A stretch of DNA of 64,000 bases from an uncultured Alphaproteobacteria bacterium (GTDB taxonomy: Bacteria > Pseudomonadota > Alphaproteobacteria > HIMB59 > GCA-002718135): the NCBI GenBank assembly GCA_902635455.1, contig CACPNW010000001.1, positions 5,214 to 69,213 of the forward strand, read 5' to 3'. Of the stretch, positions 1-64,000 are shown piece after piece. Every line of letters starts with the position of its first letter. Positions within the stretch are counted from its first letter, which is position 1. Below the pieces are notes generated by a model. It saw only the letters and a program-made list of their open reading frames with translations, had not been told where the DNA came from and did no database searches. Both the position numbers and the translations under genes were made by a program.

Positions 1-68
1 TAGGTGCTAAAAATATGTACTCTCTTTCAGGAGGAATTAAGGCTTATTTTGAATTTATTGAAAATTAA
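1..68 (+). CDS. 3' end of an upstream gene, rhodanese-like C-terminus (partial)
   Basis: Frame from nt 3 reads GAKNMYSLSGGIKAYFEFIEN then TAA at 66-68. The tail resembles rhodanese-domain C-termini, but only 21 codons are visible. Confidence 0.3.
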   Translation, partial: GAKNMYSLSGGIKAYFEFIEN

Positions 69-352
69 CAACCTTCAATTATTATACAATTACCTTCAGA
101 GTTTTCTTCTCTTATTTTTTTTATTGGCTCATACTCTTTTGAGTTATACCAATTGATAGCTGCTTCATAATTTTGAAATTTTACAATAACAGTTCTTGAA
201 TAATCCCAATTGCCTTGAAAAACTTTATATTTTCCCGCTCTAACAATATATTCACCTTGAAATCTTTTAACTATAGGTGTTACTTGATCTAAATATTTTT
301 TATAATTTTGTTTATTTGTAACATTGATTTGTACTATTACATATGCACTCAT
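65..352 (-). CDS. DUF1330 domain protein
   Basis: 95-aa ORF whose sequence pattern (YVIVQINV..., VRAG, WYNSKEY) is typical of the small DUF1330 family. Its stop overlaps the convergent upstream stop (TTAA at 65-68). Confidence 0.65.
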   Translation of the reverse strand: MSAYVIVQINVTNKQNYKKYLDQVTPIVKRFQGEYIVRAGKYKVFQGNWDYSRTVIVKFQNYEAAINWYNSKEYEPIKKIREENSEGNCIIIEGC

Positions 353-382
353 TTTTTACTCCTATTTATATATAATAAAAAT

Positions 383-1189
383 TTAAAAATTTAATTTTAA
401 ATCATTTTCTGCTGCTAAGTTTATTATAAATTGCCATGCTGTTCTTCCATTTCTATTTCCTCTTTTTAGTGACCATCTAACTGCATTATCTCTGATTTCA
501 TTATTGAAATTTAATTTGTAAAATTCACAATATGTTTTAATTATATTTAAATATTCATTTTGACTAAAATTATGAAAACCAATCCATAATCCAAATCGAT
601 CACTTAGACTTATTTTCTCTTCAACACTTTCATCTGTATGGATTGCTGATGATCTTTCGTTATCTATCATATCTCTAGGCATTAAGTGTCGTCTATTAGA
701 GGTAATATATAATATAATATTTTTTGGTTGATTTTGAATGCTTCCATCCAAAGTTGATTTAACTATTTTATAATCACTATCTATTTTTTCAAAAGATAAA
801 TCATCAATAAATAATATGAATCTAAATTCAGGAAAATTACTTATTATTTTATAGATTTTTTCAATATCAAAGATATCATTTTTATTTATTTGTATTAATC
901 TTAATTTTACAAAATCATTTTTTAATTTATTAAAAATTGATTTAATAAGAGTACTTTTGCCATTTCCTCTTGAGCCCCACAAAAGAGCATTATTTGTGAA
1001 GTTGCCTTTGGCAAAATTTTTAGTATTTTCAAATAATGTATTTTTTTGTTTGTCTATTGCTACTAATAATTTAAGATCAATAGAATTTATCTCTATAATA
1101 GTATCCAAGATGCTATTTTCAGAATTCCATATAAAAGCAGAATTTTTCAAAATTTGTTTTTTTATTAATAAAGACTGCCAAAAACCCAT
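383..1189 (-). CDS. AAA-type ATPase, DUF815-like
   Basis: 268-aa ORF with Walker A GSRGNGKST and Walker B-like FILFIDDLSF. Overall layout matches the DUF815 ATPase family. Confidence 0.65.
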   Translation of the reverse strand: MGFWQSLLIKKQILKNSAFIWNSENSILDTIIEINSIDLKLLVAIDKQKNTLFENTKNFAKGNFTNNALLWGSRGNGKSTLIKSIFNKLKNDFVKLRLIQINKNDIFDIEKIYKIISNFPEFRFILFIDDLSFEKIDSDYKIVKSTLDGSIQNQPKNIILYITSNRRHLMPRDMIDNERSSAIHTDESVEEKISLSDRFGLWIGFHNFSQNEYLNIIKTYCEFYKLNFNNEIRDNAVRWSLKRGNRNGRTAWQFIINLAAENDLKLNF

Positions 1190-1270
1190 AATTTCCCTTT
1201 TTAACTATAATTGCTTTTTTCTTTTACACAGTATAAGTAATCAAACAAATTAAATAATCATAGGAATTTT

Positions 1271-1621
1271 ATGGAATCTTTAGGCGCTTTTCTTCCTCTT
1301 ATATTAATTTTTGGTGTTTTTTATATTTTACTTATTCGACCCCAGCAAAAAAAAGTTAAGCTTCATAGAGAAATGCTTAATAACCTTAAAAGAGGAGATA
1401 AAATAATTACTTCAGGTGGTATAATCGGAAGAATTAATAAAGTATTTGATAATAGAGAAATTTCTTTGGAAATATCTGAAGGAATAGAGATTAAAATAGC
1501 TCCAGGGATGGTAACTGATCTCTACAACGTATCAAATAAAGAAATTAATAAAGCTACCACTAATAATAAAACTGAAAATAAAAGTGGATTGATATCAGGT
1601 TTATTTGGTAAAAAAAAATAA
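1271..1621 (+). CDS. yajC: preprotein translocase subunit YajC
   Basis: One N-terminal TM followed by RPQQKK and GDKIITSGGIIG motifs. It lies immediately upstream of secD-secF. Confidence 0.9.
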   Translation: MESLGAFLPLILIFGVFYILLIRPQQKKVKLHREMLNNLKRGDKIITSGGIIGRINKVFDNREISLEISEGIEIKIAPGMVTDLYNVSNKEINKATTNNKTENKSGLISGLFGKKK

Positions 1622-3178
1622 TTGTATATGAAAAATTATCCTATCTGGAAAACTTTCATTGTATTAACACTAGTTTGCTTAGGCATAATTTTTGCAATTC
1701 CTTCTTTTGTTTATAAAGAGGATTCAAATAATTGGTTTTTTGAAAATAAAGTTAATTTAGGATTGGATCTTCAAGGTGGTTCTCATATTTTACTTGAAGT
1801 CCAATCTGACGTTTTAATTAAGGAAGAAATTGAAAATTTTATTGATAATATCAGATTAATTGCAAGAGATAACCAATCAAAAATCAATGATATAATTGCA
1901 AATGAAAACACTTTGAATATTAAGTTTGATGATGCTAGTAAAATTGAAGATATAAGAACAGATTTTTTGCAAAATTACAATAATATCAATGTTTTAATTA
2001 ATAATAATGTATTAAAAATTAAAATAACAGACAATTATATAAAAGAAATTCAAGATTCTGCTATTAAGCAATCATTAGAAATTGTTAGAAAAAGAATAGA
2101 TGAATCAGGTACTAAAGAGCCATTAATACAGCGCTCAGGCAAAAACAGAATTTTATTACAACTTCCAGGTATTAAAGATCCTGAAAGAATAAAAGAACTA
2201 TTAGGAAAAACAGCAAAATTAACTTTTCATATGGTTGATGATGAAAATATTTCATCTTTAAAAGCAAATTTAGCTCCCTTTGGTAAAATGATAGTATCTG
2301 ATTTTTATGATCCAGATGTTAAATATTTAGTTGAAAAAAAATCAAGTGTTGGAGGTGAAAATTTAGTTGATGCAAAAGCTTCTTTTGACCCAGAAGAAGG
2401 TCATGCTGTATCTTTTAGATTCGACACAACTGGGGCACAAAAATTTGGAAAAGCTACATCAGAAAATATTGGTAAAAGATTCGCAGTTATACTAGATGGA
2501 GTTGTTATCACTGCTCCAGTTATTAGAAGCGCTATTACAGGTGGTAATGGAATTATATCAGGTAATTTTAATTCTCAAGAATCATCTGATTTAGCCGTAT
2601 TATTGAGAGCTGGTGCATTGCCTGCACCTTTATTAATTGTTGAAGAAAGATCAGTTGGTCCAGGTTTGGGAGCCGACTCTATTCAAGCTGGTAAAATTGC
2701 AGCCATAATTGGAATGATAATAGTGAGCATATTTATGATACTAATTTATGGCGTATTTGGAGTGATAGCTAATATTTCTTTAATAGCGAACATATTTATA
2801 ATAATTTCTTTACTGGGAACCATTGGAGCCACTTTAACTCTTCCTGGTATAGCAGGAATTGTCTTAACTATAGGAATGGCTGTAGATGCTAATGTTCTAA
2901 TTTTCGAGAGAATTAAGGAAGAAAACCATAAAAAAAATAAAATATTTGAAATTGTTAAAAAGGGTTTTGATCGTGCTTTTTCTACAATTCTTGATGCTAA
3001 TATTACAACGTTGATTGCGGCGTTATTATTATTTGTTTTTGGTTCAGGTCCTATCAAAGGTTTTTCTATCACATTGTCATTAGGCGTAATAGCATCAATG
3101 TTTACTGCTTTGATGTTAACTAATTTTTTAGTTTATTTATATTTAACTTTAACTTCTAAAAAAGAAATTAATTTATAA
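1622..3178 (+). CDS. secD: protein translocase subunit SecD
   Basis: 518 aa with an N-terminal TM, a large periplasmic domain (LGLDLQGG) and a C-terminal 5-TM block. The ORF starts at TTG 1622; an ATG at 1628 is also possible. Confidence 0.95.
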   Translation: MYMKNYPIWKTFIVLTLVCLGIIFAIPSFVYKEDSNNWFFENKVNLGLDLQGGSHILLEVQSDVLIKEEIENFIDNIRLIARDNQSKINDIIANENTLNIKFDDASKIEDIRTDFLQNYNNINVLINNNVLKIKITDNYIKEIQDSAIKQSLEIVRKRIDESGTKEPLIQRSGKNRILLQLPGIKDPERIKELLGKTAKLTFHMVDDENISSLKANLAPFGKMIVSDFYDPDVKYLVEKKSSVGGENLVDAKASFDPEEGHAVSFRFDTTGAQKFGKATSENIGKRFAVILDGVVITAPVIRSAITGGNGIISGNFNSQESSDLAVLLRAGALPAPLLIVEERSVGPGLGADSIQAGKIAAIIGMIIVSIFMILIYGVFGVIANISLIANIFIIISLLGTIGATLTLPGIAGIVLTIGMAVDANVLIFERIKEENHKKNKIFEIVKKGFDRAFSTILDANITTLIAALLLFVFGSGPIKGFSITLSLGVIASMFTALMLTNFLVYLYLTLTSKKEINL

Positions 3179-4077
3179 TGTTTGGCTTAAATAAAATAAT
3201 TCCAACAAACTCAAATTATAATTTTTTAATTTTGAGAAGAAATTTTTTAATTCTTTCTATAGTTTTTATTATTTTTTCAATTTTTTTAATATTTTTTAAA
3301 GGTTTAAATTTTGGAATTGATTTTAAAGGAGGAACACTTATTGAAATCCATACTCATGATAATGTTTCTATTGGTGAGTTAAGAAATATTTTGTCACCAA
3401 ACTTTAATGATTTATCTTTACAAGAATTTGGAGATAAAAATACGATTATTATAAGATTACAAAATATTAATAATCAAGAAAGTATAGAAACAATTAATAT
3501 TGTTAAAAACTTAATAAATGAAAAGGTAATTGAGTTTAGAAGATCTGAATTTGTAGGGCCTACAATTAGTTCTGAATTACTTTGGAAAGGCTTTCAGGCG
3601 GTTTCTTTTTCATTACTAGCTATCCTAATTTATATATGGCTTAGATTTGAATGGCAGTTTGGTTTTGGTGCAGTAGTAGCTTTGACTCATGATGTTATTT
3701 TTACATTAGGAATATTAGCTATTTTTAATGTTGAATTTTCATTATCTACAATTGCCGCAATTTTAACTATTGCAGGCTACTCTATTAACGATACGGTCGT
3801 TATTTTTGATCGTGTTAGGGAAAATTTAAGAAAATATAAAAAAATGGAACTAGTTGATCTTTTTAATTTTTCTATTAATAATACATTATCAAGAACTATA
3901 ATGACTAGTTTAACGACCTTATTAGCTTTATTTTCTTTATTTATCTTTGGTGGAGAAGTTATAAAGCCTTTTGCATTAACTATGATTGTAGGTGTTTTTA
4001 TTGGAACCTATTCTTCTGTTTTTATTGCGGTCCCAACTTTATTAATTTTTAAGTTTAGACCGCAAGATGATGATTAA
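3178..4077 (+). CDS. secF: protein translocase subunit SecF
   Basis: 299 aa with a GIDFKGGT motif and a C-terminal multi-TM block. Its start overlaps the secD stop (TAATG). Confidence 0.95.
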   Translation: MFGLNKIIPTNSNYNFLILRRNFLILSIVFIIFSIFLIFFKGLNFGIDFKGGTLIEIHTHDNVSIGELRNILSPNFNDLSLQEFGDKNTIIIRLQNINNQESIETINIVKNLINEKVIEFRRSEFVGPTISSELLWKGFQAVSFSLLAILIYIWLRFEWQFGFGAVVALTHDVIFTLGILAIFNVEFSLSTIAAILTIAGYSINDTVVIFDRVRENLRKYKKMELVDLFNFSINNTLSRTIMTSLTTLLALFSLFIFGGEVIKPFALTMIVGVFIGTYSSVFIAVPTLLIFKFRPQDDD

Positions 4078-4670
4078 GAATTATTCAAGTTTTCTGTAAC
4101 TTTTTCCCAGTTTACTAAATTATCTATAAAAGCTTTTAAATAATCTGGTCTTCTATTTCGATAATCAACATAGTATGAATGTTCCCATACATCACAACCA
4201 AGCAAAGGTTTATGTCCATGAACAATTGGATTTTCTGCATTTGGAGTTTTTGTGATTTCTAATTTTCCTTTATTTAAAACAATCCAACACCATCCAGAAC
4301 CAAATTGACCTATTCCTGCATTAATAAAAGCTTCTTTCATATTTTCAACTGATCCTAAGTCTTCATTAATTTTATTTTCTAATTCTGATGGTATTTTTCC
4401 ATTTGGATTATTTTTCATTACATCCCAAAAATGCATATGGTTTAAATGTTGAGAAACATTATTAAAAACTGGTGCATTATTATTATAAGAATTTTTTACA
4501 ATCTCTTCTACAGAATCTTCATTAAAATTATTTTCTTTAATAAATTTATTACCATTAGTTACATATGCCATATGGTGCTTATCATGATGTAATTCTAAAG
4601 TTTCAGCAGACATATAAGGTGCAAGTGCATCTTTACTATATGGTAAATCAGGTAATTCTAAATTTATCAT
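4074..4670 (-). CDS. sodB: Fe/Mn superoxide dismutase
   Basis: LPDLPY N-terminus, HHDKHH metal ligands, FGSGWCW and DVWEHSYY motifs. Confidence 0.93.
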   Translation of the reverse strand: MINLELPDLPYSKDALAPYMSAETLELHHDKHHMAYVTNGNKFIKENNFNEDSVEEIVKNSYNNNAPVFNNVSQHLNHMHFWDVMKNNPNGKIPSELENKINEDLGSVENMKEAFINAGIGQFGSGWCWIVLNKGKLEITKTPNAENPIVHGHKPLLGCDVWEHSYYVDYRNRRPDYLKAFIDNLVNWEKVTENLNNS

Positions 4671-4685
4671 TTCTTAATCCTTTAT

Positions 4686-7490
4686 TTATAAAATATGTTT
4701 TAGAAAACTACCTGTAAAGCTTTTTTTAACATTTGCAATATCTTCAGGCGTACCCTTTCCAATAATTTGACCACCTTTTATGCCACCTAATGGGCCTAAA
4801 TCTATAATATAATCAGCTGTTTTAATTACATCTAAGTTATGCTCGATAACAATAACTGTATTTCCTTCATCAACGAGCGTATGTAAAATTTTTAATAACT
4901 TGTTTACATCATCAAAATGCAAACCAGTTGTAGGTTCATCCAAAATGTATAAAGTTTTTCCAGTTGATCTTTTGGATAATTCTTTTGAAAGCTTTATTCT
5001 TTGAGCTTCCCCACCAGATAGCGTGGTAGCTGATTGTCCAATCTTAATATAATTTAATCCAACTTCCATTAATGTTTTAAGTTTTTGTTTAATTGAAGGT
5101 ATTTTAGAAAAAAAATCATAACCTTCCTCAACAGTCATATCTAAAATATCTGCTATCGATTTGTTATTATATTTAACTTCAAGTGTTTCTCTGTTGTAAC
5201 GTTTGCCCTTACAGATATCACATTCAACATAAACATCTGCGAGAAAATGCATTTCTATTTTCTTAACACCATCTCCTTCACATGACTCGCATCTACCACC
5301 TTTAACATTAAAAGAAAATCTTCCAGGCTTGTATCCACGGGCAGAAGATTCATTAAGTCCTGCATACCAATCCCTAATAGGTGTAAAGCAACCTGTATAT
5401 GTCGCTGGATTGGATCTTGGAGTTCTTCCAATAGGAGATTGGTCAATATCAATTACTTTATCTATATTTTTTATACCTTTAAAATTGAAATAACCTTCTT
5501 CTTTATTTAAAGATTTATTAAAATATTCATCTAATCTTTTATAAAGTGTATCAATAACTAGTGATGACTTTCCACTTCCTGAAACACCAGTTACACAAAT
5601 AAAATTTCCTAATGGAAATTTAACTTCTAAATTATTAAGATTATTAGTTTTAATGTTCTGCAGAGTGAAAATTTTATTTTTATTAAATTTTCTTCTTTCT
5701 TTTGGTATTTCTACTTGTTTATTCTTATTCAAATATTGAACAGTTAAACTTTTATTATTTTTTAATATTTTTTTTAAGTTGCCCTCAGCAATTACTTCTC
5801 CTCCATGAATTCCAGCTCTTACACCTATATCTATAATATGATCAGCTCGTTTAATTGCGTCTTCATCATGTTCTACTACAATAACTGTATTACCTAAATC
5901 TCTCAGTTTAAATAAGGTGTTTATTAGTTGTTGATTATCTTTTTGATGTAATCCTATTGAAGGTTCATCCAGGACATATAAAACACCAGTTAAACCCGAT
6001 CCAATTTGACTAGCTAGTCGAATTCTTTGACTTTCTCCACCTGATAAACTTTTACTAGCTCTTGCTAGTGAGAGATAATCAAGACCAACTCTATTTAGAA
6101 ATTCTAATCTATCTTTTATTTCTTTTATAACTCCTTCTGCAATTTTATTTTCATTTGAAGATAGGTTTTTGTTTAATTTGTTAAACCAATCAAAACAATC
6201 ATCAATAGATTTTTTTGTTATTTCACCAATATGATTCCCTGCAATTTTAACCGCTAAAGCTTTTTTGTTTAATCTAAATCCATTGCAAACTTCACAGTCT
6301 CTTTCTGATAAATACTTTTCTAATTCATATTGTACCCACCATCTTTCTGTTTCTGAATATTTTCTATCAATAAAATTTATTATACCTTCAAAATTGCTTA
6401 TAAAATCGTGCTTATTATTTTCATCACCATGAAGGATTATATTTTGAATATTTTTTGGTATTTTATACCAAGGTGTTTTTACATCTATTTTGTATTCTTT
6501 TAAAATTTTGGAAATTGTTTCAACAAAAAATTTTTTTTGATATCCAAATACTTTAGTTTCCCATGGTTTTATTGCACCTTTTAAAATTGACCTTGAATCA
6601 TCCGGTACAATTTTTTTATCATCAAAATATTTTTCAACACCAATACCATCACATTCATCACATGCCCCCATTGGAGCATTAAAACTGAATAGTCTTGGTT
6701 CAATTTCTTCAATCGAAAATCCAGAAATTGGGCATGCAAACTTAGAAGAATAAGTTGTCAATTTTTCAGTGTCTAAATTTTCTAAATAAACTAAACCATC
6801 TGAAAGCGAAAGTGCAACCTCAACACTTTCTGCTAATCTTTGTTTAATGTTATTTTTAATTACTAACCTATCAATTAATACTTCTATGTTATGTTTAAAG
6901 TTTTTCTTTAATTTAGGTACTTCATTAATTTCATAAACATTTCCATCAATTTTTAATCTTTGGTAACCTTTTTTTTTTAAATCTTCTATTTCTTTTCTAT
7001 ATTCACCTTTTCTATCCCTAACAATTGGTGAAAGTATGTAAGCTTTGTTATTTTTATTTTTATTAACAATATTATCACATATCTCGCTAACTGATTGTGA
7101 TTTAATTGGCAAACCTGTTACTGGAGAATAGGGGGTTCCAACTCTGGCAAACAAAACTCTTAAGTAATCATATATCTCTGTAACAGTACCTACAGTACTT
7201 CTAGGGTTTTTTTGAGTTGTTTTTTGCTCTATTGATATAGCAGGTGATAATCCTTCTATACTATCTACATCAGGTTTATTCATCATTTGTAAAAACTGTC
7301 TTGCGTATGCAGATAAACTCTCAACATATTTTCTTTGGCCTTCAGAGTATATTGTATCAAATGCGAGGGTTGATTTTCCTGAACCACTGACACCAGTTAT
7401 GACTATTAGCTTATTTTTAGGTATTTCTACGTTTATATTTTTTAAATTATGTTCCCTAGCACCTTTTATAACAATTTTATCTTGATTCAT
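4686..7490 (-). CDS. uvrA: excinuclease ABC subunit A
   Basis: 934 aa with two ABC ATPase modules (GVSGSGKST and GVSGSGKSS), LSGGE signatures and zinc-finger Cys clusters. Confidence 0.97.
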   Translation of the reverse strand: MNQDKIVIKGAREHNLKNINVEIPKNKLIVITGVSGSGKSTLAFDTIYSEGQRKYVESLSAYARQFLQMMNKPDVDSIEGLSPAISIEQKTTQKNPRSTVGTVTEIYDYLRVLFARVGTPYSPVTGLPIKSQSVSEICDNIVNKNKNNKAYILSPIVRDRKGEYRKEIEDLKKKGYQRLKIDGNVYEINEVPKLKKNFKHNIEVLIDRLVIKNNIKQRLAESVEVALSLSDGLVYLENLDTEKLTTYSSKFACPISGFSIEEIEPRLFSFNAPMGACDECDGIGVEKYFDDKKIVPDDSRSILKGAIKPWETKVFGYQKKFFVETISKILKEYKIDVKTPWYKIPKNIQNIILHGDENNKHDFISNFEGIINFIDRKYSETERWWVQYELEKYLSERDCEVCNGFRLNKKALAVKIAGNHIGEITKKSIDDCFDWFNKLNKNLSSNENKIAEGVIKEIKDRLEFLNRVGLDYLSLARASKSLSGGESQRIRLASQIGSGLTGVLYVLDEPSIGLHQKDNQQLINTLFKLRDLGNTVIVVEHDEDAIKRADHIIDIGVRAGIHGGEVIAEGNLKKILKNNKSLTVQYLNKNKQVEIPKERRKFNKNKIFTLQNIKTNNLNNLEVKFPLGNFICVTGVSGSGKSSLVIDTLYKRLDEYFNKSLNKEEGYFNFKGIKNIDKVIDIDQSPIGRTPRSNPATYTGCFTPIRDWYAGLNESSARGYKPGRFSFNVKGGRCESCEGDGVKKIEMHFLADVYVECDICKGKRYNRETLEVKYNNKSIADILDMTVEEGYDFFSKIPSIKQKLKTLMEVGLNYIKIGQSATTLSGGEAQRIKLSKELSKRSTGKTLYILDEPTTGLHFDDVNKLLKILHTLVDEGNTVIVIEHNLDVIKTADYIIDLGPLGGIKGGQIIGKGTPEDIANVKKSFTGSFLKHIL

Positions 7491-7547
7491 TGATTTTACT
7501 ATTAGTGAATTATTGTTTTTTGTTATAAAGATATATACACAAAATAT

Positions 7548-8021
7548 ATGGTTGGTAGTGTTAATAAAGTTATTTTGTTGGGCAATCTAGGTCGAGATCC
7601 AGATATTAGAACAATGCAATCTGGAAGTAAGATGGCATCATTTTCAATTGCAACATCAAAAAGATGGAAAGATAAATCTACCCAAGAAACAAAAGAAAAA
7701 ACTTCCTGGCATAATATTGTTATTTTCGGAGAAGGACTTGTAGATATTGTAGAGAAATATGTAAAAAAAGGATCTAAAATATATGTTGAAGGCGAGCTTC
7801 AGACTCGTAAATGGCAAGATCAGGACGGTAATGACAAGTATACAACAGAGGTTGTGTTACAAGGTTATAACTCTAATTTAACCCTTCTAGATTCAAGAAA
7901 TAATACCCAGCAGCAACAAGTAGAAAATCAATCTGATATGGGTAACGATCAGCAAATTGAAAATAATAGTTCATCTCAATCTAGTGATTCTGACGATTCC
8001 GACGAAGATATACCTTTTTAA
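7548..8021 (+). CDS. ssb: single-stranded DNA-binding protein
   Basis: OB-fold N-terminus (NKVILLGNLGRDPD), a Q/N/S-rich linker and the acidic tail DEDIPF. It is divergent from uvrA. Confidence 0.95.
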   Translation: MVGSVNKVILLGNLGRDPDIRTMQSGSKMASFSIATSKRWKDKSTQETKEKTSWHNIVIFGEGLVDIVEKYVKKGSKIYVEGELQTRKWQDQDGNDKYTTEVVLQGYNSNLTLLDSRNNTQQQQVENQSDMGNDQQIENNSSSQSSDSDDSDEDIPF

Positions 8022-8162
8022 TATTTAACTTTAATTTACATCTTTAAATACATGAAATATATAATTTTTAATTTTAAATCACATGTCTATAATCAATTGT
8101 TTGAAAGCTATTACTTTGATATAGATGATATTTATTTTACCCATAAAAACTAGGAATTTTAA

Positions 8163-10832
8163 TTGTCTGACAATACCTCTAAGCCTGAATTAAGTAAAAA
8201 TTTAGATAAAATTTCAAATGTTTCTCTAGTTGAGGAAATGAAGAAATCTTATTTGGATTATGCAATGTCTGTAATAGTTTCAAGAGCTTTGCCAGACTGC
8301 AGAGATGGCTTAAAACCAGTTCATAGACGAATTTTATATGCGATGAATGAGTCTGGCTATAGCTTCAACAAACCTTTTAAAAAATCAGCTAGAATAGTTG
8401 GTGATGTTATGGGTAAATATCATCCTCATGGAGACTCAGCTATTTATCAGTCAATGGTTAGAATGGCTCAAGAATTTTCTATGAGACTTGAATTAATTGA
8501 AGGGCAGGGTAACTTTGGATCACTTGACGGAGATCCACCTGCAGCCATGCGTTATACTGAGGCACGTTTAGCAAAGATTGCAGAAAAACTAGTTTCTGAT
8601 TTAGAAAAAGAAACTATTTTTTTTCAAGCAAATTATGATGATACAACAAAAGAACCTACAGTTTTACCTGCGCAGTTTCCAAATTTACTTGTTAATGGTG
8701 CTTCTGGTATTGCAGTAGGTATGGCTACAAATATAGCGCCACATAATTTGGGTGAAGTTATCGATGCAACACTTTATTGTATTGATAATCCTGATTGTAA
8801 TATTGATGACTTAGAAAAATATATTTTGGGCCCAGATTTTCCAACGGGTGGATTGATAATAGGTAAAAAAGGGCTGAGTGAAGCTTTTAAAACAGGAAAA
8901 GGCGCGTGTGTAATTAGATCCAAAACTTCCATTGAGAATTTTAAAAAGGATCGAGAGGCAATTATTATACATGAAATACCTTATCAAGTTAACAAAGCTA
9001 AACTAATAGAGAAGATTGCTGAATCAGTAAAAAACAATATTATAGAAGGTATATCTGATTTAAGAGATGAATCCGATCGTAAGGGAATAAGAGTAGTAAT
9101 TGAACTTAAAAAAGACGTTGATCATAATATTGTATTGAATCAATTATACAAACATACATTTCTTCAAACTACATTTAATTCTAACATCTTAGCTTTAAAC
9201 AAAGGAAAGCCAGAGCAAATGAATCTAAAAGATATTTTGATATCTTTTATAGATTTTAGAGAAGAAATTATAACAAAAAGAACAATCTATGACCTTAATA
9301 AAGCAAGAGAAAAGGCTCATATTTTGATTGGCTTAGTTGTTTCAAACGATAACATAGATGAAATAATAGAAATAATAAAAAAATCTAAAGACTCAAAAGA
9401 AGCTAAATCAAAACTTGTTAGTAAAAAATGGAAAATTACTGAATTAAATTCAAATTTAATTAAGTTAGTGGATGATCAGGAATCACAACTTAAAAATAAT
9501 ATTTATATTTTTTCAGATATTCAAGCTAAAGCTATTTTAGAATTACGATTACATCGCTTAACTTCTTTAGAAAGAGATGACATAAAAAAAGATCTAGAAA
9601 ATATAATATTAGAAATAACTAAATATTTAGATATTATTAATTCTAGATCTATTTTGTTAAATGAAATTAAAAAAGAGTTGAAAGAAATAAAAAAAGATTA
9701 TTCTACTCCAAGAAAAAGTGAAATTATAGATAAAGAATATGAGCAAATTGATGAACTCAAATATATACAACAAGAAAATATTGTAATTACTATTTCAAAT
9801 AATGGATATATTAAAAGATCTATTCTTGAAAATTATAGAGCACAAAATAGAGGTGGTAAGGGAAAAACGGGCATGTCTACAAGAGAAGAAGATTTTGTTA
9901 AAGAGATCCATTTAGCTGATACTCATACAAAATTATTAGTTTTTTCATCGTTAGGAAAAGTTTATGCCTTACGTGCACATGATATTCCAGAAGCTAGCTT
10001 AAAAGCAAGAGGAAAGCCAATCGTAAATTTGATTCCTTTTAAATCTAATGAGAAGATTGCAACTTTTTTGCCACTACCAATTGATGAAAATAATTGGGAA
10101 GAATATTATGTTATATTTGTCACCAAAAAGGGAATGGTTAAAAAAAATAGATTAATTGATGTAGCAAAAAGTGGAAATAGAGACTTAAGAGAGTCAGGTA
10201 AATTAAGTATAAAATTAGATGCAAAAGATGAATTGGTTAGTATTAAATTAGCAACTAAATCTGATGATGTTTTAATGTCCACCTATGATGGAAAGTGTCT
10301 TAGATTTCCAATAGATAAACTAAGACTTTTTTCAGGATTAAATTCCTCAGGTGTTAAGGGAATTAATCTTGATAAAAATAATTTTGTCATATCTCAAGCA
10401 ATTTTAAAACATTCACTAATCGATATGGCTATTAGGCAAGATTATTTAAAATCATCTGCAAATAACAGAAAAAATTTAAGTGCCCTTAAAGATGAGTTTG
10501 AAGAATTAAACAAAAATGAAGAGTTTTTACTAGCTGTAACTAATAGAGGTTATGGTAAAAGATCTTCAGCATATGAATACAGAATATCTAATAGAGGAGG
10601 TAAAGGTATCACTGGTATTGTAACTTCTGAAAAAAATGGCAATGTAATTGATTGTTTTGTTGTAAAAAATGATGATCAGATAATTTTAGTTACTGATAAA
10701 GGTCAAATAATTAGAGTAAATGTAAATCAGATTAGAATAGCTGGAAGATCAACTAAAGGAGTCAGTATATTTAATATTCCTGAAACAGATAAAATTGTTT
10801 CAGTATCAAGAATACAGGATATAAGCAATTAA
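8163..10832 (+). CDS. gyrA: DNA gyrase subunit A
   Basis: 889 aa with a TTG start, the active-site region [10 protein letters not shown] and C-terminal beta-pinwheel repeats. Confidence 0.97.
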
Positions 10833-10833
10833 T

Positions 10834-11325
10834 ATGATTAAAACAGGAATTTATCCAGGAACGTTTGATCCTTTAACTAATGGACATTTGGATATAGTTA
10901 AAAGATCCTTAAAAATAATTGATAAATTAATTATTGCTGTTGCAGATAATAATAATAAAGTCCCATTACTTTCAATAGATGAAAGAAAGCAAATAATACA
11001 AAATGATTTAGAAGAAAATAATATCCAATCTTCAAATATTGAAATCCAATCTGTTAAAGGATTGTTAACTGAATTTGCAAAATCTTATAACGCTACTTGT
11101 ATCATAAAAGGGTTAAGAGCAGTTTCTGATTTTGAATACGAATTTCAGATGGCTGGAATGAATTATCAATTAAATCCAAATATTGAAACAATTTTTCTTA
11201 TGTCTTCAGATAAAAATTCTTTTATATCATCAAAGCTTGTAAAAGAAGTTCATAAATTAGGAGGTGATATTTCTAGTTTTGTGAGTACTTACACTATTAA
11301 GGTTTTAAATAATAAAATTAGTTAA
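10834..11325 (+). CDS. coaD: phosphopantetheine adenylyltransferase
   Basis: 163 aa with the GTFDPLTNGH nucleotidyltransferase motif. It starts 1 nt after the gyrA stop. Confidence 0.93.
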   Translation: MIKTGIYPGTFDPLTNGHLDIVKRSLKIIDKLIIAVADNNNKVPLLSIDERKQIIQNDLEENNIQSSNIEIQSVKGLLTEFAKSYNATCIIKGLRAVSDFEYEFQMAGMNYQLNPNIETIFLMSSDKNSFISSKLVKEVHKLGGDISSFVSTYTIKVLNNKIS

Positions 11326-11376
11326 AGATAATTACTTGCTTTGATAATATTTGAACTATATATAATTTCAGCGAAT

Positions 11377-11452
<76 letters not shown>

Positions 11453-11461
11453 TTCTTTGAA

Positions 11462-11644
11462 ATGCAGAAAACTATTATTAAAAATATCCAAACAGGAATA
11501 TCAAAAAACTGCGATATTTTAAAAAAAAATGAAAAGATTTTAGAAGTAGTAATTGAAAATACCACTATAAAAATATTACTCAAAAAAAAAACTAATAAAT
11601 ATGTTGGTTATTTTAAGGATATGGAGTTTATTTCAGAAGGTTAG
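11462..11644 (+). CDS. hypothetical small protein (60 aa), uncertain
   Basis: It is the only sizeable ORF in an unusually long (about 175 nt) gap after tRNA-Lys. I recognised no motif, and its end overlaps the convergent neighbour by 17 nt. Confidence 0.25.
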   Translation: MQKTIIKNIQTGISKNCDILKKNEKILEVVIENTTIKILLKKKTNKYVGYFKDMEFISEG

Positions 11645-12092
11645 CATTCTCACTTAAAATTATTTCATCATTTTTTTTATCTTCTTCTAATATTTTTATA
11701 ATTTTTTTAGTTTCAATTATTGGACCTTTATTTATACCAGGACAATTTTTTGAAATTACATTATTCCATGTTTTGGCATTCATATTTTCGTTCCAAAAAG
11801 GCCAAGTTCTGCATTGTGTAGGTCTGGATTTATAAACTGTACATTTATTATTAAGTAAAAACAAACAATTCCCTTTATTTTTTTTTAATTCCTTTAAATG
11901 CAAAAAACCATTACTTATTGAACAATATTTTTTTTTAAAATTTTTTTCGTTCATATTAAAAAAAATTGATAATTTTTTTAAATCTTTATTACTTAAATAT
12001 ACGAAACCAAAAGAACCTCTTGAAACACAACAATTGCCAGATCCTTGGCATTTGAATCTTATACTTTTTTGTTTATAAATTTTATTGTTCAT
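11628..12092 (-). CDS. YkgJ-family cysteine-cluster (zinc/iron-chelating) protein
   Basis: 154 aa with an N-terminal CQGSGNCC cluster and further conserved Cys residues (CTVYKSRPTQCRTWPFW), typical of UPF0153/YkgJ. Confidence 0.65.
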   Translation of the reverse strand: MNNKIYKQKSIRFKCQGSGNCCVSRGSFGFVYLSNKDLKKLSIFFNMNEKNFKKKYCSISNGFLHLKELKKNKGNCLFLLNNKCTVYKSRPTQCRTWPFWNENMNAKTWNNVISKNCPGINKGPIIETKKIIKILEEDKKNDEIILSENANLLK

Positions 12093-14164
12093 CCTGCCAT
12101 AAGTGTTTTAATGGCAGCATCTCTCTCTTGAAGATAAAGTAGAATTTTCAATTGATCCCCATCATTACCTATTAATTTTGGATTTTTAGATATTATTTCA
12201 TTAGCTAAAAATTTAGCATCTTCAAATAAATCAGAATCAAAACTTAGGTCAGCAACATTAAAAGTTGGTAAACCCGACTGTTTTTTTCCAAGAATTTCTC
12301 CAGGTCCCCTTATTTTTAAATCTTCTTCTGCTATTTTAAAGCCATTATTTGTTTCAATCATTATTTTAATTCTTTTTTTAGCTATATCATTAATTTGATT
12401 TTTATGAAAAAGGATACAATAAGAGTCAAAATTGTTTCTCCCAACTCTACCTCTTAATTGATGCATCTGAGCCAAACCAAATCTTTCAGCATGTTCTATT
12501 ATTATAGTAGTTGCTGATTTTATATCTATGCCTACTTCTATTACTGTAGTAGATACTAATATTCTAAAATCTTCATTTTCAAATTTATTCATTATTTTTT
12601 CTTTTTCTTTTTCAGTTAATTGCCCATGAATGAGCAAAACTTTATTTTTGAAAATATTATTTAAAGAATTATATCTTTCAGTAGCAGCTTTTAAATCTAA
12701 TTCTTCTGATTCTTCTATTAATGGACAAACCCAAAAAAACTTTGAATTTGTATTTTTAATCTTTAATTTTATTCTTTCTATCAAATCTTTTTCTTTATTA
12801 AACTTAAGAGCTGTAGTTTTAATTAATCTTCTACCAATAGGTTTTTCAGTAATTCTACTTTCATCCATATCGCCATAAGCAGCTAATGTTAATGTTCTTG
12901 GAATTGGTGTTGCACTCATCACTAATATTGAAGGGTTTTGATTTTTGTAATTAAATGCCATTCTTTGATAAACACCAAATTTATGTTGTTCGTCAATAAC
13001 CGCTATACCAAGTTTATTAAATAAAACACCTTCCTGGATAAGTGCATGCGTACCTATAATAATATCTGCACTTCCATTTTTAATTTTTTCTAATTTTAAT
13101 AATTTTTCTTTACCTTTATCTTTTCCAACTAATATTTCTATATTTATTGGAAATTCTTTTAATAAATTTTTTATATTTTCATAATGTTGATAAGCAAGAA
13201 TACTAGTAGGAACCATTAAAACTGATTGATATTTTTTTTCAACAACTATTATCATTGATATTAAGGCTACAATTGTTTTTCCAGAACCCACATCACCTTG
13301 TAAAAGTCTTATCATTTGATTTGGAGAAAATAAATCATTTTTTATTTCATCTAAAACTTTTAATTGAGAGTTAGTTAGTTTAAATTTTAAACTATTAATA
13401 AATTTTTTTGTTAAATGATTTTTAGTTTTAAAATTAATTGATTTTTTTCTTATATTAATATTACGAATAATGGAGATTGCTAATTGATGTGCTAATAATT
13501 CATCAAAAGCTAGACGTCTTCTGTAATTATTTTGTAAAGTTGTGGTACTTGGGTCATGCAATCCAATAACTGATTTTTTCCATTCATAAAAATCATATTT
13601 CTTTATTATGCTTTTATTAATCCATTCTTTAAATTCAGGTAAATTATTTATAATTTGATTTGTTATCTTTGAAATTGTTTTTTGATTTAAGCCAGCAGTA
13701 AGACCGTATACTGCTTCTTTTTCATTAACTGTTAGATATTCTGATACATCAGCTATATTTGTTGGATGAGTAATTTGGAATTTATTACGAAAAAATTCTA
13801 ATTTTCCAGAAATTAGTTTTGTAGTATTTACTGGTAACATACTCCTTACTACTGGATGACGAGCATTAAAAAAAACAATATCAACTTCACTATTTCCTGA
13901 AATACTGGTAACTTTATATGGTTGTCTTTTAAATTTTGAAGGATAATGTTTTAATATTTTTACCTTAATCGAAACTAAAGTATTCAATGGAGCTAAATTG
14001 ATATCTTCATAAAATTTTCTTTGAATAAAATTATATGGAAAATGCCATATTAAGTGAACATTAAGAAAAATACCCAATCTGTTAATAATTTTTTCTAATT
14101 TTGGACCAACTCCTCTTAAAATGCTTATTGGTGATAATAAACGGTCTAAAATAGATGGTCTCAT
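12089..14164 (-). CDS. recG: ATP-dependent DNA helicase RecG
   Basis: 691 aa with an N-terminal wedge/OB region and SF2 helicase motifs (GDVGSGKT, DEQHKFG, QLRGRVGR). Confidence 0.95.
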   Translation of the reverse strand: MRPSILDRLLSPISILRGVGPKLEKIINRLGIFLNVHLIWHFPYNFIQRKFYEDINLAPLNTLVSIKVKILKHYPSKFKRQPYKVTSISGNSEVDIVFFNARHPVVRSMLPVNTTKLISGKLEFFRNKFQITHPTNIADVSEYLTVNEKEAVYGLTAGLNQKTISKITNQIINNLPEFKEWINKSIIKKYDFYEWKKSVIGLHDPSTTTLQNNYRRRLAFDELLAHQLAISIIRNINIRKKSINFKTKNHLTKKFINSLKFKLTNSQLKVLDEIKNDLFSPNQMIRLLQGDVGSGKTIVALISMIIVVEKKYQSVLMVPTSILAYQHYENIKNLLKEFPINIEILVGKDKGKEKLLKLEKIKNGSADIIIGTHALIQEGVLFNKLGIAVIDEQHKFGVYQRMAFNYKNQNPSILVMSATPIPRTLTLAAYGDMDESRITEKPIGRRLIKTTALKFNKEKDLIERIKLKIKNTNSKFFWVCPLIEESEELDLKAATERYNSLNNIFKNKVLLIHGQLTEKEKEKIMNKFENEDFRILVSTTVIEVGIDIKSATTIIIEHAERFGLAQMHQLRGRVGRNNFDSYCILFHKNQINDIAKKRIKIMIETNNGFKIAEEDLKIRGPGEILGKKQSGLPTFNVADLSFDSDLFEDAKFLANEIISKNPKLIGNDGDQLKILLYLQERDAAIKTLMAG

Positions 14165-14204
14165 ACAAAAAAATTAATTATTACTATATTTTATTAAGAT
14201 TTCT

Positions 14205-14456
14205 ATGAAAATTAATTCTCTAAAAAAAATAATTAAATATAGACTATCCTACAGTGGAATTAAAGAAACAGACTTTTTGTATAACAACTATTTTCTTAAA
14301 AATTTTACTAAATTTAATGAAAATGACCTTAATTTAATAAAATATTTACTTGATAATTATTCTGATAGGGAAATTTATTCATTTATACTTGAAAAAAAAA
14401 TACCAGAAAAAAAATTTAAAAATTTATTCGATAAAATAAAAGTAACAATTAAATGA
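14205..14456 (+). CDS. SdhE/DUF339-like FAD assembly factor
   Basis: 83-aa helical protein (RGIKETD-like segment, DxDLxxW-type region). It sits between recG and mfd, which is the usual alphaproteobacterial position of this gene. Confidence 0.55.
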   Translation: MKINSLKKIIKYRLSYSGIKETDFLYNNYFLKNFTKFNENDLNLIKYLLDNYSDREIYSFILEKKIPEKKFKNLFDKIKVTIK

Positions 14457-17400
14457 AATTTATTGGACCTGTTAATTTTAATGCTGAAGCATTTGTGATT
14501 GCAAGGTATTTTGAAAAGAATAGTAATTCAATTTTATATATTGGAAAAGATGATAGAGAGATAAAAAAAATATTTTATAAATTAAAATGGATTTTTCCAG
14601 AATATAAAATTCTACTATATCGATCGTGGGATCAAATACCTTATGATAAAGTTTCTCCATCTAAAGAAAAAAAAATTATATTAACTACAGTTGCGAGTGT
14701 TATTCAAAAAACATTACCACAAAAATTAATTAATAGTAAATATTTAAGAATAAAAAGATCTGATAAAATTAATTTTGAAGATTTAATTTTAAAATTGAAT
14801 AATCTTGGATATGAAAGAGTAACTGTTGTTAGGGATAGGTCAGAATTTGCAGTAAGAGGATCTATTTTGGATATATTTCTAACAACTTATGATTTACCAA
14901 TAAGATTAGATTTTTTTGATGATGAAATTGAAAATATATATGATTTTGATCCTATTTCTCAAAAGAGATTATCCAAAAATAAAATTAATGATTTTATAAT
15001 TCAATCTACTTGTGAATTGATTTTAGATAAAGAAAACATTGATAAATTTAGAAGAAATTTTAGAAAAATTTTTAGTGATTATAGAAAAAGTAAATTCTAT
15101 GATTTATTTTCTGATTCTATAATACCATCAGGAGGTGAACAATACCTTCCCTTGTTTTATGATGATTTAGGAACTTTGTTTGATTATTTAGATAATTATT
15201 CAATTTTTATAAATAATGATTTTGAAAAAGTTTTGGATAATAGAATCGAAAATATAAATGACTTTTATAATGTAAGAAACAATTCATTAGATGAATTTTG
15301 CTTAAATCCAAATTATCTTTATCTTAATACAGATCAAATAAACCAGATTATAAAAACAAATAATTCATATAAGCTTAGTTTTTTCTTTAGAGATAATTTT
15401 TATAAAAGTTATATCAGTCCTGTTAAAAATTTATCTGTATTAAGTAAAGAAATTGATTTTAAATTCATAGAAAAATATTTTAATTTTAACTTAAAAAATA
15501 AAAAAATAATTATTTGTTGCAGAACATATGGGTCCCTAGAAAGAGTTAAAAATATATTGAATGAAAATACAAGTTTGAGCTTTAATTTAATTGAACATTA
15601 TTATCAAATAAATGAAAATCAGTTAAATATAACAATTTTAGAAATAGAAGAATCATTTCAAATTAAAGATACAATTTATATAAATGAGAAATCTATTTTT
15701 GGTTATTTTTTTAATACAAGAAAAAAGAAAAGTCGAAACAAAGAGTTTCTATTTGAAGAACTAAATAAGCTTTCTCAAGGTAGTATTTTAGTTCATGAAG
15801 ATTATGGTTTATGTAAATTTAATAATATTAAAAAAGTTAATTTAAATGAATCAATTCATGATTGTTTAGAACTTGAATTTGCAGATAATCAAAAATTATT
15901 TTTACCTGTAGAAAACTTAAATTGTATTTCTAAATATGGCAATGATAGTGAAAATATTTTGTTTTTAGATAAGTTAGGCTCCTCAAATTGGAAAAAAAGA
16001 AAAAATAAAGCAAAAAAGAAAATTATTGAGGTAGCAAAAAAACTTATCAAAATTGCTTCATCGAGATTAAAATCAGAATCATATAATATAAATACAAATC
16101 ATATTGATTATGACAAATTTTGTAGCACTTTTCAATATGTTGAAACTGATGACCAAACAAATTCTATTCAAGATATTATTAATGATTTTGACAAAAACAT
16201 TCCTTCTGATAGATTAATTGTAGGTGATGTAGCTTATGGAAAAACTGAAATAATAATTAGAGCAATATTTTTAGCAGCTAAATCTAATATTCAATCTGTA
16301 GTTCTAGTTCCTACTACTTTATTGTCAAAACAGCATTTTGAAAATTTTCAAAAAAGATTTTCATTATTTAATATAAATATTGAACAAATTTCAAGATTAG
16401 TTTCATCAAAAAAAAGAAATGATATATTTAAAAAATGTGAAATTGGAGAAATTGATGTTCTAATTGGAACACACTCTCTATTAAATGATAAGCTTCTATT
16501 TAAAAATTTAGGATTAATAGTTTATGATGAAGAGCAAAAATTAGGAACATTGCAAAAAGAAAAATTGAAACAAATTGCTCCTAAAGCACATGTTATATCC
16601 TTATCAGCGACACCTATCCCTAGGACTCTATCAATGGCTTTATCTGGTATTAGGGATCTAAGTTTAATTTTAACTGCTCCTTTTGAAAGACTTTCAGTTA
16701 GATGCTATGTTTCCCCTTTTGATGAGATCACTATTATTGAAGCAATTAAAAGGGAAATTTATGGAAGAAAAAATGGAGTATATTTTGTAACTCCTAGAAA
16801 AAAAGATATTCCTTTTATAGAAAATTTCTTAAACAAAAATTTACCTGATATAAAATTTATAATTACACATGGTCAACTTCCTCCCAAAATATTAGAAGAC
16901 AGAGTATCTAAATTTTATAATAAAGAAGTTCCTATAATGGTAAGTACTAATATTATAGAAAATGGATTAGATCTACCACATGTAAATACGATAATAGTGT
17001 ATAGAGCCAATTTATTTTCCCTTTCAAGTTTGTATCAATTAAAAGGAAGAGTTGGACGCTCCTCTAATAGAGGTTATGCATATATCACATATAAAGAAAA
17101 TGAATTAACTGATAATGGGAAAAAAAGACTTTCCATAATTAATTCTTCAACAGAATTAGGTTCAGGTTTTAATATTGCTACACAAGATTTAGATATTAGA
17201 GGTGGGGGTTCAATTATTGGAGAGGAACAAAGTGGATTCATAAGAGAAATTGGTACTGAACTATATTACCAATTATTAGAAGAAGAAATAAAATTACAAA
17301 AATATAAAATATTTAAAGATGAAGAATTTAATACTTCATTTAAACCCAATATTAAACTTTCTGAAGAAATTTATATTCCAGAAAATTATATTGATAACAT

Positions 17401-17770
17401 TGATTTAAGATTATCAATTTATAGAAGAATATCAAATATTACTAATACTGAACAAATTAATGATTTGTTGGTAGAAATGAATGATAGATTTGGCAAAATA
17501 CCAAAAGAATTTCTTAATTTATTTAAGTTAATTGAATTAAAAATTATGTGTATTAAAAATAAAATAGACTATTTAGAATTTAGTAAAAAAGGAGTTGTTT
17601 TTGGTTTTCATAAAAACAAACCCCTTAATCCTAAAAAAATTTTAAAAATCACACTAGATAAATCCAGTAATTTTTCACTTAGATCTGATCAGAAAATTTT
17701 TTATAAAATTATTGAACAAAATGAATATGATACTTTTAAATTTACAAAAAAATTAATATCCAACTTTTAA
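14453..17770 (+). CDS. mfd: transcription-repair coupling factor
   Basis: 1105 aa with a UvrB-homology N-terminus, an RNAP-interaction domain (VHEDYGLCKF) and SF2 motifs (GDVAYGKTE, DEEQKLG, QLKGRVGRS). Confidence 0.95.
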   Translation: MKFIGPVNFNAEAFVIARYFEKNSNSILYIGKDDREIKKIFYKLKWIFPEYKILLYRSWDQIPYDKVSPSKEKKIILTTVASVIQKTLPQKLINSKYLRIKRSDKINFEDLILKLNNLGYERVTVVRDRSEFAVRGSILDIFLTTYDLPIRLDFFDDEIENIYDFDPISQKRLSKNKINDFIIQSTCELILDKENIDKFRRNFRKIFSDYRKSKFYDLFSDSIIPSGGEQYLPLFYDDLGTLFDYLDNYSIFINNDFEKVLDNRIENINDFYNVRNNSLDEFCLNPNYLYLNTDQINQIIKTNNSYKLSFFFRDNFYKSYISPVKNLSVLSKEIDFKFIEKYFNFNLKNKKIIICCRTYGSLERVKNILNENTSLSFNLIEHYYQINENQLNITILEIEESFQIKDTIYINEKSIFGYFFNTRKKKSRNKEFLFEELNKLSQGSILVHEDYGLCKFNNIKKVNLNESIHDCLELEFADNQKLFLPVENLNCISKYGNDSENILFLDKLGSSNWKKRKNKAKKKIIEVAKKLIKIASSRLKSESYNINTNHIDYDKFCSTFQYVETDDQTNSIQDIINDFDKNIPSDRLIVGDVAYGKTEIIIRAIFLAAKSNIQSVVLVPTTLLSKQHFENFQKRFSLFNINIEQISRLVSSKKRNDIFKKCEIGEIDVLIGTHSLLNDKLLFKNLGLIVYDEEQKLGTLQKEKLKQIAPKAHVISLSATPIPRTLSMALSGIRDLSLILTAPFERLSVRCYVSPFDEITIIEAIKREIYGRKNGVYFVTPRKKDIPFIENFLNKNLPDIKFIITHGQLPPKILEDRVSKFYNKEVPIMVSTNIIENGLDLPHVNTIIVYRANLFSLSSLYQLKGRVGRSSNRGYAYITYKENELTDNGKKRLSIINSSTELGSGFNIATQDLDIRGGGSIIGEEQSGFIREIGTELYYQLLEEEIKLQKYKIFKDEEFNTSFKPNIKLSEEIYIPENYIDNIDLRLSIYRRISNITNTEQINDLLVEMNDRFGKIPKEFLNLFKLIELKIMCIKNKIDYLEFSKKGVVFGFHKNKPLNPKKILKITLDKSSNFSLRSDQKIFYKIIEQNEYDTFKFTKKLISNF

Positions 17771-17791
17771 AATAATATATATATATGAATT

Positions 17792-18541
17792 TTGTATAAA
17801 ATGATTAAATTATCATTAATAACTGTTTCACTAAACTCACAAAAGATAATCAAAAGAACAATTGATTCTATCAATAACCAGACCTCACAAGAATTTGAAA
17901 CTATATATGTTGATGGTAAATCTAATGATGAAACAATTGATATTATAAAAAAAAATTACCGTGTTAATGATAAATTAATTGTTGAAAGTGACAAAGGATC
18001 ATATGAAGCAATGAATAAGGGTATTAAAGCAGCTAATGGTTACATAATAGGAATTTTAAATTCTGGTGATACTCTTGCTAAAAACAATATCATAGAAAAA
18101 ATTATTACATATTTTGAAAACAATGAAGATGATATAATTTATGGACATTCATTAGTTTTTAAAAAAGATAAAATTGTTAGAAGGAATATTAGTCCAGAAT
18201 TCAATGAACAACTAATGTTTAATGGCTGGTTCCCATCTCATCAGAGTATTTATATTAAAAAAAAAATTTATGAAGAATATAACTTTTACAATACTAGGTT
18301 TAAAATTTCTTCAGATTATGATTTTTTTTTAAAGGTAGTTCTTTCTAAAAAATTTAAAATTAATCTTTTAGATGAATATATAGTGAATTTTTATTTAGGT
18401 GGTAAAAGTAATAAATCGATTAAAAACATATTAATTTCTAATTATGAATGTTATTTGTCATGGAAAATTAATTACAATAAAATTTATTTAAAAACTATTC
18501 CTTTTAAATTAATAAGAAAAGTGTTTCAAAAATTTTCATAA
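17792..18541 (+). CDS. family 2 glycosyltransferase
   Basis: LSLITVSLNSQ, VDGKSNDET and NSGD (DxD-type) motifs. The start is probably ATG 17801. Confidence 0.8.
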   Translation: MYKMIKLSLITVSLNSQKIIKRTIDSINNQTSQEFETIYVDGKSNDETIDIIKKNYRVNDKLIVESDKGSYEAMNKGIKAANGYIIGILNSGDTLAKNNIIEKIITYFENNEDDIIYGHSLVFKKDKIVRRNISPEFNEQLMFNGWFPSHQSIYIKKKIYEEYNFYNTRFKISSDYDFFLKVVLSKKFKINLLDEYIVNFYLGGKSNKSIKNILISNYECYLSWKINYNKIYLKTIPFKLIRKVFQKFS

Positions 18542-18547
18542 TAAATA

Positions 18548-18637
18548 TGGCGGAGAGAGTGAGATTCGAACTCACGAACGAGTTGCCCCGTTGCCGGTTT
18601 TCAAGACCGGTGCTTTCAACCGCTCAGCCATCTCTCC
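18548..18637 (-). tRNA. tRNA-Ser (anticodon UGA)
   Basis: 90-nt class II tRNA on the minus strand: acceptor GGAGAGA/TCTCTCC, anticodon loop CTTGAAA, long variable arm, T-arm GGTTCGAATC-like GAGTTCGAATCTC and an encoded CCA. Confidence 0.9.
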
Positions 18638-18733
18638 GATATTATGAAATTTTATTATAGTTTCATGATATTAAAGTCAAAATAAATAATTCTTTATTTC
18701 ACTATTGATGATAGTTTTGATACTTTATATTTT

Positions 18734-19765
18734 ATGAAAGTTTTAATTATTTTTTTATTTATAATTTCTTTAAAATTGCATGCTAGTGATTGTTTAAAAC
18801 CACAAATGCCTAGCAAAGATGAATGGAATGAATGGATTGAAACAATTAAATTAGAAGCTATAGATAAAGGAATATCTAGGGAAACTGTTTTATCCCAATT
18901 AAAAGATGTTCAACCTCAAAAAAAAATTATTATGAGAGACAGATGTCAACCTGAGTCTACTATTACACTTGATGAATATTTGTATTATAGAGTTGATAAA
19001 GCTAGAATTGTAATTGGCAAAAAAATGCTAAAAGAACACGAAGATGTTTTAAGTGAAATAAGTACTTTTTTTAAAATACAACCGCGTTTTATAATAGCTG
19101 TATTGGGGATGGAAAGTTATTATGGAAAAAACCAGGGAAAGATCAAATCTATAGAAGCTATTACTACACTAGCATTTGATAGAAGAAGAAGCTCTTTTTA
19201 TAAAAAACAATTATTTGGTTTGTTGGAAATTATTGATAAAAAAATGTCACCTAATGATTTAGTTTTAGGGAGTTGGGGTGGAGCAATAGGTATGACACAA
19301 ATGATACCAACTACTTTTTTAGAAAGCGCTTATGATTGGGATGGAAATGGAATAGATATATGGAATAGTTATCCAGATTCATTTGCAAGTATTGCTAATT
19401 ATTTAACTAGTATAAATAAAAATCCATGGAGTACAGATAGTACTTGGGGAAGAGAGGTTATACCTCCTGATAATATTGCAGATTTATTGCAATCATTAAA
19501 ACAAAAAGATCCCAAAGGATGCGGTGCTGTTAAAAGAAGGTCTGTAGCAAAATCCTTACCAGAATGGTCTGCACTTGGATTTAAGGATTTAAATGGCAAT
19601 AATTTACCTAATAGATCTGATTTAGAAGCAAGATTAATTTCACCCGATGGTATAAACGGTAGATTTTTTTTAGTATATCCAAATTATAAAAATATTCTTT
19701 ATTATAATTGTTCATCATATTATGCGTTATCAATTGGATTGTTAAGTGATAAAATTATTAATTAG
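18734..19765 (+). CDS. lytic murein transglycosylase (MltB-like)
   Basis: Signal peptide, a catalytic-region pattern (GMESYYG, Glu in ES, GAIGMTQMIPTTF) and C-terminal YNCSSYYALS. Confidence 0.85.
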   Translation: MKVLIIFLFIISLKLHASDCLKPQMPSKDEWNEWIETIKLEAIDKGISRETVLSQLKDVQPQKKIIMRDRCQPESTITLDEYLYYRVDKARIVIGKKMLKEHEDVLSEISTFFKIQPRFIIAVLGMESYYGKNQGKIKSIEAITTLAFDRRRSSFYKKQLFGLLEIIDKKMSPNDLVLGSWGGAIGMTQMIPTTFLESAYDWDGNGIDIWNSYPDSFASIANYLTSINKNPWSTDSTWGREVIPPDNIADLLQSLKQKDPKGCGAVKRRSVAKSLPEWSALGFKDLNGNNLPNRSDLEARLISPDGINGRFFLVYPNYKNILYYNCSSYYALSIGLLSDKIIN

Positions 19766-20663
19766 TTTTTTATTTTTTATTTATTTGTTTTCTTGCAAAA
19801 CTATAGAAAATCCTAAATTATCAAATATAGTTGAAAAAAGTAAAGAAAAAGTTATCAATACACTATCTTCTAATGAAAAAGAAACTAAAGTTTCTAATAA
19901 TGATCAAAATTTTATCCATTATTTAATTGGAGATAGTTACTTTATAGAAGGAGTAAAATATACTCCCGAAGAAAATTATTTGTACAATAAGACGGGCCTA
20001 GCCACATATTATGGTAAAGAACTTCATAATATTAAAACAGCAAATAACGATCTAAATAAGGTAACTGAATTGCTGGGAAGACATAAAACTTTACCTTTAC
20101 CAAGTATCGTAAAAGTTACTAACTTAGAAAATGGATTATCACTAGTTATTAAAATTGTTGATAGGCATGAAGATAATTCATCTATTTTGGAAGTTTCAAG
20201 AAAAGTAGCTCAACTTTTAAGATTTTATAAAAATAAAATTGCAAGAGTTAGAGTAGAGATTTTAGCTGATCCAAGTAAACAATGGAAAAGTGTAGCAGAA
20301 GCTATGAATCAACCTGAATTTAATAATACTATTGACTCTGCGCCTACAAATATTGTTTCAATTTCTAATATAGATGAAGACAATATATCAAAAGATGATA
20401 ATGCAATTTATGAACAGCCAATAACAATAGGATCTGAGCCAATTGAAGATAAGCAATTATTTTTAAAAATTTATAACTTTAAAACATATGAGGATACCCA
20501 AAAAATACTTAAAGAATTAAATATTTTAGAAAAATCAACAGTTAACAAAGAAGAGTCATATTATAATTTGATTATAGGTCCATTAATGAATGAAGAGGCA
20601 AATAAATTAGTTTCATCATTTATTATGAAAGGATATAAGAAAACTGAGATTATTATTGAATAA
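19746..20663 (+). CDS. rlpA: septal ring lytic transglycosylase RlpA-like lipoprotein with C-terminal SPOR-like domain
   Basis: Lipobox-like LFSC, a double-psi beta-barrel segment (ATYYGKELHNIKTANN...LPLPSIVKVTNLENG) and a C-terminal beta-alpha-beta-beta repeat region. Confidence 0.75.
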   Translation: MIKLLISFLFFIYLFSCKTIENPKLSNIVEKSKEKVINTLSSNEKETKVSNNDQNFIHYLIGDSYFIEGVKYTPEENYLYNKTGLATYYGKELHNIKTANNDLNKVTELLGRHKTLPLPSIVKVTNLENGLSLVIKIVDRHEDNSSILEVSRKVAQLLRFYKNKIARVRVEILADPSKQWKSVAEAMNQPEFNNTIDSAPTNIVSISNIDEDNISKDDNAIYEQPITIGSEPIEDKQLFLKIYNFKTYEDTQKILKELNILEKSTVNKEESYYNLIIGPLMNEEANKLVSSFIMKGYKKTEIIIE

Positions 20664-20699
20664 CCTAAATTTGTCATAATTTGCATTTATATTAACAAA

Positions 20700-21839
20700 A
20701 TGAAATATTTAATTATTATATATCTTTCCTGCTCCCTTTTAATTTCTTTTAAATCATTTTCAATTGACTCCAAGGCATCACAAGCAGTAGTGATAGATTA
20801 CGATACAGAAGAAATATTATTTGAAAAAAATTCAGATCAATTAGTTTATCCAGCTTCAATGACTAAAATAATGACAGTGTATTTAGCTTTTGATAGAATT
20901 CAAAATAGTGATTTAACTATCGCTAGTAGATGTAAAATATCACCAAAGGCATATAATACGGGTGGATCAAGAACTTTTCTTGAAATTGATGATTATGTTA
21001 CAATTGATACTTTGTTAAAAGGTATAATCATACAATCAGGTAATGATGCCTCAGTTGCTTTAGCAGAATGCTTGTCAGGTACCGAAGAGAATTTTGCAAA
21101 ATTAATGAACGAATATTCTATTGATTTAGGTTTAAACAAAACTAATTTTCTTAATTCTTCTGGTTGGCCAAATGAAAATCATTATTCAACAGTAAAGGAT
21201 ATAGCAATTCTATCTAAGAAATTAATCGAAAATTTTCCTCAATTATTTGCATATTTTTCTGAAAAAAATTTTAGCTATAATGGAATAAAACAACCAAATA
21301 GAAATTTATTATTAAATAAACTTGATGGGGTAGATGGTTTAAAAACAGGTTTTACTCGCAAGTCTGGTTGGGGAATAGCAGCTACTGCTAAGAGAAATAA
21401 TAGAAGAATAATAGTTGTTGTTAATGGAACAAATAGCTCTAGAGCTCGAATGAATGAAGCTACTAATTTATTAAATTGGGCTTTTAATCAAACAAATCAA
21501 AAATTATTAATAGATCAAAATCAAATAATTACAAATGTTGATGTATGGTTAGGTAATAAATCAACAGTTAATTTAATTTCAGATAAGAAAATAATTTCAA
21601 CATTATCTTTTGATCAGGAAAAATTATTAACATCACAAATTGAATATACTAAGCCAATATCAGCACCAGTAATTAAAGGAAAAGAATATGGTCAATTATT
21701 TATTAATATTCAGGGAAAACCAACAATTAAAGTGCCTTTAGTAGCAGAAGTAGATATTAATAAAATTAATCCCATATTTAGAATCTTTGCAGCAATAAAA
21801 TATTTAATTTTTGGAAATAGTTTAGATGAGAAGAAATAA
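20700..21839 (+). CDS. dacC: D-alanyl-D-alanine carboxypeptidase (PBP5/6 type, S11)
   Basis: Signal peptide with the SxxK (ASMTK), SxN (SGN) and KTG motifs. Confidence 0.88.
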   Translation: MKYLIIIYLSCSLLISFKSFSIDSKASQAVVIDYDTEEILFEKNSDQLVYPASMTKIMTVYLAFDRIQNSDLTIASRCKISPKAYNTGGSRTFLEIDDYVTIDTLLKGIIIQSGNDASVALAECLSGTEENFAKLMNEYSIDLGLNKTNFLNSSGWPNENHYSTVKDIAILSKKLIENFPQLFAYFSEKNFSYNGIKQPNRNLLLNKLDGVDGLKTGFTRKSGWGIAATAKRNNRRIIVVVNGTNSSRARMNEATNLLNWAFNQTNQKLLIDQNQIITNVDVWLGNKSTVNLISDKKIISTLSFDQEKLLTSQIEYTKPISAPVIKGKEYGQLFINIQGKPTIKVPLVAEVDINKINPIFRIFAAIKYLIFGNSLDEKK

Positions 21840-22437
21840 ACCATTATTTGTTTCTTTTGAAGGACCTGAAGCGTCTGGAAAATCATCACAAATTATATTA
21901 TTAAAAAATTTTTTAATTAAAAATAAAATCCCTTATATAGTAACTCGAGAACCTGGTGGAACCATAATTTCTGAAAAACTTAGAAATATAATACTCCAAA
22001 AGAAAAATAATATCACTAATTTAGAAGAAATTTTATTATTAATGGCAGCTAGATTAAATCATATTAATCAAGTTATTGAACCAAATTTAAAAAAAGGAAA
22101 ATTAGTAATCTCTGATAGGTTTGCAGATTCAACTTTTGTTTATCAAGGCTTTGTTAATGGTTTTGGAATTAAAAAAATTCAAAAATTGCACAAAGATTTA
22201 TTAAATAATTTTCTACCTACCAAAACTTTTTTATTTAAACTTCCTTCTAACGAAATAATTAAAAGACTAAAAAAGCGTAAGATAAAAAATAAGTATGACA
22301 TTAAAGATATTCAATTTCATAATAAAATAGCATTAGGCTATAAACAAATATCTAATAGTAAACGTTTTACTTTAATAAATGGATTAATGAGTAAAGACAA
22401 AATACATAAAAAAATTTTAAAAACTCTAGGTTTATAA
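21826..22437 (+). CDS. tmk: thymidylate kinase
   Basis: P-loop FEGPEASGKS and a DRF motif. It overlaps the dac stop. Confidence 0.9.
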   Translation: MRRNKPLFVSFEGPEASGKSSQIILLKNFLIKNKIPYIVTREPGGTIISEKLRNIILQKKNNITNLEEILLLMAARLNHINQVIEPNLKKGKLVISDRFADSTFVYQGFVNGFGIKKIQKLHKDLLNNFLPTKTFLFKLPSNEIIKRLKKRKIKNKYDIKDIQFHNKIALGYKQISNSKRFTLINGLMSKDKIHKKILKTLGL

Positions 22438-22441
22438 ATTA

Positions 22442-23434
22442 ATGAATAATTTTTATGGATTTAATAATGAGAAAAAATATTTGATTGATAATTTTAAAAA
22501 CTATTCACTTTCAAATTCTATTATTTTGCATGGTGAAAAAGGTATAGGTAAGCAAACTTTTGTATTTAACTTAATAAAAGAATTTATTTCTTTTTCAGTA
22601 AAAGGTAGCAATTTATCTCATCACTTTAATTTAATTAATAATAATTCACATCCTAATATTAGATATTTATGTAGAGATTATGATACGAAAACTAACAAAG
22701 AAAAAAAATTTATCAGTATTGATCAGATTAGAAAATTACATAATTTTTTTTATGAATCTTCATTAGATGGTTTAAATAAATTCATAGTTATTGATAGCGC
22801 TGATGATTTGAATCATAGTTCTGCTAATAGTTTGTTAAAATTGTTGGAGGAACCTAAAAAAAATATATTTATCTTTTTAATATCCCATCAATTTTCATCA
22901 ATTTTATCTACGATTAGATCTAGATGTTTGAAGATTAGATTTCACAAGCATGATTTCGCAACCTTTAGCAAAATAATTACTGAAAAATTAGAGGATATTG
23001 AAGATGATATGATTAAATTTTTATTTGATATTTCAAATGGATCTCCGGGTATTGCTCTGGAATTACAAAATTATGAAATTTTAGAATTTTATAATGAAAT
23101 TTTAATTTTTTTAGTAAATAATAAAAGTATTACTAAAAACCAATTTGAATTTTCAAATAAATTTTCAAAATTTGATAATGATAAATTTAAAATATTTTTA
23201 TCGTTATTAAAATTTGTTCTTATAAATTTATATAAAATTAAACTTGGTATTAATTTAAAAGATCAATATCTTTATGATAATTACTTAAATTTAGTAAAGA
23301 GTTCTGATAATATTTCTCAAAATACTATTTTTAATAGTCTTGAGTACTTGATTATAAATGAAAATGATTTATTCGCTTATAATCTTGATAAAAAATTATT
23401 TCTTTTAAATTTTTTTGCTCAAGTAGATAATTAA
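22442..23434 (+). CDS. holB: DNA polymerase III subunit delta prime
   Basis: AAA+ clamp-loader pattern (GEKGIGKQT, LLKLLEEP, SRC motif IRSRCLK) in the conserved tmk-holB-metG order. Confidence 0.8.
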   Translation: MNNFYGFNNEKKYLIDNFKNYSLSNSIILHGEKGIGKQTFVFNLIKEFISFSVKGSNLSHHFNLINNNSHPNIRYLCRDYDTKTNKEKKFISIDQIRKLHNFFYESSLDGLNKFIVIDSADDLNHSSANSLLKLLEEPKKNIFIFLISHQFSSILSTIRSRCLKIRFHKHDFATFSKIITEKLEDIEDDMIKFLFDISNGSPGIALELQNYEILEFYNEILIFLVNNKSITKNQFEFSNKFSKFDNDKFKIFLSLLKFVLINLYKIKLGINLKDQYLYDNYLNLVKSSDNISQNTIFNSLEYLIINENDLFAYNLDKKLFLLNFFAQVDN

Positions 23435-23435
23435 G

Positions 23436-24956
23436 ATGACAACTTTTTATGTTACTACTCCTATTTATTATGTAAATGATAAACCTCATATAGGTCATGC
23501 ATATACAACCATTGCTTGTGATATTCTTTCTAGATATCATAAGTTAAAAGGTCATGATGTTTATTTTTTAACAGGCACAGACGAACACGGCCAAAAAGTA
23601 GAAAAGGCTGCTAAAGAATCTTCTTTAGATACAAAAGATTTTGTAAATAAAATGTCAGAAAATTTTAAAAATTTAATTTCATTTTTAGGTTGTGACATTG
23701 ATGATTTTATTAGAACAACAGAAATACGACATATAGAAGCAGCACAACACTTGTGGAACAAACTTAATGATAATAAACAAATTTATTTATCAAATTATGA
23801 AGGGTGGTATTCAGTTAGAGATGAAGCTTTTTATTCAGAGTCAGAATTAATTAAAAAAGATAATTCTTTTTTTACTGATAGCGGATCTCCAGTTGAATGG
23901 CTTAAAGAAGAAAGTTATTTTTTTAAATTATCTTTATGGGAAGAAAAATTATTAGATTTTTATGAAAAATATCCAGAATCTATACAACCTAAAACACGTT
24001 ATAATGAAGTTATTAGCTTTATAAAAAGTGGTTTAAAAGATTTATCCATTTCTAGAACTACTTTTAAATGGGGAATTCCTGTTCCAAATAATTCAAATCA
24101 CGTAATGTATGTATGGATTGATGCTTTGTGCAATTACCTGACTTCTATTGGCTATCCTGATGTCTATGATAGTAAATTTGTAAAATATTGGCCTGCAACT
24201 CATATAGTTGGTAAAGATATTCTAAGATTTCATGCAATATATTGGCCTGCTTTTCTTATGGCTGCAGATATTGAGCCTCCTAAAAAAATATTTGCACATG
24301 GCTGGTGGACTAATGAAGGGCAAAAAATTTCTAAATCTATAGGTAATGTAATTGATCCCTATGATATAATTAATAAATACGGACTTGATCAAATTCGCTT
24401 TTTCTTATTCCGTGAAGTTCCTTTTGGAAATGATGGTGATTTTTCAAAAAATGCAATAGCAAATCGTATAAATGCAGACCTTTCTAATAATTATGGTAAT
24501 TTAGTCCAACGTATTTGTTTGTTTGCAGTTAAAAACTGTAATTCTCTAGTTGATGTCTCTAAAAAATATACTGATTCAGATAATGAATTATTAAAATTTT
24601 GTGAATTTAACTTTTCAAATTATTCGAATTATATGGAATCTCAGCAAATTGATAAAGCATTAAAAAGTATATTTGAAATATTATCTAAAACTAATTCATA
24701 TGTTGATGAACAAGCTCCATGGGAATTAAAGAAAACTAATGCCAATAGAATGAATGATGTATTATTTATAACTCTTAACATTATAAAATTTACTTCTTTG
24801 ATGTTACTCCCAATTATTCCAAAGAGTGCAAATAAAGCTTTAGATATACTTAATATTAATTTAAATGAAAGAAATTTTAGTTTTATGAATATTAAAAATC
24901 AAAATAAATTTCAAATTTTAAATCCAAAACCTATATTTCCTCGAATTGATAAGTGA
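23436..24956 (+). CDS. metG: methionine--tRNA ligase
   Basis: HIGH (PHIGHAY) and KMSKS-type (KISKS) class I motifs. 506 aa, the short form. Confidence 0.95.
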   Translation: MTTFYVTTPIYYVNDKPHIGHAYTTIACDILSRYHKLKGHDVYFLTGTDEHGQKVEKAAKESSLDTKDFVNKMSENFKNLISFLGCDIDDFIRTTEIRHIEAAQHLWNKLNDNKQIYLSNYEGWYSVRDEAFYSESELIKKDNSFFTDSGSPVEWLKEESYFFKLSLWEEKLLDFYEKYPESIQPKTRYNEVISFIKSGLKDLSISRTTFKWGIPVPNNSNHVMYVWIDALCNYLTSIGYPDVYDSKFVKYWPATHIVGKDILRFHAIYWPAFLMAADIEPPKKIFAHGWWTNEGQKISKSIGNVIDPYDIINKYGLDQIRFFLFREVPFGNDGDFSKNAIANRINADLSNNYGNLVQRICLFAVKNCNSLVDVSKKYTDSDNELLKFCEFNFSNYSNYMESQQIDKALKSIFEILSKTNSYVDEQAPWELKKTNANRMNDVLFITLNIIKFTSLMLLPIIPKSANKALDILNINLNERNFSFMNIKNQNKFQILNPKPIFPRIDK

Positions 24957-25741
24957 TAGATTCTCATTGTCATTTAAATTTCCCATCGATAAAACAAAAT
25001 ATTAATGAAATAATTATTAATTCTCAAAAAAATAAAATTAATACAATTTTATCAATAAATACTAATCCTGATGAATTTGATGATCATTTAAATTTAATTA
25101 ATAATTATGAATTTGTTTACATATCTTATGGTTTGCATCCAGAAAATGTTAAGGACAAAATTAAATTTGAAGTTGAACAAATACTTTTAAATTGCCAAAA
25201 TAGAAAAGTTATTGGTATTGGTGAAACTGGTCTGGATTTTTATCATTCAACTGAATTTAAAAAAAAACAATATGAAATTTTTGAAAATCATATCGAAGCA
25301 TCAATAACTAGTAAATTGCCCTTAATTATTCACCAAAGAAATTCAGAAAACGAAATCATAGAAGTAATTAAATCATATTTAAATTCATATGATTTATCTA
25401 TAGTTTTTCATTGTTTTACAGGATCAAAAAAGCTTTTTGATTTTTGTATGGATAACAATTTTTATATTTCTTTATCTGGTATTATTACTTTTAAAAATGC
25501 TAATGAATTGAGAAATACTGTAAAAGAACTTAATAAAGATTTTTTATTAATTGAAACTGACAGTCCTTTTTTAGCCCCTGTACCTTTAAGAGGAAAATCA
25601 AACGAACCATCATATATTAAGCACATATATGAATATTTATCTCTTTTTTATGATATTTCTTTAGATGATTTAATTAAAATAACAGATAATAATTTTTACA
25701 AATTGTTTTCCAAAGCAAAAAGATATAGTGACTTTGAATGA
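24953..25741 (+). CDS. tatD: TatD-family metal-dependent hydrolase
   Basis: GTG start, N-terminal DSHCH, GETGLD and a C-terminal ETDSPFL motif. Confidence 0.9.
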   Translation: MIDSHCHLNFPSIKQNINEIIINSQKNKINTILSINTNPDEFDDHLNLINNYEFVYISYGLHPENVKDKIKFEVEQILLNCQNRKVIGIGETGLDFYHSTEFKKKQYEIFENHIEASITSKLPLIIHQRNSENEIIEVIKSYLNSYDLSIVFHCFTGSKKLFDFCMDNNFYISLSGIITFKNANELRNTVKELNKDFLLIETDSPFLAPVPLRGKSNEPSYIKHIYEYLSLFYDISLDDLIKITDNNFYKLFSKAKRYSDFE

Positions 25742-26490
25742 AGATAAGAATGCTAGGATGTGGAGGTTCATTTGGATCACCTTTGGCTTGGAATAGAAAT
25801 GGCAATATTGATATAAATAATAATAATAATTTTAGAACAAGATCTTCAATTCTAATTAATACTGATAATACTAATATACTGATCGATACAAGTCCTGATT
25901 TGAGACAACAACTATATAAAGCACAGTGCACAAGAATAGATGCAGTATTGTTTACTCACATCCACTCTGATCATACTGCTGGTCTCCCTGATATGAGAGC
26001 TATGTCTCTTATTAATGATAAAATAATACCAGCTTATATGCCTGACAATATGAAAAATGATATTTTATCACATTATAAATTTATTTTTAAAGGTGATAAA
26101 GATTATAAGCCGTTTATGAAAATTTGTAGTTTAAATAATTTTTTTTCAATTAATAATATTAAAATAGAAACTTTTAAACATAATCATGGATCTATTGATG
26201 TACAAACCTATAAAATTAATAATTTTGCTTATTCAACAGATTTAAAGAAATTTTATAACAATGATTTAGATAAGCTTAAAAATTTAGATTTATGGATTGT
26301 AGGACTCTTAAGAGATGAACCTCATCCTTCGCATGCTGGATTTGATCAAATTATGGAATATATTAATTACATTAAACCCAAAAAAACTATTTTCACCCAT
26401 ATGACAGCTTTATTAGATGAAAAAAAATTAAGTTCCAAAATACCTAAAAACATAATTGTTGGTTATGATGGATTTGAAATTAACATATGA
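25738..26490 (+). CDS. MBL-fold metallo-hydrolase (PhnP/PqqB-like)
   Basis: THIHSDH metallo-beta-lactamase signature. 250 aa. Confidence 0.75.
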   Translation: MKIRMLGCGGSFGSPLAWNRNGNIDINNNNNFRTRSSILINTDNTNILIDTSPDLRQQLYKAQCTRIDAVLFTHIHSDHTAGLPDMRAMSLINDKIIPAYMPDNMKNDILSHYKFIFKGDKDYKPFMKICSLNNFFSINNIKIETFKHNHGSIDVQTYKINNFAYSTDLKKFYNNDLDKLKNLDLWIVGLLRDEPHPSHAGFDQIMEYINYIKPKKTIFTHMTALLDEKKLSSKIPKNIIVGYDGFEINI

Positions 26491-27434
26491 AAGATAAGAA
26501 TATTGGCTTTATTGGTTTGGGCAATTTAGGCTCAAGAGTAGCCAATAATATTTTAAAAAGTGGTTTTAATTTATTTATTAATGATCTTGATAAAAAAAAA
26601 TCAAATAAATTAATTAAATCAGGGGCTATATGGTGCTCATCTTTACATGAACTTTCTTCTAAGACTACAATTATTATAACGTGTCTGCCTTCACCAGAAT
26701 CTGTTAACAAAGTTTTAAATAATTTACTTCCTCATCTTAATAAAAATCATTTATGGGTAGAAATGAGTACTACCGATGAATCTGAAATGATTAGATTAGC
26801 AAATTTATGTAGTGAAAAAAATATTCAAACTTTAGAGGCACCTCTAACCGGTGGTCAACATAAAGCAGAATCTGGAAATATATCAATTTTAGTTGGAGGG
26901 TTAAGAAAAAATTTTGATAGAGCTTTCCCCATTTTATCTTCTATTGGTCATAAAATTTTATATTGTGGAATCTTGGGAAGTGCATCGACTTTAAAAGTAG
27001 TAACAAATTATTTAGCTTCAATAAATTTATTAGCTCTTGGAGAAGCATTAATGGTTTGTAAAAAATATGGATTAGACTTAGCAACATCATATCATGGTAT
27101 TAAAATAAGTTCAGGCAATAGTTTTGTTCATGAAACTGAGTCTCAAGTTATTTTAAATGGATCATATGATGTTGGTTTTACAATGGATTTAGTTTGCAAA
27201 GATGTGGGTTTATTTGATAAATTAACTGATAAATTTAATATTCCAGCAGATATAAGTAAATTGATGAAAAAAATATTTGATGAAGGTAAACATAAGTATG
27301 GAGATCGTTCTTTAAGTACCAGTATTGTCAAAAGAATTGAAGATTATTGTGAATTATCACTAAGGGCATCCGGTTTTCCACGTACATTATTAGATACTGA
27401 TAAGAAAAAGAAAGGTATTGAAATTAAGTTTTAA
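26487..27434 (+). CDS. NAD(P)-dependent oxidoreductase, 3-hydroxyisobutyrate dehydrogenase family
   Basis: N-terminal Rossmann GFIGLGNLG and a GSASTLKVVTN-type catalytic region. Confidence 0.8.
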   Translation: MKDKNIGFIGLGNLGSRVANNILKSGFNLFINDLDKKKSNKLIKSGAIWCSSLHELSSKTTIIITCLPSPESVNKVLNNLLPHLNKNHLWVEMSTTDESEMIRLANLCSEKNIQTLEAPLTGGQHKAESGNISILVGGLRKNFDRAFPILSSIGHKILYCGILGSASTLKVVTNYLASINLLALGEALMVCKKYGLDLATSYHGIKISSGNSFVHETESQVILNGSYDVGFTMDLVCKDVGLFDKLTDKFNIPADISKLMKKIFDEGKHKYGDRSLSTSIVKRIEDYCELSLRASGFPRTLLDTDKKKKGIEIKF

Positions 27435-27439
27435 TTTAT

Positions 27440-28390
27440 ATGAATATTGATACAATTACCCCAGAGGACGATCCTCGCAATCCTTCTTATAATTACAAAA
27501 ATATTATTATGGATCATGTAGAAAATACAGATTTATTTAATAGTTATATAAAAAGTAATTCATTAAAACAAGATTTTAAAGGTACGATATGGGGTGAAGG
27601 GCCTTGTTATATTCCTCATAAAAAAATGTTAATATGGAGCGATATTCCAAATAATAGGATGTTAAAATTAATTGATGGCAATGTATCAGAATTTTTAAAT
27701 CCTTCAAATTTTTCTAATGGAAACACATTAGACAATAATAGTAATTTAATTTCTTGTTCTCATGGTGGTAGGTGCGTTCATAAAATTGATGATGATTTAA
27801 ATATAGTCACTTTAGTAAGTGAATATAGTGGTAAAAAATTAAATTCTCCAAATGATGTATGCGTAAAATCTGATAATACCATTTGGTTTACAGACCCACC
27901 ATATGGAATACTATCAGATTATGAAGGTTATCCTGGTAAACAAGAATATGGAGGAAATTACGTTTTTAAGTATGATCCGGATAATAATAATTTAGAAATA
28001 GTAACTAAAGAATTAAATAGACCAAATGGCATAACTTTTTCAAGTAATGAAAAAAAACTATATGTTTCTGATACTGGAGAAGGGATAAAACATTTATATG
28101 TTTTTGATATTGATGAGAAAAATAATATTTATAACAAAAAATTAGTTTACGATTTTAAACCTTATTTTTCAGATGGTTTTAGATCTGACATAGATGGTAA
28201 TATTTGGACAAGTGCAGGCAAGGCTATAAAATGCTTTAACAAGGACAATGAATTAATTGGGCAAATTTTAGTACCTGAATTAGTTTCTAATTTAGAATTT
28301 GGAGGAGTAGAAGGTAATATATTGTATATTACTGCTACTAGCTCACTTTATTCTCTAGAATTAAATCAAATTGGGGCAAAGTATAAATGA
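27440..28390 (+). CDS. SMP-30/gluconolactonase/LRE-family protein
   Basis: Six-blade propeller pattern (EGPCY, NDV..D..G.IWFTDP, PNGI.FS, LYV.DT). Confidence 0.8.
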   Translation: MNIDTITPEDDPRNPSYNYKNIIMDHVENTDLFNSYIKSNSLKQDFKGTIWGEGPCYIPHKKMLIWSDIPNNRMLKLIDGNVSEFLNPSNFSNGNTLDNNSNLISCSHGGRCVHKIDDDLNIVTLVSEYSGKKLNSPNDVCVKSDNTIWFTDPPYGILSDYEGYPGKQEYGGNYVFKYDPDNNNLEIVTKELNRPNGITFSSNEKKLYVSDTGEGIKHLYVFDIDEKNNIYNKKLVYDFKPYFSDGFRSDIDGNIWTSAGKAIKCFNKDNELIGQILVPELVSNLEFGGVEGNILYITATSSLYSLELNQIGAKYK

Positions 28391-28731
28391 GTGAAAAATT
28401 AGATTCTAAAAAATGTGAACCTTGTACAGGTAATACACCTAAACTTAATCAAGTTGAAATAACTAAATATTTATCTGAACTAGATGATTGGACTGTAAAC
28501 AATGAACAAGAAATGATTTTTAAAAAATATAAATTTAAATCTTTTAAACAAGCCTTAAATTTTACTAATATAATTGGTGAATTAGCAGAATCAGAAGGTC
28601 ATCATCCTGATATTTCTTTAGGTTGGGGATATGTCTTAGTAATGCTTCATACACACGCTATAAAAGGTTTATCATTAAACGATTTTGTTTTAGCTTCTAA
28701 AATTGATATTTTGAATAATTCTAAAAATTAA
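28387..28731 (+). CDS. 4a-hydroxytetrahydrobiopterin dehydratase-like protein
   Basis: 114 aa with the EGHHPD active-site motif. Confidence 0.85.
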   Translation: MSEKLDSKKCEPCTGNTPKLNQVEITKYLSELDDWTVNNEQEMIFKKYKFKSFKQALNFTNIIGELAESEGHHPDISLGWGYVLVMLHTHAIKGLSLNDFVLASKIDILNNSKN

Positions 28732-30158
28732 GTTCCACAAAATGTTTCATGAACAATTTCATTTGTTTTTGGCATTTTTTTAAATTTTTCTGGTATTTCT
28801 TTACTGTAAGGTTTTTTTATAATTTCTAAAAAATAATTTAAATTTTTATAATTTTTATTTTCTGCTTCATTTAGTAATTTTTCAATAATATGATTTCTTG
28901 GAATAATTTCCGGATTATTTTGATTTATTAAATCTGATAAGAATTCTTTACTTGATTTTTCTAGTAATTTTCTTTCTTTGTATTTTTTGATCCAATTATC
29001 CAAACATTCATGCTTGTTTAAAGTGTCGTATTTAAATTTTAAAAAAGTGTTTGTATAATCTAATTTAAAAACATGCATTATATTTAATAATTCTTTAATT
29101 AAGTCTAAATCTTTAGTATTTTCATCAAATAATCCTATTTTAGATTTCATCATTTTAAGCCATTTTTTTTGATAAATAATTTGAAATTTAGCTAAAATAT
29201 TTTCTGCTTTTTTTATTGCTAATTTTTGATCCTTATTAATTAAAAAAAGAACTGTTTCAGCTAAACGAGCAATGTTCCATAGTAAAATTCTTGGTTGGTT
29301 TTCATAACTATATCTACCATTATGATCAATGGAACTAAAAACAGTTTTTGGATTATAATTGTCCATAAAAGCACATGGGCCATAATCAATAGTTTCTCCA
29401 ACTATTGATGAATTATCAGTGTTTAATACTCCGTGTATGAAACCAATTCTCATCCAATTAATTACCAATTCAATTTGTTTATCCATCACTTTTATTAAAA
29501 AATTTTCAATTTTATTCTGGTTGTCTTTTATTTCAGGAAAATGCCTGTTTATTGTATATTCAGTTAAATCCTTAATATAATCAGTGTTTTCATATAAATT
29601 TGCAAATTGAAAAGTTCCGATTCTAATATGACTTTCAGCAACTCTTGTTAATATTGCTCCATGCAATGATTTGTCCCTATAAATTTTCTCTCCAGTTAAG
29701 ACCACTGATAAAGATCGTGTAGTAGGAACATCTAAATAATGCATTGATTCACTTATTAAATATTCGCGTAGCATTGGTCCTAAAGCTGCTTTTCCGTCAC
29801 CATTTCGTGAATATGGAGTTTTACCAGAACCTTTTAGCTGGATATCGTATCTTTTATTTTCATTATTTATGTGCTCACCAAGTAACAGAGCTCTACCATC
29901 TCCTAAAATTGTAAAATGACCAAATTGATGACCAGCATAAGCTTGAGAAAAAAAATTATAATTTGAATCTTTTTGTCCTGATAAAATAAGTGCTAATTGA
30001 TCATTGCTTAAATTTCTGACATCAAGGTTTAATTTTTTTCCTAGTGTTTCATTGTATAATAATAATTGTGGATTATCATATTTTTCAGCATTTACTAAAC
30101 TATAAAAGATATTAGGTAATTTCAAATATGAATTATCAAAGTTCCAATTTAATAGCAT
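28728..30158 (-). CDS. selO: protein adenylyltransferase SelO (YdiU/UPF0061)
   Basis: 476 aa with AGHQFG, LKGSGKTPYSR and HGVLNTDN motifs characteristic of SelO pseudokinases. Confidence 0.9.
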   Translation of the reverse strand: MLLNWNFDNSYLKLPNIFYSLVNAEKYDNPQLLLYNETLGKKLNLDVRNLSNDQLALILSGQKDSNYNFFSQAYAGHQFGHFTILGDGRALLLGEHINNENKRYDIQLKGSGKTPYSRNGDGKAALGPMLREYLISESMHYLDVPTTRSLSVVLTGEKIYRDKSLHGAILTRVAESHIRIGTFQFANLYENTDYIKDLTEYTINRHFPEIKDNQNKIENFLIKVMDKQIELVINWMRIGFIHGVLNTDNSSIVGETIDYGPCAFMDNYNPKTVFSSIDHNGRYSYENQPRILLWNIARLAETVLFLINKDQKLAIKKAENILAKFQIIYQKKWLKMMKSKIGLFDENTKDLDLIKELLNIMHVFKLDYTNTFLKFKYDTLNKHECLDNWIKKYKERKLLEKSSKEFLSDLINQNNPEIIPRNHIIEKLLNEAENKNYKNLNYFLEIIKKPYSKEIPEKFKKMPKTNEIVHETFCGT

Positions 30159-30224
30159 ATGTTTATTATATTAAAAAAACTATATTTATAATATAGTTAA
30201 TTATAACAATTAAAGGTAAAGAAA

Positions 30225-31007
30225 TTGTCAAAAAATATTGAAATTATTGTTAATTATAAAAAACATCCACTTAGTGATTACAAATATCAGTTAAAATGTG
30301 AAAATATTTTAAAAAATAAATCTGTTTTAATTTTAAAAAACTTTTTAAATCGAGACGCATTAATTCAAATTCAAAATGAAGCCTTATCTCTTCAGAATAA
30401 AGCTTTTTATTGTAAACAAAATCACACAATTTTATTAAATAAAAAAGATAAAAAAAAAGATATTAATGACCCTTTGAATATTGAAGTTATTAGTGATAAA
30501 GGATGTGTGCCTCATGATTTAATTTTACAAAATTCTTATTTAAATACACTATATAAATCCATAGATTTTAAGAAATTTCTAATTAAAGTTTTAAACGTAA
30601 AAAATATCTATCCTTATAAAGATAAATTATCTTCAATAAATTATAATTATTATCAATTTAAACAACAATTAGGTTGGCATTTTGATAACGCTTCATTTGC
30701 TATAACCTTATTAATACAATCTCCTGAAAAGGGAGGCATATTTGAATATATTAATGAAGGAAGAGATTATAAAAATAACTATATAAATAAACGATTTATT
30801 AAAGATGTTTTAAAAAATAAAGTTAAAACTAAAAATATTAAAGCTAATGAAGGTACTTTAATTCTTTTCTTTGGTAGGAATTATTTACATAGAGTTACAA
30901 AAGTTGAATCTTTAAAACCAAGAATTCTTGTTACGCTAAATTATAATGAAGAAAAAAACATTGAATTATCTGAAAATGCTAGACTAACTTTTTTTGGTAG
31001 GAAATAA
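30225..31007 (+). CDS. 2OG-Fe(II) oxygenase-superfamily protein
   Basis: TTG start. Facial triad candidates are WHFDN (HxD), a distal His in YLHRV and an Arg in PRILVTLNY. Confidence 0.55.
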   Translation: MSKNIEIIVNYKKHPLSDYKYQLKCENILKNKSVLILKNFLNRDALIQIQNEALSLQNKAFYCKQNHTILLNKKDKKKDINDPLNIEVISDKGCVPHDLILQNSYLNTLYKSIDFKKFLIKVLNVKNIYPYKDKLSSINYNYYQFKQQLGWHFDNASFAITLLIQSPEKGGIFEYINEGRDYKNNYINKRFIKDVLKNKVKTKNIKANEGTLILFFGRNYLHRVTKVESLKPRILVTLNYNEEKNIELSENARLTFFGRK

Positions 31008-31015
31008 ATTTTAAT

Positions 31016-31816
31016 TTAATTATCATAATTGTAAAAAAATAATTGAGTTTCATTTTTTTTAAAATTATTTACAATATTTTCTGCTTCTTCACTAATAATC
31101 CATTGTATATATTTTTTAGCATTTTCAACATTTAGTTTATTATTAATTTCAGGATTGACTAATATAATTGAATATTGATTAAATAAAGGAGGCTGATTTT
31201 GACAAATGATTTTTAAATTTTTTTTATTTTCAAATGATATCCAAGTACTTCTATCAGAGATAGTATAGGCATTTTTTTCATTGGTAAATAATAGTGTTTT
31301 TCCCATACCTTGACCTATCTTAACATACCAGTTATCAAAACTATTAGTTTCTAGTTCCATTGATTTCCAAATTTCTATCTCTTTTTTATTTGTCCCACTA
31401 TCATCATCTCTAGAAATAAATAATTTTTTATTATCGTAAATAAATTGCATTTTTTTATTTATATTTGTGCATTTATAATTGTCATTTTTAGGTCCAATTA
31501 AAATATAATCGTTATACATTATTTCATATCTCTCAATTCCATAACCTTTATTCATAAACTCAATTTCTGAATCCTTATGATGTACTAATAATAATTCTAC
31601 ATTCCCATCTTTTGCAGTTCTAATAGCTTGTCCTGTCCCTAATGATAGAACATGTACATCAATATTAAATTTTTCTATAAATTTTTTATTTAATTCATTT
31701 AATAGACCAGTATCGTTAGTAGAAGTTGTACTTGCAATTAATATTCTATTTTCTTTTGCAAAAATTTTAATTGGTATAACAAATAATAAAATAATTATAA
31801 AAAATTTTATTTTCAT
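31016..31816 (-). CDS. periplasmic oxyanion-binding protein, TupA (tungstate-binding)-like
   Basis: Signal peptide, then IASTTSTNDTGLL, LGTGQA and MYNDYILIGP segments resembling tungstate/molybdate-type PBPs. No permease or ATPase is adjacent. Confidence 0.65.
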   Translation of the reverse strand: MKIKFFIIILLFVIPIKIFAKENRILIASTTSTNDTGLLNELNKKFIEKFNIDVHVLSLGTGQAIRTAKDGNVELLLVHHKDSEIEFMNKGYGIERYEIMYNDYILIGPKNDNYKCTNINKKMQFIYDNKKLFISRDDDSGTNKKEIEIWKSMELETNSFDNWYVKIGQGMGKTLLFTNEKNAYTISDRSTWISFENKKNLKIICQNQPPLFNQYSIILVNPEINNKLNVENAKKYIQWIISEEAENIVNNFKKNETQLFFYNYDN

Positions 31817-31828
31817 AAAATAAATAAA

Positions 31829-32179
31829 TTAAAATGAAATTCCATATTTTTTAAGTATATTTACAAATATATAGTAACCAATAGAAGTGCAAATTACAGA
31901 GACTAATAAAGAAACTGTAAAATTAATTTTTAATTTTAACATAATTGGTAATGTAATAAAAAATATAAAGGAGGGAATGACCATAATTATAGTATTAAAT
32001 GAAAGATCTATAATTTTTTGAATATTTTTTGTGTCCCAGTATATCCATATAAATGCTAAGATTGAAGTCAAAGGTAATGAAATGAGCAATGCAGCTAATA
32101 ACGAAGATTTTTTGGCAATTTCTGTAACTGTAATAATTACAACTACAGTTAATAATGTTTTTATAAACAAATAAGTCAT
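31829..32179 (-). CDS. small 4-TM membrane protein (DUF3147-like)
   Basis: 116 aa with four hydrophobic segments. The family assignment is from memory of similar small proteins. Confidence 0.45.
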   Translation of the reverse strand: MTYLFIKTLLTVVVIITVTEIAKKSSLLAALLISLPLTSILAFIWIYWDTKNIQKIIDLSFNTIIMVIPSFIFFITLPIMLKLKINFTVSLLVSVICTSIGYYIFVNILKKYGISF

Positions 32180-32316
32180 TAATTAATTTAAAAACATGTT
32201 TTATTGCTTTTTACAATTCTTCTAATTATTCATTAAAAAAATAATTAATAGAATCTATCATATGTATATAGAGTAATATCTTAAATTTAAAAATTTAATA
32301 TTTTAAACTTAACAAA

Positions 32317-33288
32317 ATGAAATATGATTACCTTGATAGAAACTTAGCTTTAGAAGCAGTTAGAGTTACAGAATTAGCAGCTTTATCAAGTTCAATGCAT
32401 ATGGGTAGAGGAAATGAAAAATCTGCTGATCAAGCTGCAGTAAATGCAATGAGGCAATTTTTAAATAATTTGTCAATTTCAGGCACAGTAGTTATAGGAG
32501 AGGGTGAAAGGGATGAGGCTCCAATGCTTTATATAGGTGAAAAAGTTGGTAAGGGAGGGCCAAAAATTGATATTGCACTTGATCCACTTGAAGGCACAAC
32601 CATAACAGCAGAAGGAGGTGAAAATGCTTTATCTGTATTAGCTATGGGTGAAGAGGGGAGTTTCTTACATTGTCCTGATATATACATGCAAAAAATTGCT
32701 TATGGAAAAAATTATGAAGATTTATCAATTGATCCAAATGAACCTTCAGCAGATATTGTTAGAAAATTTTCTAAATATTCAAATATCAGTATAGAAAATG
32801 TTGTTGTATGCATTTTAGATAGACCTAGACATAGAGAATTAATTAAAAATGTTAGATCAACAGGTGCTAGAATTAAACTTATCCCAGATGGAGATGTAAG
32901 CGCTGTGATAGCCACTTCTATTGAAGATAGTGGAATAGATATTTATATGGGTACTGGAGGTTCACCAGAAGGTGTTTTAGGAGCGGCTGCCTTAAGATGT
33001 TTGGGAGGCAAAATTTATACTAAATTAGTTTTTGATAATGATGAATCATTAGAGAGATCTAAAGATATGGGAATTAAAGATAAAGATTTTATATATCAAA
33101 CAAACGATTTGGCAAAAGGGGATGTCATGTTTTCGGCAACTGGTGTTACTGATGGAACAATGCTTAAAGGTGTTTATTTTAAAAGAAATTTTGCAACTAC
33201 TCATTCAGTAGTTATGCGTTCAAAAACCAGTACTGTAAGATATATAAAAGCAAATCATAATTTAAGTAAAAAATCAATTATCCAGTGA
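32317..33288 (+). CDS. glpX: class II fructose-1,6-bisphosphatase
   Basis: 323 aa with AVNAM, DPLEGT and the GlpX-typical C-terminal region. Confidence 0.93.
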   Translation: MKYDYLDRNLALEAVRVTELAALSSSMHMGRGNEKSADQAAVNAMRQFLNNLSISGTVVIGEGERDEAPMLYIGEKVGKGGPKIDIALDPLEGTTITAEGGENALSVLAMGEEGSFLHCPDIYMQKIAYGKNYEDLSIDPNEPSADIVRKFSKYSNISIENVVVCILDRPRHRELIKNVRSTGARIKLIPDGDVSAVIATSIEDSGIDIYMGTGGSPEGVLGAAALRCLGGKIYTKLVFDNDESLERSKDMGIKDKDFIYQTNDLAKGDVMFSATGVTDGTMLKGVYFKRNFATTHSVVMRSKTSTVRYIKANHNLSKKSIIQ

Positions 33289-34393
33289 ATTTATATATTT
33301 TTCCCCCACTAATAGATTTTTTCACTCCTGTGCTAGATGGAGAACTTATTATTAATTTTTTTAATGATCTAACAGCTAAATATGCGAACATCTGTGATTC
33401 TATTAAATCACCGTTAAAGTTATAGTAATCTATATTATTAACTTTAGTAATAGAAAATTCTTTTTTTAATAACTTTTCTAAGTATTTATTTTTTCTACCA
33501 CCACCGGTAAGTATAATTTCATTAAAATTAATATTATTTTTTTTTAAATTTAATATAGATATTAAAACAAAATATATAGCAGTTGAAAGAGCATCATTTT
33601 TATTTATTTTTTTTAATAATTTGTAATAAAAAGTAAAATAATTTCTATCTAAAGAAAATGGATATTTTTTTTTAAAAATTTTGTCTGATTTGAATTTTTT
33701 TATAATATCGAAATTAGGTTTTCCCTTATGCGCATTTATTCCATTATAATCATATTTTTTTTTAAAAAAATAGTATGATATATCATCACTTAATGTATTA
33801 GCAGGACCTATATCTGATGATAATATTTTATTTTTAAATATTTTACTAAAATTACAAATCCCACCTAAGTTTATAATTATAGCATTTGGATTAATTTTTT
33901 TTAGTAAATACTTATGATAAAAAGATCCAATTGGAGCTCCCTGTCCTCCATTTTTTATATCATTATTTCGAAAATCACTAATTACATTAATTTTAAAATA
34001 CTCGCTAATTTGTTTTCCTGAGCCAAGTTGAATTGATAATTTTTTTTCAGGATTATGAAACATTGTTTGGCCACTTAAGCCAATCATATCTATATTTTTT
34101 ATTTTTAAATTAAAATTATCAATAAATTTTCTTATATAAAATATATAAATATTTGTAATTTCGTTTTGAAATTTATCAAAATATTGCTGTGATTTTTGTA
34201 AACTTTTAGGCTTATTTTTAATTATTTGTTTTAATTTATTTTGTAAATTAACTTTATAAGAATATTTTTTTTCATTTATTAATTTAAAATATTCTTTACC
34301 ATCAGTTCTTACAAAACTTAAATCTATGCCATCCATAGATGTGCCTGTCATCACTCCAATAACATTGTATTTTTTTGTTTGTTTCATGATCAA
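33278..34393 (-). CDS. anmK: anhydro-N-acetylmuramic acid kinase
   Basis: N-terminal GVMTGTSMDGID, NLGGI and TGGG motifs. 371 aa. Confidence 0.88.
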   Translation of the reverse strand: MIMKQTKKYNVIGVMTGTSMDGIDLSFVRTDGKEYFKLINEKKYSYKVNLQNKLKQIIKNKPKSLQKSQQYFDKFQNEITNIYIFYIRKFIDNFNLKIKNIDMIGLSGQTMFHNPEKKLSIQLGSGKQISEYFKINVISDFRNNDIKNGGQGAPIGSFYHKYLLKKINPNAIIINLGGICNFSKIFKNKILSSDIGPANTLSDDISYYFFKKKYDYNGINAHKGKPNFDIIKKFKSDKIFKKKYPFSLDRNYFTFYYKLLKKINKNDALSTAIYFVLISILNLKKNNINFNEIILTGGGRKNKYLEKLLKKEFSITKVNNIDYYNFNGDLIESQMFAYLAVRSLKKLIISSPSSTGVKKSISGGKIYKFTG

Positions 34394-34428
34394 TTATTAT
34401 CTAATAAGTATATATCAAATAAAATTAC

Positions 34429-35379
34429 ATGACAGAAAACAATCAAAATATTAAAGCAATAATTTTAGTTCTTTTGGGTATGACTGTTTTTGCATTGCAA
34501 GATACTTTAATTAAAATTATTTCTGAAACAACGAGTATTTATTTAATTTATTTTATTCGCTGTATTATAGGTTTTTTTGTTATACTTATTTATTTAAAAT
34601 ATAAAAAAAGAAAAATAATAATTAAAACATACTATCCAATTCTAACTATTTTGAGATCTTTTGCATTTTTTTTTGGTTTTAGTCTCTACTATTTTTCTCT
34701 TTCTAAATTATCTTTACCTGTTGCAGTAACATTATTTTTTGTAAGTCCTTTTTTTACCTCAATATTCTCTATGTTTATAATGAAGGAAAAAATTGGTTTA
34801 CGAAGATGGATTGCTATTATTGTAGGTTTTGTTGGAGTTTTTTTAGTTATGGATCCAGATTTTTCAAATTTCAATATTTATTCTGCTTTTCCTGTTATTT
34901 GTGCTTTTTGTTATTCTTTTACTATAATTATTCAAAAAAAAACTGCTGATAAAGATAATGTTTTTTCACAAATTATCCATATTTATATTTCAGCATTTAT
35001 TTTTGCTATTATTATAAAGGTTTTCATTCACTATAATACTTTTAGTCCTGAAATTATGATGGAATATAAATCTTTACTTGCTGAATGGAAAATAGAAAAT
35101 TTGAATGTATTTCTTATGTTAATAGGTGTTGGTTTTACAGGTGTAATTGGTTTTCTATGTTTATTTTCAGCATACAATATGGGTTCACCACCTTCTATAG
35201 CTCCCTTTGAATATATAATTATTATATGGGCTTTAATAATTGGATGGCTCTTATGGGGAGACACTTTAAATTTAAAAGGCTCAATAGGTTTAGTGTTAAT
35301 AGTGTCAGCAGGTATTTATACTTTTGTAAGAGAATCAAAATTAAATAAACAAATTAGTATAGACAAGCCATTAAGATAA
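34429..35379 (+). CDS. DMT-superfamily (EamA) transporter
   Basis: 316 aa with about 10 TM segments in two EamA-like halves. Confidence 0.85.
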   Translation: MTENNQNIKAIILVLLGMTVFALQDTLIKIISETTSIYLIYFIRCIIGFFVILIYLKYKKRKIIIKTYYPILTILRSFAFFFGFSLYYFSLSKLSLPVAVTLFFVSPFFTSIFSMFIMKEKIGLRRWIAIIVGFVGVFLVMDPDFSNFNIYSAFPVICAFCYSFTIIIQKKTADKDNVFSQIIHIYISAFIFAIIIKVFIHYNTFSPEIMMEYKSLLAEWKIENLNVFLMLIGVGFTGVIGFLCLFSAYNMGSPPSIAPFEYIIIIWALIIGWLLWGDTLNLKGSIGLVLIVSAGIYTFVRESKLNKQISIDKPLR

Positions 35380-35439
35380 TTTTTTGCACAAGTTATTAAC
35401 ATAATATTAAGATAAAAATTTTAAATAGATAAATAAATT

Positions 35440-35538
35440 ATGATTATTGTTTGTTTTTTAAGATTTATAATATTATATTATTTTTACTTATTGCACGCAA
35501 AGGCAATAAGTAAATTGATTAAAGGAAACTTTAATTAG
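35440..35538 (+). CDS. candidate 32-codon hydrophobic mini-ORF (leader peptide or small membrane peptide)
   Basis: ATG 35440 to TAG 35536-35538 encodes MIIVCFLRFIILYYFYLLHAKAISKLIKGNFN. It overlaps hairpins 1 and 2 of the structured region and has no clear SD. Confidence 0.25.
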   Translation: MIIVCFLRFIILYYFYLLHAKAISKLIKGNFN

Positions 35539-35600
35539 TTTATATCGGGAGGAAATGCACGATATAGAAGAAAGACCTAGCTTGCTGGGTCTTTTTTTTT
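35483..35600 (+). promoter_or_regulatory. structured RNA element: three stem-loops plus an intrinsic terminator, class unknown
   Basis: Hairpin 1 is 35483-35494/35503-35514 (12 perfect bp, loop ACGCAAAG). Hairpin 2 is 35518-35535 (7 bp, GAAA loop). Hairpin 3 is 35541-35566 (7 bp, loop GGAGGAAATGCA). The terminator then ends 16 nt before the deaminase ATG. Confidence 0.5.
35571..35600 (+). terminator. rho-independent terminator
   Basis: Stem AAAGACCTAG/CTGGGTCTTT with one G-T wobble and loop CTTG, followed by a T run ending at 35600. Confidence 0.7.
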
Positions 35601-36198
35601 GTATAAGTACTATTTAATGAACTATAACTTCAAAATAATTTTAGATAAAATATTAAATGAGTTAATACCATTAACAGATATTGGTGTTTCAAAAGGAAAT
35701 AAAATATTTGGCGCTTTGATATTAAAAAAAAATGATTACTCTACTGTTGTGGTAGATACAAACAATGAAACTGCTAATCCTCTATTTCATGGTGAAATTT
35801 CAACCATAAATTCTTTCTTTAAATATAAAGAAACAATAAATCCCAAAGATTGCTTATTTATTAGTTCTCACGAACCTTGTTCTCTGTGTCTTTCTGCTAT
35901 TACCTGGTCAGGTTTTGATAATTTTTTTTATTTATATCCATATGAGGACACAGAAAATGTATTTAATATTCCACATGATCTTAAAATTTTAGAAGAGGTT
36001 TTTTGTATTAAAAATGGAAATTATAACAAACAAAATAATTACTGGAAAAGTTATGAAATTCTCAAAGAAATCACAAAACTAGACAATCAAGAATATCAAC
36101 TATTAAAAGCCATAATTACTAAAATTAAAGCAAAATATGATAGATTATCTTCAATTTATCAAAAAAATAAAAATAATAATAGAATTCCACTAAACTAA
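35599..36198 (+). CDS. cytidine/deoxycytidylate-type (CDA-fold) nucleoside/nucleobase deaminase
   Basis: Zinc motifs HGE and PCSLC (H[AG]E...PCxxC). The likely true start is ATG 35617 (MNYNFK...), because the TTG at 35599 lies inside the terminator T run. Confidence 0.8.
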   Translation: MYKYYLMNYNFKIILDKILNELIPLTDIGVSKGNKIFGALILKKNDYSTVVVDTNNETANPLFHGEISTINSFFKYKETINPKDCLFISSHEPCSLCLSAITWSGFDNFFYLYPYEDTENVFNIPHDLKILEEVFCIKNGNYNKQNNYWKSYEILKEITKLDNQEYQLLKAIITKIKAKYDRLSSIYQKNKNNNRIPLN

Positions 36199-36232
36199 TC
36201 TACAAATTTGTAATATAAAGATATTTATTATT

Positions 36233-36369
36233 ACGGGAGATACTGCTTTAATGCAGAGCCGAAGGAGCAACGACCCGGAATCTCTCAGGCAAAAGGACCG
36301 TTAAATAGACTCTGGAAAAGAGTTAGGGCTCTACCGAAGGAGTAAAAACTCTCAGGTAAATAGACAGAG
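36233..36369 (+). promoter_or_regulatory. tandem glycine riboswitch
   Basis: Two aptamers each carry the conserved cores: GGGAGA...GCCGAAGGAGCAA...CTCTCAGGCAAAAGGACCG and CTCTGGAAAAGAG...CTACCGAAGGAGTAA...CTCTCAGGTAAATAGACAGAG. They sit directly upstream of gcvT. Confidence 0.9.
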
Positions 36370-36374
36370 GGGTA

Positions 36375-37499
36375 GTGAAGGAGCATGGTTTGACACTATT
36401 ACCTCAGGATATTCCTCTAAGAGATTTTCATATTTCATATGGTGCAAAAATGATCCCTTTTGCAGGTTTTAATATGCCTATTAATTATAAGTTAGGCATC
36501 ATTAATGAAAATAAGAATGTAAGAAATTCATCAGGTATTTTTGATGTAAGTCACATGGGGCAAATATTAATAAAAAATACAGATGAAAATATTAAAATAT
36601 TAGAAAAATATATTCCTCTAAATTTAAATAAAATTATTAAAAATAGAAATTATTATTCATTTTTATTAAATTCAGATGCTGGGATTATAGATGATATTAT
36701 GATTTCAAAAATAATTTTTAACAATGAGTTATATTTTTTTATTGTTTATAATGCATCTAGAAAAATAGAAGATGAAAAAATATTTTTAAATACATCAGAG
36801 AGTATACTTCTTAATAATAATTGTTTATTTGCTATACAAGGCCCTGATTCACATAAAATTCTCAATAAAAAAATAAATATTTCTGAAAACATGAATTTTT
36901 TAGATATAATTATTACAAATTATAAGTCAGAAAATATTTTAATAAGTAGATCTGGTTACACGGGTGAAGATGGGTTTGAAATTTCAATTCCAGTAAAATT
37001 TGCAGAAAACTTTTTAAAAGATCTAATTAATGATAACAAAACTATATTATGCGGTTTAGGCTCTAGGGACTCATTGAGATTAGAAGCTGGATTAAGTCTT
37101 TATGGAAATGAGTTAAATGAAAATATAACACCTATTGAGGCTGGGTTGACTTGGGCATTAGATAAAAATAGATTAAATAAAAGTTTAAATGGTTTTAAAA
37201 AATTACTCTATCAGTTAGATAATATTCCTAAGAAAAAAAAAATTGGAATAATTTCAACAAATAAATCAATGATTAGAAATGGTATGAATATTGTCAATAA
37301 AAACAAACAAATCTTAGGTTTAGTAACTAGTGCATGTTTTTCTCCAAATTTAAATAAATCAATTGCAATGGGCTATATAGACAAAGAAATTAATAATAGT
37401 ATTGATCTGTATTGTGTTATTAGAGATAAGTTAGAAATAATGGAGCAAACAAAACTTCCATTCATTAAAAAAAGTTATAAAAAAGGAGGACTAAAATGA
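36375..37499 (+). CDS. gcvT: glycine cleavage system aminomethyltransferase T
   Basis: GAKMIPFAGFNMP, DVSHMG and SRSGYTGEDGFEIS motifs. The real start is probably TTG 36390, 6 nt after SD GAAGGAG (36377-36383). Confidence 0.95.
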   Translation: MKEHGLTLLPQDIPLRDFHISYGAKMIPFAGFNMPINYKLGIINENKNVRNSSGIFDVSHMGQILIKNTDENIKILEKYIPLNLNKIIKNRNYYSFLLNSDAGIIDDIMISKIIFNNELYFFIVYNASRKIEDEKIFLNTSESILLNNNCLFAIQGPDSHKILNKKINISENMNFLDIIITNYKSENILISRSGYTGEDGFEISIPVKFAENFLKDLINDNKTILCGLGSRDSLRLEAGLSLYGNELNENITPIEAGLTWALDKNRLNKSLNGFKKLLYQLDNIPKKKKIGIISTNKSMIRNGMNIVNKNKQILGLVTSACFSPNLNKSIAMGYIDKEINNSIDLYCVIRDKLEIMEQTKLPFIKKSYKKGGLK

Positions 37500-37867
37500 T
37501 TGAAAAAAAATTTACTGAAGATCATGAATGGGTATCTATAGATGGAAATATTGCAACTGTAGGTATTTCAAATCATGCACAAGAAAGTTTAGGAGATATC
37601 GTTTTCATAGAACTTCCTGTAATTGGCAAAACTGTTAAGGCAAAAGAAGAAATTTGTGTAATCGAATCTGTTAAAGCAGCATCTGATATTTATTCTCCTT
37701 TAGATGGTGAAATTATAGAAGTTAATAATTCACTAGAAAATGAACCATCTATAATAAATCAAGAAGCAGAAAATAATGGTTGGATATTTAAGATTAAATT
37801 GGCTGAACAATCTCAATATGAAGAATTGATGAATCATGAAGATTATCAAAAATTCTTAAAGAAATAA
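37496..37867 (+). CDS. gcvH: glycine cleavage system protein H
   Basis: 123 aa with the lipoyl-lysine motif ESVKAAS. Confidence 0.95.
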   Translation: MIEKKFTEDHEWVSIDGNIATVGISNHAQESLGDIVFIELPVIGKTVKAKEEICVIESVKAASDIYSPLDGEIIEVNNSLENEPSIINQEAENNGWIFKIKLAEQSQYEELMNHEDYQKFLKK

Positions 37868-40720
37868 ATGATTAATATTAATACATTTGCAAGTAGGCAT
37901 ATAGGTCCAAGAAATGATGATATTAAAAAAATGCTTGAAGTTATTAATTGTGAATCTCTTGATGATTTAATAAAAAAAACTGTACCCAAACATATTTTAT
38001 TTAAAGATAAATTAAATTTAAAGCCCGGAATGTCAGAAGATTTTAATAAAATAAATATGCAGCTTTTATCTCTTAAAAATGACTTTAAAAAAACATATAT
38101 TGGAATGGGTTATCATAATACAATTTGTCCTAGTGTTATCTTAAGAAATATACTTGAAAATCCTGGATGGTATACTGCGTATACTCCATACCAACCCGAA
38201 GTTTCTCAAGGAAGATTAGAAATGCTAATTAATTTTCAGCAAATGATAATAGATTTAACTGGTATGGATATAGCCAATGCATCTTTACTAGATGAAAGTA
38301 CAGCAGCTGCAGAAGCAATGATGATGGCTTTTAAAATTAAAAAAAATAGTAAATTTACTTTTTGTGTACAAAATTCTTGTCATCCTCAAACTCTTTCTGT
38401 GTTAAAAACTAGGGCAGAGCCCTTAGGTATAAAAATCATATTTGATAGTCCAAATGAAGATACGTTTGGCTGTTTAATTCAAAATCCAGATACATATGGT
38501 GAAATTGCTGATTTAAAAAATTTAATTAAATCAAATAAAGAAAGAGAATTAATTAGCATAGTAGCTGCCGATATAATGAGTTTGGTTATAATGAAATCTC
38601 CTGGTAAATTTGATGCTGATATTGTTATAGGCACTACTCAAAGATTTGGTGTTCCTATGGGTTTAGGCGGTCCGCATGCAGCTTTTTTTGCTACAAAAGA
38701 CCAATATAAAAGAATGATGCCTGGAAGATTAATAGGGGTATCAATTGACCGCACAAATAAAAGAGCCTATAGAATGGCACTTCAAACTCGAGAACAACAT
38801 ATTAGACGCGAAAAAGCAACAAGTAACATATGTACTGCTCAAGCGCTTTTAGCAATTATTTCTGCTGCTTATGCAATATATCATGGACCACATAGATTAT
38901 TAAATATTGCAAATAATATACATTACCACACAAGATACTTAAAAAAATCATTAGAATTCATTGGATTTAAAGTAACTTCTAAAAAGTTTTTTGACACAAT
39001 TTTAGTAAAAAATGAACAAGCTAAATATTGGGTTGAAAAATCTATTAAAGAGGGAATTAATTTTAGATTTGTAAATGATAGGCATTTTTCTATATCTCTA
39101 GATGAAACAACAACATTACAAGATGTTGATAAAATAATTGAGCTTTTTAATGAAAAAAATATAAATATTTATGAGGATGAGATAGAAAATAATATTGAAA
39201 ATTCTTTTTTTGAAGTTGATTTAAAAAGAGAAAATGAAATTCTTACACACCCAGTATTTAACATTTATCATTCAGAAACAGAAATGATGAGATATTTAAA
39301 AAAACTAGAAAATAAAGATATTGCATTGAATAGATCTATGATTCCACTAGGTTCATGTACTATGAAATTAAATTCTGCTTCTGAAATGCTATCTATTACT
39401 TTACCTGGTTTTTCAAATGCTCATCCTTTTTTAGAATCCCATCAAAGACAGGGATACAACCAAATGATGAAAGAATTAATATCTATGTTAAAAGATATAA
39501 CTGGTTTTGATGCTATTTCACTACAACCCAATGCTGGTGCCCAAGGAGAGTTTGCTGGTTTGTTAGCAATTAAAAAATATCATGAGTCAAATTCAGATTT
39601 TGATAGAAATATTTGTATTATACCAAGTAGTGCGCATGGAACAAATCCAGCGAGTGCAAATATGTGTGGAATGGAAATTTCAATAGTAAATTGTGATACT
39701 AATGGGAATATAGACGTCGAACAATTAGACTTAAAAATTAAACAAGCAGGTGACAAGCTAGCAGCTCTTATGATTACTTATCCCTCAACTCATGGAGTTT
39801 TTGAAGAGTCGATAGTTGAAATTTGTTCTAAAATCCATGATGCTGGTGGTCAAGTTTACATGGATGGAGCTAATTTAAATGCAATGGTTGGAATAGCAAA
39901 ACCAGGAGAATTTGGCCCTGATGTATCTCATATAAATTTACATAAAACTTTTTGTATACCTCATGGAGGTGGAGGTCCTGGTATGGGGCCAATAGGAGTA
40001 AAAAAACATTTAGAAAAATTCTTACCTGGACATCCTATATTTAAAAATGAAATTGGCTTATCAAATCAAGAAGCTGTATCAGCAGCTCCTTGGGGTAGTG
40101 CTTCAATTTTACCAATATCATATTCTTATATATCAATGATGGGCGATGAGGGTTTAAAATTAGCTACTCAAGTTGCTATTTTAAATGCCAATTATATTAA
40201 ACAAAGATTAAATGATTATTATCCTATATTATATAAAGGAAAAAATAATATGGTTGCTCATGAATGTATTATTGATATACGTCCTTTCAAAAAAGAATCC
40301 AATATTTCTGAAGAAGATATAGCAAAAAGATTAATTGATTATGGTTTTCATGCTCCAACTATGTCCTTTCCTGTTCCAGGAACCTTAATGATAGAGCCAA
40401 CTGAAAGTGAATCGAAAGAAGAATTAGATCGTTTTTGTGAAGCAATGATTTCTATTTATGAAGAAATTAATAAAATCAAAACTGGAGAATTTGATTCACA
40501 TGACAATCCTCTTAAAAATGCACCTCATACAATGCATGAAATTTCTTCGGAAAACTGGAGTCACAAATACACAAGACAAGAAGCCGTTTTTCCTCATCCT
40601 TTTTTATTAAATAACAAATACTGGAGCCCTGTTAGCAGAATTGATAATGCTTATGGAGATAGAAATTTATTTTGTGTTTGCCCTCCTGTTAGCGAATATG
40701 ATGAAGCTTCATCTTTATAA
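37868..40720 (+). CDS. gcvP: glycine dehydrogenase (decarboxylating), single-chain P protein
   Basis: 950 aa with TAYTPYQPE, LQTREQHIRREKATSNICT and the PLP region NLHKTFCIPHGGGGPG. Confidence 0.97.
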   Translation: MININTFASRHIGPRNDDIKKMLEVINCESLDDLIKKTVPKHILFKDKLNLKPGMSEDFNKINMQLLSLKNDFKKTYIGMGYHNTICPSVILRNILENPGWYTAYTPYQPEVSQGRLEMLINFQQMIIDLTGMDIANASLLDESTAAAEAMMMAFKIKKNSKFTFCVQNSCHPQTLSVLKTRAEPLGIKIIFDSPNEDTFGCLIQNPDTYGEIADLKNLIKSNKERELISIVAADIMSLVIMKSPGKFDADIVIGTTQRFGVPMGLGGPHAAFFATKDQYKRMMPGRLIGVSIDRTNKRAYRMALQTREQHIRREKATSNICTAQALLAIISAAYAIYHGPHRLLNIANNIHYHTRYLKKSLEFIGFKVTSKKFFDTILVKNEQAKYWVEKSIKEGINFRFVNDRHFSISLDETTTLQDVDKIIELFNEKNINIYEDEIENNIENSFFEVDLKRENEILTHPVFNIYHSETEMMRYLKKLENKDIALNRSMIPLGSCTMKLNSASEMLSITLPGFSNAHPFLESHQRQGYNQMMKELISMLKDITGFDAISLQPNAGAQGEFAGLLAIKKYHESNSDFDRNICIIPSSAHGTNPASANMCGMEISIVNCDTNGNIDVEQLDLKIKQAGDKLAALMITYPSTHGVFEESIVEICSKIHDAGGQVYMDGANLNAMVGIAKPGEFGPDVSHINLHKTFCIPHGGGGPGMGPIGVKKHLEKFLPGHPIFKNEIGLSNQEAVSAAPWGSASILPISYSYISMMGDEGLKLATQVAILNANYIKQRLNDYYPILYKGKNNMVAHECIIDIRPFKKESNISEEDIAKRLIDYGFHAPTMSFPVPGTLMIEPTESESKEELDRFCEAMISIYEEINKIKTGEFDSHDNPLKNAPHTMHEISSENWSHKYTRQEAVFPHPFLLNNKYWSPVSRIDNAYGDRNLFCVCPPVSEYDEASSL

Positions 40721-40733
40721 ATATTAAAATTCA

Positions 40734-41762
40734 ATGATTTATATAAATCTTCTAATTATTTTTCTTATAATTGTATTTATACATGAGTTAGGGCATTATT
40801 TGGTTGCAAGATTTTTTAATGCTCATGTTACAGATTTTTCTATAGGATTTGGAAAACCATTCTATCAATTCAAGGATAGAAATAATACAGTATGGAAAAT
40901 AGCTCCAATACCATTAGGCGGATATGTTAAAATTAAAGGTCTCGACTCTATATTTTCTAAAAATTCAATTTCAGAAAGTGGATCATTTCAAACGCTATCA
41001 CTTTTTAAAAAAATATGTGTATTATTAGCGGGCAGTGTATTTAACATTATTAGTGCCTGGTTTGTTCTTTTTATTATTTTCTTTTTTTTTGGTATTACTA
41101 CTTTTTTACCAATTATTGGATCCGTTATGGAGAACTCTGCAGCTTCAATTAATGACTTGCAAAAGGGTGATAAGATTATTGAAATTAATCAAATAAAAAT
41201 ATCTGATTTTCAAGATATTCCTATGGCAATTGGAAGTAGTAGTTCAATCAATATTATAGTTGAAAGAAATAATAAGTTTATAAACAAAAATTTTGACTTA
41301 ATTTTTAACAAAGATCTTAACAAATATATAATTGGAATATCATCTTCAGAAGATTTTATTATAAAAAAGTATAACATTTATGAGTCTTTAAAAAATTCTT
41401 TATTGTTTATTCCTAATTATTATATTTCATCAATAAATTTTTTAAAAAAATCATATAATGAAAATACTCTCAGCAATCAATTAGCAGGACCTATTGGTAT
41501 TGTAAAAATGGCAGATCAAATGAAATTAAATAAAATAAAAGGAGTATTACTTCTTTTCATAGTAATTTCTTTGTTTGTAGGGTTATTTAATCTACTTCCC
41601 ATACCTTTACTTGATGGTGGACATATTATGTATTTTATAATTAGTAGGATATTTTCAAATTCTCTGCCGGAATTTGTAACAAGAATGTATCTTGTAGTTG
41701 GTATTGCTATTATTTCTTTTCTTTTTATAGTTGTGACATTTAATGATATTTTTTATAAATAA
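40734..41762 (+). CDS. rseP: RIP metalloprotease RseP (site-2 protease, M50)
   Basis: HELGH in the first TM, a central PDZ-like segment and a C-terminal NLLPIPLLDGG motif. Confidence 0.85.
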   Translation: MIYINLLIIFLIIVFIHELGHYLVARFFNAHVTDFSIGFGKPFYQFKDRNNTVWKIAPIPLGGYVKIKGLDSIFSKNSISESGSFQTLSLFKKICVLLAGSVFNIISAWFVLFIIFFFFGITTFLPIIGSVMENSAASINDLQKGDKIIEINQIKISDFQDIPMAIGSSSSINIIVERNNKFINKNFDLIFNKDLNKYIIGISSSEDFIIKKYNIYESLKNSLLFIPNYYISSINFLKKSYNENTLSNQLAGPIGIVKMADQMKLNKIKGVLLLFIVISLFVGLFNLLPIPLLDGGHIMYFIISRIFSNSLPEFVTRMYLVVGIAIISFLFIVVTFNDIFYK

Positions 41763-41788
41763 TTATTAATTTATGAGGGTTAGTTGAT

Positions 41789-42157
41789 ATGAGTAATTTT
41801 GAAAAAGTTAAAACATTTATGAAAACTTATGGTCAGGAAATTAAAGAGAAATGTGAATTACCTAATGAAAAAATAATAAAATTAAGAGTTGATTTAATTG
41901 AAGAAGAATTAAAAGAACTAAGAGAAGCTATTAGTAATAAAGATTTAGTTGAAATAGCAGATGCATTAACAGACATATTATATGTAACTTATGGTGCTGG
42001 CCATTCCTTTGGTATAAATTTAGATAAATGTTTTGCAGAGGTTCAAAGATCTAACATGAGTAAATTAGATAAAAATGGTAAGCCAATATTTAATGAAAAT
42101 GGTAAAGTTATGAAAGGTCCAAATTATTCTGAACCAAATTTAAAACAATATCTTTAA
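41789..42157 (+). CDS. MazG-like all-alpha nucleotide pyrophosphohydrolase
   Basis: 122 aa with EExxE (IEEELKELRE) and DALTDILYV motifs of the MazG/HisE-like fold. Confidence 0.65.
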   Translation: MSNFEKVKTFMKTYGQEIKEKCELPNEKIIKLRVDLIEEELKELREAISNKDLVEIADALTDILYVTYGAGHSFGINLDKCFAEVQRSNMSKLDKNGKPIFNENGKVMKGPNYSEPNLKQYL

Positions 42158-43164
42158 AGCCAGTTAGGATAAGGTATATTTTTTTCATCAAGGAGCTTTT
42201 TATTAAACATTTTACTTTTATATCTATCAGATAAATCACATAAAATTGTTACTATTGTTTTTCCTGGACCTATTTCTTTTCCCATTTTAATCGCTCCAGC
42301 AATATTAATTCCTGAACTTGTACCTAAATTTAAACCTTCGTTTTTAATTAATTTGTAAATAATTGGAAAAGCTTCTTTATCATCTATTGAATAAGCATCA
42401 TCTATTGGGGCTTCTGCAAAATTAGCAGTTATTCTAGAAGAACCAATGCCTTCTGTTATTGAATTTCCTTCGCTAATTAGTTCCTTTGTTTTAATGTAAT
42501 TATATAAAGCTGAACCTTTAGGATCTGCTAAATAAATTTTAATATTCTTGTTCACTTCTTTTAAGGCTTTTCCAACACCAGCTATAGTTCCGCCAGTTCC
42601 TGAAGAGCAAATAAATGCATCAATTTTGCCATCAGTTTGTTCTAAAATTTCTTTTCCTGTAGAATTATAATGGCCCAATAAATTTGCAGTATTATCAAAT
42701 TGGTTAGCCCATATCGCATTTCCATTTGTTTTTTTTATCATTTCTTCTGCAATAACTTTTGAAAATTTAACATAGTTGCCGGGATCCTTATATGGTTTTG
42801 CTGGTACTAATCTTAAATCTGCACCCATAGATTTTAATAAATCTATTTTCTCTTTTGTTTGTGTTTCTGGCATTACTATAATTGAATTATAACCTTTGGC
42901 ATTAGCAATTAAAGTTAATCCAATTCCTGTATTTCCAGCAGTACCCTCTATTATATAACCATCTTTTTTTATTTTTTTATTATCCTCAGCATTTTTAATT
43001 ATTGAAAGAGCAGCTCTATCTTTAATTGATCCTCCTGGGTTTAAAAATTCTGCTTTTCCATAAATTTCACACCCAGTAATCTTTGAAGGATAATTTAATT
43101 TAATCAAAGGTGTGTTGCCTATTAAATCTATTATATTATTTTTTTTCATAATCCCTAACGCCAT
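42154..43164 (-). CDS. cysK: cysteine synthase-family PLP enzyme
   Basis: PLP lysine motif NPGGSIKDR, GTAGNTG and SSGTGGT. ATG 43149 is an alternative start. It overlaps the cysE end. Confidence 0.82.
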   Translation of the reverse strand: MALGIMKKNNIIDLIGNTPLIKLNYPSKITGCEIYGKAEFLNPGGSIKDRAALSIIKNAEDNKKIKKDGYIIEGTAGNTGIGLTLIANAKGYNSIIVMPETQTKEKIDLLKSMGADLRLVPAKPYKDPGNYVKFSKVIAEEMIKKTNGNAIWANQFDNTANLLGHYNSTGKEILEQTDGKIDAFICSSGTGGTIAGVGKALKEVNKNIKIYLADPKGSALYNYIKTKELISEGNSITEGIGSSRITANFAEAPIDDAYSIDDKEAFPIIYKLIKNEGLNLGTSSGINIAGAIKMGKEIGPGKTIVTILCDLSDRYKSKMFNKKLLDEKNIPYPNWL

Positions 43165-43708
43165 AAGGTTTAAAGGACTTATCAGAATTTATACTTATAT
43201 TTTTTGCAGGATTGCCGACCATTGTAGCATTTTCAGGAACATCTTTTAATATTACAGTATTGGCACCAATTCTTGCAAAATTTCCAATTATAATTGGTCC
43301 TAAAATTTGAGCTCCAGAACCGACTATGACATTATCCTTAAGTGTTGGATGTCTTTTAACATTTCTTTGTTTTTCAGAATTCTCAGAAGGAGAAATACCC
43401 CCAAGTGTTACACCGTGATATAAGGTAACATTATTACCGATTTCCGAACTTTCACCTATTACAACACCCATTCCATGATCTATAAATAAATTTTTTCCAA
43501 TTTTAGCAGCTGGATGTATTTCAATACCAGTTAAAAATCTACTGAATTGAGAGGTCATTCGTGCAAATAAATAAAATTTAAAATTCCATAATTTATTAGC
43601 TAAAAAATGAAAAAAAATAGCTTTGACCCCTGGATAGGTAAGTATTATTCCCAATTTATTTCTTGCAGCAGGATCTCTTCTTATAATAGATTCTAGATAT
43701 TCATTCAT
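43136..43708 (-). CDS. cysE: serine O-acetyltransferase
   Basis: N-terminal RDPA motif and hexapeptide repeats (IDHGMGVVIGESSEIGNNVTLYHGVTLGG). Confidence 0.88.
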   Translation of the reverse strand: MNEYLESIIRRDPAARNKLGIILTYPGVKAIFFHFLANKLWNFKFYLFARMTSQFSRFLTGIEIHPAAKIGKNLFIDHGMGVVIGESSEIGNNVTLYHGVTLGGISPSENSEKQRNVKRHPTLKDNVIVGSGAQILGPIIIGNFARIGANTVILKDVPENATMVGNPAKNISINSDKSFKPYGVRDYEKK

Positions 43709-43781
43709 AAATATTTTTATAAATAACTATTAAAATGTTTTTTTCAATCAGTTATATATAGTAATTTAAATGGCTTAAATT

Positions 43782-44162
43782 ATGGAAAAAATTAAAGTTT
43801 ATTATGAAGATACAGATGCTAGTGGAAGAGTTTTTTATGCAAATTATTTAAAATACTTAGAAAGAGGAAGGACAGAATTTTTATATAAATTAAATTTAAA
43901 TCATAAGTATATAAAAGATAATTTTGATATTATTTTTGTTGTTAAAAAATGTGATATTGATTTTGTAAAACCAGGATTTTTTGAAGATATAATTAATGTT
44001 GAAACTAAAATATTAAGTTTTTCAAAAGTAAAAATTATTTTTAAACAAAATTTATTAATAAATAAAGAAATTATAGTTAAGGCTAAAATTACCATTGTTT
44101 CAATAAATAGCTCTGGTAAAATCAAATCAATGCCAAATAAATTGTTGAATTATTTTAATTAA
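43782..44162 (+). CDS. YbgC/4HBT-family acyl-CoA thioesterase
   Basis: 126-aa hotdog fold with YYEDTDASGRVFYANYLKY (catalytic Asp motif). Confidence 0.8.
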   Translation: MEKIKVYYEDTDASGRVFYANYLKYLERGRTEFLYKLNLNHKYIKDNFDIIFVVKKCDIDFVKPGFFEDIINVETKILSFSKVKIIFKQNLLINKEIIVKAKITIVSINSSGKIKSMPNKLLNYFN

Positions 44163-44220
44163 AATACTCGATTTTGAATTTTAACTTTTTTATTTTTAAA
44201 AATAATGATAAATATCTATC

Positions 44221-45054
44221 ATGGGAATAATTACAGATATAATCCTACCATTAGCTTTAGCTTTTATAATGTTTTCATTAGGATTAGGTTTAACACAAAA
44301 TGATTTTTTAAGAATAGTTAAAAAGCCAAAAGAATTTTTATTAGGCTTATTATCACAAGTAATTATCCTTCCCATAGTTGGTTTGATTTTAGTCTTGCTA
44401 ATTCCTATGCCTATGGAAATTGCTATTGGAGTAATGATAATTGCTGCTGCACCTGGAGGAGTAACTTCAAATGTTTTAACATCTTTTGCAAAGGGTGATG
44501 TGGCTTTGTCTATTTCTTTAACTGCAGTAATAAGCATTTTATCTGTTGTATCAATTCCAATAGTTTTGTCCTTATCATTATCACTTCTCGATAAAGGCAA
44601 TATTTCAGATATTTCTCTTTTTGATATAGCGTTAAAAATGTTTTTGATAGTTACTATACCTGTAGTTGTTGGAGTTATATTCAATAATCTTTTAAAATCA
44701 TTTCAAAAAATTGCAAAAAATATTTCAACAATATTATTTTTCTTAGTTCTACTGGGAGCTATTTTAGCTGAAAGAGAAAATATAGTATCATATTTTGCCC
44801 AAGCCGGATTGGTAACTTTAATTTTAAATATTATTATGATGGTTATCGCTTATTATTTAAGTAAATTTTTTATATCAAATATTAGTCAACAAAGAGCAAT
44901 TACAATAGAATGTGGACTTCAAAATGGAACTTTAGCCATAGTTGTTGCGAATGTATTTTTTGATGGAGGTATTTATTTAATTCCTGCAGCTACCTATAGT
45001 TTGATTATGTATTTAACTGCTTTGCCATATATATATTTCTTAAGAAGAAATTAA
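44221..45054 (+). CDS. bile acid:sodium symporter (BASS)-family transporter
   Basis: 277-aa polytopic protein with AAAPGG and ECGLQN motifs typical of BASS/SBF. Confidence 0.78.
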   Translation: MGIITDIILPLALAFIMFSLGLGLTQNDFLRIVKKPKEFLLGLLSQVIILPIVGLILVLLIPMPMEIAIGVMIIAAAPGGVTSNVLTSFAKGDVALSISLTAVISILSVVSIPIVLSLSLSLLDKGNISDISLFDIALKMFLIVTIPVVVGVIFNNLLKSFQKIAKNISTILFFLVLLGAILAERENIVSYFAQAGLVTLILNIIMMVIAYYLSKFFISNISQQRAITIECGLQNGTLAIVVANVFFDGGIYLIPAATYSLIMYLTALPYIYFLRRN

Positions 45055-45834
45055 TAAAGGAAAAGTATCAGAATCTAGAATATCACCATTTTTTAATTTT
45101 AGCTCAGGAAAAGGAGGGGACATTTCACCCTTTCTTTTAATATAAGTAGCATCGTCACCAGTAAACCTTACTGAAAATGCCCTTCTTCTGTTTTTAGATA
45201 TATTTTCAGGAGCTCCATGTATAGTAGAAAATTTAAAAGCTACCGCATCTCCTAAATTAAATTTCCATGAGAGAATTTTATATTTATCTTTATTATCTTC
45301 AATATTAGGTATGCTTTGAAATTCTTCATCTTTATGCTCATATTTATTACCAAAAAATTTTGTGGGTAAAAATTGTTTATTCCAATTATGCGAGCCTTCA
45401 ATAAATTCTGGTGAAACATTCTTTAAAACTGGATCCAATGGAATCCAGATACTGCAATTATCTTTGCCATTAACACAATAATATGATTGATCTTGATGCC
45501 ATGGAGTTTTTTTTTGAGATTCTGCTTCCTTTATCAAAACATGTTCATGGAACAAGTTAACCTTTTTTGATTGCATTAATTCTTTTGCAATTCTCGCAAT
45601 ACCTGAATTAAAAATAAAATTTTGATACTCTCTAATATTTTGCCAATTGCAGTAGTCATCATAAAATATTTCTTTGTTATTTTTTTTTTCATAAACACAT
45701 TTGTATTTACTTGGATTTTTAAAATTTAATTCTACACCCTTTTGAAGTTCTTTTATCCACTTTTTATCAATTATGTTTTTTAAAAATACTACTCCGTAGT
45801 TTGAGAATTCTTTAATGTTTTTATTACTAAGCAT
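45040..45834 (-). CDS. phytanoyl-CoA dioxygenase (PhyH)-family Fe(II)/2OG oxygenase
   Basis: WHQDQSY (HxD), a distal His in STIHGAP and an Arg in RRAFSVRF. Confidence 0.75.
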   Translation of the reverse strand: MLSNKNIKEFSNYGVVFLKNIIDKKWIKELQKGVELNFKNPSKYKCVYEKKNNKEIFYDDYCNWQNIREYQNFIFNSGIARIAKELMQSKKVNLFHEHVLIKEAESQKKTPWHQDQSYYCVNGKDNCSIWIPLDPVLKNVSPEFIEGSHNWNKQFLPTKFFGNKYEHKDEEFQSIPNIEDNKDKYKILSWKFNLGDAVAFKFSTIHGAPENISKNRRRAFSVRFTGDDATYIKRKGEMSPPFPELKLKNGDILDSDTFPLLISS

Positions 45835-46596
45835 TTAATTTTTTATTTTATATCCTTTAGAAAAACTATAAATAATTATAGCTAAACAAGAAAATAAAAA
45901 GAAAAATATTGTTATCAAGCTTGTAAAAATACTAACATCAGCTATTTCATAAAAACTCCACCTAAAGCCACTTACTAGATACAAGACAGGATTAAGCAAT
46001 GAAACTTTTTGCCAAAACTCTGGTAACATATCAATACTATAAAAAGAGCCTCCTAAAAAAACTAAAGGAGTGATTATAAGAATTGGTATTAACTGTAACT
46101 TTTCAAAATTATCAGCCCAAATTCCAATCATAAAACCAAAAAGCGCAAAAGTTACTGAAGTCAAAACTAAAAAAAATATCATTATAAAAGGGTGTTCTAT
46201 ATTTAAATCAACAAATATACCTGCTGTAGCTATAATTATGCATCCAATAATTAATGATTTTGTTGCTGCTGCTCCTACAAAACCAATAATTATTTCAAAA
46301 CTTGAAAGTGGTGCTGCTAATAATTCATATACAGTATTAGTAAATTTAGGAAAAAAAATACCAAATGATGCATTACTTATACTTTGAGTTAAAATTGTAA
46401 GCATAATCATTCCAGGAACTATAAATGAACCGTAACTAACACCATTTATTTCTGTTATTCTAGAGCCTATAGCTGATCCAAAAACAACAAAATATAATGA
46501 AGTGGAAATTATTGGAGATATCAAACTTTGAAACAAAGTTCGTCTCATACGATCCATTTCATGATAATAAATTGCCTTAAGGCCGTACCAATTCAT
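45835..46596 (-). CDS. ABC-2 type transporter permease
   Basis: 253 aa with 6 TM segments in an ABC-2 layout. It overlaps the upstream ATPase gene by 20 nt. Confidence 0.85.
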   Translation of the reverse strand: MNWYGLKAIYYHEMDRMRRTLFQSLISPIISTSLYFVVFGSAIGSRITEINGVSYGSFIVPGMIMLTILTQSISNASFGIFFPKFTNTVYELLAAPLSSFEIIIGFVGAAATKSLIIGCIIIATAGIFVDLNIEHPFIMIFFLVLTSVTFALFGFMIGIWADNFEKLQLIPILIITPLVFLGGSFYSIDMLPEFWQKVSLLNPVLYLVSGFRWSFYEIADVSIFTSLITIFFFLFSCLAIIIYSFSKGYKIKN

Positions 46597-47521
46597 TTTT
46601 TGACTCCTTTAATAAATTTAAAAATATTGACTCTAAAGAACTTTGTTCAGTAGTGATATCTTTTAGTTGAATTCCATTATTTTTTAATTCAGAAAGCAAA
46701 GCAGTAATACCAGTTCGCTCAGATTTAGTATCATAAAAATAAATTATAGTTTTTCCCTTATTACTAATTTGTAAGTTATAAATTTCTAAACTTTTAGGAA
46801 TTCTATCAATTTTTGAATTTATTTCTATTTTAAGTATTTTTTGACCTAATTTTTTAATTAAACGACTTTTTTCATCTACAATAATTATTTTACCATTATT
46901 TATAATTCCAACTCTATCAGCTATTTCTTCAGCCTCTTCTATATAGTGTGTTGTTAAAATAATAGTAACTCCTTTTTGTTTTAATCTTTTAACAACTTTC
47001 CACATGTCCTTTCTTAATTCAACATCTACACTGGCAGTAGGTTCGTCTAAAAATAAGACTTTGGGCTCATGCGATAAAGCTTTTGCTATCAAGACTCTTC
47101 TTTTCATGCCACCAGATAATTCTCTTAATTTGCTATCTTTTTTATCCCAGAGTGAAAGTTCTTTTAGTAAGGATTTTATATATTTGTGATTAGGAGATTT
47201 TCCATATAACCCTCTTGAATAATTTACATTATTCCAAACAGTTTCAAAAGCTTCTAAATTTAACTCTTGCGGAACAATTCCAATTAAAGATCTCGTTTGT
47301 CTATAATTTTTAATAATATCCAAATCATTCACTTTAATTGTACCAGAGTCAAAATTCAAAATTCCACAAATAGTATTAATTAAAGTTGATTTACCAGCAC
47401 CATTAGGGCCTAAAAGAGCAAATATTTCTCCTTCATCAATATTCAGATTTAATTCATCTAACGCTTTTAATTTTCTATTATAAAATTTTGAAACATTATC
47501 TATTTTAATTATTTGATTCAT
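46577..47521 (-). CDS. ABC transporter ATP-binding protein
   Basis: Walker A GPNGAGKST, signature LSGGMKRR and Walker B VLFLDEPT. Confidence 0.92.
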   Translation of the reverse strand: MNQIIKIDNVSKFYNRKLKALDELNLNIDEGEIFALLGPNGAGKSTLINTICGILNFDSGTIKVNDLDIIKNYRQTRSLIGIVPQELNLEAFETVWNNVNYSRGLYGKSPNHKYIKSLLKELSLWDKKDSKLRELSGGMKRRVLIAKALSHEPKVLFLDEPTASVDVELRKDMWKVVKRLKQKGVTIILTTHYIEEAEEIADRVGIINNGKIIIVDEKSRLIKKLGQKILKIEINSKIDRIPKSLEIYNLQISNKGKTIIYFYDTKSERTGITALLSELKNNGIQLKDITTEQSSLESIFLNLLKESKNELVRP

Positions 47522-47529
47522 ATTTTTAA

Positions 47530-48327
47530 TTAATTATAATCTAGCTCTATAGAGCCTAATGATCCAAAATCAGCTTTTATCTTAGTGCCTTTTGTTAACA
47601 TAAGAGCTTTAGTGCAAGATCCAGTTGAAATGTATTGACCTTTTAACATTGGCTCCCCTTTTAAAGCTAAAGTATTTATTAACCAAATTACTGCATTTAA
47701 TGGGTTTTTTAGAACGTTATTAGTATTACCTACTTCACAAATATTAGAATCAACAAAAATTTTAATCTCATGGTTGTTTAAATCAATTTTATTTAATGAA
47801 TATAAATTTTCATTTCGTACCCAATAATCAGAAGCGCCATTAGTAGCTATTAAGTTAAATGCACCAATTTTGTTTATTGGTTTTAAAAATCTAAAATCTA
47901 CAATTTCTACTGCACATAGCATCCCGTCTATTAAAGTTTCAATATCTTCAAGACTAAATGGGGCAAGGGTAATATTTATATCTTCTTTTATTCTAAATCC
48001 TATTTCTGGCTCCAAATATGGTTTATGAAAATTTTTTGATTTTAATGATTTTTTATTAATTTCAGAAAATCTAGTAAAAAGATTACCATAAAAAGGTTGA
48101 TTTATTCCCACTTGTTTAGCTGCTTCTTTATTAGTAACTCCAATTTTTTTCCCAAGAACATCATTATTATGTAGTTTTAAATATAAAATTTTCAATTCAT
48201 CCTGAATTTTATAAGCTTCATCTAAATTTAATGGCTTATATTCTGTATCTAAACTTTCTAAACCAGTTTTATTTAATTTGTGTTCAAATAAAATTTTTGC
48301 AGCTTCTGAATATTTATCTAAACTCAT
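47530..48327 (-). CDS. FAH-superfamily hydratase/decarboxylase (2-keto-4-pentenoate hydratase-like)
   Basis: 265 aa with an AYKIQDEL N-terminal motif and EPEIGF (metal-binding ExE). Overall it resembles MhpD/XylJ. Confidence 0.65.
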   Translation of the reverse strand: MSLDKYSEAAKILFEHKLNKTGLESLDTEYKPLNLDEAYKIQDELKILYLKLHNNDVLGKKIGVTNKEAAKQVGINQPFYGNLFTRFSEINKKSLKSKNFHKPYLEPEIGFRIKEDINITLAPFSLEDIETLIDGMLCAVEIVDFRFLKPINKIGAFNLIATNGASDYWVRNENLYSLNKIDLNNHEIKIFVDSNICEVGNTNNVLKNPLNAVIWLINTLALKGEPMLKGQYISTGSCTKALMLTKGTKIKADFGSLGSIELDYN

Positions 48328-48329
48328 TA

Positions 48330-49043
48330 TTAAAGTGAATATTTATTCATGTTATTATAAATTTTTAAACTTTCTTTATATATATTTTGATATTTTGAAG
48401 GTACAACTGTATTTGAATCATTGTATTTGGTAAAAGTATTAGACTTGTTTACTTGTTCATACCAAATAACACTCCAAATACCATCGCTATTTCTAGGCCC
48501 TTTAGGCCAATTTAACATTTTATTTGAAAATTTTATATTAAGTCTTTCACATAATTTCCTAATAATTTCTTTTGGATTTTTTAAAATATAATCTGAATTT
48601 ATAACTATCGGATTAAAATCATATTTTGATTTAACAATTTTAAAAATTTCAAATTGTTTCTTAAAACCAATATCCCTAATATCTAAAATTTCATTTTTTT
48701 TTATATAAGAATTTATAACTTTGCCAGGATGTCTTATCAAAAAGCAGTTTTTTCCATTTTTTAGCCAATCAAGATTATTTACATCTATAAGATGATGAGT
48801 CATATGTTTTTGATAATAAATTTTTTTATTTTTAGGTAATTTTGTTATTTTATTTAAAATTTCCTTAATATCATTAGGATAAGCATCAATAATTTTATTA
48901 TACATAGGGTGTTTTAGTCCAGTATTTTTTAAATAGAATGAATAAAAAGGTTCATCTAAAACTTCAGTGTCACTTCTATTTTCAAAAGAACGCATTAAAG
49001 CGGTGCTTAAATTTCGAGGACCTGACCACATATAAATAATCAT
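48330..49043 (-). CDS. sulfotransferase-fold (P-loop-like) protein, function unknown
   Basis: N-terminal SGPRNLST resembles the 5'-PSB loop of sulfotransferases. It is translationally coupled to the aminotransferase upstream. Confidence 0.4.
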   Translation of the reverse strand: MIIYMWSGPRNLSTALMRSFENRSDTEVLDEPFYSFYLKNTGLKHPMYNKIIDAYPNDIKEILNKITKLPKNKKIYYQKHMTHHLIDVNNLDWLKNGKNCFLIRHPGKVINSYIKKNEILDIRDIGFKKQFEIFKIVKSKYDFNPIVINSDYILKNPKEIIRKLCERLNIKFSNKMLNWPKGPRNSDGIWSVIWYEQVNKSNTFTKYNDSNTVVPSKYQNIYKESLKIYNNMNKYSL

Positions 49044-49939
49044 TATTTATTTATTAATTGATTATATAAATTAAGAATTTTAAAAGTTAAATTATCTTTT
49101 TTAATAGAAAATCTTTTATTATTAATTTTATTAATTGGAACTACACCGCCAAATGTTCCTGTTGCAAAAGCTTCATCAGCCCTCATAACATCTTTTAATT
49201 TAAAGTTTTTTTCTTTAACTTTGATTTTATTAAGCTTACAAATTTCTATAACTTTTTTTCTAGTAATACCATTTACACAAAATTTTCCTTTGGATGTAAA
49301 AACTGTCTTATTTTTAACGTAAAAAAAATGTGTACTATTATTTGTTGCTATATTATTTTTTATATCAAGCATTAATGCTTCATCTGCACCTTTCTTTGAT
49401 GCTTCTATACAAGCTAAAATACAATTTAATTTACTAAGAGAGTTTATTTGAGGGTCTTGTACATTTTTGGGTCCTCTAATTATACTAACAGTTACTAGTT
49501 TTAATCCTCTTTTGTATATTTTATTATCAGGTTTTTTATATTCAGGAATTATTATTATTGTAGGTTTAGAAATTGTTACTTTAGGTGATTGATATGGTGT
49601 TGATTTAATTCCTCTAGATACTATTAATCTTAAATGAGCATCAGTTTTCATTTTATTTATTCTAATTGTTTTTAATAGTAAATTTTTCAAAGATTTTTGT
49701 GAAAGATGAATTTTTAAATTAATTTTTTTGGCATCTTCATAAAGTCGTTTAATGTGATCATTTAAAAATAAAAATTTATTATTATGGTATCTTAATCCAT
49801 CCCATACACCGTCACCTAATAACACAGATGAATCAAAAACAGATATATTAGCATTTTTTCGATTATAAAATTTTCCATTAACATATATTTTAATGTTATT
49901 ATTTCTTTTATCTTTTAAAAATTCGTGACTAGAAGGCAT
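49043..49939 (-). CDS. class IV (BCAT/D-amino-acid type) aminotransferase
   Basis: 298 aa of fold-type IV pattern (VFDSSVLLGDGVWDGLR, ATGTFGGVVPI). Confidence 0.85.
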   Translation of the reverse strand: MPSSHEFLKDKRNNNIKIYVNGKFYNRKNANISVFDSSVLLGDGVWDGLRYHNNKFLFLNDHIKRLYEDAKKINLKIHLSQKSLKNLLLKTIRINKMKTDAHLRLIVSRGIKSTPYQSPKVTISKPTIIIIPEYKKPDNKIYKRGLKLVTVSIIRGPKNVQDPQINSLSKLNCILACIEASKKGADEALMLDIKNNIATNNSTHFFYVKNKTVFTSKGKFCVNGITRKKVIEICKLNKIKVKEKNFKLKDVMRADEAFATGTFGGVVPINKINNKRFSIKKDNLTFKILNLYNQLINK

Positions 49940-49953
49940 AATTATCTATAAAT

Positions 49954-49985
49954 CAAATAAAGGGTAGGGGTCTACCCTTTATTTG
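49954..49985. terminator. 14-bp perfect hairpin, probable bidirectional/intrinsic terminator
   Basis: CAAATAAAGGGTAG GGGT CTACCCTTTATTTG has a GC core flanked by T/A-rich tracts on both strands. It lies 14 nt upstream of the aminotransferase ATG on the minus strand. Confidence 0.55.
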
Positions 49986-49986
49986 C

Positions 49987-50046
49987 AAGAATGTAGACAT
50001 AATTGTATTGAGTGGAACAGAGAAAAAATTATTATGCTACATTCTT
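49987..50046 (-). other. long imperfect hairpin immediately downstream of metY
   Basis: AAGAATGTAG (49987-49996) pairs with CTACATTCTT (50037-50046). An inner CATAAT/ATTATG stem follows after a 1-nt bulge, with an apical loop of about 27 nt. Confidence 0.45.
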
Positions 50047-50060
50047 AATCATTTAAGTTT

Positions 50061-51353
50061 TTATAATGCTTGTTCTATATCTTCTAAAATATCGTCAATA
50101 TGTTCAATACCAACAGATAATCTAATATATCCAGGAGTTACACCGGTTTTTAGTTGATCTTCTTTACTTAATTGTGAGTGTGTAGTTGATGCAGGATGTA
50201 TGGCTAAAGTTCTTGCATCACCAATATTAGCAACGTGATAGATTAATTTTAAATTATCAATAAATTTTTTGCCAGATTCAAAACCATCTTTAAGTTCAAA
50301 TCCTACTAATGGTCCTTTTCCATACTCTAAATATTTATCACTCCTTTCTTTATATACACCTATTTGAAAACCAGGATAAATAACTTTTGAAATTTTATTA
50401 TTTTTTAAAAGATAATCTGCAACTTTGTATGCATTCTTTTGATGTTGTTTGAATCTTAATGGCAATGTTTCTAGTCCTTGAATAAAATTAAAAGCATTTG
50501 TTGGTGATAAACAAGAACCCATATCTCTAAGTAATACAAATCTTGCCCTAACTGCAAAAGTTATATTTGCGCCTAACACTTCTGGAACTACTTTTCCTAA
50601 TATCCATCCCCAGTAATTAGGATCAGGTTTATTATATAAAGGTTGTTTATCAGGAAATTTTGTCCAATCAAATTTACCGGAATCTACTATTATTCCTCCT
50701 ATAGAAGTACCATGACCTCCTATCCATTTAGTTAATGAATGCACAACTATAGAAGCGCCATGTTTAATCGGTTTGCATGTTATAGGTGCTGCTGTATTGT
50801 CTACAATAAGAGGAATTCCTTTTTGTTTTCCAATTTTCGCAACTTCTTCTATTGGAAAAACATTTAATTTAGGGTTTGGTAAAGTCTCAGCATAATATCC
50901 TCGTGTTTTTTCATCTGTTAATTTTGCGAAATTCATAGGATCCTCTGGATCTGCAAATCTTACCTCTATACCCAATTGATTAAAAGTATTTGCAAATTGA
51001 TTCCAAGTACCTCCGTATAAATCGGTAGAAGAAACGATATTATCACCTGCTTGACATAAATTTTGTATTGCAAAAGCTGTTGCTGACTGACCTGAAGATA
51101 CAGCTACAGCAGCTAATCCTCCTTCTAATTGAGCAATTCTTTCTTCAAGGACAGCAGTCGTAGGATTCATTATACGAGTATAAATATTTCCTAATTCTTT
51201 TAATGAAAATAAATTACTAGCATGTTCTTGATTATTAAATTGATAACTAGTTGTTTGATAAATTGGCACAGCAACTGAATTAGTCGAAGCATCATTTCTA
51301 AATGAACCACCATGAACGGCTATTGTTTCTGGGTGATAAGATGTTGTAGTCAT
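50061..51353 (-). CDS. metY: O-acetylhomoserine aminocarboxypropyltransferase (sulfhydrylase)
   Basis: 430-aa Cys/Met-metabolism PLP enzyme with the PLP lysine in HSLTKWIGGHG and the YTRIMNPT motif. Confidence 0.9.
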   Translation of the reverse strand: MTTTSYHPETIAVHGGSFRNDASTNSVAVPIYQTTSYQFNNQEHASNLFSLKELGNIYTRIMNPTTAVLEERIAQLEGGLAAVAVSSGQSATAFAIQNLCQAGDNIVSSTDLYGGTWNQFANTFNQLGIEVRFADPEDPMNFAKLTDEKTRGYYAETLPNPKLNVFPIEEVAKIGKQKGIPLIVDNTAAPITCKPIKHGASIVVHSLTKWIGGHGTSIGGIIVDSGKFDWTKFPDKQPLYNKPDPNYWGWILGKVVPEVLGANITFAVRARFVLLRDMGSCLSPTNAFNFIQGLETLPLRFKQHQKNAYKVADYLLKNNKISKVIYPGFQIGVYKERSDKYLEYGKGPLVGFELKDGFESGKKFIDNLKLIYHVANIGDARTLAIHPASTTHSQLSKEDQLKTGVTPGYIRLSVGIEHIDDILEDIEQAL

Positions 51354-51356
51354 TTT

Positions 51357-51416
51357 ATACCTCTTTCTTTAGTATTTTTCGTTTTCTGGTGTACAAACTG
51401 AAAGATCAAATACCAT
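51357..51416 (-). promoter_or_regulatory. candidate H-type pseudoknot leader (SAM-II/SAM-V-like riboswitch) sequestering the metY SD
   Basis: In the minus-strand leader GGUAUUUGAUCUUUCAG...GAAAAAUACUAAAGAAAGAGGUAUAAAAUG, GUAUUU pairs with AAAUAC (P1). The loop UCUUUC pairs with the 3' GAAAGA that overlaps the SD AGAGG. Confidence 0.4.
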
Positions 51417-51527
51417 ATAAATAAAATATAATTCTTTTTTATCAGTGTATATAGAAAATATTTATAAAATATTCTAAATTATAGTATTAAAATAGAATAA
51501 AATTCTATATATTTAAGTAAATATAAA

Positions 51528-51989
51528 ATGGATGATATAGATAAAAAAATTCTTTCTCACTTACAAGATAATGTAAACATACCATTATCTGAATTGTCTA
51601 AAAAAATTGGTATATCAACTACACCATGTTGGACTAGAATAAAAAAATTAGAAAAAGAAAAAGTAATAATTTCTAAAACAATAGAAATAGATAACAAAAA
51701 AATAAATTTACCAATAACTGTATTTTTGATGATTTCGATTCAAAATCATACTGAAAAATGGCTTAAAAATTTTGTTAAAATTGTGAATCAATATGATGAA
51801 ATTATAGAAGTTCATAGACTTACTGGATCAAAAGTGGATTATCAGTTAAAAATTTTGACGAGTTCAATATATGATTATGATAAATTTCAACAAAAACTTA
51901 TTAAAGAAATAGAATGCACGAATATGACAACAAGTGTTTCATTACAAACAATTAAAAAATTTAAAAAATTTCCATTAAGTAAAATATAG
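51528..51989 (+). CDS. Lrp/AsnC-family transcriptional regulator
   Basis: 153 aa with an N-terminal HTH (DDIDKKILSHLQDN...SELSKKIGIS) and a C-terminal RAM domain. It is divergent from metY. Confidence 0.9.
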   Translation: MDDIDKKILSHLQDNVNIPLSELSKKIGISTTPCWTRIKKLEKEKVIISKTIEIDNKKINLPITVFLMISIQNHTEKWLKNFVKIVNQYDEIIEVHRLTGSKVDYQLKILTSSIYDYDKFQQKLIKEIECTNMTTSVSLQTIKKFKKFPLSKI

Positions 51990-52025
51990 GTTTGTATAAT
52001 TTCTTTTAATATATATTGAAAGAGT

Positions 52026-53195
52026 GTGTTTAATAAGAATTTTTTAATACTAACTATTTCTCAAGTATTTTCATCGACACCACCAGTAGTAACTATTTTA
52101 CTTAGCGGTATAATTGGATCAACATTAATAAATATTAAGCATTTAGCAACTTTACCTACAGGAGTTATGGTAGGCGGAGTTGCTATTAGTTCTTTAATTG
52201 CATCTAAAATAATGTCTATCAAAGGAAGAAGTTTTGGATTTTCTTTAGGAGCATTTGTAAGTACTTTAGCATCTTTATTGTGTGCTTATTCAATCTATAT
52301 ACAAAGTTTTAATATTTATTGCTTTGCAAACTTTTTTATTGGTTTTGCAATGGCATTCACTCATCAATATAGATTTGCAGTTGCAGAAATTGTAGAAAAA
52401 AAATTAATCCCAAGAGCTATTTCAATTGTTTTACTTTTATCAATTGTTGGTGCTCTATTAGGATCAAATATGGTTAATCTCACAAAGAATATTATTTCAA
52501 ATCATCTATACGTTGGTTCTTATTTATTTTTAGCATTTCTGACTATTATACCCTCAATTTTATTTATTTTTTATAAAGATAAAAATATTTTAGTAGAAAA
52601 AAAATATGTATCTAAAAAAAATATATTGGATTTACTTAAAAACCATCATATTAGACTGGCTATTACTAGTGCAGGAATAGGTTATGTAATAATGTCATTC
52701 ATAATGACTGCCACACCTATTAGTATGCATGTTTTAGATAATATAAGCTTATACAAAACAAGTATAGTTATCCAGTTGCATGTTGTAGGTATGTTTTTGC
52801 CTTCTTTATTTACTGGAGAACTTATTAAAAAATTCGGACACACTAAAATTATATATTCTGGTGTAATTATTTTTATTTTATGTATTTTTATTAACTTTAT
52901 TCATCAAAGTTATTACAATTATGCTTTTGGATTAATCCTGCTTGGAGTTGCATGGAATTTTACATTTGTTACAGGTACTAGTTTACTAGTTATTTCTTAT
53001 GACGATAATGACAGGTTTAAGGCTCAAGGCCTAAATGATTTTATTGTGTTTACCTCTCAAACAATGGGGTCTCTTTCTGCTGGATATCTTCTATATTTGA
53101 CCAATTGGCAAAATATAAATCTTTTTTGTTTGCCATTACTTTTATTAATCATTTATACTAGCTATTCAGCAAATAAAAAAAAATTATATGATTAA
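52026..53195 (+). CDS. MFS transporter
   Basis: 389 aa with about 12 TM segments. GTG start. Confidence 0.78.
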   Translation: MFNKNFLILTISQVFSSTPPVVTILLSGIIGSTLINIKHLATLPTGVMVGGVAISSLIASKIMSIKGRSFGFSLGAFVSTLASLLCAYSIYIQSFNIYCFANFFIGFAMAFTHQYRFAVAEIVEKKLIPRAISIVLLLSIVGALLGSNMVNLTKNIISNHLYVGSYLFLAFLTIIPSILFIFYKDKNILVEKKYVSKKNILDLLKNHHIRLAITSAGIGYVIMSFIMTATPISMHVLDNISLYKTSIVIQLHVVGMFLPSLFTGELIKKFGHTKIIYSGVIIFILCIFINFIHQSYYNYAFGLILLGVAWNFTFVTGTSLLVISYDDNDRFKAQGLNDFIVFTSQTMGSLSAGYLLYLTNWQNINLFCLPLLLLIIYTSYSANKKKLYD

Positions 53196-54039
53196 AAAAG
53201 TTGCATTTATTGGAGTTGGTTATATGGGCTATGGTGTAGCAAAAAATTTAATTTTAAAGAATTTTAACCTTAAAGTCATAGCCCATAAAAATAAAAAACC
53301 TATAGATAAATTAAAAAAAATTGGAGCTATTGAAGTCGATAATTATGATGATCTTTTAAAAGATATTGATTGTTTATTCTTGTGTGTAACCAACACCCCT
53401 ATAGCAATAAGTATTGCAAAAGAAATAAAAGCAAAAACTAAAGAAGGACTTTTAGTTATTGATATAACTACACACAACAAAGACGGATCATTAAAAATGA
53501 AAGAAATATTTGGAAATCAGATTAAATATTTGGAATCACCAGTTATGGGCGGTCCTGTCCAAGCAGAAGAGGGGGTTTTAGGGGGAATCATAGGTTCATC
53601 TAAGGCTGATTATGAAGATGCTAAAATATATCTCGATGCATTTTGTAAAAATCATTTTTATTTTGGACCTGTGGGTATGGGTGCAAAAACAAAATTAATT
53701 TGTAATTTTCTATCTTTAGGCACTACAACTTTTGTTATAGAAACAATAAAAGCTGTTGAGAATTTAAATATTGATTTGGAAAAATTTTACTCAGTAGCAA
53801 AATTAGGTTCTGGTAATTCAGGTGCTTTATCTAGAGTTGCTGAAAATGCTATAAAGGGTGATTATAAAGGTTATATATTTTCTGTTAATAATGTAGTCAA
53901 AGATTTAAACTATATACACGAATTAATATCAGATATGCCAAATGCCGAAAAACTAACATCATTAAGTAAATCTTTTTATGAAAATGCAAAATTAAATGGT
54001 TATGGTGATTTGTTAGTAAGTGAGCTAGTTAAGAAATAA
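53188..54039 (+). CDS. NAD(P)-dependent oxidoreductase, 3-hydroxyisobutyrate dehydrogenase family
   Basis: Rossmann VAFIGVGYMG and a catalytic-region pattern GMGAKTKLICN. It is a paralog type of 26487-27434. Confidence 0.8.
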   Translation: MIKKVAFIGVGYMGYGVAKNLILKNFNLKVIAHKNKKPIDKLKKIGAIEVDNYDDLLKDIDCLFLCVTNTPIAISIAKEIKAKTKEGLLVIDITTHNKDGSLKMKEIFGNQIKYLESPVMGGPVQAEEGVLGGIIGSSKADYEDAKIYLDAFCKNHFYFGPVGMGAKTKLICNFLSLGTTTFVIETIKAVENLNIDLEKFYSVAKLGSGNSGALSRVAENAIKGDYKGYIFSVNNVVKDLNYIHELISDMPNAEKLTSLSKSFYENAKLNGYGDLLVSELVKK

Positions 54040-54044
54040 TTTTA

Positions 54045-54224
54045 ATGGATACATTCGTTCCAATTATTTATTTATTAGGTGTTTTTTTATTAATTTTACC
54101 CTCCTTTTTATCTTCTAATAATAAATTAAAAATTTTAATTACAAATTTTTCTATTTGGGTAGCAATAATATTGGTCTTACTAACACTCTATTACATATAC
54201 AATTATTTTTTTAATAATTTTTAA
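54045..54224 (+). CDS. unlisted 59-aa two-TM membrane protein
   Basis: ATG 54045 to TAA 54222-54224 encodes MDTFVPIIYLLGVFLLILPSFLSSNNKLKILITNFSIWVAIILVLLTLYYIYNYFFNNF. Its stop overlaps the ATG of the next gene (TAATG), and it fills an otherwise anomalous 184-nt gap. Confidence 0.45.
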   Translation: MDTFVPIIYLLGVFLLILPSFLSSNNKLKILITNFSIWVAIILVLLTLYYIYNYFFNNF

Positions 54225-55111
54225 TGAATAAAAAAATATTAGCTATACTGCTTGTTATAATTGCAACATTTTTTGGAACACTTATGGGAGTTTTTTTAAA
54301 AATTGCCCAAGCAGAAATTAACGTATTTACTGCCGGATTTTTAAGATTCTTTTTAGGCTTATTATTTATTCTTCCTTTTATTTTATATACAAAATTTAAA
54401 GTTTATAAAACTGCTCATCTTAAATTACATCTTCTACGTGGAATAATAAATTTACCAATGATGTATCTAGGCTTTGGGTCTTTAGTGTATATTTCATTAG
54501 AGCAATTTAATGCTATACATTTTATTGTGCCCTTAATAGTTACTCTACTTGCAGTAATTATTTTAAAAGAAAGAATATATTTTATTCGGATATCTGCCTT
54601 AATTATTGGATTTTTAGGAATGTTAATTATGTTACGACCTGGTATTATTGAAATGAATATAGGTGTCTATATGATTCTTGCATCATGTTTGATGTGGTCT
54701 TTAATTATTATTATTTCAAAATCATTATCAAAAGATGAGAGCCCAATAACAATTTTGACATATCAGTATTCTTTTATGTCACTATTTACATTTTTTGTTG
54801 CTTTATTTTATTGGGAAACACCTTCATATATGATTTGGAGTTATATGTTTTTATCTGCTATCTGCGGTACTGTTTTTCATATAGCATTGAATTATTCTTA
54901 TAAATTAGTAGACTTATCAGCAACTCAGCCTATTACTTTTTTTGGATTAATTTGGGGATCTTTATTAGGCTACTATGTTTTTAATGATAGGCCAGATTTT
55001 TTTACTTGGATAGGTGGTATATTTATTTTTTCGGGAGTTTTGATAATCACATATAGAGAATCTTATCTTAAAAAAAATATTGCAAAGCAATCTCTTCCAG
55101 TTAAATCATAA
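54224..55111 (+). CDS. DMT-superfamily (EamA) transporter
   Basis: 295 aa with 10 TM segments. Confidence 0.85.
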   Translation: MNKKILAILLVIIATFFGTLMGVFLKIAQAEINVFTAGFLRFFLGLLFILPFILYTKFKVYKTAHLKLHLLRGIINLPMMYLGFGSLVYISLEQFNAIHFIVPLIVTLLAVIILKERIYFIRISALIIGFLGMLIMLRPGIIEMNIGVYMILASCLMWSLIIIISKSLSKDESPITILTYQYSFMSLFTFFVALFYWETPSYMIWSYMFLSAICGTVFHIALNYSYKLVDLSATQPITFFGLIWGSLLGYYVFNDRPDFFTWIGGIFIFSGVLIITYRESYLKKNIAKQSLPVKS

Positions 55112-55113
55112 AT

Positions 55114-55599
55114 TTATTCAACTATATCCACAATACTTCCTTTTGATAACTCAACTAGTTTATTAAATTCTATTCCAAAAACTACATGTGGATGACCTGC
55201 AGCAGCATAAACTGTTTTATATCTCTCTAATTGTTTATCTATGAAAATTCCTTTTGGTTTATTAATATGTGCAAATGGACTTACTCCCCCAATAGAAAAT
55301 CCTGTATTAAATTTAACTTCATCAGCATTAGCCTTATTTATAACGTCATTTATTAAATATGAAAACTTCTCAAGAGATAAATATTGATCTCCAGAAACTA
55401 GACATAAGTAAAAATTGTTTTTAGAATCTTTAAAAGAAAGACTTTTAACAATAGCCCCAACTTGTTGATTCAATGATTTGGCAGCATCTTCAGCCGATCT
55501 TGCAGTATCTTCTAATTCAATTAATTCTATATCTGGTAAATTATTATTAAGAAATTCTTTTACCCTAATAACACTTTTTTTTTGTAATAAATTATTCAT
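55114..55599 (-). CDS. YbaK/EbsC-type aminoacyl-tRNA deacylase domain protein
   Basis: 161 aa with KSL-F, GGVSPF and a conserved Lys region typical of YbaK/ProX editing domains. Confidence 0.75.
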   Translation of the reverse strand: MNNLLQKKSVIRVKEFLNNNLPDIELIELEDTARSAEDAAKSLNQQVGAIVKSLSFKDSKNNFYLCLVSGDQYLSLEKFSYLINDVINKANADEVKFNTGFSIGGVSPFAHINKPKGIFIDKQLERYKTVYAAAGHPHVVFGIEFNKLVELSKGSIVDIVE

Positions 55600-55675
55600 T
55601 TAATTTTAATAATGAATAATATATTAATTTAAATATATAAATTCTATTATAAAATAGAAAAGGGAGTATAATTTT

Positions 55676-56086
55676 ATGGCAGATTTTGGAAATACTTTTT
55701 ATTTAATTATTTTTATAATTAATTTACTTGGTTTAATTTATTACGCTTACTTAACTTATTTAAATCCAAAACAATTAATTAATGATTATGAAGCAGGAGA
55801 TGATTCTATTGTATTTATAAGAGTAATAGGTTCATTTGTTTTATCTTATGTTGTAATAGGAATTATTTTACTATTTACTTCAATCAATGGAGCTTGGATC
55901 TATTTTGTATCTGGACTTATGATATCCGCTTTTCAATTAATATATGATCTTGGTTCTAGAATGAAAATAATTGATAGTAATTATAAAGTTATTAATAAAA
56001 ATTCTGATACAATTATAGCTATTTTATTTATTGTTATAAATGTAATTTTAATTTCTGGACTTTCAGATAAGATTTATTATCATTAA
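55676..56086 (+). CDS. 4-TM membrane protein, unknown family (paralog A)
   Basis: 136 aa. It shares the QLIYDL and GLS-x-KIY motifs and its topology with the next gene. Confidence 0.5.
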   Translation: MADFGNTFYLIIFIINLLGLIYYAYLTYLNPKQLINDYEAGDDSIVFIRVIGSFVLSYVVIGIILLFTSINGAWIYFVSGLMISAFQLIYDLGSRMKIIDSNYKVINKNSDTIIAILFIVINVILISGLSDKIYYH

Positions 56087-56109
56087 TAAAATTAATTTTA
56101 AAAAAAAAG

Positions 56110-56134
56110 AGCTGGGTGTTAACTCAGCTTTTTT
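56110..56134. terminator. rho-independent terminator (A-run/T-run flanked)
   Basis: Stem AGCTGGG/CTCAGCT (one G-T wobble) with loop TGTTAA, preceded by A8 and followed by a T run. Confidence 0.65.
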
Positions 56135-56176
56135 AATATTTAATTCATTTTTTTGTTTAATTTAACAAAATTATAA

Positions 56177-56629
56177 TTGGAATTAATTAAGGTAGGTATA
56201 TATAGTATTTATATGATAGAAAATTTTAACAATATTTACTTATTAATTTTACATATTTTAATTCAAATTTTACTTGGTTTTTATCTTATTAGAATAATTT
56301 TTTCTCCAGAAGGAATGGTTAAAGAATTTAATGTAGATAAAAGTGGCATACTTCCAATGAGATATGTTGGAACATTTGCATTTGGTTTAGTTTTTATGGG
56401 AATATATATATTATTTAGACCAAATGGCCCTGAAGGAACTTGGGTATATTATAATTTATTTTTTATCATAACTGGATCTCAATTAATTTATGATTTGTTA
56501 TTCTATTTTAAATTAATAGATAAAGATATAGGTGCTAAAAATAGTCTAGTTGACATTTTTGTTTCAATGTTTGCAACTATTGTATCAATAATATTGATTT
56601 TTGGTCTTTCAAATAAAATTTATATTTAA
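56177..56629 (+). CDS. 4-TM membrane protein, unknown family (paralog B)
   Basis: The ORF track starts at 56177; ATG 56213 (MIENFNN...) is more likely. It carries the same QLIYDL and GLSNKIY motifs as paralog A. Confidence 0.5.
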   Translation: MELIKVGIYSIYMIENFNNIYLLILHILIQILLGFYLIRIIFSPEGMVKEFNVDKSGILPMRYVGTFAFGLVFMGIYILFRPNGPEGTWVYYNLFFIITGSQLIYDLLFYFKLIDKDIGAKNSLVDIFVSMFATIVSIILIFGLSNKIYI

Positions 56630-56640
56630 TTAAAAATTAA

Positions 56641-57063
56641 ATGATAATCATAATTGTTAAATTCATACATTATCTAGCAATTGTTTTTTCTGGCGGTGTT
56701 TTAGTTGGTAGTGGGGTAATTCAATCTGTTTATACTAGAGCAAATCAAATTCCAGATACTCATGTTTCTAGAATATTAAAATTGTTAGGATACTTTGGGT
56801 TAATATCTTTGATTATTTTATGGATAACTGGAATATTATTATCAAATATTATTTATGGAGGTTTTTCTATAAACAGTGCATTTACCATTAAAATGATTGC
56901 AGCAGGTTTACTACTAGGTTTATCTATTTTTGTAAATTTATATGTTTTCAATGTTTCTAACAAAAAAATTCCACCAAATAAAACAATTATGAAAATTGCA
57001 ACAATGAGTGGAAGGGGTTTATTAGTTATAGTTTTAATTGCAGCAGCAACTGCATTTTATTAA
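56641..57063 (+). CDS. 4-TM membrane protein, unknown function
   Basis: 140 aa with four hydrophobic segments and no motif I recognised. Confidence 0.45.
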   Translation: MIIIIVKFIHYLAIVFSGGVLVGSGVIQSVYTRANQIPDTHVSRILKLLGYFGLISLIILWITGILLSNIIYGGFSINSAFTIKMIAAGLLLGLSIFVNLYVFNVSNKKIPPNKTIMKIATMSGRGLLVIVLIAAATAFY

Positions 57064-57073
57064 ATTTTAAAAG

Positions 57074-58141
57074 CTATATTTTTTTTGCTATACTTATTTC
57101 TTTAATATCAGTAATTTTTGTATATCTATCAATCATTTGAGTAGTTTTATGGCCACTCATTTTCATTATTTCATGCGTAGGTACACCATTCATCCTTGCT
57201 TGAGTTATTGATCCAATTCTTAAGCTATGACCTGAAATTTTATTACAATCATTTAAGCCTGCTGCTTCAGCTCTTTTCTTTAAAATTAAAACAAAACTTG
57301 TATCAGTTAAACTTATTTTCTCATTGTTTTCGTTAAGTTCATATTTTCTAATAGAGTTAGCTTTATCAATTCGATAGAAAAGGGGGCCAGTGTTAATCAT
57401 TGATATTTCTAACCAATCATTCAATGCTCTAACTGGACAGTATAATGCCTCTGTATCATCTTTTTTTTGCAAAAATATAACCCTACCTTCACCTTTTTGA
57501 TCTGTTTTAGAAAATGGAATCATAATTTGAATACCTTCGCTATCAAAAGTTAAATGATCATATCTCATGCCAAGTAATTCAGACCTTCTGCAAAAACTAA
57601 AATAACCTACTAATATTAGTGCTTTATCTCTAATATTTTTATAATCATCTTTATTTTCAGGGATTGAGTCTATAATCTGCTCAATATCTTTTCTTAAAAG
57701 CTCTTTTGCTTGTCCAATTTTATTGTTCTTTTCATCTCTAACAATAGCACTAATGGTTTCTGATATGCTTGGATTTTTTCTATCAAACTGAAAACCTCCT
57801 AATCGATATTTGTATGTTATTGATGCTAGTATTCTTTGTATTGTTGAAGCTTTATATGCTGAGGAAGAGTAGGGGTTATTATTTATTTTCTCTCTTCCTG
57901 GAATATTGCTTGAACCCTTAAGTATTTTAGCCTCAGGATCTTCATGTAACCAGTGCATATAGTTTGCTGTCAACGAATAGGCGCTATCTAAGTCATCTAC
58001 CTCTAAAGGTTCACAGTTGTACTTGTTTTTACAATAATCAATAAATTTAAGCCAATCCCCATGATATTTATCTTTTGTATTTTTAGCCTTAGATTTTTCT
58101 CTAAGTTTGCTAACTTTGTCATTTAATGATATTTTAACCAT
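57074..58141 (-). CDS. tyrosine-type site-specific recombinase, Cre-like
   Basis: Catalytic-type residues lie in CRRSEL (Arg), GHSLRIG (HxxR), SGHKT (His) and IDRYT (Tyr). The N-terminal core-binding domain and overall spacing resemble Cre-type recombinases. Confidence 0.88.
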   Translation of the reverse strand: MVKISLNDKVSKLREKSKAKNTKDKYHGDWLKFIDYCKNKYNCEPLEVDDLDSAYSLTANYMHWLHEDPEAKILKGSSNIPGREKINNNPYSSSAYKASTIQRILASITYKYRLGGFQFDRKNPSISETISAIVRDEKNNKIGQAKELLRKDIEQIIDSIPENKDDYKNIRDKALILVGYFSFCRRSELLGMRYDHLTFDSEGIQIMIPFSKTDQKGEGRVIFLQKKDDTEALYCPVRALNDWLEISMINTGPLFYRIDKANSIRKYELNENNEKISLTDTSFVLILKKRAEAAGLNDCNKISGHSLRIGSITQARMNGVPTHEIMKMSGHKTTQMIDRYTKITDIKEISIAKKI

Positions 58142-58150
58142 ATCTATATA

Positions 58151-58174
58151 TTACGATAATTACAGTTATCGTAA
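58151..58174. repeat. 9-6-9 perfect inverted repeat (candidate recombinase core site or operator)
   Basis: TTACGATAA ttacag TTATCGTAA begins 10 nt upstream of the recombinase ATG. The spacer is asymmetric. Confidence 0.5.
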
Positions 58175-58295
58175 ATAATAGTCAAGTTAATATTATTATT
58201 ATATATATTTCAGTAACTTATGATTATTATCTAATTAATATTATCAGACTATAACCTAGATATAGATTTTCACGTGTAATAAAATACTGTATATA

Positions 58296-59030
58296 GTGTG
58301 TAAAATGATAGAATTACCTAAGATTTCTGCGAATTCCCATATCTTTGTATTAACTGGTGCAGGTATAAGTAAAGAGTCTGGTATTGAAACATTTAGAGAT
58401 AATGATAGTCTTTGGAGTAATCATAGAATTCAAGATGTTGCTAGTACTGAGGGATTTGATAGTAACCCTACTCTTGTCTATGATTTTTATAATAAACGTA
58501 GAAAAGAACTAAATTCAGGAATTGAGCCAAATAGGGCTCATATTTTACTTGCTGAATTACAAAAATTATTAAATATCAATATAATAACACAAAATATTGA
58601 TAATTTACATGAGAAAGCAGGAAGTTCATCCATTATTCATATGCATGGAGAGTTAAATAAAGCTAGATGCATTATGAATGATAGTCATGTCTTTAATTGG
58701 TTTGAGGATCTAAATGAGACCCATAGATGCCCTGAATGTAACTATCAAATGCGTCCTCACATTGTGTGGTTTGGTGAGATACCTCTTCAAATGGAAGATA
58801 TTCATGATTTAGCAGAGCAATCTGCCCTCTTCGTCTCAATTGGTACATCCGGTGAAGTTTATCCTGCTGCAGCAGGCTACGTTACTATGTTCAAAGATAT
58901 GCGTAAGCCAACTGTTGAACTAAATTTAGAGCCATCTTGTAATCAAGATCAATTTGATTTTGCAATTCATAAACCTGCAACAGTTGCTATTGAAGAATTT
59001 AAAGATTTATTAATTAAAAATATTAAATAA
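58296..59030 (+). CDS. cobB: NAD-dependent protein deacylase, canonical sirtuin (CobB-like)
   Basis: GAGISKESGIETFR, TQNIDNLH, catalytic His in IHMHGEL, zinc-ribbon remnant RC...CPEC and VWFGE. The likely start is ATG 58305. Confidence 0.85.
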   Translation: MCKMIELPKISANSHIFVLTGAGISKESGIETFRDNDSLWSNHRIQDVASTEGFDSNPTLVYDFYNKRRKELNSGIEPNRAHILLAELQKLLNINIITQNIDNLHEKAGSSSIIHMHGELNKARCIMNDSHVFNWFEDLNETHRCPECNYQMRPHIVWFGEIPLQMEDIHDLAEQSALFVSIGTSGEVYPAAAGYVTMFKDMRKPTVELNLEPSCNQDQFDFAIHKPATVAIEEFKDLLIKNIK

Positions 59031-59095
59031 TTTTTATTAAGGTTATTAAATTTTTTTAAACGATAAAATTTTTTACTAAAATAATGGAATTTGTT

Positions 59096-59500
59096 TTAAT
59101 CTTCTGGTCTGATATCTTTTATTATTAACTCAATATCTAAATCAAAATATCTAATAACTTCTTTGATTTTTCTTATGTGTTTTTCAGAATTACCTTTTCT
59201 GATTAATAATAAAATACCTGGTTTTTTATCTGTTTGAGAGGCATAATATAATGATTGTCCTATTGCCTCATAAACTTTCATACCGTCTGCCCAGTCAACT
59301 TCAAATACATGAGTTTCCGTAAGACAATCTACTCTTGATTTATCTTCTAAAGCATAATCAGCATGACCTGACATTTCTTCACAAAATTTTTCACTATAAT
59401 AAGTTTCTTTCTGAATTGCATAAGATGAAAATGATAGAACGCAAAAAAATAATAATAGAAATATTTTTTTTATGAATTTTATCAAAATTACTTTATTCAA
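59096..59500 (-). CDS. secreted hypothetical protein, possible PD-(D/E)xK-like fold
   Basis: The tracked ORF (to 59599) overlaps the upstream gene. TTG 59500, 1 nt after that gene's TAA, gives a 134-aa protein with signal peptide NKVILIKFIKKIFLLLFFCVLSFSSYA. The mature part contains RVDCLT...FEVDWADGMKVYEAIGQSLYY. Confidence 0.5.
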   Translation of the reverse strand: MNKVILIKFIKKIFLLLFFCVLSFSSYAIQKETYYSEKFCEEMSGHADYALEDKSRVDCLTETHVFEVDWADGMKVYEAIGQSLYYASQTDKKPGILLLIRKGNSEKHIRKIKEVIRYFDLDIELIIKDIRPED

Positions 59501-59501
59501 A

Positions 59502-60125
59502 TTAGTTTCTAAAATTGCAATAAGATTTAGCTTTATCAAAGTCAGTTTTTTTGACTGCCCTGGTATTAATTGGTGCCGGATAAGGTTTAGATTTACCATT
59601 TTTATTCATTAATCTTACCCAAACACTATCTTTATTTATAAAGTAACAAAATTGCTGGTATGGATAATCTATTTTATCTGGTTTAAATTTATAACCGGTA
59701 TAAATATTTGCAATAAAACCATTGGATAAAGTCAATTTTCTATCTTGAAAGACAATAAATTCTTCATTTACTTGATTTGGATTCATTTTATTTTGTTCAT
59801 TAAACTTTTTTTGATCTTTAATTATTTTCTCTAACTTATTAATATCCTCTCTTAAATTATAATTTGTAGTATTATATGTTTGGTCTCCATCAACCTTTAT
59901 AATCTGACTTGGTTTTTCAGTATAGAACCAATAGGCTAAACTTAGTAAAAAAACTAAGAGCCCGAGACTAATTAAAAATAAGGTTATATATATTAAATTT
60001 CTCTTTAAGATTTGAGAAGATCTATAACGACGAATTTGTTTTACACGTCTTTGTTCTTCAATAACAAAATTATTTACAGCACTAAAGTCGCTATCTACAC
60101 TTTCAGGTATGTTTGTTTCATTCAT
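59502..60125 (-). CDS. bitopic membrane protein, unknown function
   Basis: 207 aa with a basic N-terminus (RRVKQIRRYRSSQILKR), a single TM (LIYITLFLISLGLLVFLLSLAYWFY) and a C-terminal domain of about 135 aa. ATGA overlap with the upstream gene. Confidence 0.55.
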   Translation of the reverse strand: MNETNIPESVDSDFSAVNNFVIEEQRRVKQIRRYRSSQILKRNLIYITLFLISLGLLVFLLSLAYWFYTEKPSQIIKVDGDQTYNTTNYNLREDINKLEKIIKDQKKFNEQNKMNPNQVNEEFIVFQDRKLTLSNGFIANIYTGYKFKPDKIDYPYQQFCYFINKDSVWVRLMNKNGKSKPYPAPINTRAVKKTDFDKAKSYCNFRN

Positions 60126-62137
60126 TTACTTTTATCTTTTTTATCTTTTTTGTCGTTATTGCTAATATTTAATAAAGCAGGATCATTTGTATAAACAGGT
60201 ATATGAACAGGTTTTAAAATTGTTTTTTCTTTTATTACTTCGGTTGGAACAATTTTATCGACTGGAACTTCTTTGATAACTTCTTTTACAATAGTATCTA
60301 TTTGTTTTACTGTTTTAGTTTCAACTATTTTTTTGATTCTTGGACGTCTAACAAATCTAAGTACTCTAATTAAGTTTGTGCCTAACATAGAATGTCTTTT
60401 TTCTGGATGAACTGTTCTAAGAACTTCAGAGCCAAAAGCTACAGCTGTTCCTGTCATAGCAACAACTAAAGCCATTGCTCCAAACCAAATAGTTTCTGTG
60501 AAATCCAAACAGTCAGATGATATATCAGCTGCAGATTGAGCAGGAATCAGATTATTATCTTCATCTAGCATTCCACACGATGAATACATCCAAAGAGGGA
60601 TTTTTAGGGCAAAATTATGTATTATAGAACTAGTAGATAGAATATTATATTCATCTTTTAAATCTATGTTGTCAGTTTTTATCTTATTTTTTTGATTTTG
60701 AAGTTCTTCAACTTTCACATTCTGTGTTTCTAAACTTTTGATTTTAGAGTCTCTCTCTTCTTCAATTATATTTTTATTTTTATTAAACTCTTCATTAATA
60801 GTATCGTTTTCCTCATCTATTTTTGAAATTAATTGATCAAATTGAGCACCTGTATTGCTTCTTTCAGAGTTTATAATTTCGATATCATTATCAAATTGCA
60901 CATTTATTTTTTTTATTTCTGTCTCTAAATTAGCTAATTCTTCTCTTACTGACTCCGTGTCCTGTGATATTCTTTTTTCAAGTTCAAGATTTAGATTATC
61001 AATTTCTAAATTTATTGACTTTTCTAAATCAATAAACTCTTTATCAATTTGTTTGAGCTCATTGTTGAATTGACTCTCCGCAATTGAGAGATCCTTTGTT
61101 AAATTGCTTGCAATGATAGAAATATCATTCCTTAATTCAGTAATTTGAATAGAAATTTTATCTTGTCTTTCATTAGACTCAGTTTCTCTTTTTTTAATTC
61201 TACCGCGATAACCCCATTTTTTTTCATCTAGTTCTTTATTAATATAGTTTTGCAGATCTCTTTTTTCATTTTCTAATTGTTTTGTTACATTATTTAAGTT
61301 TTCTTTTTTTGTTGCTTCCTCGTTAGATGCATTAAGTCTTTTATTTGCTATTTTTTGCTCATAATTAAATCTTACCTCATCTTTAGCTTTAGATTTGTTA
61401 GAATTAAGAGAGTTTGTTTGTCCAATTTTATTATTAAGTTTATCTCTCAATAATTGCTGAGCTTCAGAATTAGTTTTTTCTCTTAATTCATCTCTTTTTT
61501 CAATATAAGGTTTTAAAATATCATCTCTTCTATTATTTGCTTCTTTTATTTTATTAACATTTTCATCAAGCCTAGTTGACCTTTTGTCTTCATAGGCATC
61601 TATTCTTTCATTTACTTCATTTAAAGCTAGATCTCTTTGATTCTGAAAAAATAAAAGCTTACTCTGAAAATTTTCATTAATTGAATCTTCATTTAAAAGA
61701 CTAATTTCTTCAATTTTAGTATCAATATTATTTATTTTTGCATAATTTTTTTCTAGTTGATTAAGAAGAACATTTTGTTTTTGAGTCATAAAAGTAGAAT
61801 TTATCTCAAAACCAACTAGCATGGACTCAAATGTAACAAACATTACTATTATTAAAAAAGCTGAACCAACAACTTTCCACCAAATTTTAACAGAACGATA
61901 TATTGATATTACCAAAGGAATTCTACTAAGCTCAATTACACCTATTAAGAAGAATAATAAACCAGAGATGTAACCACCCTTTTTAATGGTCTCTTCCGTT
62001 GATAAACCTGTATCACCAAAAACTAAAAAATAACCAATTGAAAAACTAACCAATGCAGCAATAATTTCAATAGCCCAAGCAATTTTTAGTATCTTGTTTG
62101 CAGTTGAGTGATTAAGGTCTATTGTTGGCCTGCTCAT
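60122..62137 (-). CDS. large polytopic membrane protein with ~400-aa coiled-coil region, unknown function
   Basis: 671 aa. Three N-terminal TM segments are followed by about 400 aa of heptad-like K/E/N/D/L-rich sequence. One or two C-terminal TM segments flank a Cys pair, and the protein ends in a basic, K-rich tail. Confidence 0.6.
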   Translation of the reverse strand: MSRPTIDLNHSTANKILKIAWAIEIIAALVSFSIGYFLVFGDTGLSTEETIKKGGYISGLLFFLIGVIELSRIPLVISIYRSVKIWWKVVGSAFLIIVMFVTFESMLVGFEINSTFMTQKQNVLLNQLEKNYAKINNIDTKIEEISLLNEDSINENFQSKLLFFQNQRDLALNEVNERIDAYEDKRSTRLDENVNKIKEANNRRDDILKPYIEKRDELREKTNSEAQQLLRDKLNNKIGQTNSLNSNKSKAKDEVRFNYEQKIANKRLNASNEEATKKENLNNVTKQLENEKRDLQNYINKELDEKKWGYRGRIKKRETESNERQDKISIQITELRNDISIIASNLTKDLSIAESQFNNELKQIDKEFIDLEKSINLEIDNLNLELEKRISQDTESVREELANLETEIKKINVQFDNDIEIINSERSNTGAQFDQLISKIDEENDTINEEFNKNKNIIEEERDSKIKSLETQNVKVEELQNQKNKIKTDNIDLKDEYNILSTSSIIHNFALKIPLWMYSSCGMLDEDNNLIPAQSAADISSDCLDFTETIWFGAMALVVAMTGTAVAFGSEVLRTVHPEKRHSMLGTNLIRVLRFVRRPRIKKIVETKTVKQIDTIVKEVIKEVPVDKIVPTEVIKEKTILKPVHIPVYTNDPALLNISNNDKKDKKDKSK

Positions 62138-62183
62138 ATTTAGAGCAAAAAACTATCACAACTATAATAATAATAAATAATTA

Positions 62184-62402
62184 TTAATTACAAAATTCAT
62201 CCTTTTGTTGATAGACACATAAGAAAGTTTTTTGCTTTTCTTTTTCAAGCAGTATTAAGTTATTTATTATTCTTTCTTCCTTCATTTTCTCATTATATCC
62301 TTCAAGAAATCCCTGACTAAAACTCATAGCTTCAGTACTACATCCTGACAAATATAATGAAAATATTGAAATTATTAGAAAATATAGAATTTTTTTCTGC
62401 AT
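62184..62402 (-). CDS. small lipoprotein, unknown function
   Basis: 72 aa with a signal peptide carrying the lipobox LSGC. It is the first gene of the minus-strand cluster. Confidence 0.5.
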   Translation of the reverse strand: MQKKILYFLIISIFSLYLSGCSTEAMSFSQGFLEGYNEKMKEERIINNLILLEKEKQKTFLCVYQQKDEFCN

Positions 62403-62593
62403 ATTGTAATCAAATTTATTAATAGTATTAATTTGTCAATATTATGAATGAGTATTGTTTATATCTATTGATAACGTTATCTAATTATTTATGGCATTTT
62501 TAATTCATTAGTTAAGAGGGGTATTTTTATTTTAACATAATATTACCATATTGAATCCATGATTAGGCCCCATTCTTTTTTTATAAATAAAAT

Positions 62594-63445
62594 GTGGGTA
62601 TATACTTGGCTAAAAAGATTATTCTTTTTATTTTATCTCTAATCTTCGTCATTCTTTTACTTAGTGTTGCTAATGCTTCTGCAAAAGAACAGTCTAGTGC
62701 GGAGAAATTACTGGATTCAGTAATTGGATATTATACCCACAACCAAAACCACACTATGCATGCCACAAACTTGGGCTGGGACTTTTATACCAATATCAAA
62801 TACCGCAACTTTGAAATTGCTTACAATTTTACAAGGATTGCCGCAGAAGATAAACATCCCTATGCCATCAATAATTTAGGTGTCATGCATGAAGAAGGCT
62901 ACGCGGTTGATAAGGATGTAAACAAAGCCTTTGACCTATACCTAGAGGCATCTCAACTTCCTGGTGTTCCGTGGTTTGCTTATAGTAATCTTGGCAGATA
63001 TTTTCTGTTGGGAATTGGCAATGTTGACGCCTCCTACGATATGGCTAAGGAACACTTCACTAAAGCAAAAGAGTTAGGTGGAGAAAGAGCTACGACTGCC
63101 AGGATATATTTGCAGTGGCTCGAGGAGAAAGAGAGGTTACCAAATGATTACATGGAACTTGCTCTCTGGATGGAAGAACAAGCAAGTAAATCTAATGATG
63201 TCTTTATTATTCTTGGATGGTTGCTTGATGATTATAATTACGAGAATGCATATGAATGGTTTTATCTTGCCTCTCTGTTTGGAACTACTTTTGACCAGCC
63301 TCGGGCTACTGAAATTACATCAATGTTGGAACAGGAATTTTTAGAACAGGAAACTTTTATGAAAGCAAGACACAAAGCTCTTCGCTGGTTGGCAAATAAC
63401 ATGAATGATGAAGATTTTAAACCATCGGCAGCTTGTCAATCTTAA
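62594..63445 (+). CDS. secreted Sel1-like (TPR-family) repeat protein
   Basis: GTG start and signal peptide ...SVANASA. It has a Sel1-type repeat (YAINNLGVMHEEGYAVDKDVNKAFDLYLEASQ) and further degenerate repeats. G+C is visibly higher than in the backbone. Confidence 0.75.
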   Translation: MGIYLAKKIILFILSLIFVILLLSVANASAKEQSSAEKLLDSVIGYYTHNQNHTMHATNLGWDFYTNIKYRNFEIAYNFTRIAAEDKHPYAINNLGVMHEEGYAVDKDVNKAFDLYLEASQLPGVPWFAYSNLGRYFLLGIGNVDASYDMAKEHFTKAKELGGERATTARIYLQWLEEKERLPNDYMELALWMEEQASKSNDVFIILGWLLDDYNYENAYEWFYLASLFGTTFDQPRATEITSMLEQEFLEQETFMKARHKALRWLANNMNDEDFKPSAACQS

Positions 63446-63453
63446 GTGAATCT

Positions 63454-64000
63454 GTGTTGTCTTTTACTCGAAACAGATATCATTCTTTTTGTATTGCTAT
63501 AGTTCTTTTACTATCGCTCTTTTCTTTACCAATTAAAGCCCATCCTCACCCTCATGAAGATCCTTACCCTGATTGGCACAATCTCTCTAATGACTTTTAT
63601 TGTTCTATCTACAGTTCCTATATTAAACAAAACAAATTAATTTCCTCTATTCAATTTAACTATTGGAAAAAACCCAGTAATAATCCTATACAACTTCAAG
63701 TTTATTTTCCTGACATTATTGATTATCAAAAACCATCTGAACTTAAAATCTTTCTAAACAACGGTAAGTCTGTAAAACATCCCATGTTTACCATAGACCG
63801 TTTTGAGCGAAGTATTTGGCTCCTTAATAATAATGAAGAAGAAATACTCACTACTTTAATGAAGGCTAGACTAATTACAGTTTCAGCTATTGGAAGAAGT
63901 GGGAAAGAATATTTATTGAAGTTTGGCGTGTATCCTAAAAAGTTTATGAAAGAAAAAGAATGGCTATATAATTGCATGGAGAGAGATAAAAATCAATTAA
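63454..64000 (+). CDS. secreted hypothetical protein, 5' part (runs off the window); not in the supplied ORF track
   Basis: The frame is open from GTG 63454 / TTG 63457 to the window end. It encodes signal peptide SFTRNRYHSFCIAIVLLLSLFSLPIKA, then HPHPHEDPYPDWHN... The listed antisense ORF 63726-63977 is probably spurious. Confidence 0.5.
   Translation, partial: MLSFTRNRYHSFCIAIVLLLSLFSLPIKAHPHPHEDPYPDWHNLSNDFYCSIYSSYIKQNKLISSIQFNYWKKPSNNPIQLQVYFPDIIDYQKPSELKIFLNNGKSVKHPMFTIDRFERSIWLLNNNEEEILTTLMKARLITVSAIGRSGKEYLLKFGVYPKKFMKEKEWLYNCMERDKNQL

Follow-up and report, generated by a model that had tools for sequence, protein, structure and literature searches.

A probable IMES-4 small RNA gene with its own promoter and terminator upstream of a deaminase gene in an uncultured marine alphaproteobacterium

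What occupies the 237-nt gap that separates an EamA-family transporter gene (34429-35379) from a deaminase gene (35617-36198) in the genome of an uncultured alphaproteobacterium? We have analysed a stretch of 64,000 nucleotides of this genome (called the window from here on), in which a first-pass annotation had singled out the gap for four consecutive hairpins and a 32-codon ORF, and had considered three readings, namely a transcription-terminating riboswitch of a class that was not recognised, attenuation by a leader peptide, or an independent small gene for a membrane peptide with features of type I toxins. The four hairpins are indeed there, and the ORF at 35440-35538 is in the window's ORF list. 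In our opinion, however, the gap is most likely something else, a full-length IMES-4 small RNA gene with its own promoter, four hairpins and an unconditional terminator, from which an independent non-coding RNA of ~115 nt is made. The features of the locus are as follows.

35440..35538 (+), 32-codon mini-ORF, a chance reading frame and no gene
35451..35456 (+), putative -35 box TTGTTT, TTG(A/T)(T/A)N in 18 of 20 divergent lineages
35474..35479 (+), putative -10 box TATATT, TAnnnT in 20 of 20 divergent lineages
35486..35600 (+), predicted IMES-4 transcript of ~115 nt, with inferred ends
35483..35514, hairpin 1 as it pairs in the window: TTTACTTATTGC (35483-35494), loop ACGCAAAG (35495-35502), GCAATAAGTAAA (35503-35514), 12 perfect pairs
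35487..35510 (+), part of hairpin 1 conserved in the family, 8 conserved pairs, loop ACGCAAAG
35512..35541 (+), hairpin 2, 13 pairs (35512-35524 with 35529-35541, two of them G-U), GAAA (GNRA) tetraloop at 35525-35528
35542..35565 (+), hairpin 3, 6 pairs, 12-nt loop GGAGGAAAUGCA at 35548-35559
35566..35572 (+), single-stranded A-rich linker AGAAGAA, purine-/A-rich in all lineages
35573..35600 (+), hairpin 4, the intrinsic terminator: stem, CUUG loop, stem, then U9
35617..36198 (+), downstream gene, a cytidine/deoxycytidylate-type deaminase (Pfam PF00383, E = 3e-10), outside the RNA

Identity and fold of the RNA

The whole window was scanned against Rfam 15 at gathering thresholds, as the first-pass annotation had recommended, and the outcome settles the identity of the element. 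Family RF02037 (IMES-4 RNA motif) matched 35487-35566 on the + strand with 100.4 bits (E = 1e-15; the gathering score of the family is 48) over model positions 1-80 of 80, while the second-best family in the gap reached 25 bits, where its own threshold is 111. All three IMES-4 loops (ACGCAAAG, GAAA and GGAGGAAAUGCA) are exact in the window. The same model gave 73.8-102.7 bits for 14 further copies, the most divergent ones included. The supposedly unrecognised class is, in other words, a catalogued family, which Rfam types as “Gene”; membership in it is already known, and what we report is the rediscovery of a catalogued RNA and no new class of regulator. Within the 80 nt that are modelled there is no difference between the window and IMES-4, both of them marine, with the same three hairpins and the same loops (CACGCAAAGG, GGAAAC and GGGAGGAAAUGCACG). 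To the Rfam description we can add a conserved promoter, a fourth hairpin (the terminator), a genomic address and a host lineage.

IMES-4 dates from 2009, when it came to light in marine metagenomes and in metatranscriptomes, in the latter of which it is reportedly abundant. The motif is said to have been described by Weinberg, Perreault, Meyer and Breaker (Nature, 2009) and, reportedly in parallel, in the metatranscriptome survey of Shi, Tyson and DeLong (Nature, 2009). We know of no host, gene boundaries or function given for it at its description or since 2009, and a search of a full-text library of papers found no mention of IMES-4, or of other IMES motifs in this sense.

The predicted RNA (35486-35600, 115 nt) folds into the four consecutive hairpins with -43.1 kcal/mol, far below shuffled versions of the same stretch (mean -18.3 +/- 2.9 kcal/mol; z = -8.57), none of which was as stable in 200 trials. 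The perfect 12-bp stem noticed before is present as hairpin 1, of which the family keeps only 8 of the 12 pairs. The additional TTTA/TAAA pairs are peculiar to the window, where they are in competition with the basal pairs of hairpin 2, and three of them precede the site at which transcription is predicted to begin. Hairpin 2 had been described as a 7-bp stem with a GAAA tetraloop, of which the tetraloop stands and the stem length does not, given its 13 pairs. Hairpin 3 has in the window the 7 pairs and the 12-nt loop that had been claimed, with TATATCG (35541-35547) paired to CGATATA (35560-35566) around GGAGGAAATGCA (35548-35559). The linker that follows varies in sequence among lineages, and by 1-2 nt in length. 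Finally, the terminator consists of GACCTAG-CTTG-CTGGGTC (35574-35591) and a run of nine T (35592-35600), and the ATG of the deaminase (35617) comes 16 nt later, precisely as the first-pass annotation had it. The core hairpin is worth -8.6 kcal/mol, or -16.8 kcal/mol with its A/U extension; a simple terminator scan did not flag it, but folding and covariation both back it.

Relatives, covariation and the transcription unit

We have collected relatives in two ways. A DNA pattern of the two large loops, applied to bacterial and archaeal contigs with one genome per species, found 79 stretches, of which 74 are genuine, each from a different genome, and five (L006, L028, L061, L069 and L076), GC-rich and from other phyla, were discarded as chance matches. 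As a two-loop pattern forces the conservation of the loops, a second set of 80 metagenome loci was fetched by homology to the deaminase protein alone and searched with a covariance model of 115 positions built from the genome set. The deaminases of this protein-anchored set are about 57-69% identical to that of the window. The RNA was found on the + strand upstream of the deaminase in 43 of the 80. Among the other 37, 27 come from other lineages, with a G+C content of 37-68%, and in four no more than 79 nt are available upstream. In the last six a minus-strand binding-protein gene is cut by the end of the contig, at the very place that this gene takes between the RNA and the deaminase in other loci. 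Within the set gathered by deaminase homology the RNA is present at every low-GC deaminase locus with enough upstream sequence. The IMES-4 pattern was absent from a collection of viral contigs (no phage carriage was seen).

The first-pass annotation had made conservation of the stems, with compensatory changes in relatives, the touchstone of a structured RNA, and both were found in all four helices. Standard pairs fill 94.3% of the cells in an alignment of 42 distinct genome sequences, against 31-43% after the partners have been displaced by 1-3 columns, and 22 of the 35 pairs show compensatory changes. Helices 1-3 together have such changes at 17 of their 27 pairs, with 98.5% of the cells paired and compensatory changes at 4 of 8 pairs in helix 1, 88.3% and 11 of 13 in helix 2, and 100% and 2 of 6 in helix 3. 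The terminator helix is outside the Rfam model and is nonetheless a conserved part of the unit, paired in 95.5% of the cells and with compensatory changes at 5 of its 8 pairs. These are concentrated at the base, where a G-C pair has become A-U in 18 sequences; the apex, CCUAGCUUGCUGGG with its CUUG loop, hardly varies, and 39 of the 42 sequences retain a U-G pair. The terminator claimed for the element as its own is thus conserved and covarying.

The loops are strongly conserved, also where the search did not force them to be. Among the 35 sequences to which only the neighbouring protein had led, CACGCAAAGG tops hairpin 1 in 33 (the variants are ACGUCAAAAG and ACGUUAAAAG), hairpin 2 carries a GNRA loop in all 35 (GCAA in one of them), and GGGAGGAAA is invariant in hairpin 3 (35/35). 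Across lineages the mean pairwise identity of the RNA is 85%, compared to 40-65% for the flanks. The covariance model gives 100-138 bits on the + strand and only 16-30 bits on the minus strand; these scores, together with the G-U pairs and the T-tract, indicate that the + strand codes for the RNA, and a minus-strand reading was rejected on the grounds of the G-U pairs and the model scores. Promoter-like matches on the minus strand are about as many as chance would give (22, with 24.6 expected).

Upstream of hairpin 1 two short boxes are conserved among 20 divergent lineages, separated by 17 nt and with a T-rich tract preceding the first. The spacer between them is not conserved (about 40% identity), and the distance from the second box to hairpin 1 is constant within 1 nt. 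We read them as a putative sigma-70-type promoter of IMES-4 (TTGnnn, 17 nt, TAnnnT). From the position of the -10 box one would expect transcription to begin some 7 nt further on, at ~35486, the base that precedes hairpin 1. Farther upstream, at 35384-35410, there is another conserved block, a candidate site for a regulator. At the other end, we folded the nascent transcripts of 74 distinct RNAs, cut before the 3' arm of the terminator, and no antiterminator pairing was found that competes with it: the 5' arm is fully unpaired in 58 of the 74, and pairing it elsewhere brings a mean energy gain of -0.2 kcal/mol. By these folds, the terminator has no rival and should fire unconditionally. In addition, two genomes (L004 and L071) have two tandem copies each, every copy with its own promoter and terminator. 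Promoter, unconditional terminator and tandem copies together point to a self-contained small RNA gene.

Independent gene, leader or coding sequence

The position of the RNA is remarkably stable. In all 117 loci it precedes the deaminase/gcvTHP cluster in the same orientation, always beside the glycine riboswitch and gcvTHP region (in the window the glycine riboswitch is at 36224-36310, 600 nt downstream of IMES-4), and the deaminase, for which there was no NCBIfam match, is the first downstream gene in about 65 of the 72 informative genome loci. There are similarities to the glycine riboswitch itself, as in both cases a structured RNA leads to an intrinsic terminator, with a gene downstream in the same orientation. 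A cis-acting leader, either a riboswitch or a protein-dependent attenuator of read-through into the deaminase gene, perhaps also into the gcv genes, would explain the constant orientation and upstream position, as well as the short distance between terminator and ATG in the window's clade and the unusual invariance of the terminator apex, but such a leader would have to work with a terminator for which no competing pairing exists and with three separate hairpins that end in conserved loops and form no multi-helix junction. The gene to be controlled would also have to be a variable one. In one clade a convergent minus-strand gene (PBP_like_2, a binding protein) separates the deaminase from the RNA. 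This is so in L044, L051, L077 and 8 metagenome loci, at least 11 loci in which the RNA can be seen, to which six more can be added whose contig ends inside the binding-protein gene; in L019 and L035 an FKBP gene takes the place of the deaminase, and the deaminase is absent from the two genomes with complete units in tandem (L004 and L071). The typing of the family as a gene by Rfam goes in the same direction. Lacking an antiterminator and a multi-helix junction, and with a downstream gene that varies, IMES-4 is unlike the transcription-terminating riboswitches, and a cis-acting leader of any kind, riboswitch included, seems to us quite improbable. In our reading the RNA is an independent gene that has kept its position because synteny is strong in these genomes.

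This does not mean that the deaminase draws no benefit from the RNA gene. The U-tract and the ATG are only 16 nt apart in the window, and 12-17 nt apart in six relatives (L086, L087, L090 and L093-L095), which leaves no room for a deaminase promoter, so that the RNA may have some role in cis via read-through. A deaminase promoter overlapping the terminator (TTGCTG ... TATAAG) was considered and rejected because its spacer is only 14 nt, and neither our reading of the sequence nor the promoter scan produced a convincing -35/-10 pair there. That a stand-alone small RNA has a promoter which alone serves the deaminase by leaky read-through is a dual use entirely compatible with the independent gene, and one that we entertain tentatively, more as a possibility than as an expectation: the terminator looks strong (7-8 pairs plus U9, with the extended stem), an unrecognised internal promoter is possible given that the promoters of the host are uncharacterised, and in other clades the terminator and the deaminase are 23-131 nt apart. 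In the window and in 17 genome loci the RNA comes after the EamA transporter gene, in the same orientation, and could there be taken for the 3' UTR and terminator of that gene, but most genome loci have AnmK on the opposite strand upstream with the RNA unchanged, and the RNA has its own conserved promoter; the 3' UTR reading is therefore very improbable.

The readings that involve a peptide depend on the mini-ORF, which exists in the window and has a hydrophobic N-terminal half, although hydrophobic frames are to be expected in DNA with 26% G+C. When its conservation at the amino-acid level was checked, as had been advised, none of the 74 other distinct loci had an ATG ORF in the frame of the mini-ORF, which is found in the window only; most of them have a stop in that frame two codons before the loop of hairpin 1. 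Moreover, its ATG (35440) lies upstream of the conserved -35 box, and the residues that are conserved (LLHAKV...KGN) simply follow the conserved loops of the RNA, of which they are the translation. An alternative frame starting at an AUG in the loop of hairpin 3 was also tried and discarded, since the AUG is lost in L151, a stop comes after two codons in L101, L104 and L113, and the linker contains indels of 1 nt that disrupt the frame. Leader-peptide attenuation fails, besides, on the absence of alternative structures in the nascent folds, and of the proposal of an independent gene for a toxin-like membrane peptide the independent small gene survives and the peptide does not. We assign practically no probability to an ORF at 35440-35538 that works as a leader peptide or as a type I toxin-like membrane peptide. 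The small RNA gene is the reading that we retain.

Hosts and possible role

The hosts of IMES-4 appear to be members of the uncultured HIMB59/AEGEAN-169 order (SAR11 subclade V). The genome loci come mostly from single-cell genomes of uncultured Alphaproteobacteria (AG-...), from HIMB59-LRMED-199, from MarineAlpha5 bins and from a few MAGs labelled “Pelagibacteraceae”. One of the single-cell genomes, AG-891-K05 (L034), belongs to the largest clade of the genome set and is the reference genome of the GTDB family GCA002718135, order HIMB59 (PMC10734472). MarineAlpha5 is related to HIMB59, and several of the “Pelagibacteraceae” MAGs are relatives of HIMB59 as well (PMC8879329); HIMB59 is in turn synonymous with AEGEAN-169 and SAR11 subclade V (PMC10308909). 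The window has a G+C content of about 26%. Its RNA and deaminase are closest to those of two Tara-type metagenome contigs (97-98% identity), and no exact match to them was found among the species representatives searched. The GcvH protein of the window, when looked up exactly, led only to short contigs from Tara and other marine metagenomes. No cultured strain, the isolates HIMB59 and LSUCC0245 included, matched the strict two-loop pattern, beyond the reach of which variant copies would fall.

Regarding what the RNA does, we can propose the following series of events. Transcription would start from the promoter at 35451-35479, at the foot of hairpin 1 (~35486), the RNA would fold into three consecutive hairpins, and the fourth hairpin with its U9 (35573-35600) would end the transcript unconditionally. 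The outcome would be a separate non-coding RNA of ~115 nt whose synthesis does not depend on the neighbouring genes and which we infer to act in trans. Its invariant single-stranded loops (ACGCAAAG, the GNRA loop and GGGAGGAAA) are likely to be the working surfaces, judging from their conservation. Most likely, they would bind a protein, or the anti-Shine-Dalgarno region of the ribosome, as a decoy, a proposal made by resemblance only: GGGAGGAAA in the loop of hairpin 3 is similar to a Shine-Dalgarno sequence. In the lineage of the window the deaminase is probably expressed by partial read-through of the terminator, given the 16 nt available between the U-tract and its ATG.

Some known small RNAs have a comparable organization. 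Among them, AbcR (alpha-r15) and alpha-r14, trans-acting families of the Alphaproteobacteria, are also about 100-120 nt long, have their own promoter and fold into several hairpins with conserved motifs in the loops; they share with IMES-4 the A-rich linker as well, and a Rho-independent terminator that ends in a U-tail. The loops of AbcR and alpha-r14 are anti-Shine-Dalgarno sequences (CCUCC/UCCC) that pair with the ribosome-binding sites of mRNAs. The GGGAGG of IMES-4 is opposite in sense, so that an AbcR-like mechanism is unlikely, and a decoy would be likelier than classical antisense repression; no sequence or Rfam similarity to AbcR or alpha-r14 was found in the gap. The resemblance to the protein-sequestering RNAs of the CsrB/RsmZ type lies in the GGA/AGGA at the top of the hairpins (AGGAAAC in hairpin 2, GAGGAAA in hairpin 3), but IMES-4 has only two or three such AGGA-like motifs in or at its loops, and there is no Rfam similarity in this case either. 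CsrA is uncommon in Alphaproteobacteria. The A-rich linker and the U-tail of IMES-4 are also reminiscent of the end to which chaperones bind in many small RNAs. Simple motif searches of the 64-kb window revealed neither an Hfq nor a CsrA gene, and within the same 64 kb the complements of the loops of hairpins 1 and 3 are not above chance, nor are copies of GGAGGAAATG and of the terminator motifs.

A more specific proposal would make IMES-4 a mimic of a Shine-Dalgarno sequence and start codon, in which GGGAGGAAA(UG) acts as a decoy for the anti-Shine-Dalgarno region of the 30S subunit or for a translational repressor, and in which a strong promoter additionally feeds the deaminase by read-through. 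This is speculative and we consider it rather unlikely. If true, however, the mimic would mean global translational control in the genome-streamlined bacteria of the HIMB59 order, and the feeding by read-through would tie the RNA to its glycine-cleavage neighbourhood. What is new here for the family is IMES-4 as a complete transcription unit (promoter, four helices and terminator), with a host lineage and a chromosomal address. Together, unit, host and address make targeted work on this RNA possible, by read mapping, target prediction and pull-downs.

Conserved sequence ahead of the IMES-4 promoter

Upstream of the promoter of IMES-4, a small non-coding RNA (Rfam RF02037) whose unit is predicted at 35486-35600 on the plus strand, there is a block of sequence shared with the relatives:

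35384-35410, conserved block TTGCACAAGTTATTAACATAATATTAA, preceding the predicted start of IMES-4 by ca. 75-100 nt

When upstream sequences were compared across clades, the clade-wide form of this block was TTGCACAnnTTATTAACA, followed ca. 12 nt further on by a second TAT(T/C)AA(C/G)A, and it is kept under both alternative upstream neighbours, AnmK (minus strand) or EamA (plus strand, as in the window). The window copy contains TTAA-N7-TTAA (35396-35410), with the same spacing as a CtrA box; the blocks of other clades deviate from this arrangement. The block may be a binding site for a regulator.

The deaminase and the glycine-cleavage genes

The first gene downstream of IMES-4 (35617-36198, plus strand) codes for a cytidine/deoxycytidylate-type deaminase with the HxE...PCxxC zinc motif, a Pfam match to dCMP_cyt_deam_1 (no NCBIfam family matched) and a conserved C-terminal extension of ca. 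80 residues with IPLN at its end. Homologues of 48-57% identity were found in GC-rich, non-marine metagenomes, without the IMES-4 RNA. The window itself has a G+C content of 24.5-28% throughout (1-64000), at or under the lower end of the genome ranges given in PMC10308909 for both AEGEAN-169 (27.0-32.5%) and SAR11 (27.6-35.9%). At 25 nt past the deaminase stop, and ahead of gcvT (36375-37499), gcvH and gcvP, lies a riboswitch:

36224-36310, glycine riboswitch aptamer RF00504, 66 bits in the Rfam scan

A single aptamer was called here and in most relatives, and two in one locus (L107).

Variation and probable read-through at the terminator

The deaminase has been lost from two single-cell genomes (AG-897-D18 and AG-893-I03), which carry IMES-4 in tandem, each unit with its own promoter and terminator:

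L004, 3255-3586, tandem IMES-4 pair
L071, 1888-2216, tandem IMES-4 pair

The first copy differs at the top of the terminator, which has a GCAA loop, and the second ends ca. 49 nt ahead of the glycine riboswitch. In one clade (L044, L051, L077, L103, L110, L116, L119, L124, L126, L128, L161) a minus-strand gene for a PBP_like_2 solute-binding protein lies between IMES-4 and the deaminase, and its end is no more than a few nucleotides away from the terminator of IMES-4. As this terminator is flanked by an A-tract on one side and a U-tract on the other, it may act bidirectionally in that clade.

In the window, only 16 nt (35601-35616) separate the IMES-4 U-tract from the deaminase ATG (12-17 nt in the closest relatives), which leaves no room for a separate deaminase promoter, and no obvious Shine-Dalgarno sequence precedes the ATG within this gap. 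From this arrangement, expression of the deaminase probably depends on read-through of the IMES-4 terminator.

Follow-up and report, generated by a model that had tools for sequence, protein, structure and literature searches.

Introduction

The sulfotransferases CurM, OLS and LGS1 are described as 'activating' enzymes, as they sulfonate a hydroxyl group and thereby convert it into the leaving group for a later elimination. The PDB title of LGS1 refers to 'sulfation-assisted' ring formation. ColD and E1 are fold type I, PMP-dependent sugar dehydratases that eliminate a β substituent beside a carbonyl in nucleotide-sugar substrates; their Schiff-base lysine is replaced by a histidine, yet they are still catalytic. 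Among class IV aminotransferase folds, a protein of Variovorax paradoxus B4 (PDB 7Z79, 'Aminotransferase, class 4') carries an asparagine at the lysine position. In a second entry, 9J32, this Asn of 7Z79 is changed to Lys, indicating that the depositors targeted that residue. Our literature search found no paper on either structure.

Here we analyze a six-gene block in a 64,000-nt stretch of DNA, referred to below as the window, from a streamlined marine alphaproteobacterial genome (HIMB59/MarineAlpha5/SAR11-like) with a GC content of about 26%. The original prediction treated the block as one transcript with one function and noted that no textbook pathway matches the gene set, a statement with which we agree.

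Results

Arrangement and surroundings of the block

The ORF list of the window places six open reading frames on the minus strand at 45040-49939, whose junctions lie between a 20-nt overlap and an 8-nt gap. Base 49043 is common to the stop codon of the first gene, AT4*, and the start codon of the second, Sulfo5 (TAATG, a 1-nt overlap). Sulfo5 is followed after 2 nt by a hydratase gene, which in the window lies 8 nt from an ABC ATPase gene; the ATPase and permease genes overlap by 20 nt (46577-46596), as they also do in L012, and the permease and PhyH genes abut at 45835/45834. Coordinates, junctions and family assignments all agree with those given originally, the last of these on the basis of Pfam and NCBIfam profile matches for the six proteins. 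Tight spacing is the norm in this genome and that of the six genes is therefore not exceptional: in a crude gene call the window is 95% coding with a median same-strand gap of 2 nt, 25 of 43 same-strand junctions are 8 nt or less, and the run of tight junctions at 20700-28731 is longer than that of the block. A simple terminator scan detected no terminator-like sites inside the block.

Upstream of AT4* is a gene for a metY-like O-acetylhomoserine sulfhydrylase (50061..51353, minus strand; Cys_Met_Meta_PP, PF01053, 5e-119). Proximity to sulfur-amino-acid genes had been pointed out before, and metY, cysE and cysK do neighbor the block in the window, but the link is one of synteny within the clade only. 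Of the window and the relatives' loci compared with it, only the window, L002-L006 and L008 have metY upstream of AT4*. All six genes are syntenic throughout the SAR11-like clade, together with BASS, thioesterase and cysE/K genes.

The 121-nt spacer upstream of AT4* contains two hairpins (fold z = -6.25 for the spacer). Hairpin 1 (49987..50046, minus strand), supported by the spacer fold z and by conservation, lies downstream of the metY stop codon and has the stem AAGAATGTAG / CTACATTCTT. In L002-L006 and L008, which also have metY upstream, it persists with compensatory changes (AAGAACG/CGTTCTT), and it is absent from those of the relatives' loci compared that lack metY upstream. Hairpin 2 (49948..49984, minus strand), supported by folding and conservation, resembles an intrinsic terminator, AAATAAAGGGTAG-ACCC-CTACCCTTTATTT followed by a T-rich tail, and ends 8 to 15 nt 5' of the AT4* start codon; it was missed by the simple terminator scan because its T-tract is interrupted. 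The two strong hairpins that had been placed before the operon thus exist, but as they travel with metY and not with the block, we read them as belonging to metY, of which they form the conserved 3' end and terminator, and not as an operon leader. Read-through from metY may feed the block from upstream, and all six genes may be co-transcribed, possibly by this route.

AT4* lacks the Schiff-base lysine

AT4* (49043..49939, minus strand) is a class IV (fold-type IV) aminotransferase-fold protein (PF01063 Aminotran_4, 5e-40). The position of the Schiff-base lysine is occupied by Asn166, with Lys170 four residues on, while the cofactor-site residues Trp46, Arg50, Arg65, His102, Arg104, Glu187, Thr226-Arg227 and Thr262 are kept. 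The best match in the PDB, 7Z79 (E 3e-65), has the same Asn. Among the best 80 of at least 558 relatives, the AT4 proteins paired with Sulfo5 have Asn (62/71) or His (9/71) at the catalytic lysine position, and typical eukaryotic fusions likewise have Asn or His. Without exception the 71 paired proteins share Trp36, Arg40, the phosphate Arg, His95, Arg97 and the T-R motif, and their pyridine-N site is Glu or Asp. The lysine at +4 varies, being Leu in the His-type proteins and Arg in 7Z79, and further site residues have decayed in two fusion proteins (P0222 and P0391). As the catalytic lysine is missing, canonical transaminase activity is doubtful, and from its sequence AT4* is predicted not to be a canonical transaminase. 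The loss of this lysine is the new point: the class IV family assignment in the original enzyme set stands, whereas the transamination step assigned to it is in doubt.

Sulfo5 is a predicted PAPS-type sulfotransferase

Sulfo5 (48330..49043, minus strand), the 237-aa partner of AT4*, belongs to the Sulfotransfer_5 family (PF19798, 1e-52). It contains a 5'-PSB loop (Pro9-Arg10..Ser13-Thr14), a DEP motif (30-32), Lys79-His80 and a 3'-PB motif (Arg104..Ser112); conservation of the 5'-PSB and 3'-PB motifs is 94% or higher across 146 diverse Sulfo5 members. Profile searches matched the CurM and OLS sulfotransferase domains. The AF2 model (pLDDT 84) returned the CurM and OLS ST domains, TPST1/2 and 3-OST as top Foldseek matches, and it resembles solved sulfotransferases to a modest degree (TM 0.55-0.58, 9-17% identity). 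Together the motifs and the model suggest that Sulfo5 has a PAPS-type sulfotransferase fold with near-invariant PAPS-binding motifs. Of seven tabulated SAR11-group genomes, five keep cysC, the exceptions being HIMB59 and HIMB114, all have cysQ, and cysH/I/J are missing throughout (PMC5069961 Table 3); the strains with cysC can accordingly make PAPS but not reduce it.

A conserved AT4/Sulfo5 module with a clade-specific hydratase

Neighborhoods were compared in 80 loci, the best 80 of at least 558 relatives, in which SAR11-like genomes are over-represented. In 73 of these best 80, AT4 and Sulfo5 are same-strand neighbors, and four of the seven exceptions are at contig edges. Adjacent pairs in this same set occur in Alphaproteobacteria, Marinimicrobia and Verrucomicrobia and in one of four Chloroflexi loci, and no neighbor of Sulfo5 other than AT4 recurs across phyla in these best 80 of at least 558. 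A fusion search found PF19798+PF01063 proteins in land plants, bryophytes, Ectocarpus, a haptophyte and choanoflagellates. At the core of the block is a two-gene AT4*/Sulfo5 module, conserved as neighboring genes in several bacterial phyla and as a fusion in eukaryotes. This adjacency across phyla, together with the eukaryotic fusion, supports AT4 and Sulfo5 as a genuine functional pair, and a plant fusion that had been put forward in favor of such a pair proved to be real ('branched-chain-amino-acid aminotransferase-like protein 1/2', 'BCAT-like protein 1/2').

The third gene (47530..48327, minus strand) encodes an MhpD/HpcG/NahK-family (FAH-fold) 2-oxo-acid hydratase/decarboxylase. The protein has no Pfam match; its NCBIfam matches to HpaH, DmpH, DmpE and MhpD (1e-27 to 1e-30) all fall under the equivalog cutoffs, and its PDB matches include NahK (1e-20) and MhpD (3e-18). 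Lys61 and Glu106/Glu108/Glu141 align with the family Lys and E-x-E...E residues. Among the best 80 of at least 558 relatives, the hydratase follows Sulfo5 in 48/48 SAR11-like loci and in 0/32 others, making it a third module member specific to the SAR11-like Alphaproteobacteria. In one subclade (L046 and L051) the module also includes a second, canonical sulfotransferase, encoded by a Sulfotransfer_1 gene that is inserted between Sulfo5 and the hydratase with 4-nt overlaps.

The ABC-2 exporter and the PhyH dioxygenase

The next two genes encode a DrrA/NodI-like ABC transporter ATPase (46577..47521, minus strand; PF00005 ABC_tran, 1.5e-35), which matches TIGR01188 drrA at 1.6e-75 but under the cutoff, and an ABC-2 permease (45835..46596, minus strand; PF01061 ABC2_membrane, 2.8e-34), which scores 244 bits against NCBIfam PRK15066 (cutoff 225). 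We take the PRK15066 permease to be YadH-like and the pair to be of the E. coli YadGH type. No binding-protein gene lies beside the ABC pair, which is therefore of the exporter type. The last gene (45040..45834, minus strand) encodes a MysH-like, PhyH-family Fe(II)/2-oxoglutarate dioxygenase (PF05721 PhyH, 6.6e-22) with a His113-x-Asp115...His206 triad and Arg216-218. It aligns over its full length with MysH (PDB 9C9N/9PZE, 4e-31), with the HxD..H and RRA motifs conserved.

The genes found between hydratase and ATPase differ among relatives. There are none in the window, L001 and L002, a DCC1-like gene in L003-5, DCC1-like and PsiE-like genes in L008, and DCC1-like, PsiE-like and photolyase-related genes in L006, L012 and most SAR11; some relatives also have intergenic spacers of 122-194 nt 5' of the ABC gene. 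The ABC-2 exporter and PhyH are probably separate from the AT4*/Sulfo5 pair and simply adjacent to it here. Lack of co-conservation had been named in advance as evidence against a single six-gene unit, and in the neighborhood comparison (best 80 of at least 558 relatives) the six genes are not co-conserved, so the proposal of one transcript with one function is not supported.

Discussion

The block is probably composite, with three units packed around an AT4*/Sulfo5 core, and not one six-step pathway. Unit 1 would be an ancient two-component module of AT4* and Sulfo5, extended by the hydratase in SAR11-like Alphaproteobacteria; unit 2 would be a YadH-type ABC-2 exporter and unit 3 a MysH-like Fe/2OG dioxygenase. 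The exporter and the dioxygenase directly follow unit 1 here only because the one to three unrelated genes found in between in most relatives are absent. Given the clade-wide synteny and the constant abutment of PhyH and permease genes, there may be a looser functional link between the units. By analogy with the systems introduced above, the chemistry of unit 1 is possibly sulfation-assisted and lysine-independent, using PLP or PMP. With PAPS as donor, Sulfo5 would O-sulfonate a hydroxylated metabolite of the amino-acid or 2-oxo-acid-like kind and so convert its hydroxyl into a leaving group; AT4*, holding PLP or PMP non-covalently, would catalyze elimination or amino transfer without an internal aldimine; and the hydratase would then work on the resulting 2-oxo-enoate. 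Unpaired lysine-less orthologues (7Z79 and relatives) are found with GntR in polar-amino-acid ABC importer operons of three betaproteobacterial genera, a setting that indicates an amino-acid-like substrate.

The fold-IV partner could instead be catalytically dead, serving as a ligand-binding, regulatory or scaffolding subunit while Sulfo5, plus the hydratase in SAR11, performs the chemistry. The clade-wide loss of the Schiff-base lysine, with Asn or His replacing it by subclade, the non-conserved +4 lysine and the decay in P0222 and P0391 are consistent with such a pseudoenzyme, and Ser4/Ser5 provide a fold type I precedent, a lysine-less aminotransferase-fold subunit that partners an active enzyme (PMC11726168). 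However, seven cofactor- and substrate-site residues are invariant in 71/71 pairs (best 80 of at least 558 relatives) and nearly all fusions, which exceeds the usual need of binding alone, although a sensor would also fit, and the Sulfo5-free orthologues sit inside amino-acid importer operons as a catabolic enzyme would; we regard this reading as rather unlikely. It is hardly credible that AT4 is no more than IlvE, the housekeeping branched-chain aminotransferase, in an accidental arrangement of ordinary genes. Public sources do name its homologues 'branched-chain amino acid aminotransferase', and a BCAT subfamily model is the best NCBIfam match of AT4*, but the score is under every IlvE/BCAT, DAAT and PabC cutoff, the catalytic Lys is absent, Phe36 and Tyr95 are replaced by Trp and His throughout the clade, and linkage or fusion to Sulfo5 is conserved across domains of life.

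A single operon and pathway of amination, sulfation or phosphorylation, hydration and hydroxylation, its product exported via ABC-2, would account for the contiguity of the six genes with gaps of 8 nt or less in the window, L001 and L002, for their occurrence within about 6.9 kb (AT4 start to PhyH end) in essentially every long-enough SAR11-like locus, for the PhyH gene always abutting the permease gene in the SAR11-like clade, and for an interior in which no terminator-like site was detected. We judge it unlikely, as one to three unrelated genes and some long spacers separate hydratase and ATPase in most relatives, L046 keeps the first three genes and lacks the ABC pair and PhyH entirely, and none of the last four genes lies within 8 kb of the pair in any of the 32 other-lineage loci (best 80 of at least 558 relatives). 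The surrounding region is equally syntenic, so synteny is not specific, and tight spacing is the genome default. It is more doubtful still that Sulfo5 performs another group transfer in vivo, as a kinase, or binds a 3'-phospho-ADP compound such as CoA. Nucleotide kinases share the sulfotransferase fold, with adenylate and shikimate kinases as weaker matches of the Sulfo5 model, our literature search found no characterized PF19798 member, and cysC is not listed for HIMB59, the closest cultured relative type. Sulfo5, however, has no Walker-A motif (GxxxxGK[ST]), its PRxxST loop and RxPxxxxxS 3'-phosphate motif are in place and near-invariant, its best-ranking matches, by sequence and by fold, are without exception PAPS enzymes, and the gene inserted in L046 and L051 is a canonical sulfotransferase.

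Comparison of the block with known systems reveals partial likenesses. The eukaryotic fusion has both the motifs of Sulfo5 and the signature of AT4 (Trp36, Arg40, His95, Arg97, no catalytic Lys) at 32% and 28% identity for the Sulfo5 and AT4 domains, respectively. It is one polypeptide, Sulfo5 then AT4, whereas in the window the order is reversed and the two genes are separate, overlapping by 1 nt. The fusion also has His at the lysine position and Asp at the pyridine-N site where the window has Asn and Glu, a His/Asp subtype common to Verrucomicrobia pairs. The literature search found no function for these fusions. The closest solved AT4* structure, 7Z79, shares the Asn and also the Trp, His and Arg residues of the site but has Arg where AT4* has Lys at +4, and its gene lacks a Sulfotransfer_5 partner and lies inside an ABC_tran-AT4-SBP_bac_3-permease x2-GntR importer operon. 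The CurM and OLS domains (PDB 4GBM, 4GOX), the best profile and fold matches of Sulfo5, have PRxxST and RxPxxxxxS in common with it at 13-17% identity and TM about 0.56-0.58; they are PKS domains acting on carrier-protein-bound substrates, whereas Sulfo5 is free-standing with a PLP-fold partner. The window hydratase resembles MhpD, HpcG and NahK over its full length, including the conserved Lys and E-x-E...E metal site, but is without meta-cleavage neighbors (dioxygenase, aldolase, dehydrogenase) and is coupled to Sulfo5. MysH, of mycosporine-like amino acid biosynthesis, is the best solved relative of PhyH, which has no mys biosynthetic genes nearby and adjoins an ABC-2 exporter; compared with the PRK15066 subfamily and its DrrA/NodI-like ATPase, the window pair is followed by this dioxygenase gene. 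ColD and E1, with fold I and His as opposed to fold IV and Asn in the window, provide by analogy a precedent for lysine-independent chemistry.

Layout of the six-gene block

Six open reading frames on the minus strand occupy positions 45040-49939 of the window, exactly at the coordinates given in the original prediction, which held that they form one operon with one function. In the direction of transcription they encode a class IV aminotransferase-fold protein (49043-49939; AT4 is used for the family), a Sulfotransfer_5 protein (48330-49043; Sulfo5), a hydratase (47530-48327), an ABC ATPase (46577-47521), an ABC-2 permease (45835-46596) and a PhyH protein (45040-45834). The junctions, in the same order, are as claimed, namely a 1-nt overlap (TAATG at 49043), a 2-nt gap, an 8-nt gap, a 20-nt overlap and a direct abutment, and profile searches upheld all six family assignments. 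The metY-like gene (50061-51353, minus strand) lies upstream of the block, and genes for a BASS symporter, a thioesterase, cysE and cysK lie downstream.

Such packing is the default in this window. A crude gene call gave 95% coding sequence, a median same-strand gap of 2 nt, gaps of 8 nt or less at 25 of 43 junctions, and a run of tight junctions at 20700-28731 that is longer than that of the block. Spacing therefore does not imply a shared function here, and operon function cannot be inferred from it in genomes with this coding density and median gap. A scan of the window placed no terminator-like sites inside the block, and promoter-like matches, 66 in all, did not rise above the shuffle level of 59 ± 7. 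The low GC content of the window (~26%), together with an IMES-4 RNA motif (35487-35566, plus strand, 100 bits) and a glycine riboswitch aptamer (36224-36310, plus strand, 66 bits), is consistent with a streamlined marine alphaproteobacterium; both RNAs precede a gene that starts at 36375. Opposite-strand gene overlaps illustrate how extreme the compaction is: the convergent PhyH and BASS-symporter genes share 15 nt at their 3' ends (45040-45054), and further cases occur at, for example, 4074-4077 and 33278-33288. Long open reading frames called mechanically at 44196-44684 (minus) and 46070-46387 (plus), antisense to the BASS-symporter and ABC-2 permease genes respectively, are almost certainly spurious.

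AT4 and Sulfo5 form a conserved pair within a composite block

Relatives of Sulfo5 were scanned in one genome per species, and all six proteins and the flanking genes were mapped onto the best 80 of at least 558 loci, which came from SAR11-like and other Alphaproteobacteria, Marinimicrobia, Verrucomicrobia, Chloroflexi and others. Within this set AT4 and Sulfo5 are same-strand neighbours in 73 of the 80 loci, and four of the seven remaining loci are contig edges. AT4 precedes Sulfo5 in Alphaproteobacteria and Marinimicrobia; the order is reversed in Verrucomicrobia and in the sole Chloroflexi locus that has the pair. The other four genes are far more restricted among these best 80 loci. The hydratase directly follows Sulfo5 in 48/48 SAR11-like loci and in 0/32 others, and the ABC pair and PhyH occur in the SAR11-like group only. 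Even there the interval between hydratase and ABC ATPase varies: it holds zero genes in the window and in loci L001 and L002, a DCC1-like gene in L003-L005, DCC1-like and PsiE-like genes in L008, and these two plus a photolyase-related gene in L006, L012 and most SAR11 loci. In L003 and L008 the ABC gene starts after an intergenic stretch of 122-194 nt. Locus L046 has AT4, Sulfo5 and the hydratase, followed by entirely different genes.

These insertions and losses within the clade, together with the conservation of AT4-Sulfo5 alone across phyla, refute the reading of the six genes as one unit by the co-conservation criterion that the original prediction had set. The block is a composite, and AT4-Sulfo5 is an ancient linked or fused pair; adjacency in 73 of these 80 loci strongly supports the functional pairing that had been suggested for these two genes. 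We hold this overall reading of the block's architecture with considerable confidence. The pair occurs in practically every SAR11-like locus examined, and dispensable genes are rarely retained in streamlined genomes.

Clustering of four genes per side at 30 loci yielded no recurrent third partner outside the Alphaproteobacteria, only lineage-specific synteny. An M1-type metallopeptidase (HExxH motif) was considered as a cross-phylum neighbour and rejected, as the contig of a 'Legionellales' MAG that carries it is almost identical to a Marinimicrobia contig. The metallopeptidase genes 3' of the pair are near-identical in this MAG (L060, PBJS01000001.1) and in a Marinimicrobia SAG (L054), and X residues are numerous in the L060 copy; the L060 contig is probably a misbinned, low-quality Marinimicrobia contig.

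The upstream hairpins belong to metY

The strong hairpins predicted upstream of the block are present. The 121-nt spacer 5' of the window AT4 gene folds with a z-score of -6.25 against shuffles, into a long hairpin (49987-50046, minus strand) and a terminator-like hairpin with a T-rich tail (49948-49984, minus strand). Both are kept in exactly those relatives that have metY upstream (L002-L006 and L008), where the long stem shows compensatory changes, and are missing from L001, L012 and L042, where metY is not upstream. The two hairpins are the 3' end of metY. A role as riboswitch or attenuator of the block was rejected, given that they have no Rfam hit and co-occur with metY, not with AT4. 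The terminator hairpin lies just 8-15 nt ahead of the AT4 start codon, and read-through past the metY terminator may thus carry transcription into the block.

SAM-V riboswitches have been described upstream of metY in Pelagibacter (PMC5069961); such an element could control the block through read-through, but the 174-nt metY leader of the window (51354-51527) had no Rfam match to a SAM riboswitch at E ≤ 1. Beyond this leader a divergently oriented Lrp/AsnC regulator gene begins at 51528. The word TAGACC, at 49969-49974 (minus strand) in the window, is also found 25-45 nt before the AT4 start in L001, L012 and L042, and so recurs even in loci without the metY hairpins; it may have a regulatory function or may be a chance match. 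A link to sulfur amino acids through the proximity of metY and cysE/K was rejected as synteny of this clade, missing in other phyla. A sulfur-limitation study of HTCC1062 does not mention a sulfotransferase, an aminotransferase or a hydratase.

Eukaryotic proteins in which both domains are fused

Among 1.84 billion cluster representatives, searched exhaustively, there were 2,949 relatives of Sulfo5, including a 555-residue choanoflagellate protein in which a Sulfotransfer_5 domain is followed by an Aminotran_4 domain. This protein, used as query, returned more than 100 fusions of 539-669 residues from land plants, liverworts, mosses, Ectocarpus, a haptophyte and other protists, which bears out the fused plant proteins mentioned in the original prediction. 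The plant proteins carry the name 'branched-chain-amino-acid aminotransferase-like protein 1/2'.

Two longer fusions, P0419 (922 residues, Brassica napus) and P0507 (961 residues, Diospyros lotus), have an extra PF10294 domain and may be merged gene models or a real three-domain variant. In the choanoflagellate-type fusions P0222 and P0391, AT4 site residues that are invariant elsewhere are degraded: among other changes, Ala replaces Trp36, Gln or Glu replaces His95, and Gly or Asn takes the lysine position. This pattern suggests relaxed constraint on the AT4 domain in this lineage.

AT4 lacks the Schiff-base lysine and retains the rest of its site

The window AT4 protein matches PF01063 (Aminotran_4) over its full length (5.4e-40) and falls under every curated IlvE, DAAT and PabC cutoff in NCBIfam; its best match there is PRK08320 (234.6 bits against a cutoff of 363), and ilvE_I reaches 177.8 against 245.6. 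Among solved structures PDB 7Z79 is the closest (E 3e-65), ahead of archaeal branched-chain transaminases. In HMMER alignments the catalytic lysine of 5CM0 (PNIKSLNY) falls on Asn166 of the window protein (PQINSLSK). The 7Z79 protein likewise has Asn at this position (RLNSHSR), and 9J32 is the same protein with Lys there. A MAFFT alignment of Sulfo5-linked AT4 sequences gave Asn in 62, His in 9 and Lys in 0 of 71. A lysine at +4 in the window protein is not conserved: the His type has Leu there, and 7Z79 has Arg. The Asn type is found in Alphaproteobacteria, Marinimicrobia and 7Z79; the His type (I-H-H-x-N-L) characterises the Verrucomicrobia pairs and almost every eukaryotic fusion, and these two groups also have their gene or domain order in common.

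The remainder of the site is well preserved. Trp in place of Phe36, Arg40, the phosphate-binding Arg, His in place of Tyr95, Arg97 and the T-R of the I-T-R motif are invariant in the 71 Sulfo5-linked sequences, and Glu or Asp is kept throughout at the pyridine-nitrogen site. The window protein itself retains the PLP-site residues Arg65, Thr226-Arg227, Thr262 and Glu187. By alignment, then, it is without the Schiff-base lysine yet keeps its site, and judged on these residues it is not a canonical transaminase. Because the catalytic lysine is missing, the public label 'branched-chain amino acid aminotransferase' (BCAT) for this family is almost certainly wrong. The main rival explanation of a lysine-less AT4 is a pseudoenzyme or a regulatory protein. 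The retained site residues argue that the window AT4 still binds its ligands: they predict binding of a PLP-like cofactor together with a carboxylate substrate.

Unpaired lysine-less orthologues offer a view of the possible substrate. The 7Z79 gene of Variovorax paradoxus B4 (P0271) has no Sulfo5 beside it, and its Ralstonia and Uliginosibacterium orthologues likewise lack a Sulfo5 neighbour. In all three genera AT4 lies within a conserved ABC_tran-AT4-SBP_bac_3-permease-permease-GntR/FCD operon, a polar-amino-acid ABC importer operon (L081:5186-9964, L083:4102-8991 and L084:4167-8886). This context suggests that lysine-less AT4 acts on a class of imported compounds resembling polar amino acids. 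In Uliginosibacterium a Cys_Met_Meta_PP gene lies just upstream of the importer operon, like metY in the window.

Sulfo5 resembles an active PAPS-dependent sulfotransferase

Sulfo5 belongs to PF19798 (Sulfotransfer_5, 1.3e-52), and its family profile matches the CurM (9.5e-06) and OLS sulfotransferase domains over the 3'-phosphate-binding region. Among 146 diverse sequences Pro9, Arg10, Ser13, Thr14, Arg104, Pro106 and Ser112 are at least 94% conserved, and the motif residues align with 'PRSGST' and 'RHPYSVIES' of CurM. Across these 146 standalone and fused members the PRxxST loop, DEP, Lys79, RxPxxxxxS and DGxW...WY are 92-100% conserved; His80 is common, yet under the 85% reporting threshold. 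Foldseek searches with an AF2 model (pLDDT 84.3) returned sulfotransferases as all of the top 16 PDB hits (probability 1.00, TM 0.44-0.58), the best being the CurM and OLS domains and tyrosylprotein and heparan-sulfate sulfotransferases, with nucleotide kinases ranked below them. Sulfo5 thus keeps the PAPS motifs by alignment and, from motifs and model together, has the appearance of a working PAPS enzyme.

One SAR11 subclade has a canonical Sulfotransfer_1 gene of 300 residues (PF00685, 2.5e-19; L046:10711-11613 and L051:10711-11613) that sits between Sulfo5 and the hydratase with a 4-nt overlap on each side, which indicates that the module can hold two different sulfotransferases and reinforces the sulfation theme. 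SAR11-group genomes carry cysC in 5/7 and cysQ in 7/7 cases and cysH/I/J in 0/7, and HIMB59 has cysD/N without cysC (PMC5069961, Table 3). With cysC and cysQ, such a cell can make PAPS and recycle PAP even though it cannot assimilate sulfate, and a PAPS-consuming sulfotransferase would explain this gene complement. Our literature search on PF19798/Sulfotransfer_5, the plant fusions, 7Z79/9J32, lysine-less fold-IV proteins and SAR11 sulfotransferases found no functional study.

A possible reaction and its significance

Sulfonated hydroxyls serve as leaving groups in the reactions of the CurM and OLS sulfotransferases, and the lysine-less fold-type I enzymes ColD and E1, in which His replaces Lys, provide a precedent for cofactor chemistry without the lysine. 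LGS1, whose PDB title speaks of 'sulfation-assisted' ring formation, follows the same leaving-group logic as CurM and OLS. By analogy, Sulfo5 might sulfonate a metabolite resembling an amino acid or oxo acid at its hydroxyl, which would thereby become a leaving group, the lysine-less fold-IV partner of Sulfo5 might use non-covalent PLP or PMP for elimination or amino transfer, and the SAR11-specific hydratase might then act on a 2-oxo-enoate product. We regard this sulfonation and lysine-independent chemistry as speculative and probably not correct as drawn. That the pair is a two-component enzyme of an undescribed reaction type, coupling PAPS sulfonation to lysine-independent PLP/PMP elimination or amino transfer, appears to us slightly less likely still.

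If true, the proposal would describe a two-component system whose conservation extends from the ocean's most abundant bacteria to land plants and give a reason why SAR11 bacteria without sulfate assimilation keep APS kinase (cysC) and PAP phosphatase (cysQ). Sulfation-assisted chemistry would then be a role for PAPS without sulfate assimilation, and fold-type IV proteins would gain a new reaction class. The module is very common, with more than 7,600 clusters scored at 90% identity and 2,949 representative clusters at 50% identity, and fused orthologues throughout plants extend its reach; the BCAT label, almost certainly mistaken, spreads into metabolic reconstructions of marine bacteria and plants. 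The pair is abundant in the ocean and conserved into plants; the six-gene 'pathway' is deflated.

Comparison with known systems

The hydratase has no Pfam hit and matches MhpD/HpaH/DmpH-like NCBIfam profiles (~1e-30), scoring ~100 bits against equivalog cutoffs of at least 350. It is similar to MhpD, HpcG and NahK over its full length and keeps Lys61 and the E-x-E...E metal ligands Glu106, Glu108 and Glu141; unlike them, it has no meta-cleavage neighbours and is flanked by Sulfo5 and the ABC ATPase. The ABC-2 permease, paired with an ABC_tran ATPase, belongs to the PRK15066 subfamily (244.2 bits, cutoff 225), and no binding-protein (SBP) gene is found among the neighbours of the ABC pair, in agreement with the predicted exporter-type system. 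PhyH (PF05721, 79.3 bits against a cutoff of 22; ~7e-22) aligns with MysH over its full length (4e-31) and keeps the HxD...H triad His113, Asp115 and His206. Its context differs from that of MysH: within 5 kb its neighbours are the ABC-2 exporter, the BASS symporter, the thioesterase and cysE/K, and mycosporine genes were not found.

The AT4-Sulfo5 pair is not categorically new, since its superfamilies are known and homologues are already in databases under the BCAT name. The pair represents an uncharacterised variant, in which an obligate partnership links a lysine-less fold-IV protein to a sulfotransferase family not yet studied. Both domains of the eukaryotic BCAT-like protein 1/2 are homologous to the two window genes. 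The eukaryotic protein is a single polypeptide with Sulfo5 before AT4 and His at the lysine position (I-H-H-x-N-L), whereas the window has two genes that share one base, with AT4 before Sulfo5 and a site of the Asn type (INSLSK).

What the first reader, a model, noticed from the sequence alone, without database searches (positions are those of the whole stretch)
57074..64000. Mosaic genomic island beginning at a Cre-like tyrosine recombinase
Up to 57063 the window is conserved-looking housekeeping backbone. From 57074 the content switches to a recombinase and then a sirtuin. After these come the unknown envelope proteins, a Sel1-repeat protein and a His-rich secreted protein. Composition is mosaic. 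My hand counts give 26-27 G+C per 60 nt inside the sirtuin and Sel1 genes, against 7 per 60 in a nearby backbone stretch. The four-gene operon, by contrast, is host-like AT-rich. No tRNA is adjacent to the recombinase, so the integration target is not the usual tRNA 3' end. The right boundary lies outside the window.
Basis: partly seen in the sequence, partly recalled or inferred. Interest (0 to 1): 0.6.

Follow-up and report, generated by a model that had tools for sequence, protein, structure and literature searches.

The report
Conserved recombinase site bordering flexible island
A variable gene island is really there, but the recombinase and sirtuin are conserved host genes, and the variable DNA starts exactly at a small, perfectly conserved palindrome beside the recombinase gene, which looks like a recombination hotspot in an abundant SAR11-type marine bacterium.

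Summary
Its anatomy differs from the proposal. The Cre-like tyrosine recombinase (57074-58141) and the CobB-type sirtuin (58305-59030) are not island cargo. They sit side by side in all 24 related loci that hold enough DNA on both sides, down to 68% recombinase identity. Between them lies a palindrome, TTACGATAA-TTACAG-TTATCGTAA (58151-58174). Its 22-bp core is invariant in 20 diverse loci, where no other stretch exceeds 8 bp. Gene content is unrelated in every genome only beyond the sirtuin, from 59031. Sequence linkage breaks exactly at the palindrome. Contigs 99.9% identical to the window on the left fall to about 80% from 58188. Other pairs show the reverse pattern, and metagenome contigs pile up their ends there. 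No second site, tRNA or direct repeat was found. Only the Sel1 gene and the 3' end are clearly foreign in composition. Best reading: a host recombinase and its lox/dif-like site form the fixed border and crossover point of a flexible island. An open possibility is that this is SAR11's unrecognised chromosome-dimer-resolution system. Strand asymmetries change sign across the site, but this is not conclusive.

The parts
57074..58141 (-). Cre-like tyrosine recombinase, 355 aa. A conserved host gene, and probably the ortholog of HTCC1062 SAR11_1019, which is annotated 'xerD'.
   Evidence: PF00589 hit. Cre is the top PDB hit by sequence and by fold. R185, K212, H305, R308, H331 and Y340 are invariant in 28 homologs. 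3295 homologs of 352-355 aa. Found in 50 of 50 loci with at least 1.1 kb left of the site. No phage relative above 28% identity. It lies ten ORFs from the metY-like gene, against 11 locus tags between SAR11_1019 and metY SAR11_1030 in HTCC1062 (PMC5069961).
58151..58174 (.). lox/dif-like palindrome. Arms TTACGATAA (58151-58159) and TTATCGTAA (58166-58174) flank the asymmetric 6-bp spacer TTACAG (58160-58165). Proposed binding and crossover site of the recombinase.
   Evidence: Unique in the window; 0 matches expected by chance. The 22-bp core 58152-58173 is the longest invariant run among 20 diverse loci; the next longest is 8 bp. The spacer is invariant in all 57 loci, which were collected through or aligned on this core. 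Arms are 8-9 bp in most loci, 10-11 in three and 15 in three. It always sits about 10 nt upstream of the recombinase start. Linkage breakpoints map to -3..+34 around it.
58175..58187 (-). Conserved extension of the site block. It contains AGTCAA (58180-58185), which read on the minus strand is TTGACT, a -35-like hexamer for the recombinase gene. The matching -10-like AATTAT lies inside the palindrome.
   Evidence: Promoter scan. Alignment of the intergenic regions.
58188..58261 (.). Hypervariable AT-rich spacer. This is the first DNA of the exchangeable right-hand haplotype.
   Evidence: Only 4% invariant columns in the 58200-58249 bin. The first W versus L001 difference after the site is at 58188. 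L084 and L085 differ by a 49-bp indel here.
58262..58299 (+). Conserved block ATAGATTTTCACGTGTAATAAAATACTGTATATAGTGT, the probable sirtuin promoter (TTCACG, 17 nt, TATAGT).
58305..59030 (+). Sir2/CobB-type NAD-dependent deacylase. Its position is conserved, but its alleles are unlinked from the left flank.
   Evidence: PF02146 E 6e-44. NCBIfam Sir2 deacetylase families. No PADLOC defence hit. Present in 24 of 24 loci with enough right flank. Only 79% amino-acid identity to the L001 copy, although the recombinases are 100% identical.
59096..62402 (-). Four-gene cargo operon: a 72-aa lipoprotein-like product, a 671-aa membrane and coiled-coil protein, a 207-aa protein and a 136-167-aa protein. 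Function unknown. It is a rare mobile module.
   Evidence: No Pfam, NCBIfam, PADLOC or PHROG hits. The 671-aa protein has only 6 relatives in 5.8 billion sequences. The same module occurs on L155 and L156 (77% nt over 59129-62342). A 46%-identical version sits on L157 beside a 327-aa integrase (only a 39-residue, 41% match to this recombinase) and a tmRNA.
62594..63445 (+). Secreted Sel1-repeat protein. Compositionally foreign cargo.
   Evidence: PF08238. GC 0.383 and third-position GC 0.349, against about 0.13 in backbone.
63442..64000 (+). 5' part of a secreted protein with an HPHPH motif; it runs off the window. Cargo.
   Evidence: Translation. GC 0.345 in the last kilobase.
55676..57063 (+). 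Three paralogous small membrane proteins (136, 150 and 140 aa). They form the semi-conserved left flank of the recombinase.
   Evidence: Families F2 and F3 occur in 9-11 loci, with insertions between them in other species.

Best explanation
The locus is a host-encoded, catalytically intact Cre-like tyrosine recombinase with its own recombination site, in an AT-rich SAR11-type marine alphaproteobacterium. The site is a palindrome of two 9-bp arms around the 6-bp spacer TTACAG. It lies in the recombinase's own promoter region, between the recombinase gene and a divergently transcribed sirtuin gene.

The recombinase and the site belong to the conserved chromosome. They form the fixed left border of a flexible genomic island.

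Proposed mechanism. Two recombinase monomers bind the arms and cut on either side of the spacer. Strand exchange with a second copy of the same site, carried on DNA from another lineage, joins the resident left side to a foreign right side. That right side comprises the spacer, a sirtuin allele and the island cargo. A second, homologous crossover further right would complete the swap.

Shown here: the site's extreme conservation, its fixed position, intact catalytic residues, independent left and right phylogenies, and breakpoints confined to the site block.

Inferred: binding, cleavage positions, the nature of the partner DNA, and the second crossover.
For: 1. Synteny. Recombinase plus sirtuin flank the site in 5 GTDB species representatives and in many metagenome contigs. 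Everything beyond the sirtuin is almost entirely singleton genes.
2. Conservation. The 22-bp core is invariant in 20 diverse loci, while coding DNA nearby never exceeds 8 invariant bases. The spacer and its orientation are invariant in all 57 loci, which were collected through or aligned on that core.
3. Sharp linkage break. The window matches L001 at 99.9% from 55697 to 58187. Identity then falls to about 80% through the sirtuin and to nothing after 59040.
   - W, L001 and L002 share the left side but have three different right sides, 81-84% identical to each other.
   - L146, L147 and L148 differ by 0.2-0.3% on the left and 26% on the right.
   - The reverse also occurs: L022 and L042 are 17% diverged up to position -3, then identical for 450 bp.
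   - The intersection of the breakpoint intervals is -3..+34, which is the conserved block itself.
4. Change-point scan with the spacer masked. 44 of 62 heterogeneous pairs break in the bins that touch the site.
5. Contig ends. 21 of 57 loci end within 183 bp to the right of the site, and two more contigs end inside it.
6. The catalytic residues R, K, H, R, H, Y are invariant, and Cre is the closest solved fold.
7. Chimeric assembly is unlikely. Several discordant contigs carry k119-k141 labels in their names, taken here as the assembly k-mer size. That exceeds the roughly 37 bp shared by diverged haplotypes.
8. From my own knowledge, not checked here: SAR11 lacks mutS and mutL. Homologous exchange between diverged DNA should then leave scattered breakpoints, not breakpoints funnelled to one 37-bp block.
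Against: - No biochemical evidence for binding or cleavage.
- Only one site was seen per locus, so the partner site and the form of the donor DNA are unknown.
- The conserved block also matches a -35/-10 promoter for the recombinase. Promoter or operator function could therefore explain part of its conservation, including the spacer.
- The block is the longest identical stretch between diverged alleles, so homologous recombination would also tend to resolve there.
- Some breakpoints lie elsewhere, for example inside the sirtuin gene at +346 in L132 versus L133.
- The pairs compared are not phylogenetically independent.
Confidence: 0.55

Rival explanations
1. A replacement-type flexible island maintained only by homologous recombination. 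On this view the palindrome is the recombinase promoter plus an autoregulatory operator. Crossovers land there only because it is the one stretch identical between diverged alleles.
For: A promoter-like -35 TTGACT and a -10 AATTAT overlap the palindrome. The block is the longest invariant run. Homologous-exchange patches exist nearby: 13 differences clustered at +450..650 in L022/L042 and a break at +346 in L132/L133. Replacement islands driven by homologous recombination are described for aquatic bacteria (PMC4033161, listed).
Against: 22-37 bp is short for an efficient homologous crossover. A promoter or operator does not need 22 invariant bases across lineages whose flanking genes are 75-80% identical. 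This view gives no reason why a streamlined genome keeps a catalytically intact recombinase. Divergence does not decay gradually into the left flank; it steps from 0.1% to about 20%.
Confidence: 0.25
2. The recombinase and palindrome are primarily a chromosome-dimer-resolution module, with a single recombinase and a dif-like site as in XerS/difSL or XerH/difH. The flexible island is a by-product of lying next to dif at the replication terminus. This is compatible with the best explanation rather than exclusive of it.
For: P. ubique is reported to lack any dif/Xer system (PMC2731167). That paper lists the dif hallmarks: intergenic, palindromic, a central hexanucleotide, and in single-recombinase systems a position next to the recombinase gene. 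All of these are met here. The protein is 355 aa, like XerS at 356 aa. The gene behaves as a core gene. Gene orientation and third-position GC and AT skews change sign across the site: 43+/16- versus 31+/39- families, Fisher p = 0.0013; GC3 +0.020 versus -0.024; AT3 -0.016 versus +0.012. The left flank replicates toward the site. The probable HTCC1062 ortholog is induced together with recA in stationary phase (PMC5069961).
Against: The right-side skews are not significantly below zero, so foreign DNA that has not equilibrated explains them equally well. The sirtuin's own skews point in conflicting directions. NCBIfam XerC, XerD and XerA scores are 36-47 bits against cut-offs of 220-335. Recombination between sister chromosomes does not by itself explain swapped haplotypes. 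Chromosome position could not be measured.
Confidence: 0.3
3. One reading: an integrative mobile island whose own integrase is its first gene, inserted at a non-tRNA target at 57064-57073.
For: The recombinase gene borders variable DNA. In other species, 0.6-kb or 1.5-kb insertions sit between the recombinase gene and the 140-aa ORF. The recombinase and sirtuin have slightly raised third-position GC.
Against: The recombinase is conserved together with the backbone and independently of island content. Its family shows a smooth identity decay typical of vertical descent. No direct repeats or second site occur within 10 kb in any locus. It has no phage or viral-contig relatives.
Confidence: 0.04
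4. An integron-like platform: an integrase plus an attI-like site that captures promoterless cassettes.
For: A conserved integrase with an adjacent site, followed by variable genes. IntI appears among the fold matches.
Against: The first gene after the site is a conserved sirtuin with its own promoter. No attC-like or half-site repeats separate the cargo genes. Cargo includes multi-gene operons on both strands. No integron-integrase family hit.
Confidence: 0.03

Closest known systems
Cre/loxP of phage P1 and its relatives (Dre/rox, Vika/vox, VCre/VloxP; these names are from my own knowledge)
   Same: A simple two-domain tyrosine recombinase of about 350 aa. Cre is the best solved match by sequence and fold. 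A short palindromic site with an asymmetric spacer lies next to the gene, and no accessory-protein genes are evident.
   Different: 18% identity to Cre. The spacer is 6 bp, not 8. Arms are 9 bp (up to 15), not 13. It is chromosomal and vertically conserved in a free-living bacterium, not carried on a phage or plasmid. Only one site is seen per locus.
Single-recombinase Xer systems: XerS/difSL (streptococci), XerH/difH (Helicobacter, Campylobacter), XerA/dif (archaea)
   Same: One recombinase of about 355 aa encoded immediately next to a single intergenic palindrome with a hexanucleotide centre, forming a conserved two-part module in the chromosome (PMC2731167). XerA and XerH are the next-best folds after Cre.
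   Different: Not a sequence member of any Xer family. Location at the terminus is not shown. The population-level haplotype swapping seen at this site is not a described property of dif.
Flexible (replacement) genomic islands and hypervariable regions of SAR11
   Same: The same chromosomal position holds unrelated gene sets in different strains, assemblies break there, and the cargo is rare or unknown genes. A SAR11 study notes a single integrase associated with one island, GI-35 (PMC11796062).
   Different: This locus is not one of the four classical HVRs of HTCC1062 (HVR1 around SAR11_0047-0054, HVR2 genes 523-568, HVR3 genes SAR11_1162-1171; HVR4's genes were not retrieved), if the SAR11_1019 orthology holds. 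The border here is a recombinase site, not a tRNA or rRNA gene. Divergence steps abruptly at that site instead of decaying through the flank.
Elements that integrate at dif using Xer recombinases (IMEX: CTXphi and TLC in Vibrio, the gonococcal genetic island; from my own knowledge)
   Same: Variable foreign DNA accumulates directly beside a host recombinase's chromosomal site.
   Different: Those elements are flanked by two dif-like sites. No second site was found here within 10 kb.

Membership tests
Tyrosine recombinase superfamily (PF00589) | Catalytic-domain match above the curated threshold | tested here: met
   55 bits against a cut-off of 27.1, covering residues 148-344.
Tyrosine recombinase superfamily (PF00589) | Catalytic residues R-K-H-R-H/W-Y present | tested here: met
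   R185, K212, H305, R308, H331 and Y340 are invariant in 28 homologs. R185, H305, R308 and Y340 align with conserved R, H, R and Y positions of Cre; Cre's residue numbering was not checked here.
Cre/lox-type system | Cre-like fold of both domains | tested here: inconclusive
   Cre chains are the top 30 Foldseek hits (E 5e-10, TM 0.46-0.53). However, the N-terminal domain of the model has pLDDT 40-60.
Cre/lox-type system | 34-bp site of 13-bp inverted arms around an 8-bp asymmetric spacer | tested here: not met
   The site has 9-bp arms (8-15 across loci) and a 6-bp spacer.
Cre/lox-type system | Recombination between two copies of the site without accessory factors | not testable with these tools
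   Only population-level breakpoint evidence is available.
Xer/dif chromosome-dimer resolution (single-recombinase type) | Recombinase belongs to the XerC, XerD, XerA, XerS or XerH family | tested here: not met
   XerD 47 bits against 330, XerA 47 against 220, XerC 36 against 335. Among PDB sequences only XerD gives a marginal hit, E 0.18.
Xer/dif chromosome-dimer resolution (single-recombinase type) | Single intergenic palindrome with a 6-bp centre, adjacent to the recombinase gene | tested here: met
   The criteria are taken from PMC2731167.
Xer/dif chromosome-dimer resolution (single-recombinase type) | Site lies at the replication terminus (GC-skew switch) | tested here: inconclusive
   The left flank shows a leading-strand signature pointing toward the site. 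Gene orientation, GC3 skew and AT3 skew all change sign across the site, but the right-side confidence intervals include 0.
Xer/dif chromosome-dimer resolution (single-recombinase type) | One copy per chromosome, universal in a lineage that lacks XerCD | not testable with these tools
   No complete genomes were accessible. The literature states that P. ubique lacks dif/Xer and that a SAR11 genomospecies has one island-associated integrase.
Integron | attC-type repeats between cassettes, and a cassette array starting at attI | tested here: not met
   No repeated sites. The first gene after the site is a conserved sirtuin with its own promoter.
Classical integrative island or prophage | The integrase travels with the island; attL/attR direct repeats; tRNA or tmRNA target | tested here: not met
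   The integrase is linked to the backbone, not to the cargo. No repeats within 10 kb. No tRNA nearby.
Flexible genomic island (SAR11-type) | Same position between conserved genes, with different gene content in each strain | tested here: met
   The left border is conserved in all loci. Right-border genes are shared by L006 and L007 about 8 kb from the site. Almost all cargo genes are singletons.
Flexible genomic island (SAR11-type) | Drop in metagenomic read recruitment over the island | not testable with these tools
   The only proxy is the pile-up of contig ends at the site.

The most novel reading that the evidence does not exclude
The recombinase (SAR11_1019 family) and its 8-6-8 palindrome are the chromosome-dimer-resolution system that SAR11 has been reported to lack. 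It would be a further independent single-recombinase, dif-type module, of Cre-like rather than Xer ancestry, sitting at the replication terminus. Its site would double as the point where flexible genes are exchanged between SAR11 lineages.
Probability: 0.3. Interest if true: 0.8.

Novelty: new variant of a known kind. Interest (0 to 1): 0.62.

Why it matters
SAR11 is the most abundant bacterial group in the ocean. Its genomes are described as free of canonical mobile elements (PMC11796062), yet its gene pool is very open. How flexible genes move in it is unresolved, and homologous recombination is the usual explanation.

A conserved, catalytically intact recombinase with a perfectly conserved site exactly at a linkage break suggests that site-specific recombination by a host enzyme also shapes at least one island.

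The same module could fill the gap left by the reported absence of dif/Xer in Pelagibacter (PMC2731167). That would make a 2009 open question directly testable, using a defined 34-bp site and a 355-aa protein.

A practical consequence: the site explains a recurrent assembly break in marine metagenomes. It also defines a new small recombinase/site pair of possible use as a tool.

Tried and rejected
1. Reaching beyond 64000. Exact look-ups of the Sel1 protein, the 671-aa protein and the sirtuin found no accessible contig. The cluster table shows a 118-kb source contig that could not be fetched. The right boundary in this genome therefore stays unknown.

2. A second copy of the site. None with up to 6 of 24 mismatches in 33 loci. 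Half-site plus spacer matches are not enriched: 116 found against about 148 in shuffles. No meaningful direct or inverted repeats in 56500-64000.

3. Viral origin. The site is absent from IMG/VR. The recombinase has no relatives there, and GenBank phages reach at most 28% identity.

4. Defence-system reading of the sirtuin or the cargo. No PADLOC hits.

5. Terminus test. Codon-third-position skews and gene orientation are suggestive but not decisive. The literature gave no usable origin or terminus coordinates for HTCC1062.

6. Direct proof of orthology to SAR11_1019. Only gene-order inference was possible.

7. Taxonomy. The related single-cell genomes are labelled only 'uncultured Alphaproteobacteria' and appear in no searchable paper. 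The SAR11 assignment rests on the glycine riboswitch upstream of the glycine-cleavage genes, the low GC content and the gene-order match.

8. The looser metagenome pattern returned many unrelated palindromes. Only the 24 hits with the TTACAG spacer were relevant.

Full report
**What is in the sequence**

The window is AT-rich, with GC near 0.25 per kilobase. Up to about 57 kb it carries ordinary chromosomal genes: gyrA, uvrA, mfd, recG, the glycine-cleavage genes behind a glycine riboswitch, and a metY-like gene.

- 57074-58141 (-) encodes a 355-aa tyrosine recombinase (PF00589). Cre is its closest solved relative by sequence (E 2e-5). Cre is also closest by predicted fold, ahead of XerA, XerH and IntI. 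The Xer family models score far below their cut-offs.
- 58305-59030 (+) is a CobB-type Sir2 deacylase. It has no defence-system signature.
- 59096-62402 (-) holds four unknown genes.
- 62594-63445 (+) is a Sel1-repeat protein.
- A secreted HPHPH protein runs off the end of the window.
- The nearest tRNA is at 18.5 kb.

**Composition**

Third-position GC per gene is as follows:

| Gene or region | Third-position GC |
|---|---|
| Backbone | about 0.13 |
| Recombinase | 0.199 |
| Sirtuin | 0.188 |
| Four-gene operon | 0.156-0.178 |
| Sel1 | 0.349 |

Only Sel1 and the last kilobase are clearly foreign.

**Comparison with relatives**

The exact recombinase protein occurs on metagenome contigs. Five GTDB species representatives carry relatives with 83-91% identity. 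All five are marine single-cell or metagenome-assembled genomes labelled "uncultured Alphaproteobacteria".

In all of them the recombinase and the sirtuin are adjacent and divergently transcribed. DNA similarity to the window stops just past the sirtuin stop codon. A gene-family map over 20 or more loci gives this picture:

- The left flank is semi-conserved: small membrane-protein paralogs, a YbaK-like editing domain, EamA, an oxidoreductase, MFS, AsnC and metY.
- Beyond the sirtuin, and in five loci a 151-155-aa ORF after it, almost every gene is a singleton. Examples are an Eco57I-type restriction-modification system with a UvrD helicase in L131, a TRAP transporter in L129, and a 2135-aa protein in L004.
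- L006 and L007 share right-border genes about 8 kb from the site, so the island is about 7 kb there.

Of 57 loci carrying the site, 50 of 50 with enough left flank have the recombinase. 24 of 24 with enough right flank have the sirtuin. The arrangement persists at 68% recombinase identity.

The recombinase family has 3295 relatives. Over the 120 listed, identity falls smoothly from 91% to 65% and length stays uniform at 352-355 aa. It has no phage relatives. This is how a vertically inherited host gene behaves.

**The site**

The 154-bp intergenic region has four parts:

1. A conserved block, 58151-58187.
2. A hypervariable AT-rich spacer.
3. A second conserved block that looks like the sirtuin promoter.
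4. The sirtuin start codon.

The first block contains TTACGATAA-TTACAG-TTATCGTAA. Among 20 diverse loci its 22-bp core is invariant, and the next-longest invariant run in 2 kb is 8 bp. The asymmetric spacer, and its orientation relative to the recombinase gene, are invariant in all 57 loci. Those loci were collected through or aligned on this core. In three loci the arms extend to a perfect 15 bp.

A degenerate metagenome scan returned 24 hits with this spacer. All lie about 10 nt upstream of a recombinase start. Hits with other spacers are unrelated palindromes.

Read on the minus strand, the block also matches a -35 TTGACT and a -10 AATTAT for the recombinase gene. Promoter or operator function is therefore a competing reason for its conservation.

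**The linkage break**

- Contig L001 is 99.9% identical to the window from 55697 to 58187. From 58188 identity drops to about 80% through the sirtuin, and to nothing after 59040.
- W, L001 and L002 share one left haplotype (at least 99.7% identical) joined to three right haplotypes that are 81-84% identical to each other.
- L146, L147 and L148 are a second independent case: 0.2-0.3% divergence on the left against 26% on the right.
- L136 against W is a third.
- The opposite pattern also occurs. L022 and L042 are 17% diverged up to position -3, then identical for 450 bp including the "hypervariable" spacer. L002 shares its right side at 95% with L005 and L084, whose left sides are 77-83% identical to it.
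- The breakpoint intervals intersect at -3..+34 relative to 58153, which is the conserved block.
- With the spacer masked, 44 of 62 strongly heterogeneous pairs have their change point in the bins touching the site.
- Metagenome contigs end there in bulk: 21 of 57 loci stop within 183 bp to the right of the site, and two more end inside it.
- Chimeric assembly is unlikely. Several of the discordant contigs carry k119-k141 labels in their names, taken here as the assembly k-mer size. That is longer than the roughly 37 bp shared by diverged haplotypes.

**What was not found**

- No second copy of the site within 10 kb in any locus.
- No enrichment of half-sites.
- No direct repeats.
- No cassette-type repeats.

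The classical island model and the integron model are therefore not supported.

**Interpretation**

The recombinase is an intact enzyme: R185, K212, H305, R308, H331 and Y340 are invariant. It is kept in a streamlined genome, with a site conserved far beyond its surroundings, and that site coincides with a population-level crossover hotspot.

I conclude that a host recombinase and its lox/dif-like site form the fixed border of a flexible island. Site-specific exchange at the site most likely contributes to swapping the right-hand segment, which comprises the spacer, a sirtuin allele and the cargo. Confidence is 0.55.

The main rival is homologous recombination funnelled into the only identical stretch, with the palindrome acting as promoter and operator (0.25). 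Sequence data alone cannot exclude it.

**A possible dif-type role**

Carnoy and Roten reported that P. ubique has no dif/Xer system (PMC2731167). They list these dif hallmarks: intergenic, palindromic, a hexanucleotide centre, and in single-recombinase systems a position adjacent to the recombinase gene. All are met here.

HTCC1062 has a gene annotated "xerD", SAR11_1019. It lies 11 locus tags from metY, SAR11_1030. In this window the recombinase lies ten ORFs from the metY-like gene, which is about the same spacing. SAR11_1019 is induced about 8-fold, together with recA, in stationary phase (PMC5069961). Orthology is inferred from gene order only.

Replication-linked asymmetries change sign across the site after de-duplication by gene family:

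| Measure | Left of site | Right of site | Test |
|---|---|---|---|
| Gene families on + / - strand | 43 / 16 | 31 / 39 | Fisher p = 0.0013 |
| Third-position GC skew | +0.020 | -0.024 | P = 0.064 |
| Third-position AT skew | -0.016 | +0.012 | P = 0.031 |

The right-side values are not significantly different from zero, as foreign DNA would also give. The sirtuin's own skews conflict with each other. Location at the terminus is therefore possible but not shown. I put this reading at about 0.3.

**Relation to the literature**

I found no paper describing this site or this role. A SAR11 population study notes that only one integrase was found, associated with island GI-35 (PMC11796062). That may be this locus.

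If the SAR11_1019 orthology holds, the locus is not one of Wilhelm's HVR1-3. Those lie at other HTCC1062 locus tags: HVR1 around SAR11_0047-0054, HVR2 at genes 523-568, and HVR3 at SAR11_1162-1171. HVR4's genes were not retrieved.

**Verdict**

The island is real, but it begins at 58188 by sequence and at 59031 by gene content, not at 57074. The recombinase and sirtuin are conserved host genes.

Noticed in passing
window 59096-62402; L155, L156, L157: The four-gene cargo operon (lipoprotein-like 72 aa, 671 aa, 207 aa, about 136 aa) is a rare mobile module. The 671-aa protein has only 6 relatives in 5.8 billion sequences. The module recurs at 77% nt identity on two other contigs. A 46%-identical version sits beside a different 327-aa integrase (only a 39-residue, 41% match to this recombinase) next to a permuted tmRNA gene in L157.
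   Followed up: partly
window about 56420-56440 (inside the 150-aa ORF 56177-56629): A second pile-up of metagenome contig ends lies about 1.71-1.75 kb left of the site. Relatives carry insertions between the small membrane-protein paralogs (an AhpC-like 178-aa gene). Between the recombinase and the 140-aa ORF they carry a 172-aa ORF or a 491-496-aa DUF1485/MlrC gene. The left flank is therefore mildly flexible too.
   Followed up: partly
window 58188-58261: The AT-rich spacer between the two conserved promoter blocks is almost randomised between lineages. It also varies in length, with a 49-bp indel between L084 and L085, whose left flanks are 99.5% identical.
   Followed up: partly
window 58262-58299: The conserved block upstream of the sirtuin contains the palindrome CACGTG within TTTTCACGTGTAA, in addition to -35/-10-like hexamers. 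It may be a regulator-binding site.
   Followed up: no
window 35487-35566 and 36224-36310: An IMES-4 RNA motif (100 bits) lies just upstream of a 199-aa ORF. A glycine riboswitch precedes the glycine-cleavage genes.
   Followed up: no
window 62594-63445: The Sel1-repeat gene is the strongest compositional outlier in the window: GC 0.383 and third-position GC 0.349, against about 0.13. Its exact product is not on record in the accessible contig collection.
   Followed up: partly
L131 1-8524; L004 1565-7972: Other versions of the island carry defence-type cargo: an Eco57I-like enzyme, a DNA methylase, a UvrD-family helicase and DUF2779. One carries a single 2135-aa ORF.
   Followed up: no
window 57109-57122 (minus strand), at the 3' end of the recombinase gene: A weak match to the left arm plus spacer (TACAAAAATTACTG, 3 mismatches) recurs at the same position in several loci. 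It lies in conserved coding sequence (YTKITD), and matches of this quality are expected by chance.
   Followed up: yes
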